The notes beneath the pieces are model-generated. The model was given only the letters and a program-made list of their open reading frames with translations. It did not search any database and was not told the origin of the DNA. A program made the position numbers and the translations under genes. A stretch of DNA of 61,252 nucleotides, the filler included, from Porpidia crustulata (lineage: Eukaryota): the NCBI GenBank assembly GCA_964255105.1. It is 7 parts of 7 records of this genome, joined end to end, with 100 filler letters (N's around TTAATTAATTAA, not from the genome) between each part and the next. Parts side by side here need not be neighbours in the genome. Positions count along the whole stretch, not along the records: positions 35,081 to 43,740 come from CAXUWE010001075.1; 6 more parts are not named here. One strand, 5' to 3'. This document shows, in pieces, positions 1-61,252 of this stretch. The first letter of the stretch is position 1; each line of letters starts with the position of its first letter.

Positions 1-3000
1 TTTCGCCCCTTCAACCCCTTCAACCTCTCATCCAACTTCACAAACGGCTCCTCGCGCTCCCCCTTCCTGACCATCCACCTACCCGTGCCCAACCGGGCGT
101 CCAGCTCTTCCACGGGCGGCAGCTTCAAATAGACCCAGCCGTCGGCGCGGGCCTCGACGGGGAAAACGGCGATGTTGACGGTTTCGTCATTGGAGCAGCG
201 GCCGGCGTCAGCGCCGTTGAGGGTGAAGTTGCGCTTGTGGAAGGGGCACGAGACCCAGAGTTTGCCCGTGGGCGCGTCGTCGCCGATGATGCCTTCGCTG
301 AGGGCGAAGGTGCGCTTGTGCGGGCACATTTGCTGCGTCGCGTACCATTTGCCGCGGATCTTGAACACGGCCAGCTGCGTGTCGCCGCGTTTGACGTTTT
401 GGCTCGTGCCGCTGGGGGTGGAGCCGTCGTCGGCGAATTTGGAGGCTTCGATGATGGGTTGCCATGATAGTGAGGTCCACTGCGTGCCACGGAAGTCGTC
501 GGTCGCCATGGTCGTCGGCCAGTACGCTGGACGTTCCTGGTCGCGCTCGATGACCTTTTCCGTGGTTTCTTGGCTCTCGTCCGTGTTGCCGAATTGAGAA
601 AACGCCGCTCTCCGTACGGGGTCATTGATCACTTCGGTCCACTCGCAGAAGAAGGTACCAATGAGTTCAGTCATTTGCTTTTCGAGCTCGGCGCATATGC
701 CTAGTTTGTCTTCGAGGACGACTTCGCGGAGATATTTAATGCCACCAGGGAGTTGTTCAATCCATCGTGCGGTGCGCTGCAGTTTATCAGCAGTGCGAAT
801 GTAGAACATGAGGTAGCGGTCAAGGATTGGGACAACGTCGTCGGGTGGGACGTCTTTTGCGAGTAGTTCCGAGTGACGAGGGTTGGCGCCGCCGTTGCCA
901 CCAACGAAGATGTTGAACCCTTTCTCGGAGGCGATCAGGCCAAAGTCTTTGTTTTGGGCTTCAGCACATTCACGGACGCAGCCAGATACGCCGCCTTTCA
1001 GTTTATGGGGTGAGCGGATGGATTTATAGCGTTCTTCAAGACGGACGGCCATGCCGACACTGTCCCCTATGCCAAAGCGACACCAGGTGGTGCCGACGCA
1101 AGATTTCACGGTTCGCAGTGATTTGGCATATGCATGTCCTGACTCCATGCCTCCATTGACCAAGGCAGTCCAGATGTCAACAAGATCCTGCTTCTTGGCA
1201 CCAAACATGTCGATCCGTTGACCTCCGGTCACTTTACAATAGAGACCGTACTTCTTAGCTACTGTGCCAATGACGATCAGCTTATCCGCAGTGATTTCCC
1301 CGCCGGACATTCTAGGGACGACCGAGAAGGTACCATTTCGTTGGATGTTGGCGAGGAACTTGTCATTGGTCTCCTGAAGCCCGTGCAGAGGCTTGTCCAT
1401 GACATGCTTATTGTAGAGCGACGCAAGGATCGATCCAATAGTTGGTTTGCACGCTTCACAGCCCAGAGAGTCTGCTGTCTTGCCGCACTGCTTCATGACC
1501 TCCGTAAACGTCTGCAACTTCTTGATGTAGATGATGTTGAAAAGATCCGCTCGAGAATACGCAAAGTGCGGACACAGGTGGTTGAGTACTTCGGATCCCA
1601 TTGCCTTCATCTCCGTGTTGAAGATTGTCTGTACCAAAGGCATACATCCACCGCAGCCTGTGCCAGCTTTTGTACACGACTTGACATCTCCGATACTCTT
1701 ACAGGAACCGTCCTTGATCACCTTTGCAACGTCTCCTTTGGTAACGTTGTGACATGAACAGATCTGTGTATCGTCCTCTAGATCATTGACATCATCATCC
1801 CCTTCTTTACTGGCACCCAGGATGAACTGGCTTGGCGGTACATCAAGTTCCTTGTGATTCTTGATCATTGGCACGAGCTTGACATAGTCTTTCGTGTCTC
1901 CAATCATCATCCCTCCCAGGAGGTATTTGCCATCTAAAGTAAAAATGTACTTCTTGTAGATTGCCTGGAATGGGTCCTTGTAAGTCAGCGATTTCACAGG
2001 TGGCGGTGGTGGGCCATCAGTGAGACTCTTCATCTTCTGTTCCGCTCCGTTGGACAGCTCCTTTTTGGCACCGTGCCTCTTTATTGGTAGATCTTTTGGC
2101 CCATCCCTATCAGCAAAGAAATCCCCGAAACTAGCAACCTCCACGCCTAACAGCTTGAGTTTGGTACTCAGATCCGGTCTTTTGAATTTTCTCGGCGCGT
2201 GGACCTTGGCTTGGGTTAAGTTGAAGGCCAATACCTCCGCCATCTCAATTCCAGGGCCGATCAGCCCGAACGTCTGACTCTCCCAACTTGCGCATTCTCC
2301 AATGGCATAAATGTCTTTCTCGCTCGTCATGAGATTTGGATCTATCACAATACCCCCACCTCGATCAGCACACTTTATTCCACATCTTCTGGCTAATTCG
2401 TCGCGAGCCTTGATGCCAATGGCAAACATAAGACACGAGCATTCCATACGTTCTCCGTCCTCGAATACTACTCCTTTGACAGCATTGTCTTCGTTGACTT
2501 CGATCCTTCCCACACGTTTGCTCAGGAGCACGTCTAATCCTAGTTTCTGCACAAGATCCACCACCATACCGCCAGCGTCCGCGTCGAGCTGTCTGCTGAG
2601 AACCCATCGATTCCGCTCGATCAATTTCACATGATCAAAACTCTCAAGATCCATCATGGCTTTCGCTGCTTCGAGTCCAAGTAATCCTCCACCAACTACT
2701 GCGCCTGTAGTGTTCTTGACTGTTTCGGAGAAGGAAATTAATTTCTCAAGGTCTTCGATGGTGCGGTAGACAAAGACGCCTTTCGCATCATGGCCAGGTG
2801 TATGTCGAGGTAGGAGTGCATCGGATCCTGTTGCTAGGACAAGGATATCGTATGGAACAGTCTCGCCTGTGGAAGTCGACACTACCTTTTGGGATTTGTC
2901 GATAGTAGTTACCATGGTATTGAGGTGGTAGTTGAGGGAACCCTCTGGCACCCCAGCGTACTTTAAATCGCCATTTGTCAGTCCTCTTCCCTTGATGAAA

Positions 3001-3399
3001 ATAAGAATGATGTCTGACACGTACCCACTCCCTCGGATTCAGGTATAAGTTCTCGACCTTGCGATGTTGGAAAAAGCTGGTCAAGCCCACTCGGTTGTAC
3101 GCAAGATGCGCTTCCTCTCCAATGACGACGATATCATACTCTCTTCTTTTCGCGTCCATCTTCAATAGCTTTTCTCTGCAGACATGTAAAATCAGCTTTT
3201 GGTTTCATATCACCCAAAGCCAACGGGTGCCGCCAAACTCTTACATGAATGCAATCCCCACCATACCCAAGCCAACGACGACAATCTTTGTCCTCTGTCC
3301 CTTGGGCCTTGGATACTGCGCGCCATCCTCCTCGGGGTGGTGGCCGTTGACAGGCACTCGGCCAGCCTGCATGCCAGGAGAAGAGTCGGCCCACGACAT
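1..3399 (-). CDS. niiA: NAD(P)H-dependent assimilatory nitrite reductase, 3'-partial (runs off the window start); at least 2 introns near the 5' end
   Basis: ATG at 3399 gives MSWADSS...[11 protein letters not shown] (FAD-binding GxGxxG), then [19 protein letters not shown]. Later come a BFD-like [17 protein letters not shown], siroheme/4Fe-4S motifs [13 protein letters not shown] and [13 protein letters not shown], and a C-terminal Rieske-like CPHK...SCPFHK. The frame is still open at base 1. Confidence 0.97.
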
Positions 3400-4854
3400 G
3401 ACCAGCTTGGCTTCAGTACTTCCCTTGATCCTCTCAGTCCGAAGAGAGTGAAATTGAAGTTGACACTACTAGCACTGAGTGTCGAGTGCAAGAGACAATA
3501 GCCGCAGAGTGCTCAATGACGCTGACTACTAGCAACATGCACTTCCAAGTGCTGCCACTCTGAAAAGTAACATGAGTCTAATCTGGAACGGGTAAGTAGG
3601 GTAAGTAGGAAAAACAATAGTCGAAAGTCCTCAGCCATAGCCACGGCGTTGAAGCCGCGGGGAAAGCCATGCGGCGGAGAAGCATGACTCTAAGGGGTGC
3701 ATGATGAACACCTGAATCAAGATCGAGATGGACTTGGCATCTTGTAAGCTAGAGCACGGTACTGAGTGTAGGATTGTGGCTACTTCTTATTACTATTCGC
3801 CAGAATGACCAGAGGAACGAGACGTTAGGGAGATGGAGCAGAGACTACCGAGAGTGGGTATGGAAAGGAAGTAGATTGACAATTTGCTTTTTCCTCGGGC
3901 CTTCATTTCTGATGCAGTCAGACGAGACATGATAAGCATAAGAAGAGATAAGAGATGTCGTTCCGATAAGCTGCTCATAGTGCCCCCCTACCGCCCGTAC
4001 CAGACAGAACAAGATGGACTAAACCCATTTAGTCCAGTCCACCATTTTGTCCAGTCCCGATGAAGTTACTCCTTTTTCGCCAAGCAAATTCAATTGCAAC
4101 TAAAGTCATTGATATTGTCGTTCATCAACACGCCTCTATGGGAACACACACAGTACTAACCTGTTCCTGGTTCCAACAGCGAGTCGGGTATGAGTGAGGC
4201 AGGCAAGGACAATCAATCGTGGAAATCATGCAGGTGAGCGTGGACAGAGAGAGTTACTACTCTTGATCCCACGTAAGGTACTGTTCTGTTTGATTAATAG
4301 CTTTTGCTTCTTCGCGATCTTACGCGTTCGGGCCTTTCCTTATCTATGTCCTAACGCTAATGTGTCTATCCACGATAAGCATCACCGTCGCCCTTCTGGG
4401 CCCGGGAGTGGCAGTCCCACCTCCCACCTCCCAACTGAGTAATAGTCGAGCGGGTGGCCTCTGGTCTTCCAAATCGATGAGTTCATCATCGAATCTCGCA
4501 AGCGTCCTGCATTGCATCCGTTCCTTGTCGCATGACTATTTCCGCGGTCGCCATTTCCTTGCCCTTCCTTTTTTTTCATTGGTCCAGAGTATCATCATTT
4601 CTATTCTCGTCGGCTTTTCTCCTCCTACCCTATACCATGACGAGCCGTATACCAACGGCGCTGCTGACGGTCCGAGAGTCACGGGCACGGTCTCTACATT
4701 GCCCGGATCTAGCGAATGATCAATAATCTCTTCAATTGTGAATGCTATGGCTGTGTCAAACCAGGCAACTGTTGCACAGCCCTGCTCTGAAGGAAAATAC
4801 TCTGGTTCAAAGAATCAATTTAATTGTTCATGTTCAATGTAAAGCTATCTCATC
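3400..4854. promoter_or_regulatory. Bidirectional niiA-niaD intergenic promoter with clustered GATA (AreA/NIT2-type) sites and near-consensus NirA/NIT4-type sites
   Basis: GATAAG at 3931, 3947, 3965 and 4374; CTTATC at 4339. One-mismatch versions of the NirA consensus CTCCGHGG at 3641-3648, 3655-3662, 3672-3679 (reverse strand) and 4540-4547 (TTCCGCGG). Same divergent layout as Aspergillus niiA/niaD. Confidence 0.7.
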
Positions 4855-7669
4855 ATGGAAGATCTATCGACACAGGACGCTCATTCGAAGCAAATACTGC
4901 AAAAACAAAACCGCTTACCACCTACTCCACCGCAAACTGAAGATGAAGTCTCCATATCCAGTTCCCCATCGGAAGACGTTGACCTCCCGCTACCACCGCC
5001 CACGACCATTCCAACCGATGTGCTCGAAATCGACAAGAAGACCCCAGATTCGCATGTACCGCGAGACCCAAGATTAATCAGACTAACTGGGATTCATCCT
5101 TTCAACGTCGAGCCACCGCTATCAGCATTATTCAACGAGGGATTTCTGACGAGTCCGGAACTGTTCTATGTTAGAAATCATGGCGCTGTGCCGGAAGTCC
5201 ATGACGAAGATATTCCAGACTGGGAATTCACGGTTGAAGGGTAAGGTTGATACAAGGAATTGAAATTACTGGTCTGACACTGAACGGACAGACTCGTTGG
5301 TAATCCGCTAACGCTGACACTCCGCCAACTCGTCTCCGACTATGAGCAAATCACTTGTCCGATCACGCTGGTCTGCGCTGGAAATCGGCGCAAGGAACAA
5401 AACCAAGTACGGAAGAGCAAAGGATTCTCATGGGGAGCTGCAGGTGTATCGACAGCGCTCTTCACAGGTGTTGTAATGTCGGATTTGATTAAGAAAGCGA
5501 GACCGCAACGAAAAGCAAGATTTGTGTGCATGGAGGGAGCGGATAAGTTGGTAAGCTTATACCTCGATCCTCAGCCACGCGCACTATATGGAGCCAGCTG
5601 ACTTATGTCGTCAAGCCGAATGGTTTCTATGGGACGTCAGTGAAGTTGAATTGGGTCATGGACCCTAATAAGGGCATGATGCTTGCGTATAAAATGAACG
5701 GCGAAATGCTAAGACCCGACCACGGGAAGCCGTTACGGGCCGTGATACCAGGGCAGATTGGTGGTCGAAGTGTGAAATGGCTGAAAAAGCTTATAGTCAC
5801 GGAAGCGCCAAGCGACAACTGGTACCACATCTACGATAATCGTGTGCTACCCACCATGGTTAGCCCCGAGGAGTCAGCAAATAATCCAAAATGGTGGCCT
5901 GACGACAGATATGCAATTTACGATTTGAGTGTCAACTCAGCGACTGCGTATCCCACACACGAAGAACAACTCTGTCTAGTCAATGGACCAGAGACGTATC
6001 GAACCACAGGCTATGCCTATAGCGGTGGTGGCCGAAGAATCACACGAGTCGAGCTGTCAATCGATAAAGGCAGAACATGGCGGTTAGCGGATATTGACTA
6101 TGCCGAAGATCGATATCGGGAAGTGGAGCAAAATATGTTTGGAGGGCGATTGGATATGTCATGGCGTGAAAGCTGCTTTTGTTGGTGTTTTTGGTCAATG
6201 GATATCCCGGTTTCGGAATTGGCGGGTGCGAAGGATTTACTCGTCCGGGCTATGGATGAGAGCATGAATGTGCAGCCGAGAGACATGTATTGGAGTGTTC
6301 TTGGAATGATGAATAACCCCTGGTTCCGGGTTACCATCAGTAAAGAGGGAGATTTTCTTAGGTTCGAGCATCCGACACAGCCAGCATTGATGCCTGGAGG
6401 CTGGATGGAACGGGTCAAAAAGGCCGGAGGAAACCTGGTCAACGGGTACTGGGGTGAAAAGATCGGGGGAGAAGATGCGGAGGAATTGGTAAAGGAGGAG
6501 GCCAAAGAGGTGTCAATGACGAAGGAGGGCCTGAAGAGCACCATTACGATTGATGAATTACGAAAGCACGATAACGAGACAGATCCATGGTTTGTCATTA
6601 ACGGCGAGGTATATGAGGGAACGGCGTTTCTGAAGGAGCACCCGGGAGGTGCACAGAGCATCATTAGTGCAGCCGGCCTTGACTCGAGCGACGAATTCAT
6701 GGCCATTCGTATGTTTCCCACCATCCAAATCTCGCCAAAGAAACTACCTCGTTCTAACACCCATTTCTAGACTCAGAAACTGCCAAAGCCATGATGCCAA
6801 GTCATCACCTTGGCACCCTTGACGCCGCCTCCAAGATTGTCCTGTCCGAAGGGGAACTCCACCCAGACCCCATCTCCTCCACGCCGCGCCCCACCTTCCT
6901 TCAACCCCGTTTCTGGACGAAGTCCCTCCTCCACTCCAAACGCGTCATCTCATCCGACACCCGTATCTTCACCTTCGCCCTCGAGTACCCCACCCAGACT
7001 CTCGGGCTACCTGTTGGTCAGCACCTCATGCTCCGCTTACGCGATCCCGTCACCCGCGATGCCATCATCCGTCCTTACACGCCCATCTCCGAAACCTCGA
7101 AGAATGGCTTTGTCGACGTTCTCGTGAAAGTCTATTTCGATACCCCTGATACCAAAGGTGGCCGCATGACCATGGCCATGGACTCTTTACCAATCGGCCA
7201 TTCAGTTGACTTCAAAGGCCCGATTGGCAAATTCGAATATCTCGGCGCTGGCCTCTGCGCCATCAATGGTGCTCACCGCCGCGTGTCCCGCTTTGCCATG
7301 ATTTGCGCCGGCAGCGGCATCACGCCCATTTTCCAAGTCTTTCGCGCCGTGATGTCCAATCCTTCGGATAAGACACTTTGCACTGTGCTCAACGGAAACC
7401 GTCTCGTCGAGGATATCTTGTGCAAAGAAGACCTCGATGCTCTGGTAAAGGGCAATGAAGATAGAGCGAAAGTGGTTTATACGCTAACCAAAGCGCCAGA
7501 GGGGTGGAAAGGTCTAAAGGGCAGGATTGGGGGTGAGTTAGTCAAAGGGCACTGTGCAAAGGCAGAAGGTACGATGATCCTGGTGTGTGGACCAGAGGCG
7601 ATGGAGAAAAGTGTTCGTGCCGTCCTGAAGCACGAGGGGTGGAAGGATGAAGATGTGTTATTCTTCTGA
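4855..7669 (+). CDS. niaD: Assimilatory nitrate reductase (Moco, cytochrome b5 and FAD/NAD(P)H domains); 3 introns (~5242-5291, ~5551-5615, ~6709-6770)
   Basis: RLTGIHPFNVEPPL, FYVRNHGAVP, LVCAGNRRKEQN (Moco Cys), PGQIGGRSVKWL, heme motif HPGG, RPYTP, MICAGSGITP, VCGP...; ends VLFF-TGA. Confidence 0.98.
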
Positions 7670-8121
7670 TGGGAGGATATGAGGGAATGTGTAAGCATAT
7701 GACGGGGAATTGGATATTTCCCCTTCTTTCCATGGGAGGGTACTTTGGGGGTCGGCATATATCAGGTTTTATGACAAAAGGCATATGAGCCAGATTGGAT
7801 GACGATGAAACCCCTTTTGGTATGGTCAACATTATCATCATTTGAAAAGCATGCCCCAAGGTTCGTGTTCACCTAAAGTGATTGACTGAATGGGAACTAG
7901 GTAGCGCTACAGGTGCCTCGGCAAACCGCGATACGTCTAGCAGCGTCTCCCTGTATTCTATCGTTTTCCTGCTGCTCGCTTAATGTAATATATGTAATAT
8001 AATCATAAACCCTGGAGCTCTGATTAATCCTTGCAATCGACGACGCCAATCGTCTGATTATAATACCTGATGGGCCTGCTACCGTTCCAGGCTCATCAAG
8101 ACCGACTGCTCACTTCGTGGT

Positions 8122-8679
8122 ATGCAATCGAAGCTTTCAACAATTCGCCCGCGGCTCATCCTCCGACTCCTCCAATCCTCCTCCCTGTCAATTTCCCTCT
8201 CTCGCAGATCTTATACAACAGCCGCCTTGCCCTTGTCCTACGCCCCTAATTCTTCAACGCAGCTCGATAAACCCCAAGCAAAGACAGACATCTCTACAGC
8301 AGTACCCCGACCCTCCTACAGCCAACCCTTACCACTCCAGCCTCACCACGACCTCCCATCCTTCGTCGCCCACGCCGCTCGGAATTCCCTCTCCCTCACC
8401 TCCACCGTCTACACAGGGACCTACTACGAATATCTCTGCCTCTCTGTCCTCCGCCGCCTATCCCTCGCCCTTGCACGTGTCGGCGGCCCTTCCGATCTCG
8501 GCATCGATCTCCTCGGCCACTGGTACCTTCCCTCCCTTCCCTCACCTCTCCAAGTCCTCGTCCAGTGCAAGGCCTTGAAGTCCAGCGCGCGTCCAGAATC
8601 AATTCGAGAGCTCCAAGGTGCTATCGTCGGTGCCCCTGCGGCGTGGCAGACGGGGCACGGGAACGGGGGAGCGGTGGTG
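8122..8679 (+). CDS. RRG7: Rrg7/DUF2034-family mitochondrial protein with restriction-endonuclease-like fold; truncated by the linker
   Basis: Arg/Ser/Leu-rich presequence-like N-terminus, then STVYTGTYYEY...RVGGPSDLGIDLLGHW...VLVQCKA...IRELQGA, typical of DUF2034. Confidence 0.82.
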
Positions 8680-8779
8680 NNNNNNNNNNNNNNNNNNNNN
8701 NNNNNNNNNNNNNNNNNNNNNNNTTAATTAATTAANNNNNNNNNNNNNNNNNNNNNNNNNNNNNNNNNNNNNNNNNNNN
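8680..8779. other. Artificial contig linker N44-TTAATTAATTAA-N44
   Basis: Identical 100-nt spacer occurs six times; the core places stop codons in all six frames. Confidence 0.98.
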
Positions 8780-9170
8780 CTACAGACCAACCCCCGAACG
8801 ATATCTCGCCGACCCCCCAATACCGAAGGGCACTCCCTATCAAAATTCAATTATGCGTTTGTCGATAAAGTAATCATCAGTCGTCCCTCGTTGCGGCCAT
8901 AAGCTATGGCACGAGAAGGAGGGTGCGCGTCGGCTCAGCATTGGCTCGTGGTCGGCGAAATTCATTCTGGGAAGAAGATCGCCGCAGTTAGATAAGTCAT
9001 CGCTGGTCGTATGGAACCTACGGATCCAACCCAAAAAAATGAAGTTCAGTCACGTGATGAAACATGCTTGGCAGCAAACGACAGTCAATCAGCCTCAGTA
9101 AGGTAGTCACCGTATTACATAGATCCTTTATCAAAAGATGGATTCCCGTCGGTGAGAAGTGCTTCGCAAG

Positions 9171-11548
9171 ATGTATACAACTTTCGCTACGGGTACTTCT
9201 TCTGCTCATGACAAAAAATCCAGATCGAGCAAACAGCCTGCCTCAAAGGGACAGACTGCGCAGAATGATCGAGGCCGGAGCGGCAGCGCATCTCCACCGC
9301 AACAAACAACACGGCCGAAACGTAGCCAGGTCTCTCGAGCCTGTGACTGGTGCCGCCTCAATCGCATCAAATGCGACAATAACCAGCCATGCTACAATTG
9401 TGAGAGTCGAGGCGGTCAGTGTTCCAGTACTGGGAGGAACGAAGTCCGATCTCTCCTCAATGCCACTAAGTAAGTTCGCCGACTCATGTTGTACGACAGA
9501 TAGTCTGCGCAAAGCTAAGAGACCACAGTGAGATTGAAAGATTGAAAGGCCGCGTTGAGGAACTGGAGGAGCAGCTTAAGAGTCGGGATAATGTTTTATG
9601 GCTACCCATTCCCCCTCCCTCTTCCGCCACGTCGTCACCTGAAAGCCTGGACCCCATGGAGGAGCACAAAGGGAGCCAGAGGCATTTAGAAGGTACTTGG
9701 ACAACTAGCTTACCGGGTCATCAGACCCAGCTTTACGGCCCATTCTCATCCTTCTACTTCCTTACCAGACTAGACTCTCATATCGGCCTTACCCTCCAAT
9801 TGCCTCATCTTGACTCCCATTTACAACCAAACGCAGCAAGCAAGTTCTTCGCCAGCCCCACAAGCCCGCGAAAAGATAGTTTAGAAAATCGTTCTATACC
9901 GTCAGACAGCCTAATGACCGGTGAAATCCTTTCTTGGGCTCAAGAAGATTACTTCCTCGGACTCTTTTGGCAAAGTTATCATGCGACTATCCCAATCATT
10001 GATGAGCACGAGTTCAGAGAGCACTACGAATCACTACGGGTAATGTCATCTCCTTCCGGCAGAGCGTCTCGTAAGCCATCACCTCTCGTCGACATCATTC
10101 TTGCTCTGTGTATCCAATATGGTATGGCATTTGTCCCCCGGAATGACGCAAATAGAGGATGCAAGACAGAGGTCGACAGCAACGATTCGAGTATTGCAGG
10201 ACGCGGATTCTATCGCAGATGTCAGACGCTACTATCCTACGAGGCGGAAACGCCTTCCATTCTAACCTTGCAATGCCATATTTTTTCTGCAATTTATCTG
10301 CGAGACGCTTCATTTCTGAACATGGCTCATACTTCCTTGGCCGTGGCAATTCGAATAGCTCATATCCTCGGCCTTCACCAAGAACCTGCGGAGCATCTTC
10401 CACGGGCCGAGAAGGAACTTCGTAAGCGCTTGTGGTGGACAGTGTATGCGTTGGAAAGTAAAGCTTGTATGGCGCTCGGGCGTCCTTGGCTAGCTCAGGT
10501 ATCCCAGGTAAATTGCACCTTACCAGTCGACGACCAAGAGCTAGCACTGCTGTCTGGCCCAAACTTTGCATCTTCCAGCCAAGATATCACATGGCTTAGC
10601 TACCACGTTCACTATGTAAAACTGGTCCTAGCTGCCCGTGCGGTTCAAGTCGCATTCGAAAGCAAATGTATACAAGTGCTGGGTGCAAATGATGGGAAAA
10701 GCATTTATAAAAATCCCGAAGCTCTAGAAACCCTTGCTGGCTTTCTTTCGCAGAGCCTTCAATGCATTCGGACTTGGGCTCAGAATGTTCCGGACGCTAT
10801 GAAGACAGAAAGAAGAGGAGGCGGCAAGCCTTTCTCCACAGACAGATCGGCGTTGGAGGTGGACCCAGTCGCTCCTCAATGGCTTCAACGGCAGCGGCTC
10901 TTGTTGGAGCTGTTGTACCATAATGTCGTCATGTACCTTTACCGACCTTTCATTTGCTTTTCTACTCCCGTAGGCTCATCCATCCCACTGGCCGACGGCA
11001 ACAGTATCTCATGCTTGAATCATGCCATCGCCAATACCAGTATAATCCTCCAGATGTTAACGACCACGGATATACTTAACGGCTGGCATGAAGCATACCA
11101 ATTCCAATGGAACGCCACCCTCTCCATGATCGGGTTTATGTTTGCCTACCCCGTCTGCCCTCCTACTCCTTCGGCACGCAAAACCATCAACAGCGCCATA
11201 GCTGTCTTTGAAATCTTTTGCAACAATTTCGCCGTCGCTGCCAGCGCTACTCATATGACGCGTGACCTGGCGGCAAAGGTAGACTTTTTCATCGATCGCT
11301 TCCGGACAAGCCTAACTTCGTCGGAGCAGCCGCCGGTCCTGCCTCTGGTGGTCTCGAGCAATCTGGATAGTATCATCAACGATAGCAATATCAGCCCGAA
11401 TATAGTACCCCAGTTGGACATGGAGGATGCTACTACAATGATCCAGAATGTAGTTTCGGGTACTATGGGAATGGGTGTTCCGATTGACTCTTTCAGTGGC
11501 TTCGAGTGGCTCTTGTCGGAGGATGACGTTTTGACCGCTGACCTTTGA
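9171..11548 (+). CDS. Zn(II)2Cys6 transcription factor with fungal-specific TF (middle homology) domain; one intron ~9470-9529
   Basis: [29 protein letters not shown] binuclear cluster, coiled coil [15 protein letters not shown], then [12 protein letters not shown]...[14 protein letters not shown]...LGRP. Confidence 0.95.
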
Positions 11549-12289
11549 TCGCAGTTCGTTCAGAGAACTGAGTCCAGTACTGCCGACTCTACATGAAGAG
11601 TTGTGGATTTCATCACTCATCGGCGACAGGGAGAGACTGTGAAGACTGTGGTACATGGATATTCTGTCCTTTATTAAACTTGGGCGACTCTGAAGTACGC
11701 CTGATTTCCTCTGCATATGAGAAAAATCGGAAAGTAGATGATCTCGTTTCGACCGAACAACCTTGAAGTTTTAGTACGCTAAATAGACGGCGTTTAAGTG
11801 ACATACAAGAGATCCAGACGAGGCAGGTATGACGGCCTAATCTTTATGAAACATGAATTGAACGACACCCTTTACGAAGCATGTGGAACTGTGCTGACTT
11901 GATGTCATGTATCACAGTACTGTAAGAAATTCGGAATTGTATCATGCAAGCTCACTGATTCAAATGAAGCAAACTGAAGACACACAAGAAGACGTCGAGA
12001 CTTTCTTGATCGAAACCACAGCTTTATGCTTACTAGCGGCTGAGTAGAGACAGATAAACAGACCTTTCATCCATATCAAGGTCTGCCGGCAGTGCTTTTG
12101 CATAGCTTTCTGAACCTTAGACCTCTGCATTACTGTCGTCATACTTTTCAAGGCGTCGGGGCGAATATCGAAAACAAAGTGCTCCCCTTTACTTTAGCAA
12201 AACACCCTATCTCACACTCTTGTACGACTTTTCAAATTAATGATTGCTATCGGTAAAATCATGCAGTATCTATTGCTACAGATCGATTA

Positions 12290-13791
12290 TTGCCTGCTCA
12301 AGCATTTGATTTCTTCGTCGAGCTTATCTACGAGCGTGTGATGCGGACTGAAATTCCGATATAGGGAAGTCCATGGTACTATGGACGTTGTCGGCTGCGG
12401 TTCCGCTTGTCTAGATATCATAGTCTTACGAAATGATCTGACGGGACAAGAGGGAAGCTGCTGAGAGGTACGCTTTCCTTCCGGTAAAATGCGGACGCTG
12501 CACATTATCTACATGCAGCATGCAGCTTTGATTGACTTTCTTCACGTCACCGTGCTTGATTAATCAGATTCTGCATCCTGTTTGGCACAGAAGTCTTTGT
12601 GCGAACGTGCGTGTCGTCAAGGCTCCTTATTCTACTGACATGTTACAGGCGACCCGTAATAACAGGTCCACTGGAGGGACTTCCATCTCTCGTCTTCGGA
12701 CGTCAAATTTGGAATTAGCGATCGACCGCATGAGTTTCCGAAATCTCTTCGAGGAGCATGTTCACGAGGCTTGCCCAGGCTCTTGTTGAGGCCTTCACGA
12801 CTTTTCATAGGCCTATTTTCTAACCATGGGTCACGACAGAAGGAATCTCGGAGTGTGCTTTTCTAGTACCTGATGGAGTGCTTGTTTTACCTCCATGATC
12901 GTATTTGCGTTTACAAACTCGTTTCAAAAGTCTTTGACTTGCTTCGGTGACAAAGTCTATATTCTTCAGCGTCGAACTCTCGGATTTTAGCCTCCTGCAA
13001 AGCTTAATAGCTCCATTTAAATGCACACCATAAGTGACGAGCTCGGGCACCTCCCTATCGGCTTCTCCTAACAAGATCCAGAACTAGCCGACCAGTTGAC
13101 CAGTGCGGCGTCTGTATGGGGTTTCTTGTATATCAGAAATCCCGGGTACAGACTTACTTTCCAAGCGGTTGACCATCATCTTGACTTGTGAAGAACGATT
13201 TTGCTCCTGTCGAGCGAGTATAACCTTCGAGTCGAAGATTTCTAACGTCACAATAGTCGCGTCAATTCTATAAATCCCCGAGGGAGAAGAAGGCCGGCTG
13301 TACTATTGGCCTCAGCCCAGATGTATAAATATCAAAGCATCTATCTCGATTTGTGAGAAATACTTCTGAAGGTACACTATCAATGTAGTAGCTAGTTAGC
13401 AACTATACGTCGAGATCCTAGATCCGGATGATCAAAGGTCAATGACTATCAGAAGTGAACTGAAAATACTTAATAAGCTCGTCACTGACTACAGTTCCAG
13501 CAAGGAGACTACAAAGTATCCGTGACTGAATCTTGACCGTTTTTGCGATGAGTTGAGGAAGCCAACGTTCCATTCAGAGACATGATCTTTCATGAGTTCT
13601 CGGGGAGTAAACCGCAGCGACCTATCCCGAAAGTTTTCCGCGGACGCGAAGGCGATCCCAGTGAGTTTACAGGTCGCTGTCGCGAGGCTTTTTCTCAGGC
13701 TTTCAAGACTTTTAAGACTATTTGCCACGAGCTCGTAGATTCGTCGCTTCACTTAAATGATAAAGTGATATTGACTCGAGAACACATATGA
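12290..13791. pseudogene. Degenerate coding remnants of unknown family (one on each strand)
   Basis: The plus frame ~13405-13791 reads YVEILDPDDQRSM...KYP*LNLDRFCDELRK...; a minus frame with a GTAAGT donor near 13155 continues through a stop into LLGEADREVPELVTYG.... Protein-like but interrupted; no family recognised. Confidence 0.3.
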
Positions 13792-13925
13792 TCGAAGTCA
13801 AAGATGAAAAGAAACGATTCTCTTCCTGTCATCGAAGAATCTTCTGACAGCAATGTTCGCATCAATTACATACAAACCTTCATTTTCCCCTCTCTCAACG
13901 ACGCGAAAACTCACCAATACCCCAG

Positions 13926-14175
13926 TACCCGGCCGTGAACGGCTCTGCCATTCCTGCCTTCGAAGCCGCCGTCCGCGCCAACTCCCACACCGGCTTCAGA
14001 TCCTTGACCCTCCGCTTCCAGAAAGCCAATCAGCCCGGCCTCAAGATCCAAACCGGTGCTTCGACGTAGGTCCCCCGTGGTCATCCACTCGCCCGGCACC
14101 GAAAATGACGCGTAGCCCCCCTCGTCGTCAACATCGGGGGACCTGCTGGACTACTTGAACGAGATGGATCTTCTA
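13926..14175 (+). pseudogene. 2-oxoglutarate/Fe(II)-dependent dioxygenase (IPNS/DIOX-like) fragment
   Basis: After a CAG acceptor at 13925: YPAVNGS...VRANSHTGFRSLTLRFQKANQPGLKIQTGAST*VP, then a frameshift, then VVIHSPGTENDA*PPLVVNIGDLLDY. This matches the family pattern RAGAHSDYGSITLLFQ...PGLEI...W.PV...PPILVNIGDLLSYW. The HxD motif has decayed to HTG. Confidence 0.75.
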
Positions 14176-14878
14176 ATCGTCAAGTTTAAAACAACTTCCA
14201 ATTCCGAATTCACTGACAACTTCTTCTCGTTAGCTCTCGATCAAACTCTCGTCGTCCGCATTGAAAACAATGAAACAGGACGATGAGAATGAGATCAGGA
14301 TCGTTCCCGGTCTCAGAGAATGTCCTGCTGAACGGATGAGGAATGGTAGTTTGCGTAACTAGCTCGTGATGAGGGGGCTGCTCATGGGTTAATAACTCCA
14401 AGTGCTTGATGCACAGATCTTGGGCTTGTCGTGTCATTCCCTGATCATAAATAAGTCGTACGCGTGCAGCTCTTTGGAGCAGATTTAAGTCCTGGTCAAC
14501 TGTGTTCCGAGATCCTAGGAGTAGCAACTGCATAGCAGTCTACATGATTGTATGTCATTGAGTAATATGAGCAAACTCACTTTACGCTGACGCTTTGCTG
14601 CCGCAAAAATCACTGGCGGGTATCTGATATCTGGCGCAGCGAAGAATGCAAGCATAGAGACTTAACCGAACTAATGATGTATGCAAGTACGTTCTATTCA
14701 CGGCTGAGTTGGGCTGTGTCGCTGTGCACAGTTGTAAATCTGTCTATAATTAAGTAGTTACATCGGGAACATAATTGCATCGTCTTATTATTTCTTGAGA
14801 CCATTACATCCTCTCATTCTTTCTTGTGATTATTTACTAATCCTCGCGTTAGGTTTTCATACTTGAGACCAAGGGAGA

Positions 14879-16985
14879 ATGTCACCTCATCGTCCTCATA
14901 AAAACTTGGAAGAATTGCAAACTTCTTCCGCTCTACCAAAAGTTGATGCGCATATGTCTAGTAATCTCGAGCTTTTGGAGTATTCCTCCTACAGAAATTC
15001 TCCGCAATTCAGATCAGCTGTCGTAGCTAAAAATCAGAAAGGATCGACGTTGAAACGAAAAACACTTCGTGCTAACACCTGGACTCGCATCACGGATTCG
15101 TTTATTGACTGGTGGATGGGAGAGCTGCTGGCCGTTTTATTGAGCATAACGGCATTCTTTGCCATCGTGATACTGCTACGCAAATATGATGATCACGAGC
15201 TACCGAGGCTGCCTCACCACGTCTCTCTTAACTTCGTTGTTTCGACCTTGGCTACTGTAGCGAAGATCTCACTGCTCCTGGTGGTGGCATCTGCATTAGG
15301 TCAATTTAAATGGCTATGGATGTCGTCCAAGCATCGCCGGCTGCAAGACTTGCAGGTTTTCGACGAAGCTAGCAGAGGTCCACTGGGTGCCTCTAAGCTA
15401 CTTGCATCTAGGGAAGGCCTGTGAGTCTAATTTCTTAAAGTCAAGATTAATAAAGAGAGTTACATTCAACTTACTGCTACAAGATCTTGGGCGTCCATAG
15501 GAGCAATTATCACCATACTTTGCCTAATCTTCGATCCCTTCATTCAAGGATTAATTAGTATCTCGGAACGAGTGGTCTATAAAGACAATACAGCCTCGCT
15601 ATCAAATAAGTTAGAAGACTATCCTAGCCTTCCTGGTGGTAGGTGGTCCTCGCAGAATCCGAATATGTGTCTCTTCAGAGTCTTTTAACCTTTACATGAA
15701 AAGGAATCTTGAATCAAAATTATCAACTCATCAACACTATAAATGATGGGGCCTTCTATCCAAATCCACTGCCAGAAACGCAGCCAAAGTGTCCAAGTGT
15801 TAATTGTACCTGGCCCTTATCCATATCCTTGGGATTCTGTTCCAAATGTCAGGACATCAGTCAGGCCTTACGAGACAGCTCCACATATGTTGATAAGTAC
15901 GACGGTGGAGAATGCCAAGGTCCATGGCAGCTGTGCGGAAGCGAGACCACTTCGAGATATTACAAATTATGGATTGCCTAAAATCAACGGCCAGGTGCTA
16001 AACACAACCAATCTAAGCTGGCTGCCAGGTCCCAATGGTTCTCTTTCTGTCAGATATAGCCAAGCGGAGTGGGAGTTAATACCTGCCTTTATGGTGGTCC
16101 CCTTATCGTGGGAGAGCACAGCGCCATTTAATTTCACCGATGGTTCCTCGATTCCGGCCGTTGTCTTGATTACTTTCATCCGAACATCTACACGTCTCGT
16201 TGATCTCGGAGCCATTCTCGCGGCTGATCTGTGCGCTTTTAAGCTTTTGCGCTCACAAACGTAATGTTTCGATATCCCTCAATCAGCTGTCTTCCACCAT
16301 ACTCCAAACTGCGTACGGCACCAAATTCGAGCACCGTAATCATTCCCAACAAAGTGGCTCAAAACCAATCACTACTCAGTGGCTGTCGTTTACAGAAGAT
16401 GACTTTTATATGGCATATCGTTCACAGGTACATGGTACAGATTATATGACTGGTCCTGTCATACAATGGCAAGTCGGTCTGATCCACTTGGCGACCATAC
16501 TTTCGGGCAACCTAACTACAGATTTTGATGACACGGCTAGTGCTCTCGTCACATCCAATATCATAGGGGCGTTCAACGCTTCCTCTAACATTTCAATGAC
16601 CATGGACAACATCGCTACCTTGATGACGAATTATTTCCGTGACTCCAGCAATGTCACAGTCGTTGGCAAAGGCGGTGAAGTTGAGACCTACGTCCACGTA
16701 AGATGGCTCTGGATCACTCTCCCAGCTTTTCTCATCCTAGCGGGAACATTGTTCTTGATACTCGCTATATTCTAAAGTAAGAGCTATGGAGCTCGCCCGT
16801 GGAAAACTTCCGAGTTGGCATTGTTGTTCCACGGGCTCGAGGAACCGAACCAGAAATTGAATGAACTCCACAGGTCGAGCGAGATGGAGCATGCAGCCTC
16901 GAAAATAAGGGTGAAGATAGAGAAAACATCTAGCGGTGGATGGATACTTCGCCGAAAGAAGGCTTCGACTGAGTCTGCGAGATGA
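14879..16985 (+). pseudogene. DUF3176-family multi-pass membrane protein, disrupted by two frameshifts and an in-frame TAA
   Basis: WWMGELLAVLLS...SLNFVVSTLATVAK...ALGQFKWLW...LQDLQVFDEASRGPLGA; CPSVNCTW...SLGFCSKCQD; ETYVHVRWLWITLP...LAIF*SKSYGARPWKTSELALLFHGL. Frame changes near 15950 and 16240; TAA at 16773. Confidence 0.78.
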
Positions 16986-17450
16986 ATAAGCGTCGACTTT
17001 GTTGTGAGCTTTAAGGCTTCGAGCATTCGCATTTCTATTATTACGAACGATGTCATTTCTTATACTGTCTGCCGCTGTTGCTCTAGATCAGGAGCACACA
17101 GTCATCGTAAGCTTCGATAGTCTGCTGATGCTATGGATATCTTATGTCCTGTACGAATTAACATCGATTTTCATCATTAAATTATAAAACATTAGATCAA
17201 GGATCTTCCTAACCATACATCCCCTTTGCCTACTCGTACGCCCTCTTCAATCGGGTGTAGTATCACTCAAATGAGACGTAATATTAAATTTATAATCCGA
17301 TCTCTCATCGAATCGCTTCTCAATTTAACCTGCTTTAACGCGGATAAAAGCATGAGAGGTGGAACATGAGCAAGCAGCGAAACAGGGGCGACAGCAGGCA
17401 CAAGGGCGGAGAGGAAGCAGAGGCGGAAGGGGGAGTAGAGAGGGTAGTTG

Positions 17451-17550
17451 NNNNNNNNNNNNNNNNNNNNNNNNNNNNNNNNNNNNNNNNNNNNTTAATT
17501 AATTAANNNNNNNNNNNNNNNNNNNNNNNNNNNNNNNNNNNNNNNNNNNN
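17451..17550. other. Artificial contig linker N44-TTAATTAATTAA-N44
   Basis: Same 100-nt spacer. Confidence 0.98.
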
Positions 17551-18061
17551 GGATGGGCCTTGGCGGGGCCCAGGGATATCTACCATGTGCAAAACACATC
17601 AACACCCTCGCCGCGTCAGTTTTATATAGCCGTAGACATCACAACACAGACACATCGTTAACAGCAGTTGAGCCCACGAAAAGAGGCGAGTTTTCTATGC
17701 ACTACCCACGCCAATTGTCCCCCATCAAACAGACCGAAGTGTGTAGCATGGAAGACGGAAGAAGCTCCTAAGATTGCTGTTACAAGAAGTTTTTGGAGAG
17801 TAGTAGAAGACGAAAGAAAAAAAGACAATCACGCTTGCATCTCGGCTTCCGCAACAGCCCTCACGATTTTGGCATAAGCTAAACCTTATCGACAGCCCTT
17901 CTCCAGTCTATCATCATACCATCGTTTGCCGCTATGTGTCTTGCCCATAGCAGCCGCTCAGCACTGCTGTTGTTCTCCCTCCTTGGCTTTTGGGATCACG
18001 AAATCGTCATGGCTTGGCACCACTTACGCTGCTCGTCCTTAACACATATCTTGTGGTGCGT

Positions 18062-19572
18062 TTAGTAAGAAGGCTGGGCCTGCCCACCGAGGTGGGAGTT
18101 CTCATATTGTTCCTGATGGGATGTGACGCCGGGTGTCGGCTCCTGCTTGGGAGCGTGCGGGAAATCCGAGGAGCTGTATCTTGGTGCCTCTCCGGCTTCA
18201 GTCTTGATGGGGGCGTTAGCCGACGGCTTGCTGCTGACCTCTGGGGAGGTGGAGCGGCCACGAGCACTGCCGATGTATTCCTGAGCCTTGGCGGTGTAGT
18301 CTCCGGCATAGGCCTTGACGCTCTCGGTGGCGCGGTTGGTATGGTGGCTTGCCATATCTCGGACCTGAGCTGTTTGGGAGTTGACGACGTCGGAGGCCTT
18401 GTTCAGGTGCTCATCGATGAGTTCTTTATTGGTGGTGTAGATCAACGGCGCGAGGAACAAGGTCGAGGTACCGATGAGACTGAGACCCCAAAAGGGCACG
18501 ACCTTGATGAGCTGGTAAGAAAGTAGTAGCGTTACGTACGCAGCTAGGGTCACTTTAATGTCTTCCACAAAGAAGACTCGTTGAACTTCGATGACGAAGA
18601 AGTTGATAAGTTGCTCAACGTCCTCCAGGGAACGTTCGAGGGATTCGCGTGGAATAGTAAAATACTTTTTTGGCCGGAAGGCGGAGGCTAGGCCCTGGGA
18701 AAGAACGGCTTTGCCCAGGATTTCACACAAAGCCATGGCTAGACTCATTTTAGTTGGGCTTTTCAACAGAGGGCAGAGCAAACGTACTTCCAAGAGCGTA
18801 GTGCGACCACTTGATCATCATGGGAAGAATGTGCAGATAGCGAGCTGCAAAGATAAAGAGTATTGAGGACACAAATGTGGTGGCTGTGGCACGGGGGTCT
18901 TTCCACTAATAGTTTTTAGTTTGGTAACCGTAAGTCTTTAATCCTGAGAGAAATACACTGAGGATATGATAAAAGGATCCGTGGAACTCTAACGTGATGT
19001 CAGCATAGGCGAGCAAGGACAGCGTATCCGTTGACGTACTCGTCAACGTTTGCCCAGTTGCAGCAGGCTGGCTCGGAGGCGCGTGGGCATTTGCAACGTT
19101 CTGGAATCCTTCAGTGACCTTGGCGTGCTCGTCCTTCAACGTCTCTGCCACAGGTCCTAGTAGACGTAAGTCATATTATTCGTGGTTGTGGAGGTAAATC
19201 GAACTAGAGAATGCTCGGTTAGCCACGCATCAGAAAAATCACTGATTATAGAGATACATACCTAACCGTTGGTAATAGTGTCTTTCGCATTCTGTGTGAC
19301 TGGGTGATTTTGAATGGTATTCATTGCAGATTGGGCATCTAGGGACGAAGATCAATTGTTTGTAAGGGGTCACGCGAGCTCTAGAGGCACTGCGAAGGCA
19401 CTTGTTAGCATTGAATTCAGCAGCCAGGCATGAAGACAGAGTATACCTGACTGTTATACACGCTGTCTTTTGCATTCTGTACCGAGGTACTACCATTTGC
19501 AGTGGACAAGGTCGGAACGGTCATTTCGGACTGTTGCGGGATTTCTCCGAGCTGGGGGGGATGATCAGACAT
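18062..19572 (-). CDS. Reticulon-like ER-shaping protein (Rtn1/Cwl1 type), multi-exon
   Basis: MSDHPPQLGE...QNHPVTQNAKDTITNG/PVAETLKDEH...WKDPRATATTF...GLASAFRPKKYFTIPRESLERSLEDVEQLINFFVIEVQRVFF...LIKVVPFWGLSLIGTSTLFLAPLIYTTNKELID; two long hydrophobic segments. The start exon is less certain. Confidence 0.88.
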
Positions 19573-20437
19573 TTCAGCGACTTGGCAATTCGATACCAGC
19601 AATGCCTGTGATGTACGAAGAGGTCTGAATCGATGTCGGAGAGAATTGAGTATTTGGAGGTTACGAGGATGATATTGTTGCGTGAGCAGATGCGTGGTGA
19701 TAGATATCTAGCTCTGATGTTTTATCCGTAACCTGATTTTGTTTCGCTAGCGGCGGATGACGCCCAAAGCCAAACGCAAGACTGACAACTGACAAGACAC
19801 TGACACGCCATTGCTGTGTTCGCACAAGCTATCTGTTCCATAGCTACACAAGCCACATGCATTTGTTGATCCCTACTTGACGATATGACTGGCTCTTTAT
19901 CAAGATATCTAGTCGTCGCTGGGATCACACGATACCACGATGATTAATACCATCCCTATGCACTGCCTGTGCAAGAGAACAACAGTTTTGCATGTGATAA
20001 CAGCGGACTTGACTCTTCCCATAACTCTCGAATTATCATGGAGCACGAACTGGCATACTGGCAGGCCTTTATGGTGTGGTAAGCATTTGTTCAATATCGT
20101 TCGTTATCATCATCTATTGGACTTCTGTATTCTATGATTCGATCCCAGTTATATTTACTTGCATGTCGTTTCGTTGGTTCGTCAGTGGTCAGGCACTACG
20201 GTCCACACAGCCGTTGCATCCTTCAGTCACAATCACACAGACAGCTTGAATCATCTAATGGCGGCTCTACAAAACTCTGATAAAACATCTTACATTGAGC
20301 GAATTCTATCTATTAAGTCGTAACCAAATTTCTTACAGTATTCTAAACCGAACCTTTGCAATCCCAAGTCCACATCACTTATCAGCATCCAATCGTACCC
20401 TCTTGTCGTTTCTATCATTAGTATACTGTGGTGTCGT

Positions 20438-21881
20438 TCATGAGGAGGCCCTCCTGCGTTTGGCACGGGATGCACTCTCCCCCAGAGTTGCATCTGCCAT
20501 CTGCAGCTGCATTAGCGTGTATGCCGCTCGCGCTTCCTTCGTCAATGCCGCAGGTTTCTTCCTACGCTTTGGCGCCGCTATTACTTCGACGGACGAACTG
20601 ACGGACGAATTATCCTCGTCATAATCCTCCCTCTCCAACGGAGCTTGCTTTACCAACCCGCTTTCCTCGCTACACGAATTGTCTTGCGGAACGTTGTCCT
20701 CCGAGATTGAAGCCGGTGTCAGAATCTGCTGTGGAGACGGTAGCTGTAATTGCTGCGCGTGCGCGGAGCGTGGAGTGTTCAGCGCCGTCCACTTCAAGTT
20801 GACAGAATTGGGTGGCGAGTATGGGTATCTATCACTACGGTCGGTATCGGTACTGTATTCGCTTTCCACCTCCTCCATGCCTTTGGTTGCCTTGTGCCGA
20901 AGATTCTTGGGCGTCCACCGAGGGTAGATAGTGGATGGCGCTGGGGTCTGAGGGGTCCTAACAAGCGATGCCTCCCTTGAAAGCGCACGATAATCGCGAG
21001 CGGCTTCGGTGCAATGGCGTACGATGCTGCGGTCGATGACCATGCGCCCGAAACCTGGGTTGTCGGGCCTGACGCACAATGAAATGAAATCGACACCAAA
21101 GACGGGTGTCAGAGCGTATCGAATGTTATAACAAAATGTCGCAGCTACTGCCTTTGCCCCATCGTAGGGCATCCAGTATCCTGCACTCGTCAGCCATGTT
21201 CTGCTTCGAAATATGCAATACGTACCTTGCGCTGCAAGTGCGCCACCAGTGATACTATGACAGATCTCGCGAAGACCGGGATTGGAATTCAGCATTTTTG
21301 CTGGGGTAGTCTGTACTTTCTTGTTAGGACGAATGAGTCGAAATGAGGGCCAATTGCAGACCTTTGAATACTTGCAGCACTTGAAGAACGGTGTGATTCT
21401 GACCAGACCAACATTATAATCCCACATCACTGTATAGTCTCGGTCTTCATTTGGCGCCCGGAAGGTGTATTGAAACACTACAAAAAGGCGTCAGCATTAT
21501 CATCTGGAGTCCTTTCAACTTCCTGTACACCAACTTACCCTCAAAACTTTCCCTCCCCGTCTTCTCGAGAAAAGACTTCTTGTCGCTATTGTATGGTATG
21601 TGTCTACAGTACTCGGTGATGTGACCAATCGGGTACACGTGGAACTGCGCATGCTGTGCAGCAATTTCATCGGTTTGGATCTCACACGGTCGATATCTGA
21701 TTTCGCCCTTGGGTTTCCCCGTTACAAAGATAGCAGAGTCCTTGGACATCTTTTGCTTTTTGAGCGGTGGCGGCGGTGGCGAAGAATCTGGAGTGTATAT
21801 GCTTGAGCAAGGACTTGGCAAATCCCGAAAACTCTCGAAAGATTGAGGGATCGGGTTGAGAAGCGATGCAACAGAAACCAT
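20438..21881 (-). CDS. xbp1: APSES/KilA-N transcription factor, Xbp1-like; 3 introns
   Basis: MVSVASLLNP...YCRHIPYNSDKKSFLEKTGRESFE/VFQYTF...VMWDYNVGLVRITPFFKCCKYSK/TTPAKMLNSNPGLREICHSITGGALAAQG/YWMPY; C-terminal AAYTLMQL...KRRRAS. Confidence 0.9.
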
Positions 21882-24559
21882 GGTAGTGCGCCGAAGTTAT
21901 ACTGTCCCACAATGGAGGGCTGTGAATGGCTCGGTTTCAGGTGAAATCTGCGTGAAGATGGCGGTACTTGGTCACTGGAAAAGCTGATAGAATGTCAGAA
22001 GATTGGCTCAAGAGTGATGTACAAGAATGCTTTCGAACATGGGCTCGGAGCCTTAATATGCTGGCAAACAGAGCAGCAAGCGCAGCCTCAGGTGGTAGGC
22101 TCTGTTACCCTGGACAGCTAGACAACGAGTCAAAGACCCCTCTAGCTAGGCGCATGTCTCCCTTCTGGAAACAAGCTGGTAGTGGCCCTTTCGGTACAAG
22201 TGCTATGGAAGAAGGCAGGCAAAAAAATCGAGACGCAGCTCACCTTTGAGACTCTTTGTTGGTACATGCACAGATTTATGCGAGTTCGTGAGCGACGAAC
22301 GATACGGTGAAGGAAGACGTTGCCTGGTTGGCAATAGAGAACCACGTCTGTTTGTCTTCAGAGTTGGTATGCCAGGTTTAGCGCCAGATCTGGCTCTGAT
22401 CAAGAATAGCCCGACAGCAGAATGAAAGACAGCGGTGAAGTAAGTCGGTGACAGCGGAGCCTGGAGCTTTCAACTGAAGTGTTCTGCCTGCTTTATATGT
22501 ATCCGAACGATCGCTTGTTACACCTTCTGGTCTGACAGAGTCCAAGAGCCATTGTACTTTGTATGTTGTCACAGAATACGACATCTACGGTTCGGTATGA
22601 TGAAGCAGATTGCCCACGGAAGTGGGCTGTGAACATCACGGCTATCTCCCAGCGTCTGAGCAAGCATCCCCACATGCCGGCATCAGCATGAAGCCTCATA
22701 GAAAGGACTAAATCGAGGTACCCTGTCGAATGTTTCACCAAACTTAGTATGTATCCGGGCCCGCAAGCTCAGACCTGCTTGGACACGTAGCTGAGTTCTT
22801 CGATTGACATGGTCAGCTCCAACCCATTTATGTGTCCAACAATGCGCTCCATCAAATGGTTGAGGTAGCAAATCAGATTCTAATACAGTGTCGTGACGAC
22901 GTGCGAATTTGTCAAAGCTGTTTAGTATCCAGAGCCTTCTCTTAGAAAACAAATCGAATGTTTTTCCCCTCGATTGGAGTTGTTGGCTGGTACTTTATCC
23001 ACTCGGGTAGATGCACACAGCGGCTATGGAAAACCACTGTTGCCGAGACAGACTGGACAAAGAAGCGTGATCTCTGCTTAGGTAGATTGATGATGAGACT
23101 CGACGCACATATGCCTGACCATGGTGGCCTAAATTTATGGCCATGTCACGTTTATACCTGACATCGCCCGGCACTTGATCACAGAGTGTGTGATCTCTCC
23201 ACAGCCCAGGATGTGTATCTTGATATGGAATCAGAACTCAAAATCCGAAAGATGAAAACTTTATCGATACAAGAGCTAACTTACACCCTGATTACTCAAT
23301 GTGTCCGTGCTATCTTCCCACCGTATCCATCTCCCTGGAGCCAAGCTCGACTGCTACTACCCGCCCTTACTCTGTCTCATCAGGCTAAACTGAGTAAGCG
23401 TGGTGGCCACACATGAAGAAATAGGCTGACCAAACAACCTTATCCTAGGGCTTGAAAGAAGAACGTCTTGCATTAGCTCTGCATGGAACTGAGACTCAAA
23501 ACAGCATAGAGCCATGACCATGGAAAGGGATCGTGCAGATGAATGGTTTCTAGACGCTTCCTGGAACATTCGCAGAACTGCAACCCCTCAAGATAACTGC
23601 TGTCGTTGGTTACCGGAATCGCACTTGCGGGTTTCATTGTCGTTGCAGGTCATGCTTTGGGGATTAGACCCACCGGCTACCGTGTACTATGTGATTGTGT
23701 CCCTTTGTTGAGAGTCGACAACCCCAGCTTTCGCCTCAGCTCTGAATACGCCCTAGTCTATTTTGTCCATTAGAGCCAGGTCTAATTTTCTGTACTGGGT
23801 GACATGATTCTCTTCAAGAAGTGAGGACTTCTTTTTCGCGGTTCGTAGATGGATGTATGTTGCATCGACTCCAACGGACAACTATGATGCATTGAGATCG
23901 TCAGATACTTTCCTTAAAGAGGTCCCTAGCATGACCGGACCCATGAATCACGATATACTGTCAGGAGTTCTAGAAAGACGACAGAAGGTACAGGTGTGGT
24001 CTCCTAGTCTCAAACACTATCGGAACTGTTTCAAAGGCTTCTTTCCACTCCAATTCTCGTCCAACCACACCATTGTTTTGCATTAGGGTTTAGCTGCTGG
24101 GTCCAACCTGCGATGCTTAGTGCCAAGGCAGGCTTTACTCCCGTTTCCCACGGATGCGTTATTCAAATCATCTCTCATCGAATCGGAACAGCTACCAGCT
24201 TAACATGAATAAACTACAGGCCTAGGTCGTCCGTTCAGACGCATATTGCCATAAACCTTGCTCAAGGTTCATGTCTTGCTTCCAGTTCCCACGACTATTC
24301 TATTCTTCCTATCTCCCACAACTTTCCGTACCGGATCCATTCTTCCCGCTGTCAAAAGAATCCTCTTGCTTCCGAGCGAGGTCACGGAGTCACACTATTC
24401 CAAATCACTATTTTCAAGTATCACCAAATTCTTCGAGGTCACTGCAGCCTCTATCCGTCTTCGTATACCGTGTTTCACCAGCAAGCGAGGTCACCAGGCC
24501 AACTCAAGTCTTCTCCCTTTTTGGTGACACCACAAGCAAAGTTTCAGCGCTGAATCGTC

Positions 24560-26220
24560 TCTTACGATTACCAGTTTACGACCATTCCTAGTCGCTCCCA
24601 AGGAGCAGGAGCGTACCGCCATCTGGAGCACTGTTTTACCCAGTCGTACATGAAATCGCTTCAAGCAAGACCACACTCATACACCCGAGTATCGATACCC
24701 TCATTGGGGAGACGAACGTGTCTTATTTGGTCGCCTTGCAGGCGGGAAGGTGATCAATGGAAAGTCTTGACGAGCCTGCATTTCCGATTCCGATCAGCTT
24801 AGCCCCTTTCGAGGGATCGTGCATGAACTTGTGGCGATACTTGATGAAACATAGCATTACTATATAGTGGCTGGTAATCATGTAAAACCATGCTCTTCCG
24901 TACGATTGCTAATTTTCTATTCTGGAAGCACTCAAGCAAACAGCAAGTGAACGAAAGCGATGAGAAGAAAATGGCAGGTCTGATGGAGTGGATGAGCATC
25001 ATTGTGGGTCTTGATTCGGAAGCTGGGCGTAGCGAAAGTACAGTAAGATATCGGATATCCGTTGTGGGATATGGAGATAACTTGATGTGGCAATATTTGA
25101 CATCTTCTGCTTAGGACGAAGCAGTGGATGTGACTACATGCAAAGACTATATCTTGTTTTCCGTGGATTTCAACGTGGATTACAGTCTTCAAGCAACTTT
25201 CAACTGATTTCCCAGATCTTCATGAAGCCAAGAGCCGCAGATTCACCATATCACAAGTAACTCTTTTTCCCCTTTGAATGTTGTAACCCTCATTGACTAG
25301 CATACACGGCGTTGCCCCTCGCTTTTCTAAGACCACACTCCTGACTTGCCAGCAAATATTTGGTCTTCTAGTGTACCACTACCCTCAAAGCTTTCAACCT
25401 TCCTAGCACAGTCTCGAACACAGATCACAGCACAAGGATCTCCTTCAAATTCGACGATATCAGCAAAAGCCTCGATGTAAACGCGGCAGCGTTGCCTAGA
25501 TCGGATAGCCAGGTACAAACAAGTATCCGGAGACTAAGCTCAACATTGAAGAAGTAGAAGACATAATTAAACCTATCTGGACTCATAATTTTTCTTGGAA
25601 AATTGTTTGCAGAAAGGACGATGAACGTTCATCATGGAAGCATTTTTCATCCAAATGCAAACCCTATTCCTCCGAGCGGAGCTCTTCAATAACTCTCTGG
25701 ACACTAACTAATAGGTATGAAGGTCTGAATCCTCAGACTCGGCCGATTGATTGTATACAAGCTCGAAGTAAGTTCCCTAATAGACAAGCTATTTGACAAA
25801 TATAACAACAACATCTCGGAGGATGAAGAAAATGCTTCAAATGAGAAAACGCTTCACATGGCGTGAAGCCATCTTATCTAACGACGGGTCACATTCAAAA
25901 GAGTTCCAACAGTAAATCAGTAAGTCTGCGCCAGTATCCATCAAGTTACACAAGTCCAAAAGCTTCATCACTACGTCGGCGCTCCAAAAAATTCTTCCCT
26001 CAGATCCATCGTCCTCAACGCTTATAAATTTCACTCCGTACACTCCACAAACCCGAAAACTCAAGTCAAAGGCAACCCGCGACCGATCTCTCATAACAGA
26101 AACGCCACCTCCATCAGAATATCTATCTGACATCAACGAAACCATCTTCCTAAACTATGCATGTATGCACTCTGGCTAACCACCTAGCGGCAAGCTCAAT
26201 ATACCCTTTCAACCCAAAGA
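24560..26220 (+). pseudogene. Degenerate coding remnants of unknown family
   Basis: Short protein-like stretches broken by stops, e.g. RPFLVAPKEQERTAIWSTVLPSRT* (loosely F-box/2EXR-like) near 24570-24650 and REAILSNDGSHSKEFQQ*ISKSAP...INETIFLNY near 25860-26160. Confidence 0.25.
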
Positions 26221-26320
26221 NNNNNNNNNNNNNNNNNNNNNNNNNNNNNNNNNNNNNNNNNNNNTTAATTAATTAANNNNNNNNNNNNNNNNNNNNNNNN
26301 NNNNNNNNNNNNNNNNNNNN
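26221..26320. other. Artificial contig linker N44-TTAATTAATTAA-N44
   Basis: Same 100-nt spacer. Confidence 0.98.
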
Positions 26321-26329
26321 GGGTAATTT

Positions 26330-27464
26330 GGGGTTTGTGTTGGTTGCTTTGGGGGTGTTTGTTGGGGTGGTGGCTTTATCTGTGTAAGTGTAGCTGGCGT
26401 AAGGTTTGGGAACGCCAATTTCACTCCACGCGCAGGCTTTCGTGGGCGTGGGTCATAGTAAGCAGCATTGGAGTCGCGGCGCTTGGGAACACCTCGATCT
26501 AATATCTGTTGAGATAACATCGGGAATCTAATACTGAGAAGGGCGGTCCTCGTGGAGAATGAGGTCATACGCATGTTGATGCAACTTACGCACCCTACAG
26601 GGGTTAGAAGGAAAATTCCCTTCAGTGTGGCCGTTGAATTTCTCATGTTGAGCTTCTTGTTCTCCTTTCAATCAACATTTATCTATTCTCTCTGCATACT
26701 GCTTACTTCGAAGCCCTTCGCCGAGCTTCAACCCTCACCTTCTCAATCTTTGATTCAATAGGATATGACGGCATTCTTTTATTCTCCATAGCATTGTCAC
26801 TGCAAGTACCTTTTCATGGCTAATCAACAAATGGCCTTCGGAAAGCGGTCATAAGTTTTCTCTCGACAGGTTTGCACGTCTTTTGAAGTTTCAAGCGTTT
26901 TCAGCAGATTCCGTTATTGCACAATATCAACGCTGCGGATCCAGGGCCGTATTCTAGCCCCCGGAGTAGCCCTTCCCCTTTTTAACCAGCATACCAGCGC
27001 TTCAAACCCCATTGTCATATTCACTCTGCTATTAGAAGGAACTTCTCTCTCAATATGTATGGGAAAGTTAAAAAATCAGTGATCCAAAATAGCAAAACGC
27101 TCAGCACAAATCACCCTCAGGTAATTTGGACCTGTTCGCCTTCCAAAATATCTCCTACGAAGGGTATGGAATTCATTAACCAGCGTGACTGGTGACAAAT
27201 TAGCTCTATATGATATGCGTCTCGTAGAAGTTCTAAAGTAAAGCCATCATTAATTACATGGATCCTCACGAAAAGAATTATTGGGTTCTGCCTAGAACTA
27301 TCAGAGTCAACGGCCAAGGCCGCTGAAAAGCTCTGTAAAGAAGAACGGGGTCTATCACTAGCAAGGCAGTGGAGATTAGCATGATCAAGCTTGTAGTGAA
27401 CTTTTCTGTGGCTAGCAGACTTCAGCACATTGGCCCAACAGACTCTCCCATATTTCCATGGCAT
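26330..27464 (-). pseudogene. Decayed ORF of unknown family
   Basis: One minus frame reads protein-like over several hundred nt through scattered single stops (MGFEALVCWLKRG...AMKRYLQ*QCYGE*KECRHILLNQRLRR*GLKLGE...). Confidence 0.25.
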
Positions 27465-28494
27465 GAAAATTCCCCTGCATCACGTTCTCCGGTGCGCATT
27501 GCCCTTTTGTCTTCCAATCTCAGAGGCAAATAGAGCTCGATCGCCCAAGATCCAAATGCTCACAAGGTCTCCAGCTATTGACAGAGTGATCTCGAAGCAA
27601 ACGAACTAAAGGAGGATATTATATCAGGCATCATAACACGCAATTCGACGACCATCGGAATTCTAGGCACCCAGGCATAGAAAATCGCCGTAAACGTCAA
27701 GCACTCGGCCTAAATCTTTTGGCAAGCCTATACCTGCCTATGGCTAATCGGAAAAACCTCATAGCTGTCGTGGTCAGAGGTAGTTTTTGTTCATCTAGAC
27801 GAACATAATTTGGTGCTCAGTAGTTATCGGCCTGGCTGCCCGTTTCGTCGGGTGGATTGGGCATCACTCGTAACGAGTCGTCACCAGTGAAATGGAACCA
27901 GTCGGATCCAGATCTGATCCTTTGTCGGAACAATGGAGAATGGTATTACTTCCCGACATGAGACGGTATAAAAATATCACATGCCAAGTATTGTAAAGTT
28001 TTCGATGAGGATCTATGATTTTCAGCAACCAGCATCGAGATATTCAACATGCAGTCTCTTGAGCAAAATAGAAATGACGACGAGAGCCAAGAAATTGTTT
28101 CTATTGCAGACTATTTAGACCTGAATATGGATTGCAGAAAGTATAAGCTATATATGTGATCATTGTCCCACATTGACGACCATTTCAGAAGTCCTGTAAA
28201 AAACACATGGATTTGCATACCCTGTGTTTTCTAGCTTTGAGGTTGTCGTAGCTAGATGTCACGTCTAACGGGCACCGGCTAGAGCTGCGCGAAGACACGT
28301 AAAAAATAGGCGAGAGAGCTTCGAATATGTTTAACGACCAATAGCTTCTTGCAAACCATAGTCTCATATCTCTCCCCAAATTCAAAGTGTACTTGAAAAA
28401 GCTACTCGAATTTTGCTTGAAAGTCTAACCTGCATGGTCTTTTCTTAATTATCGGTGCTATATCCATCATCTGCCCTCAATCATTATCATCACT

Positions 28495-30453
28495 ATGTCG
28501 TTTGGAGGACAAACCCCAACGATTATTGTATTGAAAGAGGGTACTGATGCTTCACAAGGGAAGGGACAGATTATTTCCAATATCCTGGCTTGTCTGAGTG
28601 TCCAAGATACAATACGGAGTACACTTGGGCCCTACGGCGGTGATTTGCTGCTGGTCGACGAAAATGGTCGCCAGACGATTACCAATGACGGGGCAACTGT
28701 TATGAAAGTCTGTACCCACTCTTTCTCAACAATACAGGCATTTCTAAGTTCTGATGTAGCTCCTTGACATCGTCCATCCAGCAGCAAGAATACTCACAGA
28801 CATAGCCCGCTCACAGGATGCCGAAGTGGGGGATGGCACAACATCGGTGGTGGTGTTAGCCGGAGAGATACTCAAGGAAATCAAAGAGCATGTCGAACAG
28901 GGAGTAAGTCCACAGACCATAATAAAGGGTCTTCGAAGAGCGTCAACTATGGCCGTAAATAAGATCAAGGAAATTTCTGTGACCACGGGCGAAAAAAACC
29001 AGAGAGAAACGTTGAGAAAATTAGCCGCTACGGCCATGAGCAGTAAACTAATACATCGGAATGCGGATTTCTTCACAAAAAGTATTTTACCCAGATGTCT
29101 CTTTTGTGGAGGAACATCTACTGACATGTCTACAAGTGGTTGTTGATGCGGTGCTTTCGCTTGATCAGGACGACCTCAATGAGAAGCTTATTGGAATTAA
29201 AAAAATTACTGGCGGTGCATTACAAGATTCACTGTTTGTCAATGGCGTCGCTTTCAAGAAAACCTTCTCCTACGCAGGCTTTGAGCAACAGCCGAAAAGC
29301 TTCAGCAACCCAAAGATCGTCTGTCTGAATGTGGAATTAGAGCTGAAGAGTGAGAAAGATAATGCCGAGGTCCGTGTGGAACAGGTCTCAGAATATCAGG
29401 CTATTGTAGATGCAGAGTGGCAGATAATCTATAACAAGATGGAGGCGTTGTATAAGACAGGGGCAAAAGTGGTACTCAGTAAACTGCCGATAGGTGATTT
29501 AGCTACCCAGTAGGTCTCCTCAACCCTGTTCGAATCGTATCAACTAAAATCTAGGCAGATATTTTGCGGATCGCGACGTTTTTTGCGCCGGTAGAGTCTC
29601 TTCAGATGATTTGGAACGTGTGGTACAGGCGACTGGCGGTAGTATCTCATCAACCTGTTCAGACATCCGTCCCGAGCATTTGGGTACTTGTGAGCGATTT
29701 GAAGAACGACAAATAGGTGGAGAAAGATTCAATTTTTTTGAAGGATGTCCAGCAGCAAAGACTTGTACCTTAGTTCTGCGAGGAGGGGCTGAACAGTTTA
29801 TCGCAGAAGTAGAGAGGAGTCTTCATGATGCAATCATGATAGTCAAGCGAGCTATACGAAATAATAGTATTGTGGCTGGAGGGGGTGCATGTGAGGTATG
29901 CCTTTTGTTCTTTTTTGTCCTGTTGATAACTGCCTAGGTGTCGCAGATCACTGACCGCCTGGTGCTGTAGATGGAAGTGTCTTTGAGTCTGCATAAGTTC
30001 GCGGACCAGAATATTCCTCGAAAACAACAAGCGATTGTGAAGGCATTTGCCAAAGCACTAGAAGTGATCCCACGTCAGCTTTGCGACAACGCGGGCTTTG
30101 ACGCCACGAACATATTAACTCAGTTACGAGTGGAGCATCGCAAGGGTAATATCTGGGCTGGAGTAGACTTTGATAACGAGGGGGTGAGAGATAACTTGGA
30201 GGCTTTTGTGTGGGAGCCTAGTCTCGTGAAAGTCAATGCAGTTCAAGCTGCAATAGAAGCAAGCTGTGTGATCCTAAGTGTGGATGAGACGATAAGTATG
30301 TATTTGTTTCTTGTTGTCTCTACATTACTTTTAGCTAATCAAAACTTAGAAAACGAGCAGTCACAAGACCCGCAAGCTCCGCAACGCGGACTACCGCCTG
30401 GTGCAGCACAGCGAGCGCTGAGAGGGAGAGGGAGGGGGATGCCAAGAAGATGA
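28495..30453 (+). CDS. cct7: T-complex protein 1 subunit eta (CCT/TRiC chaperonin), ~5 introns
   Basis: [97 protein letters not shown]-terminal [10 protein letters not shown]. Confidence 0.97.
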
Positions 30454-30748
30454 TAGAGGCTCATCGTGTACACAAGAACCTTACTTTAGCCAGTTCGATT
30501 AAATATCTAGCGATACCCAGGATCAGCATTCCATATGCACATCAGAACTTCCAACACAAGCAAAAGCTAGACTTAGAGGCTACATGGGAATCATGTTCAT
30601 GGATACTCCTGCTGAAACCAAGTACGGGAAGCTTCTTAGCATCGATGGTACTATGTCAAACTCCTTTGCTTGCCATGCCCACCAGGGTAGACAGACAACC
30701 CTGAAACGCCTCACCCAAATTTCCGTCCCTTGTTGCACGACAAAAATA

Positions 30749-31385
30749 TCATTTTTTGGCAGCCCCTCCATCTTCTCCCACATCTGTACTGCTCGGGGTC
30801 AAACCGTCCCCATCACCACTCTCTTCACCACCCATGTCATCCCACACTTCGTCCTCTTCCTCAATAATCCCGTTCTCTTGCCTGCGTAAACCTCCTTCCC
30901 CTAGTTCCAGGTCCCCTTCCTCTCCACCCTGGGGAACTATGCCGTACCCTTTCTTCGCCCTTCGCCTATCTAACATGCGCTTATGGTACAGAGTACACAG
31001 GCCCAAAGCGGACAACGAACCCACAAGGTTCGCGGCTATATTCAGTGGATCGAATTTGCGATCATATGGGAGCAGTGCTTTGATTGTTTCCGAGCCGAGT
31101 CCCAGACAGAATGTTACCAGTACAAGTGTGAAATTGAGGGTTCGGCGGCGAGTGGTGTCGAGGATCCAGTAGAAGGTTACGGTGAGGATGAAAAATATGA
31201 TGGAGTGAAGCGCCTTATCGTTCACTTGAGGAACTTGAACGGCAGTGAGTTCCAGGTATGCGGAGAGAAAGACGAGGAGACCAAAAGCACCTATTGAGCG
31301 GCGAGGTTAATTTGGGAGGGGGGGGTATTGCGGAGAAGTACGCGGAGGCCAGATGCTTACCGACGAAGGGGTACCGGATGCGCAT
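30749..31385 (-). CDS. VanZ-like family membrane protein; one intron after MRIRYPFV
   Basis: NDKALH...FFILTVTFYWILDTTRRRTLNFT...GSE..KALLPYDRKFDPLNIAANLVG shows the VanZ motifs DK..H / E..Q...P.R.FD..D..AN..G. Confidence 0.85.
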
Positions 31386-31829
31386 TTCTATGGACCTGCG
31401 CGGAGTATCTGATCATAGTAGTGATTGCAAGTTCATCATTGCTTGAAGGATGAGAGGAATAGCTGGTATGATAATTCTCAATTTGTAGCCTGAAGCAAGT
31501 GAAGCATTTCGCGTGGTTTTAATTAGGCGGGATTCGGTAGGGCAGAATGACTAAGCAGAGATCACTTGGCGCATTCGGTGTGAGGAACGAGTGAACCTCA
31601 GTCCGTGTTCATGAGACAAGCCCGCAGTAATCTCGACAAACTTTGCCATCACCTTGCTCCACCACCCCATCGATTTTATCTCTAAAATTGGTGGTACCAT
31701 CTCAGCAACATGTCAGCTATCGCTCAATGCCACTTTTACTAACACGCGACACTCCAGAGAGCTTCACAGCGGAGTGCTTCCACGCGGAGCATTATCCCTG
31801 CTCTCGGCAACTAAGAGGGGTGATGAGCC

Positions 31830-34800
31830 ATGTCGTCGCTGAAGAACAATATCAATTTCACCCACGCAGCTCTAGGTACCCAGATCCGTGATGCACTACA
31901 CGTTGATGGTTATCGTGCAACCCCTCCGAGGTCAAGGACACCCAACGGCCTCCATACGCCTGCGAAATTGTCCCATTTGGGCAGTGCAATTGAAGAGCTT
32001 GGCGCTGAGGAAGACGCAAAGTTGTCTGTCTTTAGGGAGCTATATGCGAAAAGTGAAGCAAGGCTGGAATCGCTCTTTGAAGAGGGAGACGGGAATGCTG
32101 CCAGAGAAGCAATACCTGAAGATAATCAAACGCGGGGCGATGACGGCGCAATTTCAGAGGAGGCACAGCATCAGATCGCTGCACCACCCAAGAAAGCTGC
32201 CAGGGCAATTGATGAGGATGACTATGACGATTCAGATGGCGAAGATGAGGCATCTGCCGTCGTGTCCCCCCTTAAGTCGAAAAGTGCCGCTGCCATTATC
32301 GTTACCCCGAGTGCTCCGTTCACCCCAGCGAAACGTGGGATATCTTCGGCTTTGGCAATAAATAAGCGCTCGTCGTCGTCAGGTCCAGTCAAATCATCAG
32401 AGGATGTACGCAAGAAGCTTGAGGAGGAGAAAAAGGCCACCGAAGACGCCGCAAAACGAAGCTTTCATACCCTGTTCTACACCCTCGAGAACGACCGAGA
32501 TGCCATGCTGGACCAGAAAAAGTTGGAAGAGTCTGAACGTCAAGTTGACGTGGAAATGGGCGGGACAGGTAGTGGTGGGTCCCATGCGAACGGTCATTCT
32601 TCCGGCAATGCACAACAAGGAACTTTGAGTCAAACAAACCTTGGAGCGTCGAGCTTGACGTTCAAACATCTCATTGCTCGCATTGACACCAAACGAGACC
32701 AAGTTCGGGCGTCTGATGCTGAGCTTAGGAGCCTCATGAGTGAGGTGAGGAAGAACAGGAGCAAATGGGCAAGCGAAGAGAAAGTCGGGCAAGAGGAATT
32801 GTATGAGTCTGCGGAGAGAGTCTTGACAGAGCTGAAAGCGTATACGGAGCACTCAACGGCTTTTCTCGGAAGGGTCAATAAACGGGAAGCCCCTGACTAT
32901 TACAATGGTAAGCTTGCCGTAGTACGTGATGAGAGCGTAGTAAATAACATCAATCTCTAGTGATTAAACACCCAATGGATCTTGGCACAATGACCAAGAA
33001 ACTCAAGGCAGTTCAGTACAAGTCCAAGCAAGAATTTGTTGAAGATCTCAGCCTCATCTGGGCCAATTGCTTAAGGTACAACGCCAGTCCGGAGCACATT
33101 CTTCGTCGCCATGCATTATTTATGCGTAAGAAGGCTGAGGAGCTTGTGCCTATGATCCCCGCCATTGTCATCAGAGACCGTGCAGACGTTGAAGCGGAAG
33201 AGCGTCGGCTGCTAAACGGCGATGCTGACATAGACGGCGGCGAAGAGAGTGATGACGAGCCGATCATATCTTCAAGAGGACGAAAGGCACCTGGCAAAAA
33301 GTCAAAGAAAGGCTCTGCAGCTAGGAAAGCCCCAGCTGGTGCTCACCAAGGCTCCCCTGCCGCCGATGTGAAACCGCCGTTACATGCCTCGAATTCTAAC
33401 GGGTTCGGGTCTAATCTTAAAAATGAGGCATTGCTAAGGGCGGACTCTGAGAGTGTGTTGGATGGAAGCATAAAGGACCTGTCAACCCCGCCGCCTGGAA
33501 CCATCACGCCTCTCGGGATCAATGGTGTTTTGGGTCATGGAATACATCACCATGGAACCATGGACATCGATGGGACAGAGCATTCGATCAATGGTGCCGG
33601 CTCCGTAATTGGCATCAACGAAGATGCTGAACGTGAAGACATCGGGTACAAGACCTGGAAGCAGGTTACAAAGAAGGATCGTGCTCTTGTCACAGCCGAG
33701 CGGCATCGCCTATTCAAAGGTGACCATTTAAATCCTGAAGAACCTGCGTTATTGCGTAGTAAGATGGGGATGAGAAGGTGGCTGCGAAAGCAGAGGCAAG
33801 CTGTTGCGGAGGGTACCCTAGGAAAGCCAGCTGCGGAGGTTGAATCTCTTCAAGTGCAGGAACCCGAGTCTAGTGGTGAAACATTGGCAGAAGGTATGGA
33901 AGGAGATGAAGAAAGGGTACTACCAGATTACTATGATACTCTGGCCGCTATGCCGGATCTCCCAGGTCGGCTTCGATGGATTGAAGATGCCGCAGGTGAT
34001 GTTCAAGATCCTTCCGGAGAGTTCCTGCGCATACTACCACAAGGACTGTTTATATCTCCGGAGAGTAGTTTGACAAAGAAGATAGAAGACAACATGCGGC
34101 AAATGCAACAGACGAGAAAGATTTGTTCGAAGATAGCCGTGGTGAAGCAAATGCAGATACAGGCACAGGTGAGTATTTCAGTAGCGGCACAATGCGATTG
34201 CTAATGAGACTAGATGTATCACGGACAATTCCAGAAACATGAGCCTGCACCATTTGCCGAGCAAGACATTGAGCCACTTGTCATGTCTGACGAGGGCCCT
34301 GTAATGTCGCCTTGGGTGTCTCGCGCCGCACTTCAACGCTCTGTGGGGGAGCTTTTCTTTCATGCAGGATTCGATGAATTTCAACCAGCTGCTTTAGAGG
34401 CAGTCACCGACATTGCCGGAGACTTTTTTATCAAGATTGCTCGGACATTCAATGAGTATATGCAGACATCAAAGATACCAGTTCCGACTCCCGCAGCAGG
34501 GGCATCGGCCGGCTTGGAAACCACTTGGAAACCTCGTTTCACGGCTGAAGAAATACTTTTGCACACCCTTCACGAAATTGGTTGTGATATGGAGTCACTC
34601 GAGACCTATGTCAAAGATGACGTTGACCGCAGTGGTACTAAACTAGCCGTCATGCATGATAGAATGAAAGCTCATCTTGCCGATCTACTTCGTCCTGCTC
34701 TCAACGATGCTGGTCCCGATGGCTCGAATGCATTCAACGATGGCAGTGAACAATTTGTTGGTGGCGACTTTGCAGAAGAGCTCGGAGAAGACTTCTTTGG

Positions 34801-34980
34801 TTTCAAGGAACTTGGACTTGATCAAGAATTGGGCTTGGCTTCCCTAGCAGTGCCCCTGCATTTACTGCAAAATCGCGTGCACAGGCACAACCAAGCCCAG
34901 AATCCAAGGTACGCATCCTTTCCACTTCCACCCCCGTCAACTTTTGAAGACTGATACCTACTCTCCAGCTCGTCCTCCTC
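31830..34980 (+). CDS. spt7: SAGA complex bromodomain subunit Spt7, 3'-truncated by the linker; introns ~32909-32960, ~34169-34213, ~34909-34968
   Basis: [49 protein letters not shown], bromodomain [29 protein letters not shown]...WANCLRYN, histone-fold region [33 protein letters not shown]. Confidence 0.96.
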
Positions 34981-35080
34981 NNNNNNNNNNNNNNNNNNNN
35001 NNNNNNNNNNNNNNNNNNNNNNNNTTAATTAATTAANNNNNNNNNNNNNNNNNNNNNNNNNNNNNNNNNNNNNNNNNNNN
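34981..35080. other. Artificial contig linker N44-TTAATTAATTAA-N44
   Basis: Same 100-nt spacer. Confidence 0.98.
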
Positions 35081-36885
35081 GAATTTCTTCTGTGATGGGT
35101 TTATCGCGTACATAAAACGAATCAGATATCTCAGCGATGAAAACAAAAGCTATCGCTGATCACTCACTGAGCTGACATTTAACACACCAAGAAATACAAC
35201 AGTTTATTTGAACCTCTGGGCACAATCGGAGGAGGAGCTTAGTGCAACTGATATCAGTGGTATTTTAGTCTGCGTGTCTGTGTCGTGGGCGTCCTAATGA
35301 TCAAAGCCTTGTTAGGATGTGTATGATAGAGAATGATATCATGGATCAAAGGAGTTTTGGAATGTTGGTGCATGTTGGGGAATATCCTAACGAGTTCGGG
35401 ATAATCATGTTCCCTTGGTATCCGTCCGAGTGCCTCAATCAATCCATCATGGCACAAAGCGCAGCCGTATCCCCACCAGCGACATTCGTTCGCTCCTTTT
35501 GTTTCGATATAGACCGGCCTTGAAATTACCTTCAACACGACCTCTTCATCGTACAAAATCTATCCCAGCTCACTTCCTTGCTTCCGACATCAGACGAGTA
35601 GCTCTTCCTGGGTTATGTTTCCGGAGACACTGGAGTGGCAGTGGTTATGAAAGCTTATCTTGTTGTTAATGGGATTGTCTATCTGCGCGAATACCTCTTG
35701 TGTATGCTTTTTGTATGAAGAAGGTGAGTTGGGTATACGGGTTCCCCTTTCGTTCACGTCTTTGTTGAAAATAATACAACCATCATCCTTTAATGAGATC
35801 ACTAAGTTTTCTTAGTTGCTGCACTAGTCAGCTCATGCTTCGAGGTCTGTCTTATAGCATCGATATTTCAATAAGGTACATCGCGCTCTCTCGCTCTCCA
35901 TAAATGTCTCGACAGGGGTGAAAAGCCGGGGCTCCACCTTCAAGAAAGGAAATAGCTGCACACCAGCAGCTTCAGCACCAATCAATTCTGCGGAATCTTC
36001 AAAGATTGACCATAGCACTGTCACCTTATAGGCTTCCACTTCTGCGGCCATCTATGCACCAGAGCCAGCTGTAACGAAGCCTACAAGCTCTCTTCTGCTG
36101 GAGAAATGCTAGCTGTAAGTATTGCTTTGTAGTAAGAAGCCGATCGACAGAAGACAGATGCAAAGACATATAAACAAGCCCAACTTCAGTCATTCTATTT
36201 TCTCCGAGGTTTGGAAACCCTTAGGGCAACCGTGAAAAATAAGCAATGACTTACACAAAAGGGCACAATCAAAGAGAGGTTCAAAGCGACGGCAGAAACG
36301 ACATAAGTACATGATGAACATTCTCGGTATTGGTATCTATACAACAAAGGACGAAGACCTGCAGCTATCATATGAGTCCGCTCTGAAGACGGTGTATGCA
36401 TCTTTGTAGACTTTAAAATCATTGCAAAGGTCAGCCCTTATCCTTCACCTCTGATATTTGAACTCTCCCCACTAGACTTATGGTAATGAATATACATTTT
36501 TTCATATAACTTATACTAGAAATTTCCTATCAATCTGAAGAAGGTTCGGAGACCTTCTAGTACAGCACCAATTCTGTGATGTGTCGTTAATTGCTAGGAT
36601 GCCAGTGACCTCTGCCGTGCTTGTGGCATCTGATAGATGACGCTGCCAGCGCTAAATTTTAGTATTCTATACTCTATGGTATCTTATCATTTCGGCAGGA
36701 CCTTCCTATTACGGCTGGCACCATCGATGATCCGAAGACTTCTGCCGTACTGGTAGAAGAGTCATAAAGTATTCAGTCTGTGGCCAGCCGGATATATCCG
36801 TGCATATATAGAGCTTCAAGGACTTCAACAAGGCAAGGTTTCTCCATTGTGTAAAGTCACTCAAGAAAACAGACCTCGATTGGAA

Positions 36886-37794
36886 ATGGGCCGAACATTG
36901 GTATATCCGAAGCAACCTTTCTCTACTACCCATCGCTATGCAAAACGCGGTTAGTCCTCGTTTCCTCTCCAAACCCAGATTACCTCTCGGAAAATGAACG
37001 CTTCCTTGATGATACATTGATGTTGATTTCGATTTTTGTCAGCCACTTACGATCTCCACACGATCCATTCCATCATAAACAGCACCCCGGTACTCCATGT
37101 CTCTTTTAATCCTGCAGATCCAGCCCAAGGCCCATTTCCCACCATACTTCCTATGGTTGGTGTGGTGGGATCTTTCGAGCGTCCAAGTGCGGATCTAAGC
37201 GAACCGCTAGACTGCTACCTTCATGGCTATGTTAGCTCAAGGATGATGAATCTGGCGCGGGGAAACGAGGGAGAAGGACTTCCGCTCTCAATCGCGGCCA
37301 CAAAAGTCAATGGCATAGTTCTCAGTCTGACGCCGAACTCCCACAGCATGAATTATTCGTCGGCAGTCCTCTTCGGATACGCAACGCGGGTGACAGACGA
37401 TGAAGAAAAAGTGTGGGCGATGCAATTGATAACGAATTCCGTAGTCCCAGATCGTTGGGAGAATAGTAGGGTACCTCCTGATGGATCTGAGATGGCTTCA
37501 ACTTCGATCTTAAGGGTTCGGATTGTGAGTGGGAGCGGAAAGATAAGAAACGGAGAACCCCATGATGACAAGAAAGACTTGGAGAGGGAAGATGTGGTAG
37601 ACCGCGTTTGGACCGGAGTCCTGCCCATTTGGCAGACAATTGGGTATCCGGTGGCTGGGAGCACTAATGCCGTAGCTGAGGTACCAGAGCATGTTCGAAC
37701 TTTCCGGAATGAGACAAATGCCGGCAATGAAGAGTACGCCAAAAAAGCAGCCATCGAACCGCCATCAGAGCCGAAAGATGAGGAATCTGGGTAA
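36886..37794 (+). CDS. Flavin-nucleotide-binding split-barrel protein (pyridoxamine 5'-phosphate oxidase-like / NimA-like); one intron ~36949-37041
   Basis: MGRTLVYPK...RYAKR/ATYDLHTIHSIINSTPVLHVSF...PTILPM...YLHGYVSSR...KVNGIVLSLTPNSHSMNYSSAVLFG...SGKIRNG.P.DD..D...VWTGVLP. Confidence 0.88.
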
Positions 37795-38141
37795 CGATAG
37801 AAGTACTTAGTCACCAAAATCATACTTCGTCTTGTCTCTACGGCGATGACTATTCAAGATAGCTTCGGCCGTTGTCCCCGTCGTCATAGCCTTGTAGTAG
37901 TCTCAACACCAACAGATCTTCTACTATGCTTTTTGCCTATCCAGTGAGACTTGTAGGGACTCAATAAAATTCTTCATCATAGATCAGAGATATCAAACAG
38001 CAGAGCAAGCCCCTAGAGTTTTGCACGAGTTGAAGTAATCAGTCTATGCTCCATCGTAGAATCATGCCATCAGACCAGCGACCGATTTGATTTCTTTTGA
38101 CTTTATCATGCAGCATAACAAACAGACAGCTGCACAACATT

Positions 38142-38741
38142 TCAAGTACCCGATAAGGCTTTCGCAACAAGACTCTTGGCGCGATCCGACATGGGAACTT
38201 CAAGTGCGAGCTCATGACCTCTGTCTGTCATCTTGCCCCACGTCTTCTGTAGAATCTTGATGATCTTATCCTCATCGTGCTGCTTCTCAAACTCCTCGAA
38301 TTGGTCATCCAAGAAGACCAGACAAGCCACATCCTCCAACGTCTGGGTATCCTCATCCTTCCTCAGATCTTCTTTCCGGATCAGAGCGGCAACTCTATCC
38401 GCGTTCTCCTTCGAAAATCCGCAATCCGAGCATATCTGAGAAGCCAACTCCGCTTGACGTTTTTTGAGATACGTCCGCCACGCGTGATAGCCAATCTTGG
38501 TCATAGGATACGAGTCGCGAGGGACCTCCCAGCGCCTGAAGTGTTGTGCACGTATCGCTAGACGCAAGGTGTAGGGTGCTGCCGGATTACGCTTGTCAAG
38601 GTAGCTGCTCATCTTCTGGCTGTAGTGAAGCTCATATGGCTGTTCGGAACCATTGACTTCAACTAGCTTGGGATCAAGACTGTGAGCTTCGTCGATCAAC
38701 TGGATCGCTCGCTCAAATCTAGACTCTAGAGAATCGGACAT
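38142..38741 (-). CDS. DUF4202-family protein (HD-like helical fold), single exon
   Basis: AIQLIDEAHSLDP...PYELHYSQKM...LAIRAQHFRRWEVPRDSYPMTKIGYHAWR...TQTLEDVACLVFL...ILQKTWGKM. Confidence 0.9.
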   Translation of the reverse strand: MSDSLESRFERAIQLIDEAHSLDPKLVEVNGSEQPYELHYSQKMSSYLDKRNPAAPYTLRLAIRAQHFRRWEVPRDSYPMTKIGYHAWRTYLKKRQAELASQICSDCGFSKENADRVAALIRKEDLRKDEDTQTLEDVACLVFLDDQFEEFEKQHDEDKIIKILQKTWGKMTDRGHELALEVPMSDRAKSLVAKALSGT

Positions 38742-39741
38742 CTTTATGAACGACTGCTTCTCTCTTCAAAAATGATTTATCAGGGTGACATGGCTGGTGG
38801 TTAAGACTACTGTAATTACAACGATTCGTGGCCTCATACCTCTACAGAATAATGTGTATTTCAAATTTAGCGTCTGGAATCTTACACCAGTCCCATCTCT
38901 ACCTAGTATTCAAGTGGCACGACTTAGCCCAGATCGGCCCGGGGCAGCTACTCTAGTGTGCGGCCCGGGGTCTAGGGGCCGTGGGGCCTAGATAAGGAGA
39001 CGGGAGATCGGGTGGTGCCACCCTTTTCAAGATTATTAGAAACAACCAGCACCGCCCTCAGGCCTTGATGATGAACGCCCTGTTGCTTGCCTCTCCTGAA
39101 GCCAAGTCCTCCAGGTTCAGACGCCAAGATGACCATGACTGAGGCACATTTTACCTCAACCCAACCTGAACACAATATCGGTCCCCTGGCATGGGTGAAA
39201 CAGGAAGATCGTTCTCCCCCAAGAGGCTCAAGCCACTTATGATGTGGACGAAGCAGATACCTTACTGTGATCTCGACACCCGTCTGCAGAAGGAGCGACG
39301 CTAAGGCTAACCTGAGACCACAGATGATCCACCAGCGAGCACTGATCAGACGCCCAGCCTGACAGCCGTCTGCCCCGCTTTGCGAAGGCCCCCAATCCTG
39401 CATAAAGGTTCTGCAAATGGCGAAAGACTGGCATTGATTGTTGCTGTAAAACGTGATTCTTTAACTCTAATCCTCGTACTCATATGGCAGGCTAGTGGCT
39501 TCAGTGAACTACGAGAGGTTCTAGGCCGTCGAGTATGTTCGGCCTGTGCTCGTATGTCTATTACTGAAAGAGACGTTTGGACCATATCGATTCATTCTTC
39601 GCTAGTCGAAGTTCGGTTCGTTAATCGTATACCGTTGCAAGCCGAGTCTCTACTACGAACGTCGTGGGGTTTCAGAAATTCCTCGAAAGCAGAAGATCTA
39701 TTTGAGGCGCCATAAGACATCCCGATTTCAGTATATTCACC

Positions 39742-42097
39742 ATGAACGGATTTTCAAGCCCAGCATCGAACGAGCCTTCCGATAAAGAGCTCACTCTTGA
39801 CAATCTTATCAAAAATAACATTAGGATTTCAGAAAATTCTACTCGGTTTATGGTGAACGATGTTGCATCTTTCGCGGCTGACCTGCTCGATTTCAGACAA
39901 ATTATCACCGTGGATGATGTCGAGCAGCTTTCGCGCCACGAGGTAAGAGGCAAACCACTCCAAACCATAGGAAACCGCCCTCAAAGACGCTTAGATCCCG
40001 GATTCTAGCCTTTTAGATGCTGGTAGCGAGAAAAGCCGTCAACGATTTGTTCATGCCCGTGTGATCAGTGATGAAGCCAGTGATATGAAGAAGGGAGACG
40101 AAGATCTATGGGTGGCTTTTATTAAACAAAAGGTTTTTGGTGGCTGGGGTAGTTCAAAAAATCCCAAGCGACCCATCGATTACTTCTGTCTAACAGGAGG
40201 CATTGCCATGTGATTGCTCCTAATCCGACAGTGGACTCTTATTAATGACTACTAGGAATGGTCCTTCGGTGCTATGGAAGGAAGCTGCTCGCCACAGGCA
40301 CTCTCCAGCAAAAGATATCCTTACTGCGCCAAAGCCTGATATCTACTTTGCTATACAAATATATGAAAGCCTGCCGGCGCCCTCGGGGTTCTTGAATCGA
40401 GCCCTCCAAAATTTCACCTTCGACTTCTTAAATTCTCATCAGGATCTTCACTACAGTCCATCAAAAAATTGCAGTCAACCTACAGGCGACTACCACAAGC
40501 ATCAAGTCTGCTTTCCGGTTGCCATCGTTGAAATCAAGCATGAAAGCGCCAGCAGTACAGAGATACGGCACTGTTATTGTCAAGCAGCAGATGCAGCTTC
40601 TTCGGCGCTCGCTATGCTGTGTAGTCTGAATCAACACAACCCAAGGGCACGACATTGGCATGCAGACCAACACGAAATATCGCCAATCGTGACTTTCACA
40701 TTCATTGGATACAACGTCAAAGTATGGCTGGCGTACGTTTCCAATTTCGCGTGCGCTGAGGACGAAGAACATATGCATAATTACGTTAGCCATCTTAAAG
40801 TATCAGAAACCTTCGAACGCAACACTAATTATTTATAGCACATGCAATGCATTTGGAGTGGTGATATACGTAAAGTCTGGGACGCAGCTCAATTACGTAG
40901 CATTGTTGATAAAGTCGCAGAATGGTTTTTCTACATTTATCGACCCTGGATATCGACATGTCTGGAGCAATGGAAGGCCCCACAGGTTGAGACACGTCTC
41001 AAGACGGTGCATGAACTATACAAAAATTCCAGGAGGCTATCGCAAGTCGACATAGGATCAACTGCAAGCAATAAAGGTGATGGCGTAGCCCGAATTTCAG
41101 CAGAGTCTTTAACGCCATCTTCTCTATTTTACAGAAAACCAGTGAAGGAGACACCGCCTTCGTTGTTTGGCGGCTCTTACCCTGGGTCTAGAAGTATTGA
41201 AGCTACTTCAGACTCTTCTGTGTTTGGATTGGGGCAAGCCAGAAGTAGAGGGCAACTGTCGGAAATCAATCATAGGAGTAGATCAGACTTTGAATCCATC
41301 GACAGACCATCTGATTTTAACCCTTTCCGCCCAAGAAATTCCAAAATTGGAGAGAGGACACCGACTGAAGGAAGCACCGATTCGCCTACTTCTAAAGCCA
41401 AGGACAGGCCATCTTCCAGAAACAATGAAAGACTGTCTACTGGAAGCTTTGGCTTATCTACATCCCAAAGTAATGATAGACCGCATACTGGAGGTGCTTT
41501 CGGTTCGACGCCTTCCAAAAGCGATGGAAGACCGCATACTGGAGGTGTTTTCGGTTCGACGCCTTCCAAAAGCGATGGAAGACTGTCTCCTAGCAGTCTT
41601 TTCCGCCCCTCTTCCGGGAGTCTCTTTGGTGCGCCTGTATCTAACAACAATACAAGACCATCTACTAGAATTTTTGGTTCATCTGCATCCAACAACAATG
41701 ATAAGCAACATACTGGAGGTCTTTTCGATTCGATGCCTCCCAAAAACGATGGAAGCCCGTCTCCTGGCGGACCCTTCGGCGCCCCTTTTTCTAAGGGTCT
41801 TTCAAATTCGTCTCTATTCAACAGTGATGTAATCCATCTACTACAACTTTCAGCTCGCCTGCTTCCAACCAGAAGGAAAGCCCATTTACCAACGGTTCCG
41901 TTTCGCCTTCTTCCGCGAATGAGGAACGACCGTCTCCATCAAACAGTATACGTTCCGCTTCAACCTCTTCCGAAGATATTGAACGGCCATCTTCCGGTGA
42001 TGCATCTGGCTCGATTCCTTCTGAAAACGAGGAACCGTTCTATCGTTCTAGCGCATCTTCCATCGGAAGAGACAAATATGAGAAACCCCGGCAGTGA
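39742..42097 (+). CDS. Hypothetical multi-exon protein: PD-(D/E)xK nuclease-like domain plus a Ser/Pro-rich FG-repeat C-terminal tail (probable frameshift near 41830)
   Basis: Exons from ATG 39742; core PKPDIYFAI...FPVAIVEIKH...CYCQAADAASSAL...IVTFTFIG..VKVW...MQCIWSGD...IVDKVAEW...RPWI; the tail carries 8 FG dipeptides. Confidence 0.7.
41478..41583 (+). repeat. Coding 51-bp tandem repeat (RPHTGG[A/V]FGSTPSKSDG x2) inside a longer degenerate array (~41430-41790)
   Basis: AGACCGCATACTGGAGGTG[C/T]TTTCGGTTCGACGCCTTCCAAAAGCGATGGA occurs twice with one mismatch; a diverged copy lies at ~41706-41757. Confidence 0.93.
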
Positions 42098-43439
42098 GGC
42101 AGCGAGAGCCGGGTATTACTATCGATGACCCTAGCTTTCTATCTCTTGTCTAATCCGTCAAGCTAGTATTGAAGCGGGGAGACCGGCTTGACCTGTTTCA
42201 CTTTAGCTGATTGAAAACAAGGCGGTATGCCGATAGCCGCCCTCGTTGGCAAGCGTCGCCACTCTTAATCTGTAGAGGGTATTTCCAAGTCAGAAAATAT
42301 TTCGAATACCTCCGAGCATAGTGTCAAACTATTCCGAACAGGTTGTTTCCATACTTACTGTGCTCCCCACTATCACATTTAGGCGTACAATATCACGGAA
42401 TTTCCACCACAGCTAAAATAGAGAAAGGCACTGACATAGTGGCATGGCTAACGTGTGGTGGGATATATTTTGGAGTACTTGGTTCTCCTAATCTAACAAA
42501 AAGTCCAAGGCAGAAAAGCTAGAACAGAACTTCTCGTTACATCGCACGGCTGGTCGGATCTCACCCCTCCATTAGTCTAACCTACACCCAATAGGTCTCC
42601 TGTGAGGGGTGATTAGGGGATTTAGAGAACCGACCCAGTGAGCTGGGTAAATAACGTTCGGATTGAGCTCTTCGTTATTGAGGCAAGCGTCTACCATTAA
42701 CGAACAGTTTAGAAATATGTAATCTAGAGAGTTGGACGCTTCCAATACCCTACCTTGCGGCCGTCCCTGGGAAATTTCTCCAGATCCATAAAATCCCTTC
42801 GATAATAGCTTCCGTCTCTACAGTCAGTCTCAGCTCCTGGAAAAGTGGACTTTGTCGAGACGTAATTCAATCATATCATGTTAGTAATAAGGCACGGTGA
42901 AATCGGTCGGTCGGGAGGCAAAATCGAGCTGTCTGAAGCCACGCAGGCCTTTCTTGAAAGGACTCAGAAACAAGAAACTTGCCTCTATGTCCCTTTGAAT
43001 TAATGTCACACGACTCGGAAATGCTGCGTTTCCTGCCTGCCTGTCGCGTATGCTGCTAGTGCTGCCGTTTTCTCTCACGGGATACACACGATTTCCAAGC
43101 CCGACTCGGCATCAAGCTCAGCACTCGGCCATCACCCAGCCCTGAAGCAAGTAAATCCCTCTGACCCTGAATCTGGGCATAAATCTATTGATGGAGGGGC
43201 TTGGATTAATCCACGCGACATCACTGCGCTCGAATTTGATGCGCGAAGGCCGCCTTTACAACAACAACAATGTATGTCTTTTCACAGCTTCACATCGAGT
43301 CACTCCGAACAGTTGATATTGCAATTTGATGTATATCATATTTTTCACCATCCGCTATACATCTTCTCCACTAGTGGTGGTTGCTCGACTCTCTGCTGAC
43401 GAGGCTATCCAGGTCAGCGAGATTGGGCAAGCCAATACT

Positions 43440-43620
43440 CGCTTGGCAAGCGACCAAGGTGAGCTAGCTGGCTCCAACATGGCATTGGTGACACTCGGCT
43501 GCGGGCTTCTAGGGCAAGCTGTCCTGACCATACGGGTACTATGTACGACAGAAGTGCCAACTTGGGGCTCACGCCCCATCGACGCAGCTCTTATGCAGTG
43601 TCGACAAGGTACTAGTGGGC
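43440..43620 (+). pseudogene. Fragment of a fungal hypothetical membrane-protein gene
   Basis: ALVTLGCGLLGQAVLTIRVLCTTEVPTWGSRPIDAA recalls a recurrent fungal motif (L.LG..LL.QA.I...L....IPTWSSNPL); no complete gene is visible. Confidence 0.3.
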
Positions 43621-43740
43621 AGCAGACCCGGATAACGTACAGTGTGAAGACGTCTATCGTCCAACGTCTCCTTCCTGCTCCACTCCTCCCTGCTCCACTC
43701 CTCCGCAGACCATCTTGCCCCCACCCTTACCCTCCATAAT

Positions 43741-43840
43741 NNNNNNNNNNNNNNNNNNNNNNNNNNNNNNNNNNNNNNNNNNNNTTAATTAATTAANNNN
43801 NNNNNNNNNNNNNNNNNNNNNNNNNNNNNNNNNNNNNNNN
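43741..43840. other. Artificial contig linker N44-TTAATTAATTAA-N44
   Basis: Same 100-nt spacer. Confidence 0.98.
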
Positions 43841-44067
43841 GGAGCATTGGAGGCAGACATGTTCGATGACGTCGGGTATGAGGGTTTGCACAGCTAGGAA
43901 GGAGTGCCTCATGTGCTGCTGTAAGCGTGTGCTGGGGGGATGGCTTTGGGTTCGAAAGCCTTTTTGGATAAAAAACGGCCGATGTGAATTGATTGTACAA
44001 GTATGCTCTATACCCATTTCGCGCTCCAGATGAACACAAGGGGCTGATTGATTCTCGACCGCAAATC

Positions 44068-45904
44068 TCACTCACCCCGCAGGAGTATCATCCTTCGCAC
44101 CACATCCACCCAACCACTCCGAATCCGGCAACACACAACCAACGCCACCTGACTCCTGCAATCCCAAATCTTCCGCACCACCAACCCCGCCCGCTCGACA
44201 ATCTCCTCGAACTCCGCCGGCGTGCGCTCGATACCGTTGATAATGGCCATCGTCGTCAGATCGCGCTGATGCGACCACTGCGCAAAACACCCATAGTTCG
44301 CCGGGAGCGGGTCCGGGGCCGGTGCGATCTGTGCGCAGCCGAGCGTGGTGTTCATGACTTGGTCGCAGATCAGCAGGCGCGAGGTCCGGCTCATGCTGAC
44401 GCAGGCCGCGGCCAGGATCCGGACGCAGTATTCGTCCGTCCAGTCGTGTCTGGTGGATCGAAAAAGATGTTAGTGGGCTTGCGGATAGGGTGGCATTAAA
44501 CCCACCGTCGTTGCCCGAGCCGAGCGTGCCGGAAATATATGCAGCAAACTTACATGATGTAGCGAAGCCAATAGACGTCGGCTCCTTGCACCGGATTTGG
44601 CTCGAAGAAGTCATGCGGCATGAAGGAGACGAGACCGTTCTCCAGGGCAGCTGGGCTCTCCTTGGGTCAAACGGCATGCTTCGCCTGTTCCAGGACAGGC
44701 GCACGGTCTTGCACCACGAATCTGAGCTTCGGGTAAAGCTGCGACAGCTGCAGGCAAAATCCACCTAAAGCACATAAGCCCCAGAAGTAGAAGCATGAGG
44801 TAGAGTTGAGCGTTGAACTCACCAACCACGCCTCCGACATCAACGACCAGTCCATCTCCGAGATCCTTCCAATGGAAATCTGTATCAGGTCAACCTTGTA
44901 GTGCTACGGCCTACCTTCAACGACGGCGATGTGCGAGCCCAAGGAGTTCTCACCATACAAATGAGCCGTCCCCGTAACGCGTCCTCCTCCCAGTATCGCG
45001 AGTCCAAAGGTCGCATGCTCCGGCCTGGGCACGAGTCCTGCAGGATCCTGCTCTTTCAAAGCGGTCTCGAAGTCGGGTCCGAAAGGCCCCGGATAACCTG
45101 TCCCGCAGGACTGCTGCAGGGCTTCGACCGGCACTTTTCTTCCAGCCATTCCCAACGAAGCTTTGTCGTGCCGACGGCGTCCTGAAAGGCGGTCTGACTG
45201 ACATCGTACGAAGAACCCTTCTTGGAGCAGTTCACAAGTGCTCTGGGGAGGTAATCGGATGCACTGTACAGATCGAAATCGCTTTATTCATCGCTAGCAT
45301 CTTGCGACGTATTGTCAGAATCAGATCTTCAGCTGAGAGAACATCTACAACAGCGCTATATATGCACGAAGAGATTCATTGTTCATCAGCGCGGCGGAAA
45401 TGACATTGTTTGCAAAGACGTTTGGCCCGACCTCTTTGAATATATGGTTCGAGCAAAGGCACCGTAGCAATCGCGCTGCATTTGGTTAAGGTCGACCTAT
45501 GTGCAAGTTGGGACAGACCAACATACAGAGCTTCCGCAACTCCACCCCAACGGAGGAGCTCAGATCATCCATGGAGATCCCGCCAGCGTCGCCGGCCAAG
45601 ATGTCGGGGATGCGCAGCGCCGCGGCGATGTGCAACGCACGCGACTCATTGTACTGCGACGACACCTCGAGCAGCCGCGCGCTCGGGGTGGCAACCAGCT
45701 CTGTGAACATGCCGGCCGCCGCTAGCAGGATCCGCTGCGCGTCAAATAGCTCCCGCGTCGCGAGGTCTTCGCTGCCGCTGACGCCGCGGGCGTGAGGGCT
45801 CGCGGGATGGGCCCAAGCTTTGATGACGTTCTTCACCGACCCTCGACGAGCTCGAGCAGCTGCAGCAATTTGTGTGCATCGGCGACCGATTTCTGGAACT
45901 GCAT
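44068..45904 (-). pseudogene. SAM-dependent O-methyltransferase (Methyltransf_2/COMT-like), multi-exon, disabled
   Basis: RLLEVSSQYNESRALHIAA, VVDVGGGV/G, FVVQDR, MPHDFFEPNPVQGADVYWLRYI, HDWTD, SRLLICDQVM, NGIERTPAEF. Lesions: frameshifts near 45838 and 45135, and an in-frame TGA at 44667-44669 (AV*PKE, W expected). Confidence 0.88.
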
Positions 45905-46492
45905 CTTTCTCGCTTGGTCGTGCCCGATCTCGAGCGGTGAGGATGTGCGTTCCAAATTATTTAAGCAAAGCCTAGGGCGAAGGACAAGGTTTTTCAGTGG
46001 ATTCGTCTGGAAGCGTAGTGCCAGCATGCGTTCCCGCAAATGGTTGATGGTATACTCGGGGAAATGTCGATACGGGGGTCAGGGTGCTTGGAAAGAGGTG
46101 TGGACCTGAGCCATCGAAGTGCTCGGGGTACAGTCAGGGGAACTGGGGACCTCCTTATGTCCAGGGATGCTGTATGCAGGGTACCAATTAGAAACCTGCT
46201 TGTGCGATCACCCTGCGTGGGACTTTGTCAGATCAGTGCCCTATTGCTCTCATTACGCGGGAGAATATCCGAATCGGGTCCGTCATGGCACTTTGTGCTT
46301 GACTAGGACAGGGGCCTTTATGTTTCTAAACATGGGGCATCTGGCTTTCGACTCTGGACAATCTGGTGCAGTTGAAACAGCATCAACGTAGCAATGGAAA
46401 AGCGCGTGAATCTGACATTGGAACATCTCTACGCTTCGAGAATCCGCAGCCGAGTCTAAAATCCTTTGAGAGAATTCCTCCTGCGCAAACCA

Positions 46493-49400
46493 TTAACGTG
46501 GAATATGTCCGCGCTGTTCCCACGACTCGATGTAACGGTTCACCAGCGTCAACCCGACACCGTCGCACGATCGCATCGTCGGCGATACTCGTCGCGACTG
46601 TTGCGTCTCCAACACCAGCCCACCGCCCGAGAGTCTGCTGAAATCGTCTTGGAAGAAATTCAACAGGGGCGTGACAAAGCCGGTGTTCACATCCGCTCGG
46701 GTCCGGCGTATCCACTCATCAAACGGAACGCGCTTCGGAAGCTGCAGCTTGTAGCCCAAATATTGAATCAATTCGGGCCAAGGCTGCCGGACAGGATTCT
46801 CCACGTGATAGAAGAGGTTCCCCGACCGTTCCGTCAAGAGAATATTCAGAACAGCCTGCGCCGCCATGTCGATCGGAAGCCAGGAGAAGCTCTGTGGGAT
46901 GTGTTAGCAACGCGCGGGGTGATGAAATCTTTTGCAACTATATGCATGATACTTAATCCTCGCAAATCGTGCAGCGCTCCAATGGCTTGGGAAGCCTGAA
47001 GGAGCACGGGAATATGCTCGGTTGGATTCCAGTAGCCGGAAATGGAAGATCCCGCGAGTTGGCCGATTCGAACAATGACAGGCTCAAAGTGATTGCTCTC
47101 AAGCTTCGCCACGTTCATTAGGATCTGCTCACACACCCACGTGGCTTCGGCATAGCCCATTGGCACTGGGCTACATGGATCTTCCACAGGCGCTCCGGCC
47201 ACCATCCTTCCCGGATAACGTCCAGCAACAGCGATAGACGATAGGAGAAGTATTTTTGGTTTCCTTGTCTGCTGCAGTGTACATGCTCTTCTGGCGAAGT
47301 CGAGAAGATTTATGACCACCCGCACCTGTGATTCGAGTGACTCTAGCCCCCGCTGGAAATCCATTGGCCAGGCGATGTAGGTAACCTGGCTACCTAATTG
47401 CTCATACACCTCCGAATCAAGTCCAATATTGGCAGCTTGAGTATCGGCTTGTAAGAACTCGATTTTCGCCCACAAATTCTCTTGGAAAATCACGCCTTGT
47501 CGGGCATTTGTAGCCATCTGGTGTTGCTTGCTGTCCGGACCAGATCGGGATTCACCCTTGCCTCTTTGCGAGTGCCGGTTGATTCAGATGATACGCTCGA
47601 TCCTTTTGTTACGAGCAAGCTTGGCCAGGATGTTCGTCCCTAAGCTCCCTGTTGAGCCTGTCAATACCACAACCAGGGCTTGTTGCTGCTCGAACGAATC
47701 CAAGTAAACAGGAGCAATCATGTATTTGTCTCTGATCGTTTCCATCTGGCGTATACGGGTGACATTGTCTCTAATATACGTGTTATTTCCGCTTTCTTTA
47801 ATTGCTCCAGCAAGCTGGGACACGCTAGGGTGACGGTAGACGAAGTCTGGCCGTGACCTGCCTGGAATAATCCCAGGAAATCTACTTATATTTGCAGCTA
47901 TACCAAGATGTCGGGATAGGCGAGTGGCTTCGAGGGAATCCATACCGAGTTCAAAGAAGTCGTCTGTAATACTCCAAGAGGCAGGCGGAACGCGGTCCTG
48001 AAAACACTTTTGCACCAGCGCTTCGAGACTTGCTTCGAGATGGTGTTCATCGAGGTACACGCGTTCTTGGTCTGCTGTCAATTTCTCCAGGTCCTCATAT
48101 GCCGCGCTTATCTCCTGAGAGAATGTCTCGTAGGCTTCTTTACGCATGATCGAGCCTTTGTCGGATCTCGGAGTCGCCTTGTGAATAGGCTTGACAAGAA
48201 TGGAATCTTGGGAGACAATTCGTGCATGGCCGTCCAAGCTCGTATTAATTTCTTGAATGATTGACCAGACCGCGTCTACGAACCATTGATGTTCATGGGA
48301 AGCAAAACGATCCTCCGGCTCCACAAGCACTCCAACTTCGTTTCGGTGTTGTCCGAATACTATTGCGGTCTTGATAAAGTCTGTACGGTTGAGGCCGGCT
48401 TCCAAAACTTGCGGTAAAACCTTCTCTCCCGTTGCTAGAATAATTACGTCATCAGTTCGTCCCAACACCCGTACTTCCTTGTGCGTGCCTGAAGGGTTGC
48501 AATCCAGTAGATCCTGAATCTCAAAAGGGTGTTCCGACCCAAACGGACGTCCCGCTAGTCTGAAAAGCCCGGTAGCTTTCCCATTCTCCTTCACTTCATT
48601 CGACTCAAGGTTTTGATAAGTACGGAGCCGAAGATAATGCCAATCATATGTCTCATCAGGGACACAAATGTAAGCAATAGCCCCGATCTCAGTGACGCCG
48701 TAATGATTGAGGAGTTTGACGCCCATTGTGGCTAAGAAATCGCCAACCAGCGGCTTCAAGGAGCCGCCACAAATTGCAATAAAGTCCAACGAAGCCAGTG
48801 CATCACGGTAGTTCTGAACTGAACTGACAGCCATGTCTTCTAGAATTGTTGGCACTGTCAGAAGCGAGCATGCTCCAGTCGTCTTCAACAGTCCGGTTAC
48901 TGGCTCCGCTGCACGTATCACAGCTGATGATGGGAGGCAACAGATTTTTCCGACTGACAGACTCAGGCATGGCGCCAGAAGACCGAAACCCTAACAGTGT
49001 TTAGTACGTACTCGCACAAGTTCTGATTCGGTAGACTCACGTGGTAGAGGGGCAAAGTGGAGACATTGAGGCGGCCGTCGGCCTCTTCAGGCTCCAAGCG
49101 GTGGCAAGCCGCGTATCCTAGCAGATATCGGTGTGTCAATGGCACCGGCTTCGGTAACCCAGTCGTGCCAGATGAATGGAGGATAAGTGAACCTGGAAGA
49201 TCCTCGAACGGTGTCTTGTACGTGAATGCCCTCTCCGGAGCAATATTGGTTTTCCTGGAGCACGACTCGATTAGGACTTGATATGGTGCCACAATCACGA
49301 TAGCAGGCGCTTTTTCCTCTTGCCCAAAGTTTCGTACAGCTTCAACTGCTGATCGCTCTGTTCTTGTCGAGCAAATGATCACTCGTGCTGAGGCTTCTGC

Positions 49401-49916
49401 GAGTAAGTGTGCTAACGCGGGAGTACTCAGGCGAGCTGAAAGTAAAACGACCTGGGTAGGACTGTAAGCGGAAAATTCAAAAGTAAGTGCTGTGATCTGT
49501 ATTGCACCAACCGGAATATTCATGTGCAGTAAAGCGCAAAGGTAGACAAATAATGTCAAGTCGCTTTCCAGAAACAGCGCGACAGCCATGCGTGTCTGAC
49601 AAGAATCAACTGCCTGCTTCGAGGTAGCTCTCAAAACGTTGATTTCAACCCATTTTATGCCCTCTTTGACAACTTCGTACAACTTGGCAAAAGAGATTCT
49701 CGTGAAGCCAGTAAAGCAACCTCTTTTCCTCTCTTCCTGCCACGCAAAACTATGCTTTGGATTAAACTCTGCATTGAATACAATAAGGTCGGGCAATGAG
49801 CGAATGGCTTTCTCTTCCGACGCAGAAGGTGGGCTCTGCAGTTTCATCGATGGCCTCAGGAAGGGCCTGTTGCCCGAGACTGATTGCGGACATGCGCCTT
49901 CTCGTAAGAATGACAC
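46493..49916 (-). pseudogene. NRPS-like A-T-R carboxylic-acid reductase (AscB/StbB-like), disabled
   Basis: SLPDLIVFNAEFNP, A domain ILHSSGTTGLPKP, NHYGVTE, GRTDDVIILATGEKV, PRSDKGS; T domain FFELGMDSL; R domain VLTGSTGSLG. Lesions: in-frame TGA at 47584-47586 (II*INR), YxxxK changed to YAEAT, residues missing before AWPMDF, and the last intron donor reads TTAAGT at 46956. Confidence 0.9.
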
Positions 49917-50460
49917 GATGGAAGAAAAGCCGTAACCAGGAGAAAAGGAGCAGGGGATATTATGAAGCAGAAGCTCCAGCTAAGGGCAAAAAGAGAAGAC
50001 TTCTAAAGAAATCTGTTCGCCTCAGCAGTTTGACTTGGGCATACGCTATGGATGAAATCAATCTAGGGTGAAATTCCGAGCTCAAAGACGGCTCCTGCGC
50101 AATGAAACTCGCCTTAGTACAGAATGGCTGGGGTCTCCGCTGGGGACCGGGTTAAAGAGCTGCGTACACTTGAGTGAAGATCCAATGTCTCCCACCGCTT
50201 ATGATATCCATAGGGACTATCGGACAAATCAGAATACGCAGGTCCCATCGCATGGTTTCTTCGGGAAACCTAGGCCACGACTGCACGTCGTAATGTAGAC
50301 CTCTACATCCTGGTATTCGCGGTGACTTTCTCGGTGAACCATCAGTCAGTCTAGGCCAATGCCACATCAGTATTCGTATAGATAGTGCAGAACGTCCGGC
50401 TCTCTGCACAAGTTGTGATTACCTAAGTATCGTACCTCAACGCATGTAACTGGCGACATA

Positions 50461-51150
50461 ATGACTCGCGTCACCTACGTTGCGTTCTTCGGTGGACAGG
50501 GTAATAGTATACTTTTCTCCGGAGAAACGGCGGCTGCAGCCCTCAAGAAGGCGAAGTCCTGCCCTACAGCAGCGTTACTGATCTCACGCTGTCATTCTGC
50601 GTTCCTAGATGAGCTACTAAGTGCTCGGACAGCCAAGTCGGCCTCAGTCCTAGACGAGCTTACGCAAGTAATAACGCCAGAAGACCTTCTCAACCCAAAG
50701 ACAGCTCACAATAACCCCATCATCCAAGGATTGACGTTGTGTCTGCACCAGCTACTCGAGTACTTGACATATAGTCTGCCCCCGAATTCTACACTAGAAA
50801 GCGCTCTTGTTCAACACACCAACGAAGCAGTCGGGTTCTGCTCCGGCATCCTGCCAGCCATCGTCGCTAGTTCGGCGAAAACAGTCTGGCAATTCATCAA
50901 TTGCAGTATTCAAGTTGTTCGGTTTGGGTTTTGACTAGGCTACCGCGTAGGTGAGTATTGCGAAGAGCAATTGGGTCATGGATGGAGAGGACAGGGCCCT
51001 TGGGCGATGGCCCTAGTTGCGAGAGACGTCGATGTGGTAATGCTGCAGGAGCGCGTCGCGCTTTTCAATGCCGAGAACCCATCTACCGCTCTGAGTGCGT
51101 CATGTTTCAATCTCATTAATTCAAAACCACTTCAAAAGGGCGCTCTGTGA
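50461..51150 (+). pseudogene. N-terminal SAT domain of a non-reducing (orsellinic-acid-synthase-type) PKS; truncated, with no KS downstream
   Basis: AFFGGQG...LLISRCHSAFLDEL...NNPIIQGLTLCLHQLLEY...AVGFCSGILPAIVASS (GxCxG) ...RFGF*LGYR...PWAM. TGA at 50932-50934 where W is expected; similarity ends ~51090-51150. Confidence 0.8.
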
Positions 51151-51474
51151 TCCTCATCTCGATTACGATGCACAATCTTCCTCCTCAGCCGCCGCAACTT
51201 CATATATTGTGCGAATATAATTAATCAACTCGACTTCAGTCGTCCACGCTCGAGGGTCGGGGAAAAAAGTCGTGGAACACCAAATCAAGCGATCCTCATC
51301 AAACCTCTGTTAATTACATAGCAATTCACGAAGAAACATTAATCACATCGTCACGAAAATATCTTTCAATCTTCTTATCTGAAAGACAATAAATCTTTCT
51401 GCATCTTTAGAATGATCGGAGATGAAAGCAGATTTGCTTTTTGCAGATTGACGAATGTAGTTTGAGTAGATGTA

Positions 51475-51600
51475 CACGTAGATACCCCTCAAATGGTCAC
51501 ACCCCTTAAATGGTCAACCTAACCCTGATTTCAAAATTAGCCCTAACCCTAAGCCGGTTGACCATCTGAGGGGTGTGACCATTTGAGGGGTATATACGAG
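51475..51600. mobile_element. 126-bp MITE with ~45-bp terminal inverted repeats and TA flanks (Tc1/mariner-pogo type)
   Basis: Left CACGTAGATACCCCTCAAATGGTCACACCCCTTAAATGGTCAACC (51475-51519); reverse complement of right CTCGTATATACCCCTCAGATGG-type arm reads CTCGTATATACCCCTCAAATGGTCACACCCCTCAGATGGTCAACC (51556-51600); 4 mismatches. TA at 51473-51474 and 51601-51602. Confidence 0.85.
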
Positions 51601-51714
51601 TAAAGACAAATCAGACGTCGGAGAAGTCGAGAAACGAAAGATTAATTGACACGATCGAGTGAAACAGTGCAAGAAGCGGAACATTTATGTTTTATTCAGG
51701 GTCACAATAACGAT

Positions 51715-51781
51715 ACACCACCCTACCCTACCCGTACACCACCCTACCCTACCCGTACACCACCCTTTCAATACCCGTACA
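51715..51781 (+). repeat. 21-bp tandem repeat (ACACCACCCTACCCTACCCGT) x ~3, upstream of the MULE relic
   Basis: Two perfect copies and a third diverged copy are visible directly. Confidence 0.85.
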
Positions 51782-51910
51782 GCACCCCCCAAATAGGCTT
51801 AGCATTAGGGTTACCAACCTATCCCGCATCAAATTTCATCTCCATCATCCCCATCGCCTTTCCTTCAGGATTTCGCCTTCGAGGCGCATCCAGCGCTTCG
51901 AAAGCTTGTC

Positions 51911-52496
51911 ATGACCTCAGCAGTGCATCAAGAGATTGCTCATCAATCTAGGATTGGTGTATCTTCTAGTCAGATACTCACTGGCCTACGGCTCGATACC
52001 GACGAAGAAACTCCGCTTTTCAAACGAACGGATATATACAATGCCAAAGCTCGTATTCGGCGTCATGCATTGGGTCCTTACACTTCTGTTCAGGCCTTGA
52101 TGCAGGAGCTACTGCGTGATGATTGGTTCTTTAAGCATGAGCAGGACGAGTATAACAGAATTACATGACTCTTCTGTAGTCGTGTTAGCAGTCAGAATAT
52201 ACTGAAGATGAACAGTGAGGTACTGCTCATGGACTGCACCTACAAGACCAACAGATATAAAATGCCGTTGATGGTCATTAATGGGGTGACGGGGATCAAC
52301 AAGACTTTCTATGTCGGCTTCGCCTTTTTATCGAGCGAATTTACACCTGATTTTGAGTGGGTTTGCACTCAACTGAATACTCTGTACGACAGTCTGAATA
52401 TTCGGCATCCCGAGGTGAACACGTTCTAGCGCAGGTGGAACAACAAGAGCAAGGAGGGGATCAAGGGCAACAACAGGGGCAACAACAGGGGCGGGG
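51911..52496 (+). mobile_element. Mutator-like (MULE/Hop-type) transposase relic
   Basis: SSQILTGLR...DIYNAKARIRR..LG..T.VQALMQEL...NRIT*LFCSR...SEVLLMDCTYKTNRYKMPL...GVTGINKTFYVGFAFLSSE....F.W; TGA at 52166-52168; breaks off near 52420 before the rest of the DDE domain. Confidence 0.9.
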
Positions 52497-52596
52497 NNNN
52501 NNNNNNNNNNNNNNNNNNNNNNNNNNNNNNNNNNNNNNNNTTAATTAATTAANNNNNNNNNNNNNNNNNNNNNNNNNNNNNNNNNNNNNNNNNNNN
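52497..52596. other. Artificial contig linker N44-TTAATTAATTAA-N44
   Basis: Same 100-nt spacer. Confidence 0.98.
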
Positions 52597-52945
52597 GGCT
52601 AGGGCGGGCGGATGTTGAACGCTGTGACATTTGAAGAATTTTCGAGCGAGTTATGATGTGACGTGAGATTTGTTTGTGCGTCGATGATTGAATCCGCGAC
52701 CGTGCGTTGAGATGGAGAGAGAATGTTACTTTTTGAGTTTTGTTGCTAATAAATGACAATGCGCGACGTGACGAGTAAGTTTGAATACAAAAGCGTTGGG
52801 AGGCTTTTGTTCGATCTTATATCGGAGAGAAAGAATAGACGTTGCTCTTTGTGTGTATGACGAACATTTCACTAAATTGAGGAAGCGATGAACCACCGTA
52901 TACGCCAAGTACCAAGTATCGCGGCATCAAGACTTCTGGTCAGGC

Positions 52946-55080
52946 TTACGGATGTTCTCTGTTCCAGCACCTGTACCATTCCAGACATTCCGAATTTGCT
53001 ACTGAAGATGAGGTTTTGACGTTTGTGCCACATAGGATCTGCTTGACTGCGACCTCGATTTTCTTGCCGTTGGTCGTGACGGGTATCTCTGGGCATTCTT
53101 CGACAACAGCCGGGACGTGCCTGGCACTCAACTCGGTCCTTATGGTTGCCTGGATCTTCTTCCCGAGATCTTCGGAGAAGCCTCCCTTTTGCACCATCTT
53201 GACGAAAAGAACCACGGTTTCGTCCGTATCAATTTCTCTTCTCCTACCGATGCACAACGCATCTTCGATCTCCGGGAAATGCTTCAGTAGTATGTTGTAG
53301 ATTTCCGCACTGCCATATCTTACACCGGCAGGCTTTAGCACTCCATCGCTTCGTCCAAGCATAATCATCCCACCAGTTTCGGGATTAAACCTCACAAAAT
53401 CACCATGATGCCAAATTTCAGGAAAGGGTTCAAAGTAGCTTTTCTTGTAAAGTTGATCACCTCCAGCACCCCAGAACATGACTGGCTGGCAGGGAAACGG
53501 TTTCACACAGACAAGATCTCCAGGCTCTCCCGTGGCCGTGACATTTTGGCCTTGAAAATCCCATGCCTCTACTGCCATTCCAAGACCACGGACCTGAATC
53601 TCACCAGTAAAGACTGGGGAGAGAGATGAAGGCGCTCCAAACAGTGAGATAATATCTGTACCTCCAGTGATACTTCCAAGGTTTATGTCTGGACCAAATG
53701 CCCTATAGACGTATCCAAAAGTCGAAGGTGCAAGAGGACTACCTGTGCTATATATAGCCTTTAATTTCCTCAACGATAGCTCTGGCTTCGGCATAACATT
53801 TTTCTGCTCGAGTATGGAGAGATACTTGGCAGATGTTCCAAAATGCGTGATACCAAGTTCCTCGATTAGCCGCGGCATAGCCAGCTCGCCACTTCCATCA
53901 TTATCTAGCGGTCGGAAGGGGGAGCCGTCGTAGAAAACGATTGTAGCTCCTCCAGCGAGGCCTGATACCAACCACTAAATTTGAATGTCAGCAATTACTT
54001 GGGGAATGATAACAGGTGCAGTGAAGGTCAAATCAGGGTAAATCATACATGCCACATCATCCATGTGCAGGTCGTGAAGTAAAATAGACGATCTCCCGGG
54101 TGTATGTCGCACTGGATGTCGTGCTCTTTCTTGTGCTGAATCAGAGTACCTATTGCACCATGAACGATGCACTTTGGCCTTCCCGTAGTTCCTGAAGAAT
54201 ATAATATATACACAGGATGATCCGGTTGCAATTGCGCAAACCGAGCTCCGGCCTCATCATGCTCCATGTATGATGAAATGAATTCATCATACGACCAGGC
54301 TCTCCCATCCACGGTTGATATACCGTCAAGATCCACTTCACGCTCTTTGACTGTCTTAAAAATGACGACCGCTTTAAGTCGCGGCAGGGCTTTCGCTATG
54401 TCTATCAGCTTGTCATGGACGTCATGTATTTTGCCGTTGTACTTGACAGCATTGTCAGCAAAAAGGATAACCGGTTCTATTTGCCGTACCCTATCCAGGA
54501 CAGCATGGACGCCGGTATCGGGAGACACGGCGGTCCAGACGGCTCCAATTGACGTTGCTGAAAGCATAGCAATAAGAGCGTTGGTATGATTCGCTACGTA
54601 ACCAGCTACTCGATCTCCTTCCGAGAGCCCAAGTGCTCTCATAGCTGCGCTACATTGATAGACACGCTCTCGAAGTTGTTTCCATGTCACATGTTCTCGT
54701 GATTCTTCATTAGCTGATATGACAGCAAGAGACTTTTCATCCGGATCACACTGAGGATAGAGTAGATTCTCTGCAAAATTGAGTCTTGCGTCCTTGAAGA
54801 ACGTGGGGCGAGGGAACATTGGGGCGTCTTCGTCCACTGTTTTAGTGAACGGTTGTGACGCTCGTACACCGGTGAAATGCCAGACTTCTGTCCAGAAATC
54901 CTCGATATGGGTTACACTCCACTTCCGAAGATCCTCATATTCGCGTAATTCAAGGTTGTATTTTTCTTCAACGAGCCTTTTGAATTGAAACATCCGTGTC
55001 GATGTGGGATTTGAATGTTTCCAGAGCATGTTATGGTCTAGATCAGAGCCACCATGATCAGACTGCTTCTTGGTCGCCAT
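52946..55080 (-). CDS. Acetoacetyl-CoA synthetase (acetoacetate-CoA ligase); one intron ~53976-54050
   Basis: LRKWSV...FWTEVW, ARLNFAENLL, YILYSSGTTGRPKCIVHG, YFTTCTWMMW, LGSITGGTDI, WHHGDF, GRSDGVLKPAGVRYGSAEIY, IPVTTNGKKIEVAVK. Confidence 0.95.
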
Positions 55081-56265
55081 GATGTCCGTGGTCCTTTGGA
55101 TAGATATATATTTTTATTCCAGGCGAAATACAGTTACAAATAATCTCAATACTTTTGTGGGTAATTATCATACAGTCTTGGACCGGTTGTTCAGTTCACG
55201 AAAACCAACACTCTCGCCATCCTGCCAATATACACAATCGTCCATAGGAGTGTAGCGTTGACTTGAGCACCTGGATGAATATTTCATCTGCGGAGTATAA
55301 AGAGCCGGGATGCGAAATGATGACGTCCTATCAGCCCTACAAGGATAGCTGAATATGCATCTTTACGCGACGTCGTCACCCCTGCTTCCCTGCCTCGTTC
55401 TGATTGGATCCTTAGCGTACTCCTGTCCATGTATGCAATCTCCCAGTCTTCAACATTCCCTCCTTCTGCCTCCTTATGGGGTAACCATCCCTCTCATCTT
55501 CCTCCTCCAGCTTCGTTTCTCATCTTTTGCGACATCTTCGTGGTCTTCAACAGCGTTCAAGCGGTAGAATTAATTGTCTTTGTTGCTGTCCAGCCTTTGT
55601 GACCTAACTCAGTTGCCACAACACCGGGACGAGACCCTATCATCAAAATCCGACCACGACAACGGAATCGAACGGAATTCGTGCATGATTTGGAAGCCAA
55701 GCGCGTCGACCTCACGAACATTTTCATCAGAGCCTTTCCAGTTGAGAGTCAGTTGACTTGACACAGTCATCGCCAAGGCTGTTTTCATCATCAGCGTGCT
55801 TCAAGCTACCTGCTGCTAAGGTACCTGCGCATTCTTGGCGTTCGGTAAGCTCGGAGCGCAAACGCCTTCCTGTCACCATAAAGTTGCTCGTTCCGCTGTC
55901 GACTCCGGACACATCAAGTCCTCTTACCCTTTTTTCGTGCTGTTACCCCATGATCGATCATATTTGAAAGCGAGGGCAAATTCATTGCCGGATTTGCGTT
56001 TACTGCAACGTCCCACAATTCAATTCCTTTGGCGCATTAATGCTATAATAGAAGTCTAGACTGCTTCGCCTCCAACACCGCCGCTCCACTTGCGCTTCCT
56101 TCACAACTTTGCGGCTCAACAGCATACGACGCCATCTGGAGCCGGATACCACTTAAAATCCCATTTCTTTGACGTGGAAATATTGAGCATTCTTTGGATC
56201 TGCCATTGACCCTGCAAGCCCCAACATCGGTTATTGTCATCAATTCCTCACGTCGCTGCTCCGTA

Positions 56266-58320
56266 ATGCCTCGAAAAGCTGCGAATATTTTTGCCAACAC
56301 CTGGCCTACCGCCATGACGACGCCGACGCTATTTGATGAGAAAAGAGAGCTGCCCCGGCGGCCGTCGACCTCGCGAGCAAACAAATTGGTCCAATTCTTT
56401 TCCACGTCGCCAAAATCGAAGGCCGAAGTTCAGACTGCAACGTCTGCCCTTCTCGCTGCCGCCGCTACCCAGCAACATGCTTTCTTGAACTCCCCGGGAA
56501 TCAGCTCTCCCTCCCTGTCTTTACCTACAATATCGTTGTCGACCGCAAGAGCTGATAGTGCCAATACGGATGAACCACCCACCACACTATTTCAACCGCC
56601 CTCACCCGCTGAAGCTCGGCGCATAGCAAGGCAGCACGCGCAATTTGGCCCCTTGGGCCACTCGAGCCATCGGTATACCAGCCGTCATGTCGGTGGAGAT
56701 TTCGAGGAACCAGTAATGGACGAGCCGCCGTATTACTACCTTCTCACGACTTACATCAGCTACCTAATTCTAATCATATTTGGGCACGTGAGGGATTTCT
56801 TTGGCAAACGGTTTAGAGAAGAGCATTACCGGCACCTGCAGGCACGCAATGGCTATGCGCCGTTAAATAGCGACTTTGATAATTTCTACGTCAGAAGATT
56901 AAAAATGAGGATCAACGACTGCTTCGCAAGGCCAGTCACCGGTGTACCTGGGCGTTATATCACGTTGATCGATCGTTCATCAGATGATCATAACCTCCAT
57001 TTCAAGCTTACGGGTACAACAACCGAAACGCTGAACATGAGTTCTTACAATTATTTGGGCTTTGCTCAGTCAGAAGGACCCTGTGCTGATGCTGTAGAGG
57101 AGACGGTCAGGAAATATGGATTGACATTTGCGAGCCCCCGTGGTGACTTTGGTACCTCCGATTTGCATGTCGACTTGGAAGATCAAATTGCCGAATTTGT
57201 TGGCAAGCCGTCGGCAATGATATTCTCAATGGGCTTCGGCACCAACGCAACCGCCTTCCCTGCACTCGTTGGAAAAGGATGCCTCATCATTTCCGATGAG
57301 CTGAACCACGCTTCAATTCGCATGGGGTCACGTTTATCTGGTGGGATGATCGAAATGTTCAAGCACAATGATGTCCAAGACCTCGAAAGAGTCTTGCGCG
57401 AAGTCATTTCCCAAGGACAGCCAAGAACCCACCGGCCATGGAAGAAGATCCTCGTGGTCGTGGAAGGCCTATACTCTATGGAAGGCGACATGTGCAATTT
57501 GCCCGGCCTCATTGCCTTGAAGAAGAAGTACAAGTTTAACCTTTTTGTCGATGAAGCTCACTCCATCGGGGCCCTAGGTCCCAATGGAAAAGGTGTCTGC
57601 GATTATTTTGGTATCAATCCGTCCGAGGTAGATATCTTGATGGGCACGTTTACTAAATCATTTGGTGCGAACGGCGGATACATTGCGGGTGACAAGGCAA
57701 TCATCGACAAGCTACGGGTCACCAATGCTGGATCAGTCTATGCAGAGACGCCCAGTCCATTAATTCTTTCACAGATATCTTCTGCTCTCAGGATCATCAC
57801 CGGTGAGCTCGTGCCGGGACAAGGGCTCGAAAGGCTCGAACGATTGGCATTTAATTCCCGCTATCTCCGTCTCGGGCTGAAGCGACTTGGCTTCATCGTC
57901 TACGGCCATGACGACTCTCCCATCGTACCGGTACTACTTTACAATCCCGCCAAAATGCCGGCTTTCTCGCATGAAATGCTTAAACGCAAAATATCGGTGG
58001 TTGTGGTTGGCTACCCAGCTACGCCGCTTGTCTCATCACGGGCCAGATTTTGTTTGTCTGCAGCACACACAAAAGAAGACATGGATAGACTGCTAGCCGC
58101 TTGCGATGAAATTGGGAACGTTCTACAGCTCAAGTTCTCATCCGGTTCTGCCGGAGGTGCGGAGCCATTGCCGGAAGGGGTCACTCCAGAGATGGAAAAG
58201 GAATGGAAGCGTACCCAGAAGAGCGACGGACAAGGAGAACTTGTCTTGCAGCCTCCCCGTTGGAAATTGGACGATGTCTTGAAGAAAGGAGTGCAAGATG
58301 TCAAGACGCCTTTACGGTAG
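56266..58320 (+). CDS. lcb2: Serine palmitoyltransferase catalytic subunit 2 (PLP-dependent), apparently intronless
   Basis: LNSDFDNFYVRRLKMRINDCFARP, NMSSYNYLGF, SDELNHASI, VEGLYSMEG, VDEAHSIG, PLP-lysine motif GTFTKSFG, VVVGYPATPLVSSRARFCLSA. Confidence 0.97.
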   Translation: MPRKAANIFANTWPTAMTTPTLFDEKRELPRRPSTSRANKLVQFFSTSPKSKAEVQTATSALLAAAATQQHAFLNSPGISSPSLSLPTISLSTARADSANTDEPPTTLFQPPSPAEARRIARQHAQFGPLGHSSHRYTSRHVGGDFEEPVMDEPPYYYLLTTYISYLILIIFGHVRDFFGKRFREEHYRHLQARNGYAPLNSDFDNFYVRRLKMRINDCFARPVTGVPGRYITLIDRSSDDHNLHFKLTGTTTETLNMSSYNYLGFAQSEGPCADAVEETVRKYGLTFASPRGDFGTSDLHVDLEDQIAEFVGKPSAMIFSMGFGTNATAFPALVGKGCLIISDELNHASIRMGSRLSGGMIEMFKHNDVQDLERVLREVISQGQPRTHRPWKKILVVVEGLYSMEGDMCNLPGLIALKKKYKFNLFVDEAHSIGALGPNGKGVCDYFGINPSEVDILMGTFTKSFGANGGYIAGDKAIIDKLRVTNAGSVYAETPSPLILSQISSALRIITGELVPGQGLERLERLAFNSRYLRLGLKRLGFIVYGHDDSPIVPVLLYNPAKMPAFSHEMLKRKISVVVVGYPATPLVSSRARFCLSAAHTKEDMDRLLAACDEIGNVLQLKFSSGSAGGAEPLPEGVTPEMEKEWKRTQKSDGQGELVLQPPRWKLDDVLKKGVQDVKTPLR

Positions 58321-59933
58321 CCACCACGTCCGCCCACAGCACTCCACCTTGCTCATGCCTAATGTTGCTTTCTGTACCTTTTATCATTCGGGACGGACGG
58401 CCGTTCCTAAAGGCGCATCTAGATGTCACCTTGAGCGACTCCATTCTTTACCGCGGTCGTTGTGCTCGCGGGAACGAGCAACAGCTCCGTCAACCCTTTA
58501 CGCCTCTTATAGACATTATGTTTATTCGATGGTGAGTATAGCCGAGAAAAGAGTTGGGCACAAGCCCAGGATCACATTTCTCCTCGGCTAGACCACCGAT
58601 TAACACTGGACCAATTGGGCCGGTCCCTTGCTAGACGTTTAATTACCAGGCTCCTGTAAATAGACTGGCCTTCGGTTTGGCCGACAGCCTTCCCTCTGTG
58701 TAGATAGAAACCTAGAAAAGTTTATTTCAAGATATGATTTAATAATATTGATATCAATAGAAAGTTCTCGGTGACTGTGAGCGGATGTCTATCTGTGATC
58801 CAGATACTGGATATAGAGCGGACGCTGACCGTGCCACGCTTCACCTGCCTTGACATTCCGGTCCGTGAAGTAGACGTGTTTTGGTGAGTGCTTTGCCAGA
58901 GAAAAGCGGTCCCTAGGAATCGCTGACCGTCGGCAGACATCTAGGATGATAGGCTATCAAAAGATAGCCGAGCCTCTGGCTATGGGCTGGGAAAAGGGGG
59001 AACTGGATTGTCTCACCTGCAGCGATCAGGACGGTCAACTTGGAGAGATCAGCAATGTCTGTTGCTGGATTGAACGCCATGCTGCCTCGGACTTTCGAAG
59101 TTGGGTAACTCTTACAGAATGCATCGTGGAAGATTGTAGAAGTAATCGAGGTATTAAGATGGAAGTGCCGGTCGTCCACGAGGCGGTGAAGATGCAGGTC
59201 AAATAACAATTATATCGTCACGAATCCTGATAATAGAAACTACAAGGCCAGGTTACTCTAGATGCAAGTACATATGACTTTGAAATCCAGAGGACGTCAC
59301 GGAGAGGCCCGAGAGCTTTGTTGCTGAGACGCGATTGCTTTCGAAATGTAGTGCCAAGATGCAATGGTCAAAGGGAGAGATTAAAGAGAATGAGTCATAC
59401 GAGAGCTATACAATGGAAGCAAAGAAGGAAATCTTAACGTGATGACTGTGGGGGTCTAGTAAAGCAGTAGTAAAGCGGTAGACGGCACATATCTTCACAT
59501 AGACATATCGATGTTGATTGCATCTGCCACCCATCTTCCACCGTATTGCATTGCACCCCCTGATTTCTCCTTCCATCTGGACAAATGAATTTATCGAAGC
59601 TTGCCCTGATCATGTGACGTGACAGCCCTTACCTTAAGTAACAGAGCACAGCCACAGCTTCATACAGAAGTCAACAATACCATGGTGTTTCTGCTCGAAA
59701 TCTTTTTTTGTCGTCCACTACCACTAGCCGACAGAAGGATTTCATCCATGTTTCATTGTTCCTTGAACCGCCAGGCCAATCGCATTGGTCAATGAAGTTT
59801 CACATGAGCTTCACACCAAAGTTGCAACCCCTCAGCCGTTGATGGACGACATGGCAGTGCCTGCATCCCATTATAGTCAAGTATTAAGAGACCACGTCAA
59901 CTTCGACGCCTTTTAAATACCAGATGACCTCCA

Positions 59934-61252
59934 ATGGCTAGACGGCATGCTGAATCCATGACCATGATGTTCGGCACTTTCAACGATGACGGTCGACATC
60001 ACCAGCGTACACCAACTATACCCTTTGCCCACTCTACAAGACGGAAACCTCGAAGGTATCAACTCCGCTCTCGTAACTTATAACGCTCTGCTGATTCAAG
60101 CACAGATGGCCACTGGCATTACGCTTCATCAAAGGCGCTATACACGGCGCAATCGCCATACCTCTGCTCTTACACGCCCTCTTCGCCGCCCTCGTTGTCT
60201 TCATTGACCAGAACCTCGACAGAAACCTTGGTCTTCCTGCAAGCATTGTAATCTGACCCATTGGTTCATCGACGCAGATCGGCCAGCTAATGTCTTCGGT
60301 CTAGATCCCCAGCCTATCAATCGTGGTGGGTCTGATGCTGGTAAACGCCCGTCTTCCCTTCAATTGAACCTAATTAACTCCCCCAAGGTTTTCCGCAACC
60401 AAACTTCCTACAACCGGTTCTGGGATGGACGTAATCACCTCACGGTCATCATTACCTCTATCCGCAACCTCACTCGCTCCTTCATTATCTGCAGCCATCC
60501 CAGTTCTGCCACCAACACCACGTCCTCTGCAAGTCCTGCTGACCGCGCAGACACAGAACGCGTAATCCGTATCCTTATCGCAATACTCTACGCTACCAAA
60601 AACCACCTTCGCGCAGAATGGGGCTCGGCTATCATCCCCGGTACGGCTGTCAGCAAACACACTGGCGATGCGACTATGAAGCCTGAATACAGCGAGTTGC
60701 TACCTAAAGGCCTACAGGGCTCGGAGGATCAAGGGTTAGGACTACCACTGCAGTTGACATTTTTCGTCGAGCAGTACATCCAGCGCTGTTTCGACAAGGG
60801 CTACTTCCACGCCCCGCAGGCGAGTCAAATGCAGGTGCAATTGAACGCGCTGGTCCATGCGTACGGAAAATGCGAGACAATCAGGCTGACGCCGATCCCT
60901 GTCGCCCATCTGTACACTGCGCCGCCCGGTGGGGGGGGGGAACCCCGGCCGGGCCTTTTTTCCCCTGAAAACACTCACTCAGACCCCGCATCTTACTAAC
61001 ACCCCTCTCCACAGTATCCACCAAAAACAAGTCCTCGCCCTCTTCGGCTGCGTGCTCCCCTTCGCCCTCGTCGACGAAATGGGCTGGTGGGCCGTCCCCA
61101 TCGTCGTCCTCGTCATCTTCACCCTCTACGGCATCGACGGCATCGGCTCCCAGCTCGAGGATCCCTTTGGCTATGACAGGAACGACATCAAGATGGACGC
61201 CATCGTCGAGGACATTCGGTGCGAGATCGCCGTCCTACTCGAGGAGTGGAAG
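59934..61252 (+). CDS. Bestrophin-like / UPF0187 (YneE-type) anion-channel family protein, multi-exon, 3'-partial
   Basis: HSTRRKPR/RWPLALRFIKGAIH...IPSLSIVVGLML/VFRNQTSYNRFWDGR...ETIRLTPIPVAH...LPFALVDEMGWW...GIDGIGSQLEDPFGYDRNDI. The start codon is uncertain. Confidence 0.9.

Follow-up and report, generated by a model that had tools for sequence, protein, structure and literature searches.

The gene and its surroundings

We analysed a window of 61,252 nucleotides, joined from parts of the genome of the lichen-forming fungus Porpidia crustulata. The gene described here lies in the part taken from record CAXUWE010001075.1 (positions 35081-43740) and, read on the plus strand, extends from 39742 to 42097. 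The gene model comprises five exons with a coding length of 2160 nt, corresponding to 719 codons and a stop (Table 1), and its start and stop codons coincide with the ends given in the original prediction. The four introns measure 52, 46, 54 and 44 nt, every one of them is bounded by GT and AG, and intron 3 contains an in-frame stop.

Table 1. Features of the gene and its neighbours (positions in the window)
Feature	Position	Strand	Remarks
Pyridox_ox_2 gene	37027-37794		upstream neighbour
DUF4202 gene	38142-38765	-	upstream neighbour
Exon 1	39742..39942	+	aa 1-67; ATG at 39742; conserved N-terminal 'L..L..N.I' element
Exon 2	39995..40209	+	helical N-terminal part of core, with conserved E..W helix
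Exon 3	40256..40784	+	putative catalytic heart of PD-(D/E)xK-like core
PKPD	40329-40340	+	aa 164-167
VEIK	40527-40538	+	aa 230-233
CYCQAAD	40572-40592	+	aa 245-251
Exon 4	40839..41828	+	last strand and long helix of core, then FG tail from 40986
Core-end motif MQCIW	40842-40856	+	in exon 4
Core-end motif YRPW	40938-40949	+	in exon 4
Repeat array	41448..41780	+	degenerate 17-aa (51-nt) units containing six FGs and also FR and FD variants
Proposed intron 4	41829..41872	+	44 nt, GTAATC...CAG; least certain piece of the gene model
Exon 5	41873..42097	+	Ser-rich C-terminus; TGA stop ends at 42097
Out-of-frame stretch	42084..42128	+	encodes NPGSEAARAGYYYR, the same residues as at the C-terminus of the L. 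subvulpina orthologue, where they are in frame

The exon boundaries are mirrored in proteins of related fungi. The junction between exons 1 and 2 is reproduced in the Letrouitia subvulpina protein P0004, and that between exons 2 and 3, where ...GGIAM is joined to NGPSV, agrees with ...GGVAMNGPSV in the orthologue P0003, to which the exon 3 translation is 72% identical with 100% of the query covered. The last intron was proposed because without it the conserved final reading frame would not be reached; the reading frame downstream of it is conserved in P0004, and the exon 5 motif TSSED...EPF[YH]RS.AS.IGRD is conserved in the orthologue. The stretch encoding NPGSEAARAGYYYR is out of frame here and in frame in the orthologue, which points to a one-base frame difference just upstream of it in the window. 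Logan contigs of run X1 confirm the window DNA in five pieces with 0 differences, show that stretch unchanged, and are broken within the repeat array. As had been proposed, the tail is fused in frame to the core: exon 4, a single open frame, encodes both the last part of the core (MQCIW...YRPW...EQWKAPQ) and the greater part of the FG tail, so that the two are translated together. An antisense ORF of 222 aa at 41270-41938 was considered as a gene and rejected, since it is the repeat array read on the opposite strand.

The surroundings had been described as gene-poor and free of transposon termini. The first part of this description does not hold, because two ordinary genes, encoding DUF4202 and Pyridox_ox_2 proteins, lie 1-2.7 kb upstream, whereas the second part stands: no terminal repeats were found flanking the gene. 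The certain context is confined to 35081-43740, because an N-linker follows at 43741-43840. Searching the window by tblastn with four relatives returned this single locus and no second copy.

The folded core and its family

The protein consists of a folded core of ~364 aa (residues ~1-364) and a tail of ~355 aa (residues 365-719). The PKPD, VEIK and CQAA motifs on which the assignment to the PD-(D/E)xK superfamily was originally based are present in exon 3 at the places given for them. They contain the signature residues Asp167 (PKPD), Glu231 and Lys233 (VEIK) and Gln248 (in the following helix), which are conserved in 96-99% of the relatives (D 105/109, E 146/148, K 141/147, Q 144/148). The final position of the QAAN element is Asn in 145 of 148 relatives and Asp in the window protein. 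Four cysteines are conserved as well.

We assessed the fold on an AlphaFold2 model of P0005, the closest complete relative (48% identity with the window protein in 229 aligned columns), and on a second model made from exon 3 of the gene itself. The core blocks of the P0005 model have pLDDT values mostly above 90, and the tail has values below 50. Asp195 is located just ahead of a strand formed by residues 196-201, Glu259 and Lys261 lie in strand 251-261, and Gln276 is found within helix 267-294. In an exhaustive structure search with this model, rows 3-21 are, judged by their titles, nucleases or proteins with a restriction-endonuclease fold, and include DrdV (Z 9.1, rmsd 3.1 Å, 138 aligned residues), BpuSI (Z 8.5, rmsd 4.1 Å, 154 aligned) and NucC (Z 7.3, rmsd 5.5 Å, 188 aligned), with SgrAI, HsdR, NgoMIV, Bse634I, Cfr10I and EcoRI following in that order. 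The exon 3 model (pLDDT 84.2) matches the same kinds of protein at Z values of at most 5.1, which is the tool's stated noise range. A Foldseek comparison with the PDB yielded 0 matches at E<=0.001. Sequence searches of the PDB gave a best E of 0.082 (with P0003) and 0 matches with a profile.

The restriction-endonuclease matches of the P0005 model, together with the location of D, ExK and Q on the expected strands and helix, bear out the predicted PD-(D/E)xK fold. We are highly confident that the core adopts a restriction-endonuclease fold and belongs to the DUF7924 family, and we lean towards it being an active nuclease.

The two highest-scoring structures in the exhaustive search are chains of the human mitoribosome (Z 12.5, rmsd 7.2 Å, 247 aligned residues; Z 11.5, rmsd 5.1 Å, 237 aligned), and mitoribosomal chains also head the Foldseek list. 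These large-subunit chains, 3j7y_5 and 7a5f_s3, which we take to be mL37 and mS30/mL65, are ribosomal structural proteins, and the core might by analogy be a catalytically dead structural module. They offer the longest structural overlap, yet share 7% identity with the core at an rmsd of 5-7 Å, and the near-invariance of the D, E, K and Q residues among the relatives would be unexpected for a dead fold. We give a dead module only a very slight probability. Our literature search found nothing joining mL37, mS30 and endonucleases.

DUF7924 (PF25545) is a fungal domain of unknown function, to which the core is linked by profile matches of its relatives and by its neighbours in the Protein Atlas. 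Among 148 relatives, 63 match the Pfam profile at E<=0.01 (best E 9.4e-9); P0005 aligns to positions 17-214 of the 225 profile positions with 24.3 bits, and P0003, the orthologue, reaches 20 bits where the cut-off is 27. Eight of 40 long relatives match, only one of them at the cut-off, and the exon translations of the window, in which the domain is split by introns, gave no core match to Pfam at E<=1. The lack of a match in the window pieces and the low scores of P0003 and the long relatives suggest a divergent branch of DUF7924. In the Atlas the core adjoins the DUF7924 and PDDEXK_12 clusters, by features and by structure, with DUF7924 neighbours scoring 0.94-0.96 and reaching a TM of 0.81 (normalised to the query part), and a structure row for PDDEXK_12 with a TM of 0.67 over 247 aligned residues. 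The Pfam profile of PDDEXK_12 (PF20516) is matched by two of the 148 relatives at E<=0.01 (best P0050, E 3.4e-5, 24.1 bits) and by none of the window's exon pieces; since all relatives stay below the 27-bit cut-off, PDDEXK_12 is more likely a sister family than the family to which the core belongs. The core is a member of DUF7924 or lies at its edge, and is close to PDDEXK_12.

The family is represented by 281 cluster representatives across Pezizomycotina, all named ones of which are annotated as 'hypothetical'. Orthologues of the window protein are present in two Letrouitia species (65-72% identity), and at least two divergent paralogues occur in Xylographa soralifera, X. pallens and Bogoriella megaspora. 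Word-indexed searches of proteins had low sensitivity (2 matches; 6 with a profile, with 8000 candidates scored; and 3 matches), and a metagenome scan with a single protein matched 48 pattern stretches, none of them a relative. In the literature searched, DUF7924 is named only in a pangenome paper, which lists it among the most copy-number-dispersed families of Neurospora crassa (PMC13412767), and no function is described for it there. No paper naming PDDEXK_12 or PF20516 was found.

The FG-repeat tail

The tail is rich in Ser (22%), Gly (10%) and Pro (9%) and lacks Cys and Trp; from this composition and the low pLDDT of the P0005 tail, it is predicted to be disordered. All eight FG motifs noted originally were located in the translation: SLFG 425, SVFG 444, GSFG 519, GAFG 536, GVFG 553, SLFG 578, RIFG 594 and GPFG 628. 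The spacing of about 17 aa noted for the later ones is confirmed by the positions of the tail Phe residues (519, 536, 553 and 570; 594, 611 and 628) and by a tandem period of 51 nt, for which Tandem Repeats Finder reports 2.1 copies with 98% matches over 41478-41583 and 2.5 copies with 88% over 41478-41603. Residue shuffles of the tail contain 1.76 ± 1.22 FGs, and none of 10,000 reaches eight; the eight FGs are not independent events, however, because six come from one duplicated 17-aa unit.

The resemblance to nucleoporins, claimed from these motifs, is upheld in part. There are eight spaced FGs in a low-complexity region, but the Pfam family Nucleoporin_FG (PF13634) matches the tail with 29.0 bits (E 2e-6), below its cut-off of 32.2, and a language-model look-up of the tail in the Atlas found no nucleoporin neighbour, its top score of 0.75 being at noise level. 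This weak match is the only Pfam family on the exon translations, on which no pore-anchoring domain was found, and Nucleoporin_FG matches none of the 148 relatives at E<=0.01.

The FG motifs may be a neutral by-product: a 51-nt unit prone to slippage, in which one FG was encoded by chance, would have expanded in a disordered tail that evolves fast, and this tail would be a spacer or would serve solubility or regulation, unconnected with the pore. Several observations agree with this. At the DNA level, 98% identity between the two central copies of the repeat indicates that the array is young, and outside it only two of 10 tail Phe residues precede Gly. The orthologue retains 8 of 15 tail Phe residues, a share no better than the 159 of 332 residues (48%) retained over the whole tail, and it does not keep the last three FG motifs of the window protein. 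The three nearest complete relatives, Bacidia and Xylographa among them, have 0 FGs in their tails, and, as noted, the tail resembles no nucleoporin cluster.

The wider family argues against a purely neutral origin. FG-rich tails are found in five of the 26 relatives with tails of at least 150 aa (the other 21 are not FG-rich), and on the core tree they occupy four separate places and require at least four changes. Such a frequency of FG-rich long tails is expected to lie far above the proteome background. Two Letrouitia-type orthologues keep FG although their units differ: in P0004, the L. subvulpina orthologue, the motifs occupy the same region but belong to repeats of another construction, about 9 aa long instead of 17 aa. 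P0102 contains 15 FGs, several per 64-aa unit, in strongly nucleoporin-like SLFG/AFGS arrays. The expectation that FG tails recur in homologues is thus borne out for part of the family and not for the nearest complete relatives. The tail is probably fast-evolving. With these points on both sides, we consider the neutral explanation rather unlikely.

A more specific alternative, developed from the original prediction, is mimicry of FG-nucleoporins, by which the tail would dock the nuclease in the pore meshwork or on importin-beta-type receptors, where it would monitor or attack nucleic acids passing through. The 17-aa spacing in linkers rich in Ser, Thr, Gly and Asn, the Nucleoporin_FG match, and the recurrence of FG tails in the family, including those of P0102 and of P0143, which carries FGANSFG, are consistent with this. 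Against it are the sub-cut-off Pfam score, the small number of FGs and their type, the many charges in the linkers, the lack of a pore-anchoring domain and the absence of FG from most relatives. We regard such mimicry as improbable.

Chromatin-type additions to the tail occur in single relatives: the P0060 tail has a Chromo match of 25.0 bits (cut-off 25.1), and that of P0005 contains an AT-hook-like PRGRPRK. The AT-hook-like motif was rejected as a family trait, since it occurs in one of 157 stored proteins.

A core of nuclease fold combined with an FG tail is an unusual build. The core has relatives, namely the DUF7924 representatives. No described DUF7924 or PD-(D/E)xK protein with FG repeats was found in the literature searched, which did not extend to subscription journals. 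Nor did that search reveal anything linking FG repeats to restriction endonuclease-like proteins.

Interpretation and comparison with known systems

We favour, by a modest degree of confidence, the explanation that the gene encodes a DUF7924-family protein of 719 aa in which a putative nuclease core is combined with a replaceable targeting or interaction tail. The core would be an active, divalent-metal-dependent nuclease whose nucleic-acid substrate is located inside or at the nucleus, and the tail would be disordered and serve as a replaceable module for targeting or interaction. Its FG units may act as multivalent hydrophobic stickers, which could confer affinity for transport receptors or the FG meshwork of the pore, or lead to self-association. 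That the FG motifs are functionally selected is a possibility we hold tentatively; docking specifically to the pore or to karyopherins we consider plausible but unlikely. We speculate, with a good deal less confidence still, that DUF7924 comprises active nuclear nucleases throughout Pezizomycotina with swappable C-terminal tags (FG, chromodomain, AT-hook-like), in which FG evolved at least four times and parks the nuclease at the pore barrier or on transport receptors, to keep nucleic acids that are invading or selfish in check or to attack them.

For DUF7924, a large fungus-restricted family, the present analysis contributes both the restriction-endonuclease fold of the core with its nearly invariant D-ExK-Q signature and the repeated acquisition of FG-repeat tails by its members. 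Fold and signature together provide a testable biochemical hypothesis for the family. FG repeats are rare outside nucleoporins, and known examples tether factors to pores or drive condensates. An FG-equipped nuclease, if real, would bring an enzyme to the nuclear gate in a novel manner. Should the arrays be neutral, DUF7924 still provides a series of natural examples in which to follow how tandem duplication creates FG repeats.

The SPOK proteins of Podospora, with which the original prediction drew a parallel, likewise have a fungal PD-(D/E)XK domain beside unstructured regions. According to the SPOK paper, they kill via this domain, K240A abolishes killing, and the best HHpred match of SPOK3 is HsdR from V. 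vulnificus (PMC6660238). HsdR (3h1t) is also among the structural matches of the P0005 model, with Z 6.5. The parallel holds at the level of the superfamily and does not extend to the domain architecture: the window exon translations (Pfam, with the kinase sought at E<=1) revealed neither the kinase (resistance) domain that SPOK proteins have on the C-terminal side of the nuclease domain nor a cysteine cluster or a coiled coil, the C-terminal half is of low complexity, and the D-to-K spacing is 66 residues in the window protein versus 22 in SPOK3 (PMC6660238).

SPOK killing through a PD-(D/E)XK domain brings up the idea that the gene is itself a selfish or conflict gene, either a Spok-like killer or a mobile-element nuclease. 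The copy-number dispersion of DUF7924 reported for N. crassa (PMC13412767) and the divergent paralogues in the two Xylographa species and B. megaspora fit this idea, as do two FG-tailed homologues on contigs of 5.9 and 7.3 kb, one of which ends in a chromodomain. The gene itself, however, is present in one copy in the window, has no flanking terminal repeats, contains four spliceosomal-type introns, adjoins ordinary genes and has orthologues in Letrouitia. It also lacks a kinase or antidote domain and any Pfam family beyond the weak Nucleoporin_FG match, and differs from SPOK3 in D-to-K spacing. A selfish gene is accordingly very unlikely in our judgement.

Among the closest structural parallels to the favoured nuclease core are restriction and defence nucleases (DrdV 7lo5, BpuSI 3s1s, NucC 6p7p, SgrAI 7s8d, HsdR 3h1t/2w00, NgoMIV 1fiu), which have the same core fold (Z 9.1-5.9, 129-188 residues aligned) and share with the DUF7924 core the arrangement of D...ExK on adjacent strands followed by a Gln-bearing helix. 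Sequence identity is 7-12%, and there is no sequence-level match to any PDB chain. Unlike restriction enzymes, the core has a helical insert of ~50 residues separating the D strand from the ExK strand as well as extra N-terminal helices, and the window protein is eukaryotic, intron-bearing and equipped with a long tail predicted to be disordered. In that tail it resembles FG-nucleoporins, with [hydrophobic]-FG motifs spaced about 17 aa apart in a low-complexity region rich in Ser, Gly, Thr and Asn. It differs from them in having only eight FGs, none of the GLFG or FxFG type, and in that the nuclease-like core is its sole folded part.

Gene model and genomic surroundings

We derived a five-exon gene from stop-to-stop frames on the plus strand and from reading of the DNA. 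The coding sequence of 2160 nt corresponds to 719 codons and a stop, and the four introns (52, 46, 54 and 44 nt) all run from GT to AG. Junctions 1-3 recreate the sequences of P0003 and P0004, two publicly available relatives from the lichen-forming genus Letrouitia (Teloschistales); P0003 is 72% identical to the whole of exon 3, and P0004 is 65% identical across 70% of it. The model is weakest at the fourth intron; the frame entered after it is kept in P0004, the Letrouitia subvulpina orthologue (TSSED...EPF[YH]RS.AS.IGRD). Independent Logan contigs from one sequencing run cover the stretch in five pieces, with 0 differences from the window. Core and tail certainly share one reading frame, as the original prediction had supposed, because exon 4 is a single open frame spanning both: the core's final strand and helix (MQCIW, YRPW, EQWKAPQ) lead on to the FG-bearing part.

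Both public Letrouitia gene models appear faulty. The P0003 model seemingly reads through the equivalent of intron 3 and ends early, and the P0004 model skips 74 core residues, the CYCQAAN helix among them. Beyond the stop codon, the window encodes an out-of-frame peptide, NPGSEAARAGYYYR, which matches residue for residue the C-terminus that the L. subvulpina orthologue encodes in frame; a one-base difference just upstream gives the window protein its shorter C-terminal end, and here the bases in the Logan contigs agree with the window.

Coordinates of the gene, its motifs and its surroundings
Feature	Position	Strand	Remark
Exon 1	39742-39942	+	frames and DNA
Exon 2	39995-40209	+	frames and DNA
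Exon 3	40256-40784	+	frames and DNA
Intron 3	40785-40838	+	
Exon 4	40839-41828	+	frames and DNA
Exon 5	41873-42097	+	frames and DNA
PKPD	40329-40340	+	
VEIK	40527-40538	+	
CYCQAAD	40572-40592	+	
Cys codon, VCFP	40512-40514	+	from motif coordinates
Cys codons, CYC	40572-40580	+	from motif coordinates
Cys codon, MQCIW	40848-40850	+	from motif coordinates
Stop codon	42095-42097	+	
Out-of-frame peptide	42084-42128		
Contiguous stretch	35081-43740		
Linkers	8680-8779, 17451-17550, 26221-26320, 34981-35080, 43741-43840, 52497-52596		
Bromodomain/Bromo_TP gene	31827-34954	+	
O-methyltransferase-like gene	44068-45956	-	piece
AMP-binding/PP-binding reductase-type gene	46493-49979	-	piece
Possible polyketide synthase start	50419-50934	+	piece

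Roughly every 8.77 kb the window carries a linker of the form N44-TTAATTAATTAA-N44; it looks like a set of joined or masked segments, in which genes across a linker may not be genomic neighbours. Only one segment is certainly contiguous with the gene; upstream it contains genes for a Pyridox_ox_2 and a DUF4202 protein, and the 1.6 kb downstream of the gene has no long ORF. Terminal repeats flanking the gene were looked for and not found, and no second copy was found within the window. Beyond the linker at 43741, the three biosynthetic pieces suggest a secondary-metabolite cluster. One large gene matches Bromodomain and Bromo_TP, has long Ser/acidic low-complexity regions and resembles an SPT7-type transcription cofactor.

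Fold, conserved residues and family of the core

The fold was tested on a model of P0005, the closest complete relative (48% identical across the 229 columns compared with the window protein), in which the core pLDDT is mostly >90 and disorder begins at about residue 424. In an exhaustive structural alignment, every title in rows 3-21 is a nuclease or restriction-endonuclease-fold protein, including DrdV (Z 9.1, rmsd 3.1 Å, 138 aligned), BpuSI (Z 8.5, rmsd 4.1 Å, 154 aligned) and NucC (Z 7.3, rmsd 5.5 Å, 188 aligned), with SgrAI, TT1808, HsdR, NgoMIV, Bse634I, Cfr10I, EcoRI and others below. The proposed nuclease-like fold was borne out by this aligner; Foldseek returned no match for the same model at E<=0.001. 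The window's own exon 3 model (pLDDT 84.2) retrieved similar kinds of protein, weakly (Z<=5.1). As modelled, the core is shown to adopt a restriction-endonuclease fold. The best structural matches of the P0005 model are two mitoribosome large-subunit chains, 3j7y_5 (Z 12.5, rmsd 7.2 Å, 247 aligned) and 7a5f_s3 (Z 11.5, rmsd 5.1 Å, 237 aligned).

The signature residues of the P0005 model lie where the fold requires them: D right before strand 196-201, E and K within strand 251-261, and Q on the following helix. They are conserved in 105/109 (D), 146/148 (E), 141/147 (K) and 144/148 (Q) relatives. All four are present in the window protein, where PKPD, VEIK and CYCQAAD were all found; the Asn of QAAN, present in 145/148 relatives, is replaced there by Asp. 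From this conservation we infer that the core would be catalytic. Four family cysteines are also highly conserved (138/146, 129/146, 118/147 and 65/69) and might form a candidate metal or Fe-S site, of the sort present in some nucleases of the PD-(D/E)xK fold.

A Pfam search of the exon translations gave no significant match for the core. Used as the query of an exhaustive HMMER search, the orthologue P0003 retrieved 281, 67 and 12 cluster representatives at E<=0.001, 1e-10 and 1e-30, respectively. The named representatives (25 of the 30 looked up) are labelled 'hypothetical', 'uncharacterized' or with an automatic golgin-type name, and spread over five classes: Lecanoromycetes (Bacidia, Xylographa, Wetmoreana, Villophora), Dothideomycetes (Setomelanomma, Hortaea, Zasmidium, Bogoriella, Lophiotrema, Cucurbitaria, Lojkania, Recurvomyces), Eurotiomycetes (Aspergillus, Pyrenula), Leotiomycetes (Xylogone, Tricladium, Phialocephala) and Sordariomycetes (Fusarium). 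Two divergent copies occur in several of the species. At E<=0.01, 63 of the 148 aligned relatives match Pfam DUF7924 and two match PDDEXK_12, with the scores of most relatives below the curated cut-offs, and in the protein Atlas the core adjoins clusters of both families in features and in structure. Therefore, the core is very probably a divergent offshoot of DUF7924, a family already defined as a domain of unknown function. Its structural neighbours in the Atlas include fungal protein-kinase clusters, matched in their non-kinase part (TM 0.50-0.55), which may point to a connection with proteins that combine nuclease and kinase, such as SPOK.

Origin and recurrence of the FG tail

The tail (residues 365-719; Ser 22%, Gly 10%, Pro 9%) contains all eight FG motifs originally listed, at residues 425, 444, 519, 536, 553, 578, 594 and 628; residue shuffles yield 1.76 +/- 1.22, and 0 of 10,000 reached eight. 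The 17-residue spacing is real and arises from a 51-nt tandem repeat, of which the central two copies are 98% identical and are flanked on either side by more diverged ones. One repeat unit accounts for six of the eight FGs, and Gly follows only 2 of the 10 tail Phe outside the array, so the shuffle statistic overstates the number of independent FG events.

FG motifs are present in the aligned region of the L. subvulpina orthologue, in repeats built differently. In this pairwise comparison (core, 192/289 identical) the tail Phe are no better conserved than the remaining tail, since 8/15 are kept against 159/332 identical positions. The window tail scores 29.0 bits with Pfam Nucleoporin_FG, below the 32.2 cut-off; 0/148 relatives match that family at E<=0.01, and the tail had no nucleoporin-like neighbour when looked up with a language model.

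The 28 stored relatives with at least 150 residues beyond the core form 26 distinct clusters, five of which have FG-enriched tails (observed vs expected): P0102 from Setomelanomma (15 vs 2.1), P0143 (8 vs 1.45), P0127 from Hortaea (6 vs 1.5), P0050 from Wetmoreana (5 vs 1.5) and P0060 from Villophora (4 vs 1.1). In a core-only tree of 41 rows (built by quick search, with SH-aLRT as its sole support measure; without P0004 and P0143, where part of the core is missing, and without window and Hortaea duplicates), five FG-rich rows require at least four changes against 21 others, and the window clusters with three FG-free relatives (support 100). Therefore, FG tails recur in a minority of relatives, apparently independently; the three relatives grouping with the window lack them.

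P0060, one of the FG-tailed relatives, ends in a near-threshold chromodomain (residues 612-660; 25.0 bits vs a 25.1 cut-off) and has an additional conserved C-terminal block in common with P0050. P0005 carries an AT-hook-like PRGRPRK at its C-terminal end (residues 593-600), a motif seen in 1/157 stored proteins.

Selection on the FG motifs is plausible, given the several origins of FG arrays within the family, the retention of FG motifs in the orthologue despite different repeat units, and the chromatin-type modules that single relatives have instead. Neutral repeat expansion is a live rival explanation, favoured by the youth of the array, the lack of FG in the nearest relatives, the unexceptional conservation of Phe and a nucleoporin score under threshold.

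Interpretation and comparison with known systems

The gene product is probably a DUF7924-family PD-(D/E)xK nuclease, predicted from its residues to be active, and the best-supported reading includes a replaceable, fast-evolving disordered tail. The recurrent FG arrays, the FGs of the orthologue and the chromatin-type tail modules make it plausible that this tail has a targeting role and that the protein acts in the nucleus; docking to the pore or to karyopherins would be a putative form of such targeting.

DUF7924 is already in Pfam, as a DUF. In the literature searched it is named solely in a Neurospora crassa pangenome study, which places it among the most copy-number-dispersed families (PMC13412767). 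The same literature yielded no mention of PDDEXK_12 or its accession, and no combination of FG repeats with a restriction-endonuclease-like fold. Therefore, the recurrent FG tails appear to be new within that literature, as does the assignment of a restriction-endonuclease fold together with the conserved catalytic residues.

The likeness to Spok drivers drawn in the original prediction is valid at the superfamily level only. The window protein differs from SPOK in that its exon translations contain no kinase domain by Pfam. According to the SPOK3 study, the PD-(D/E)XK domain is required for killing and has V. vulnificus HsdR as its best match (PMC6660238), and that HsdR structure is also among the aligner matches of the P0005 model (Z 6.5).
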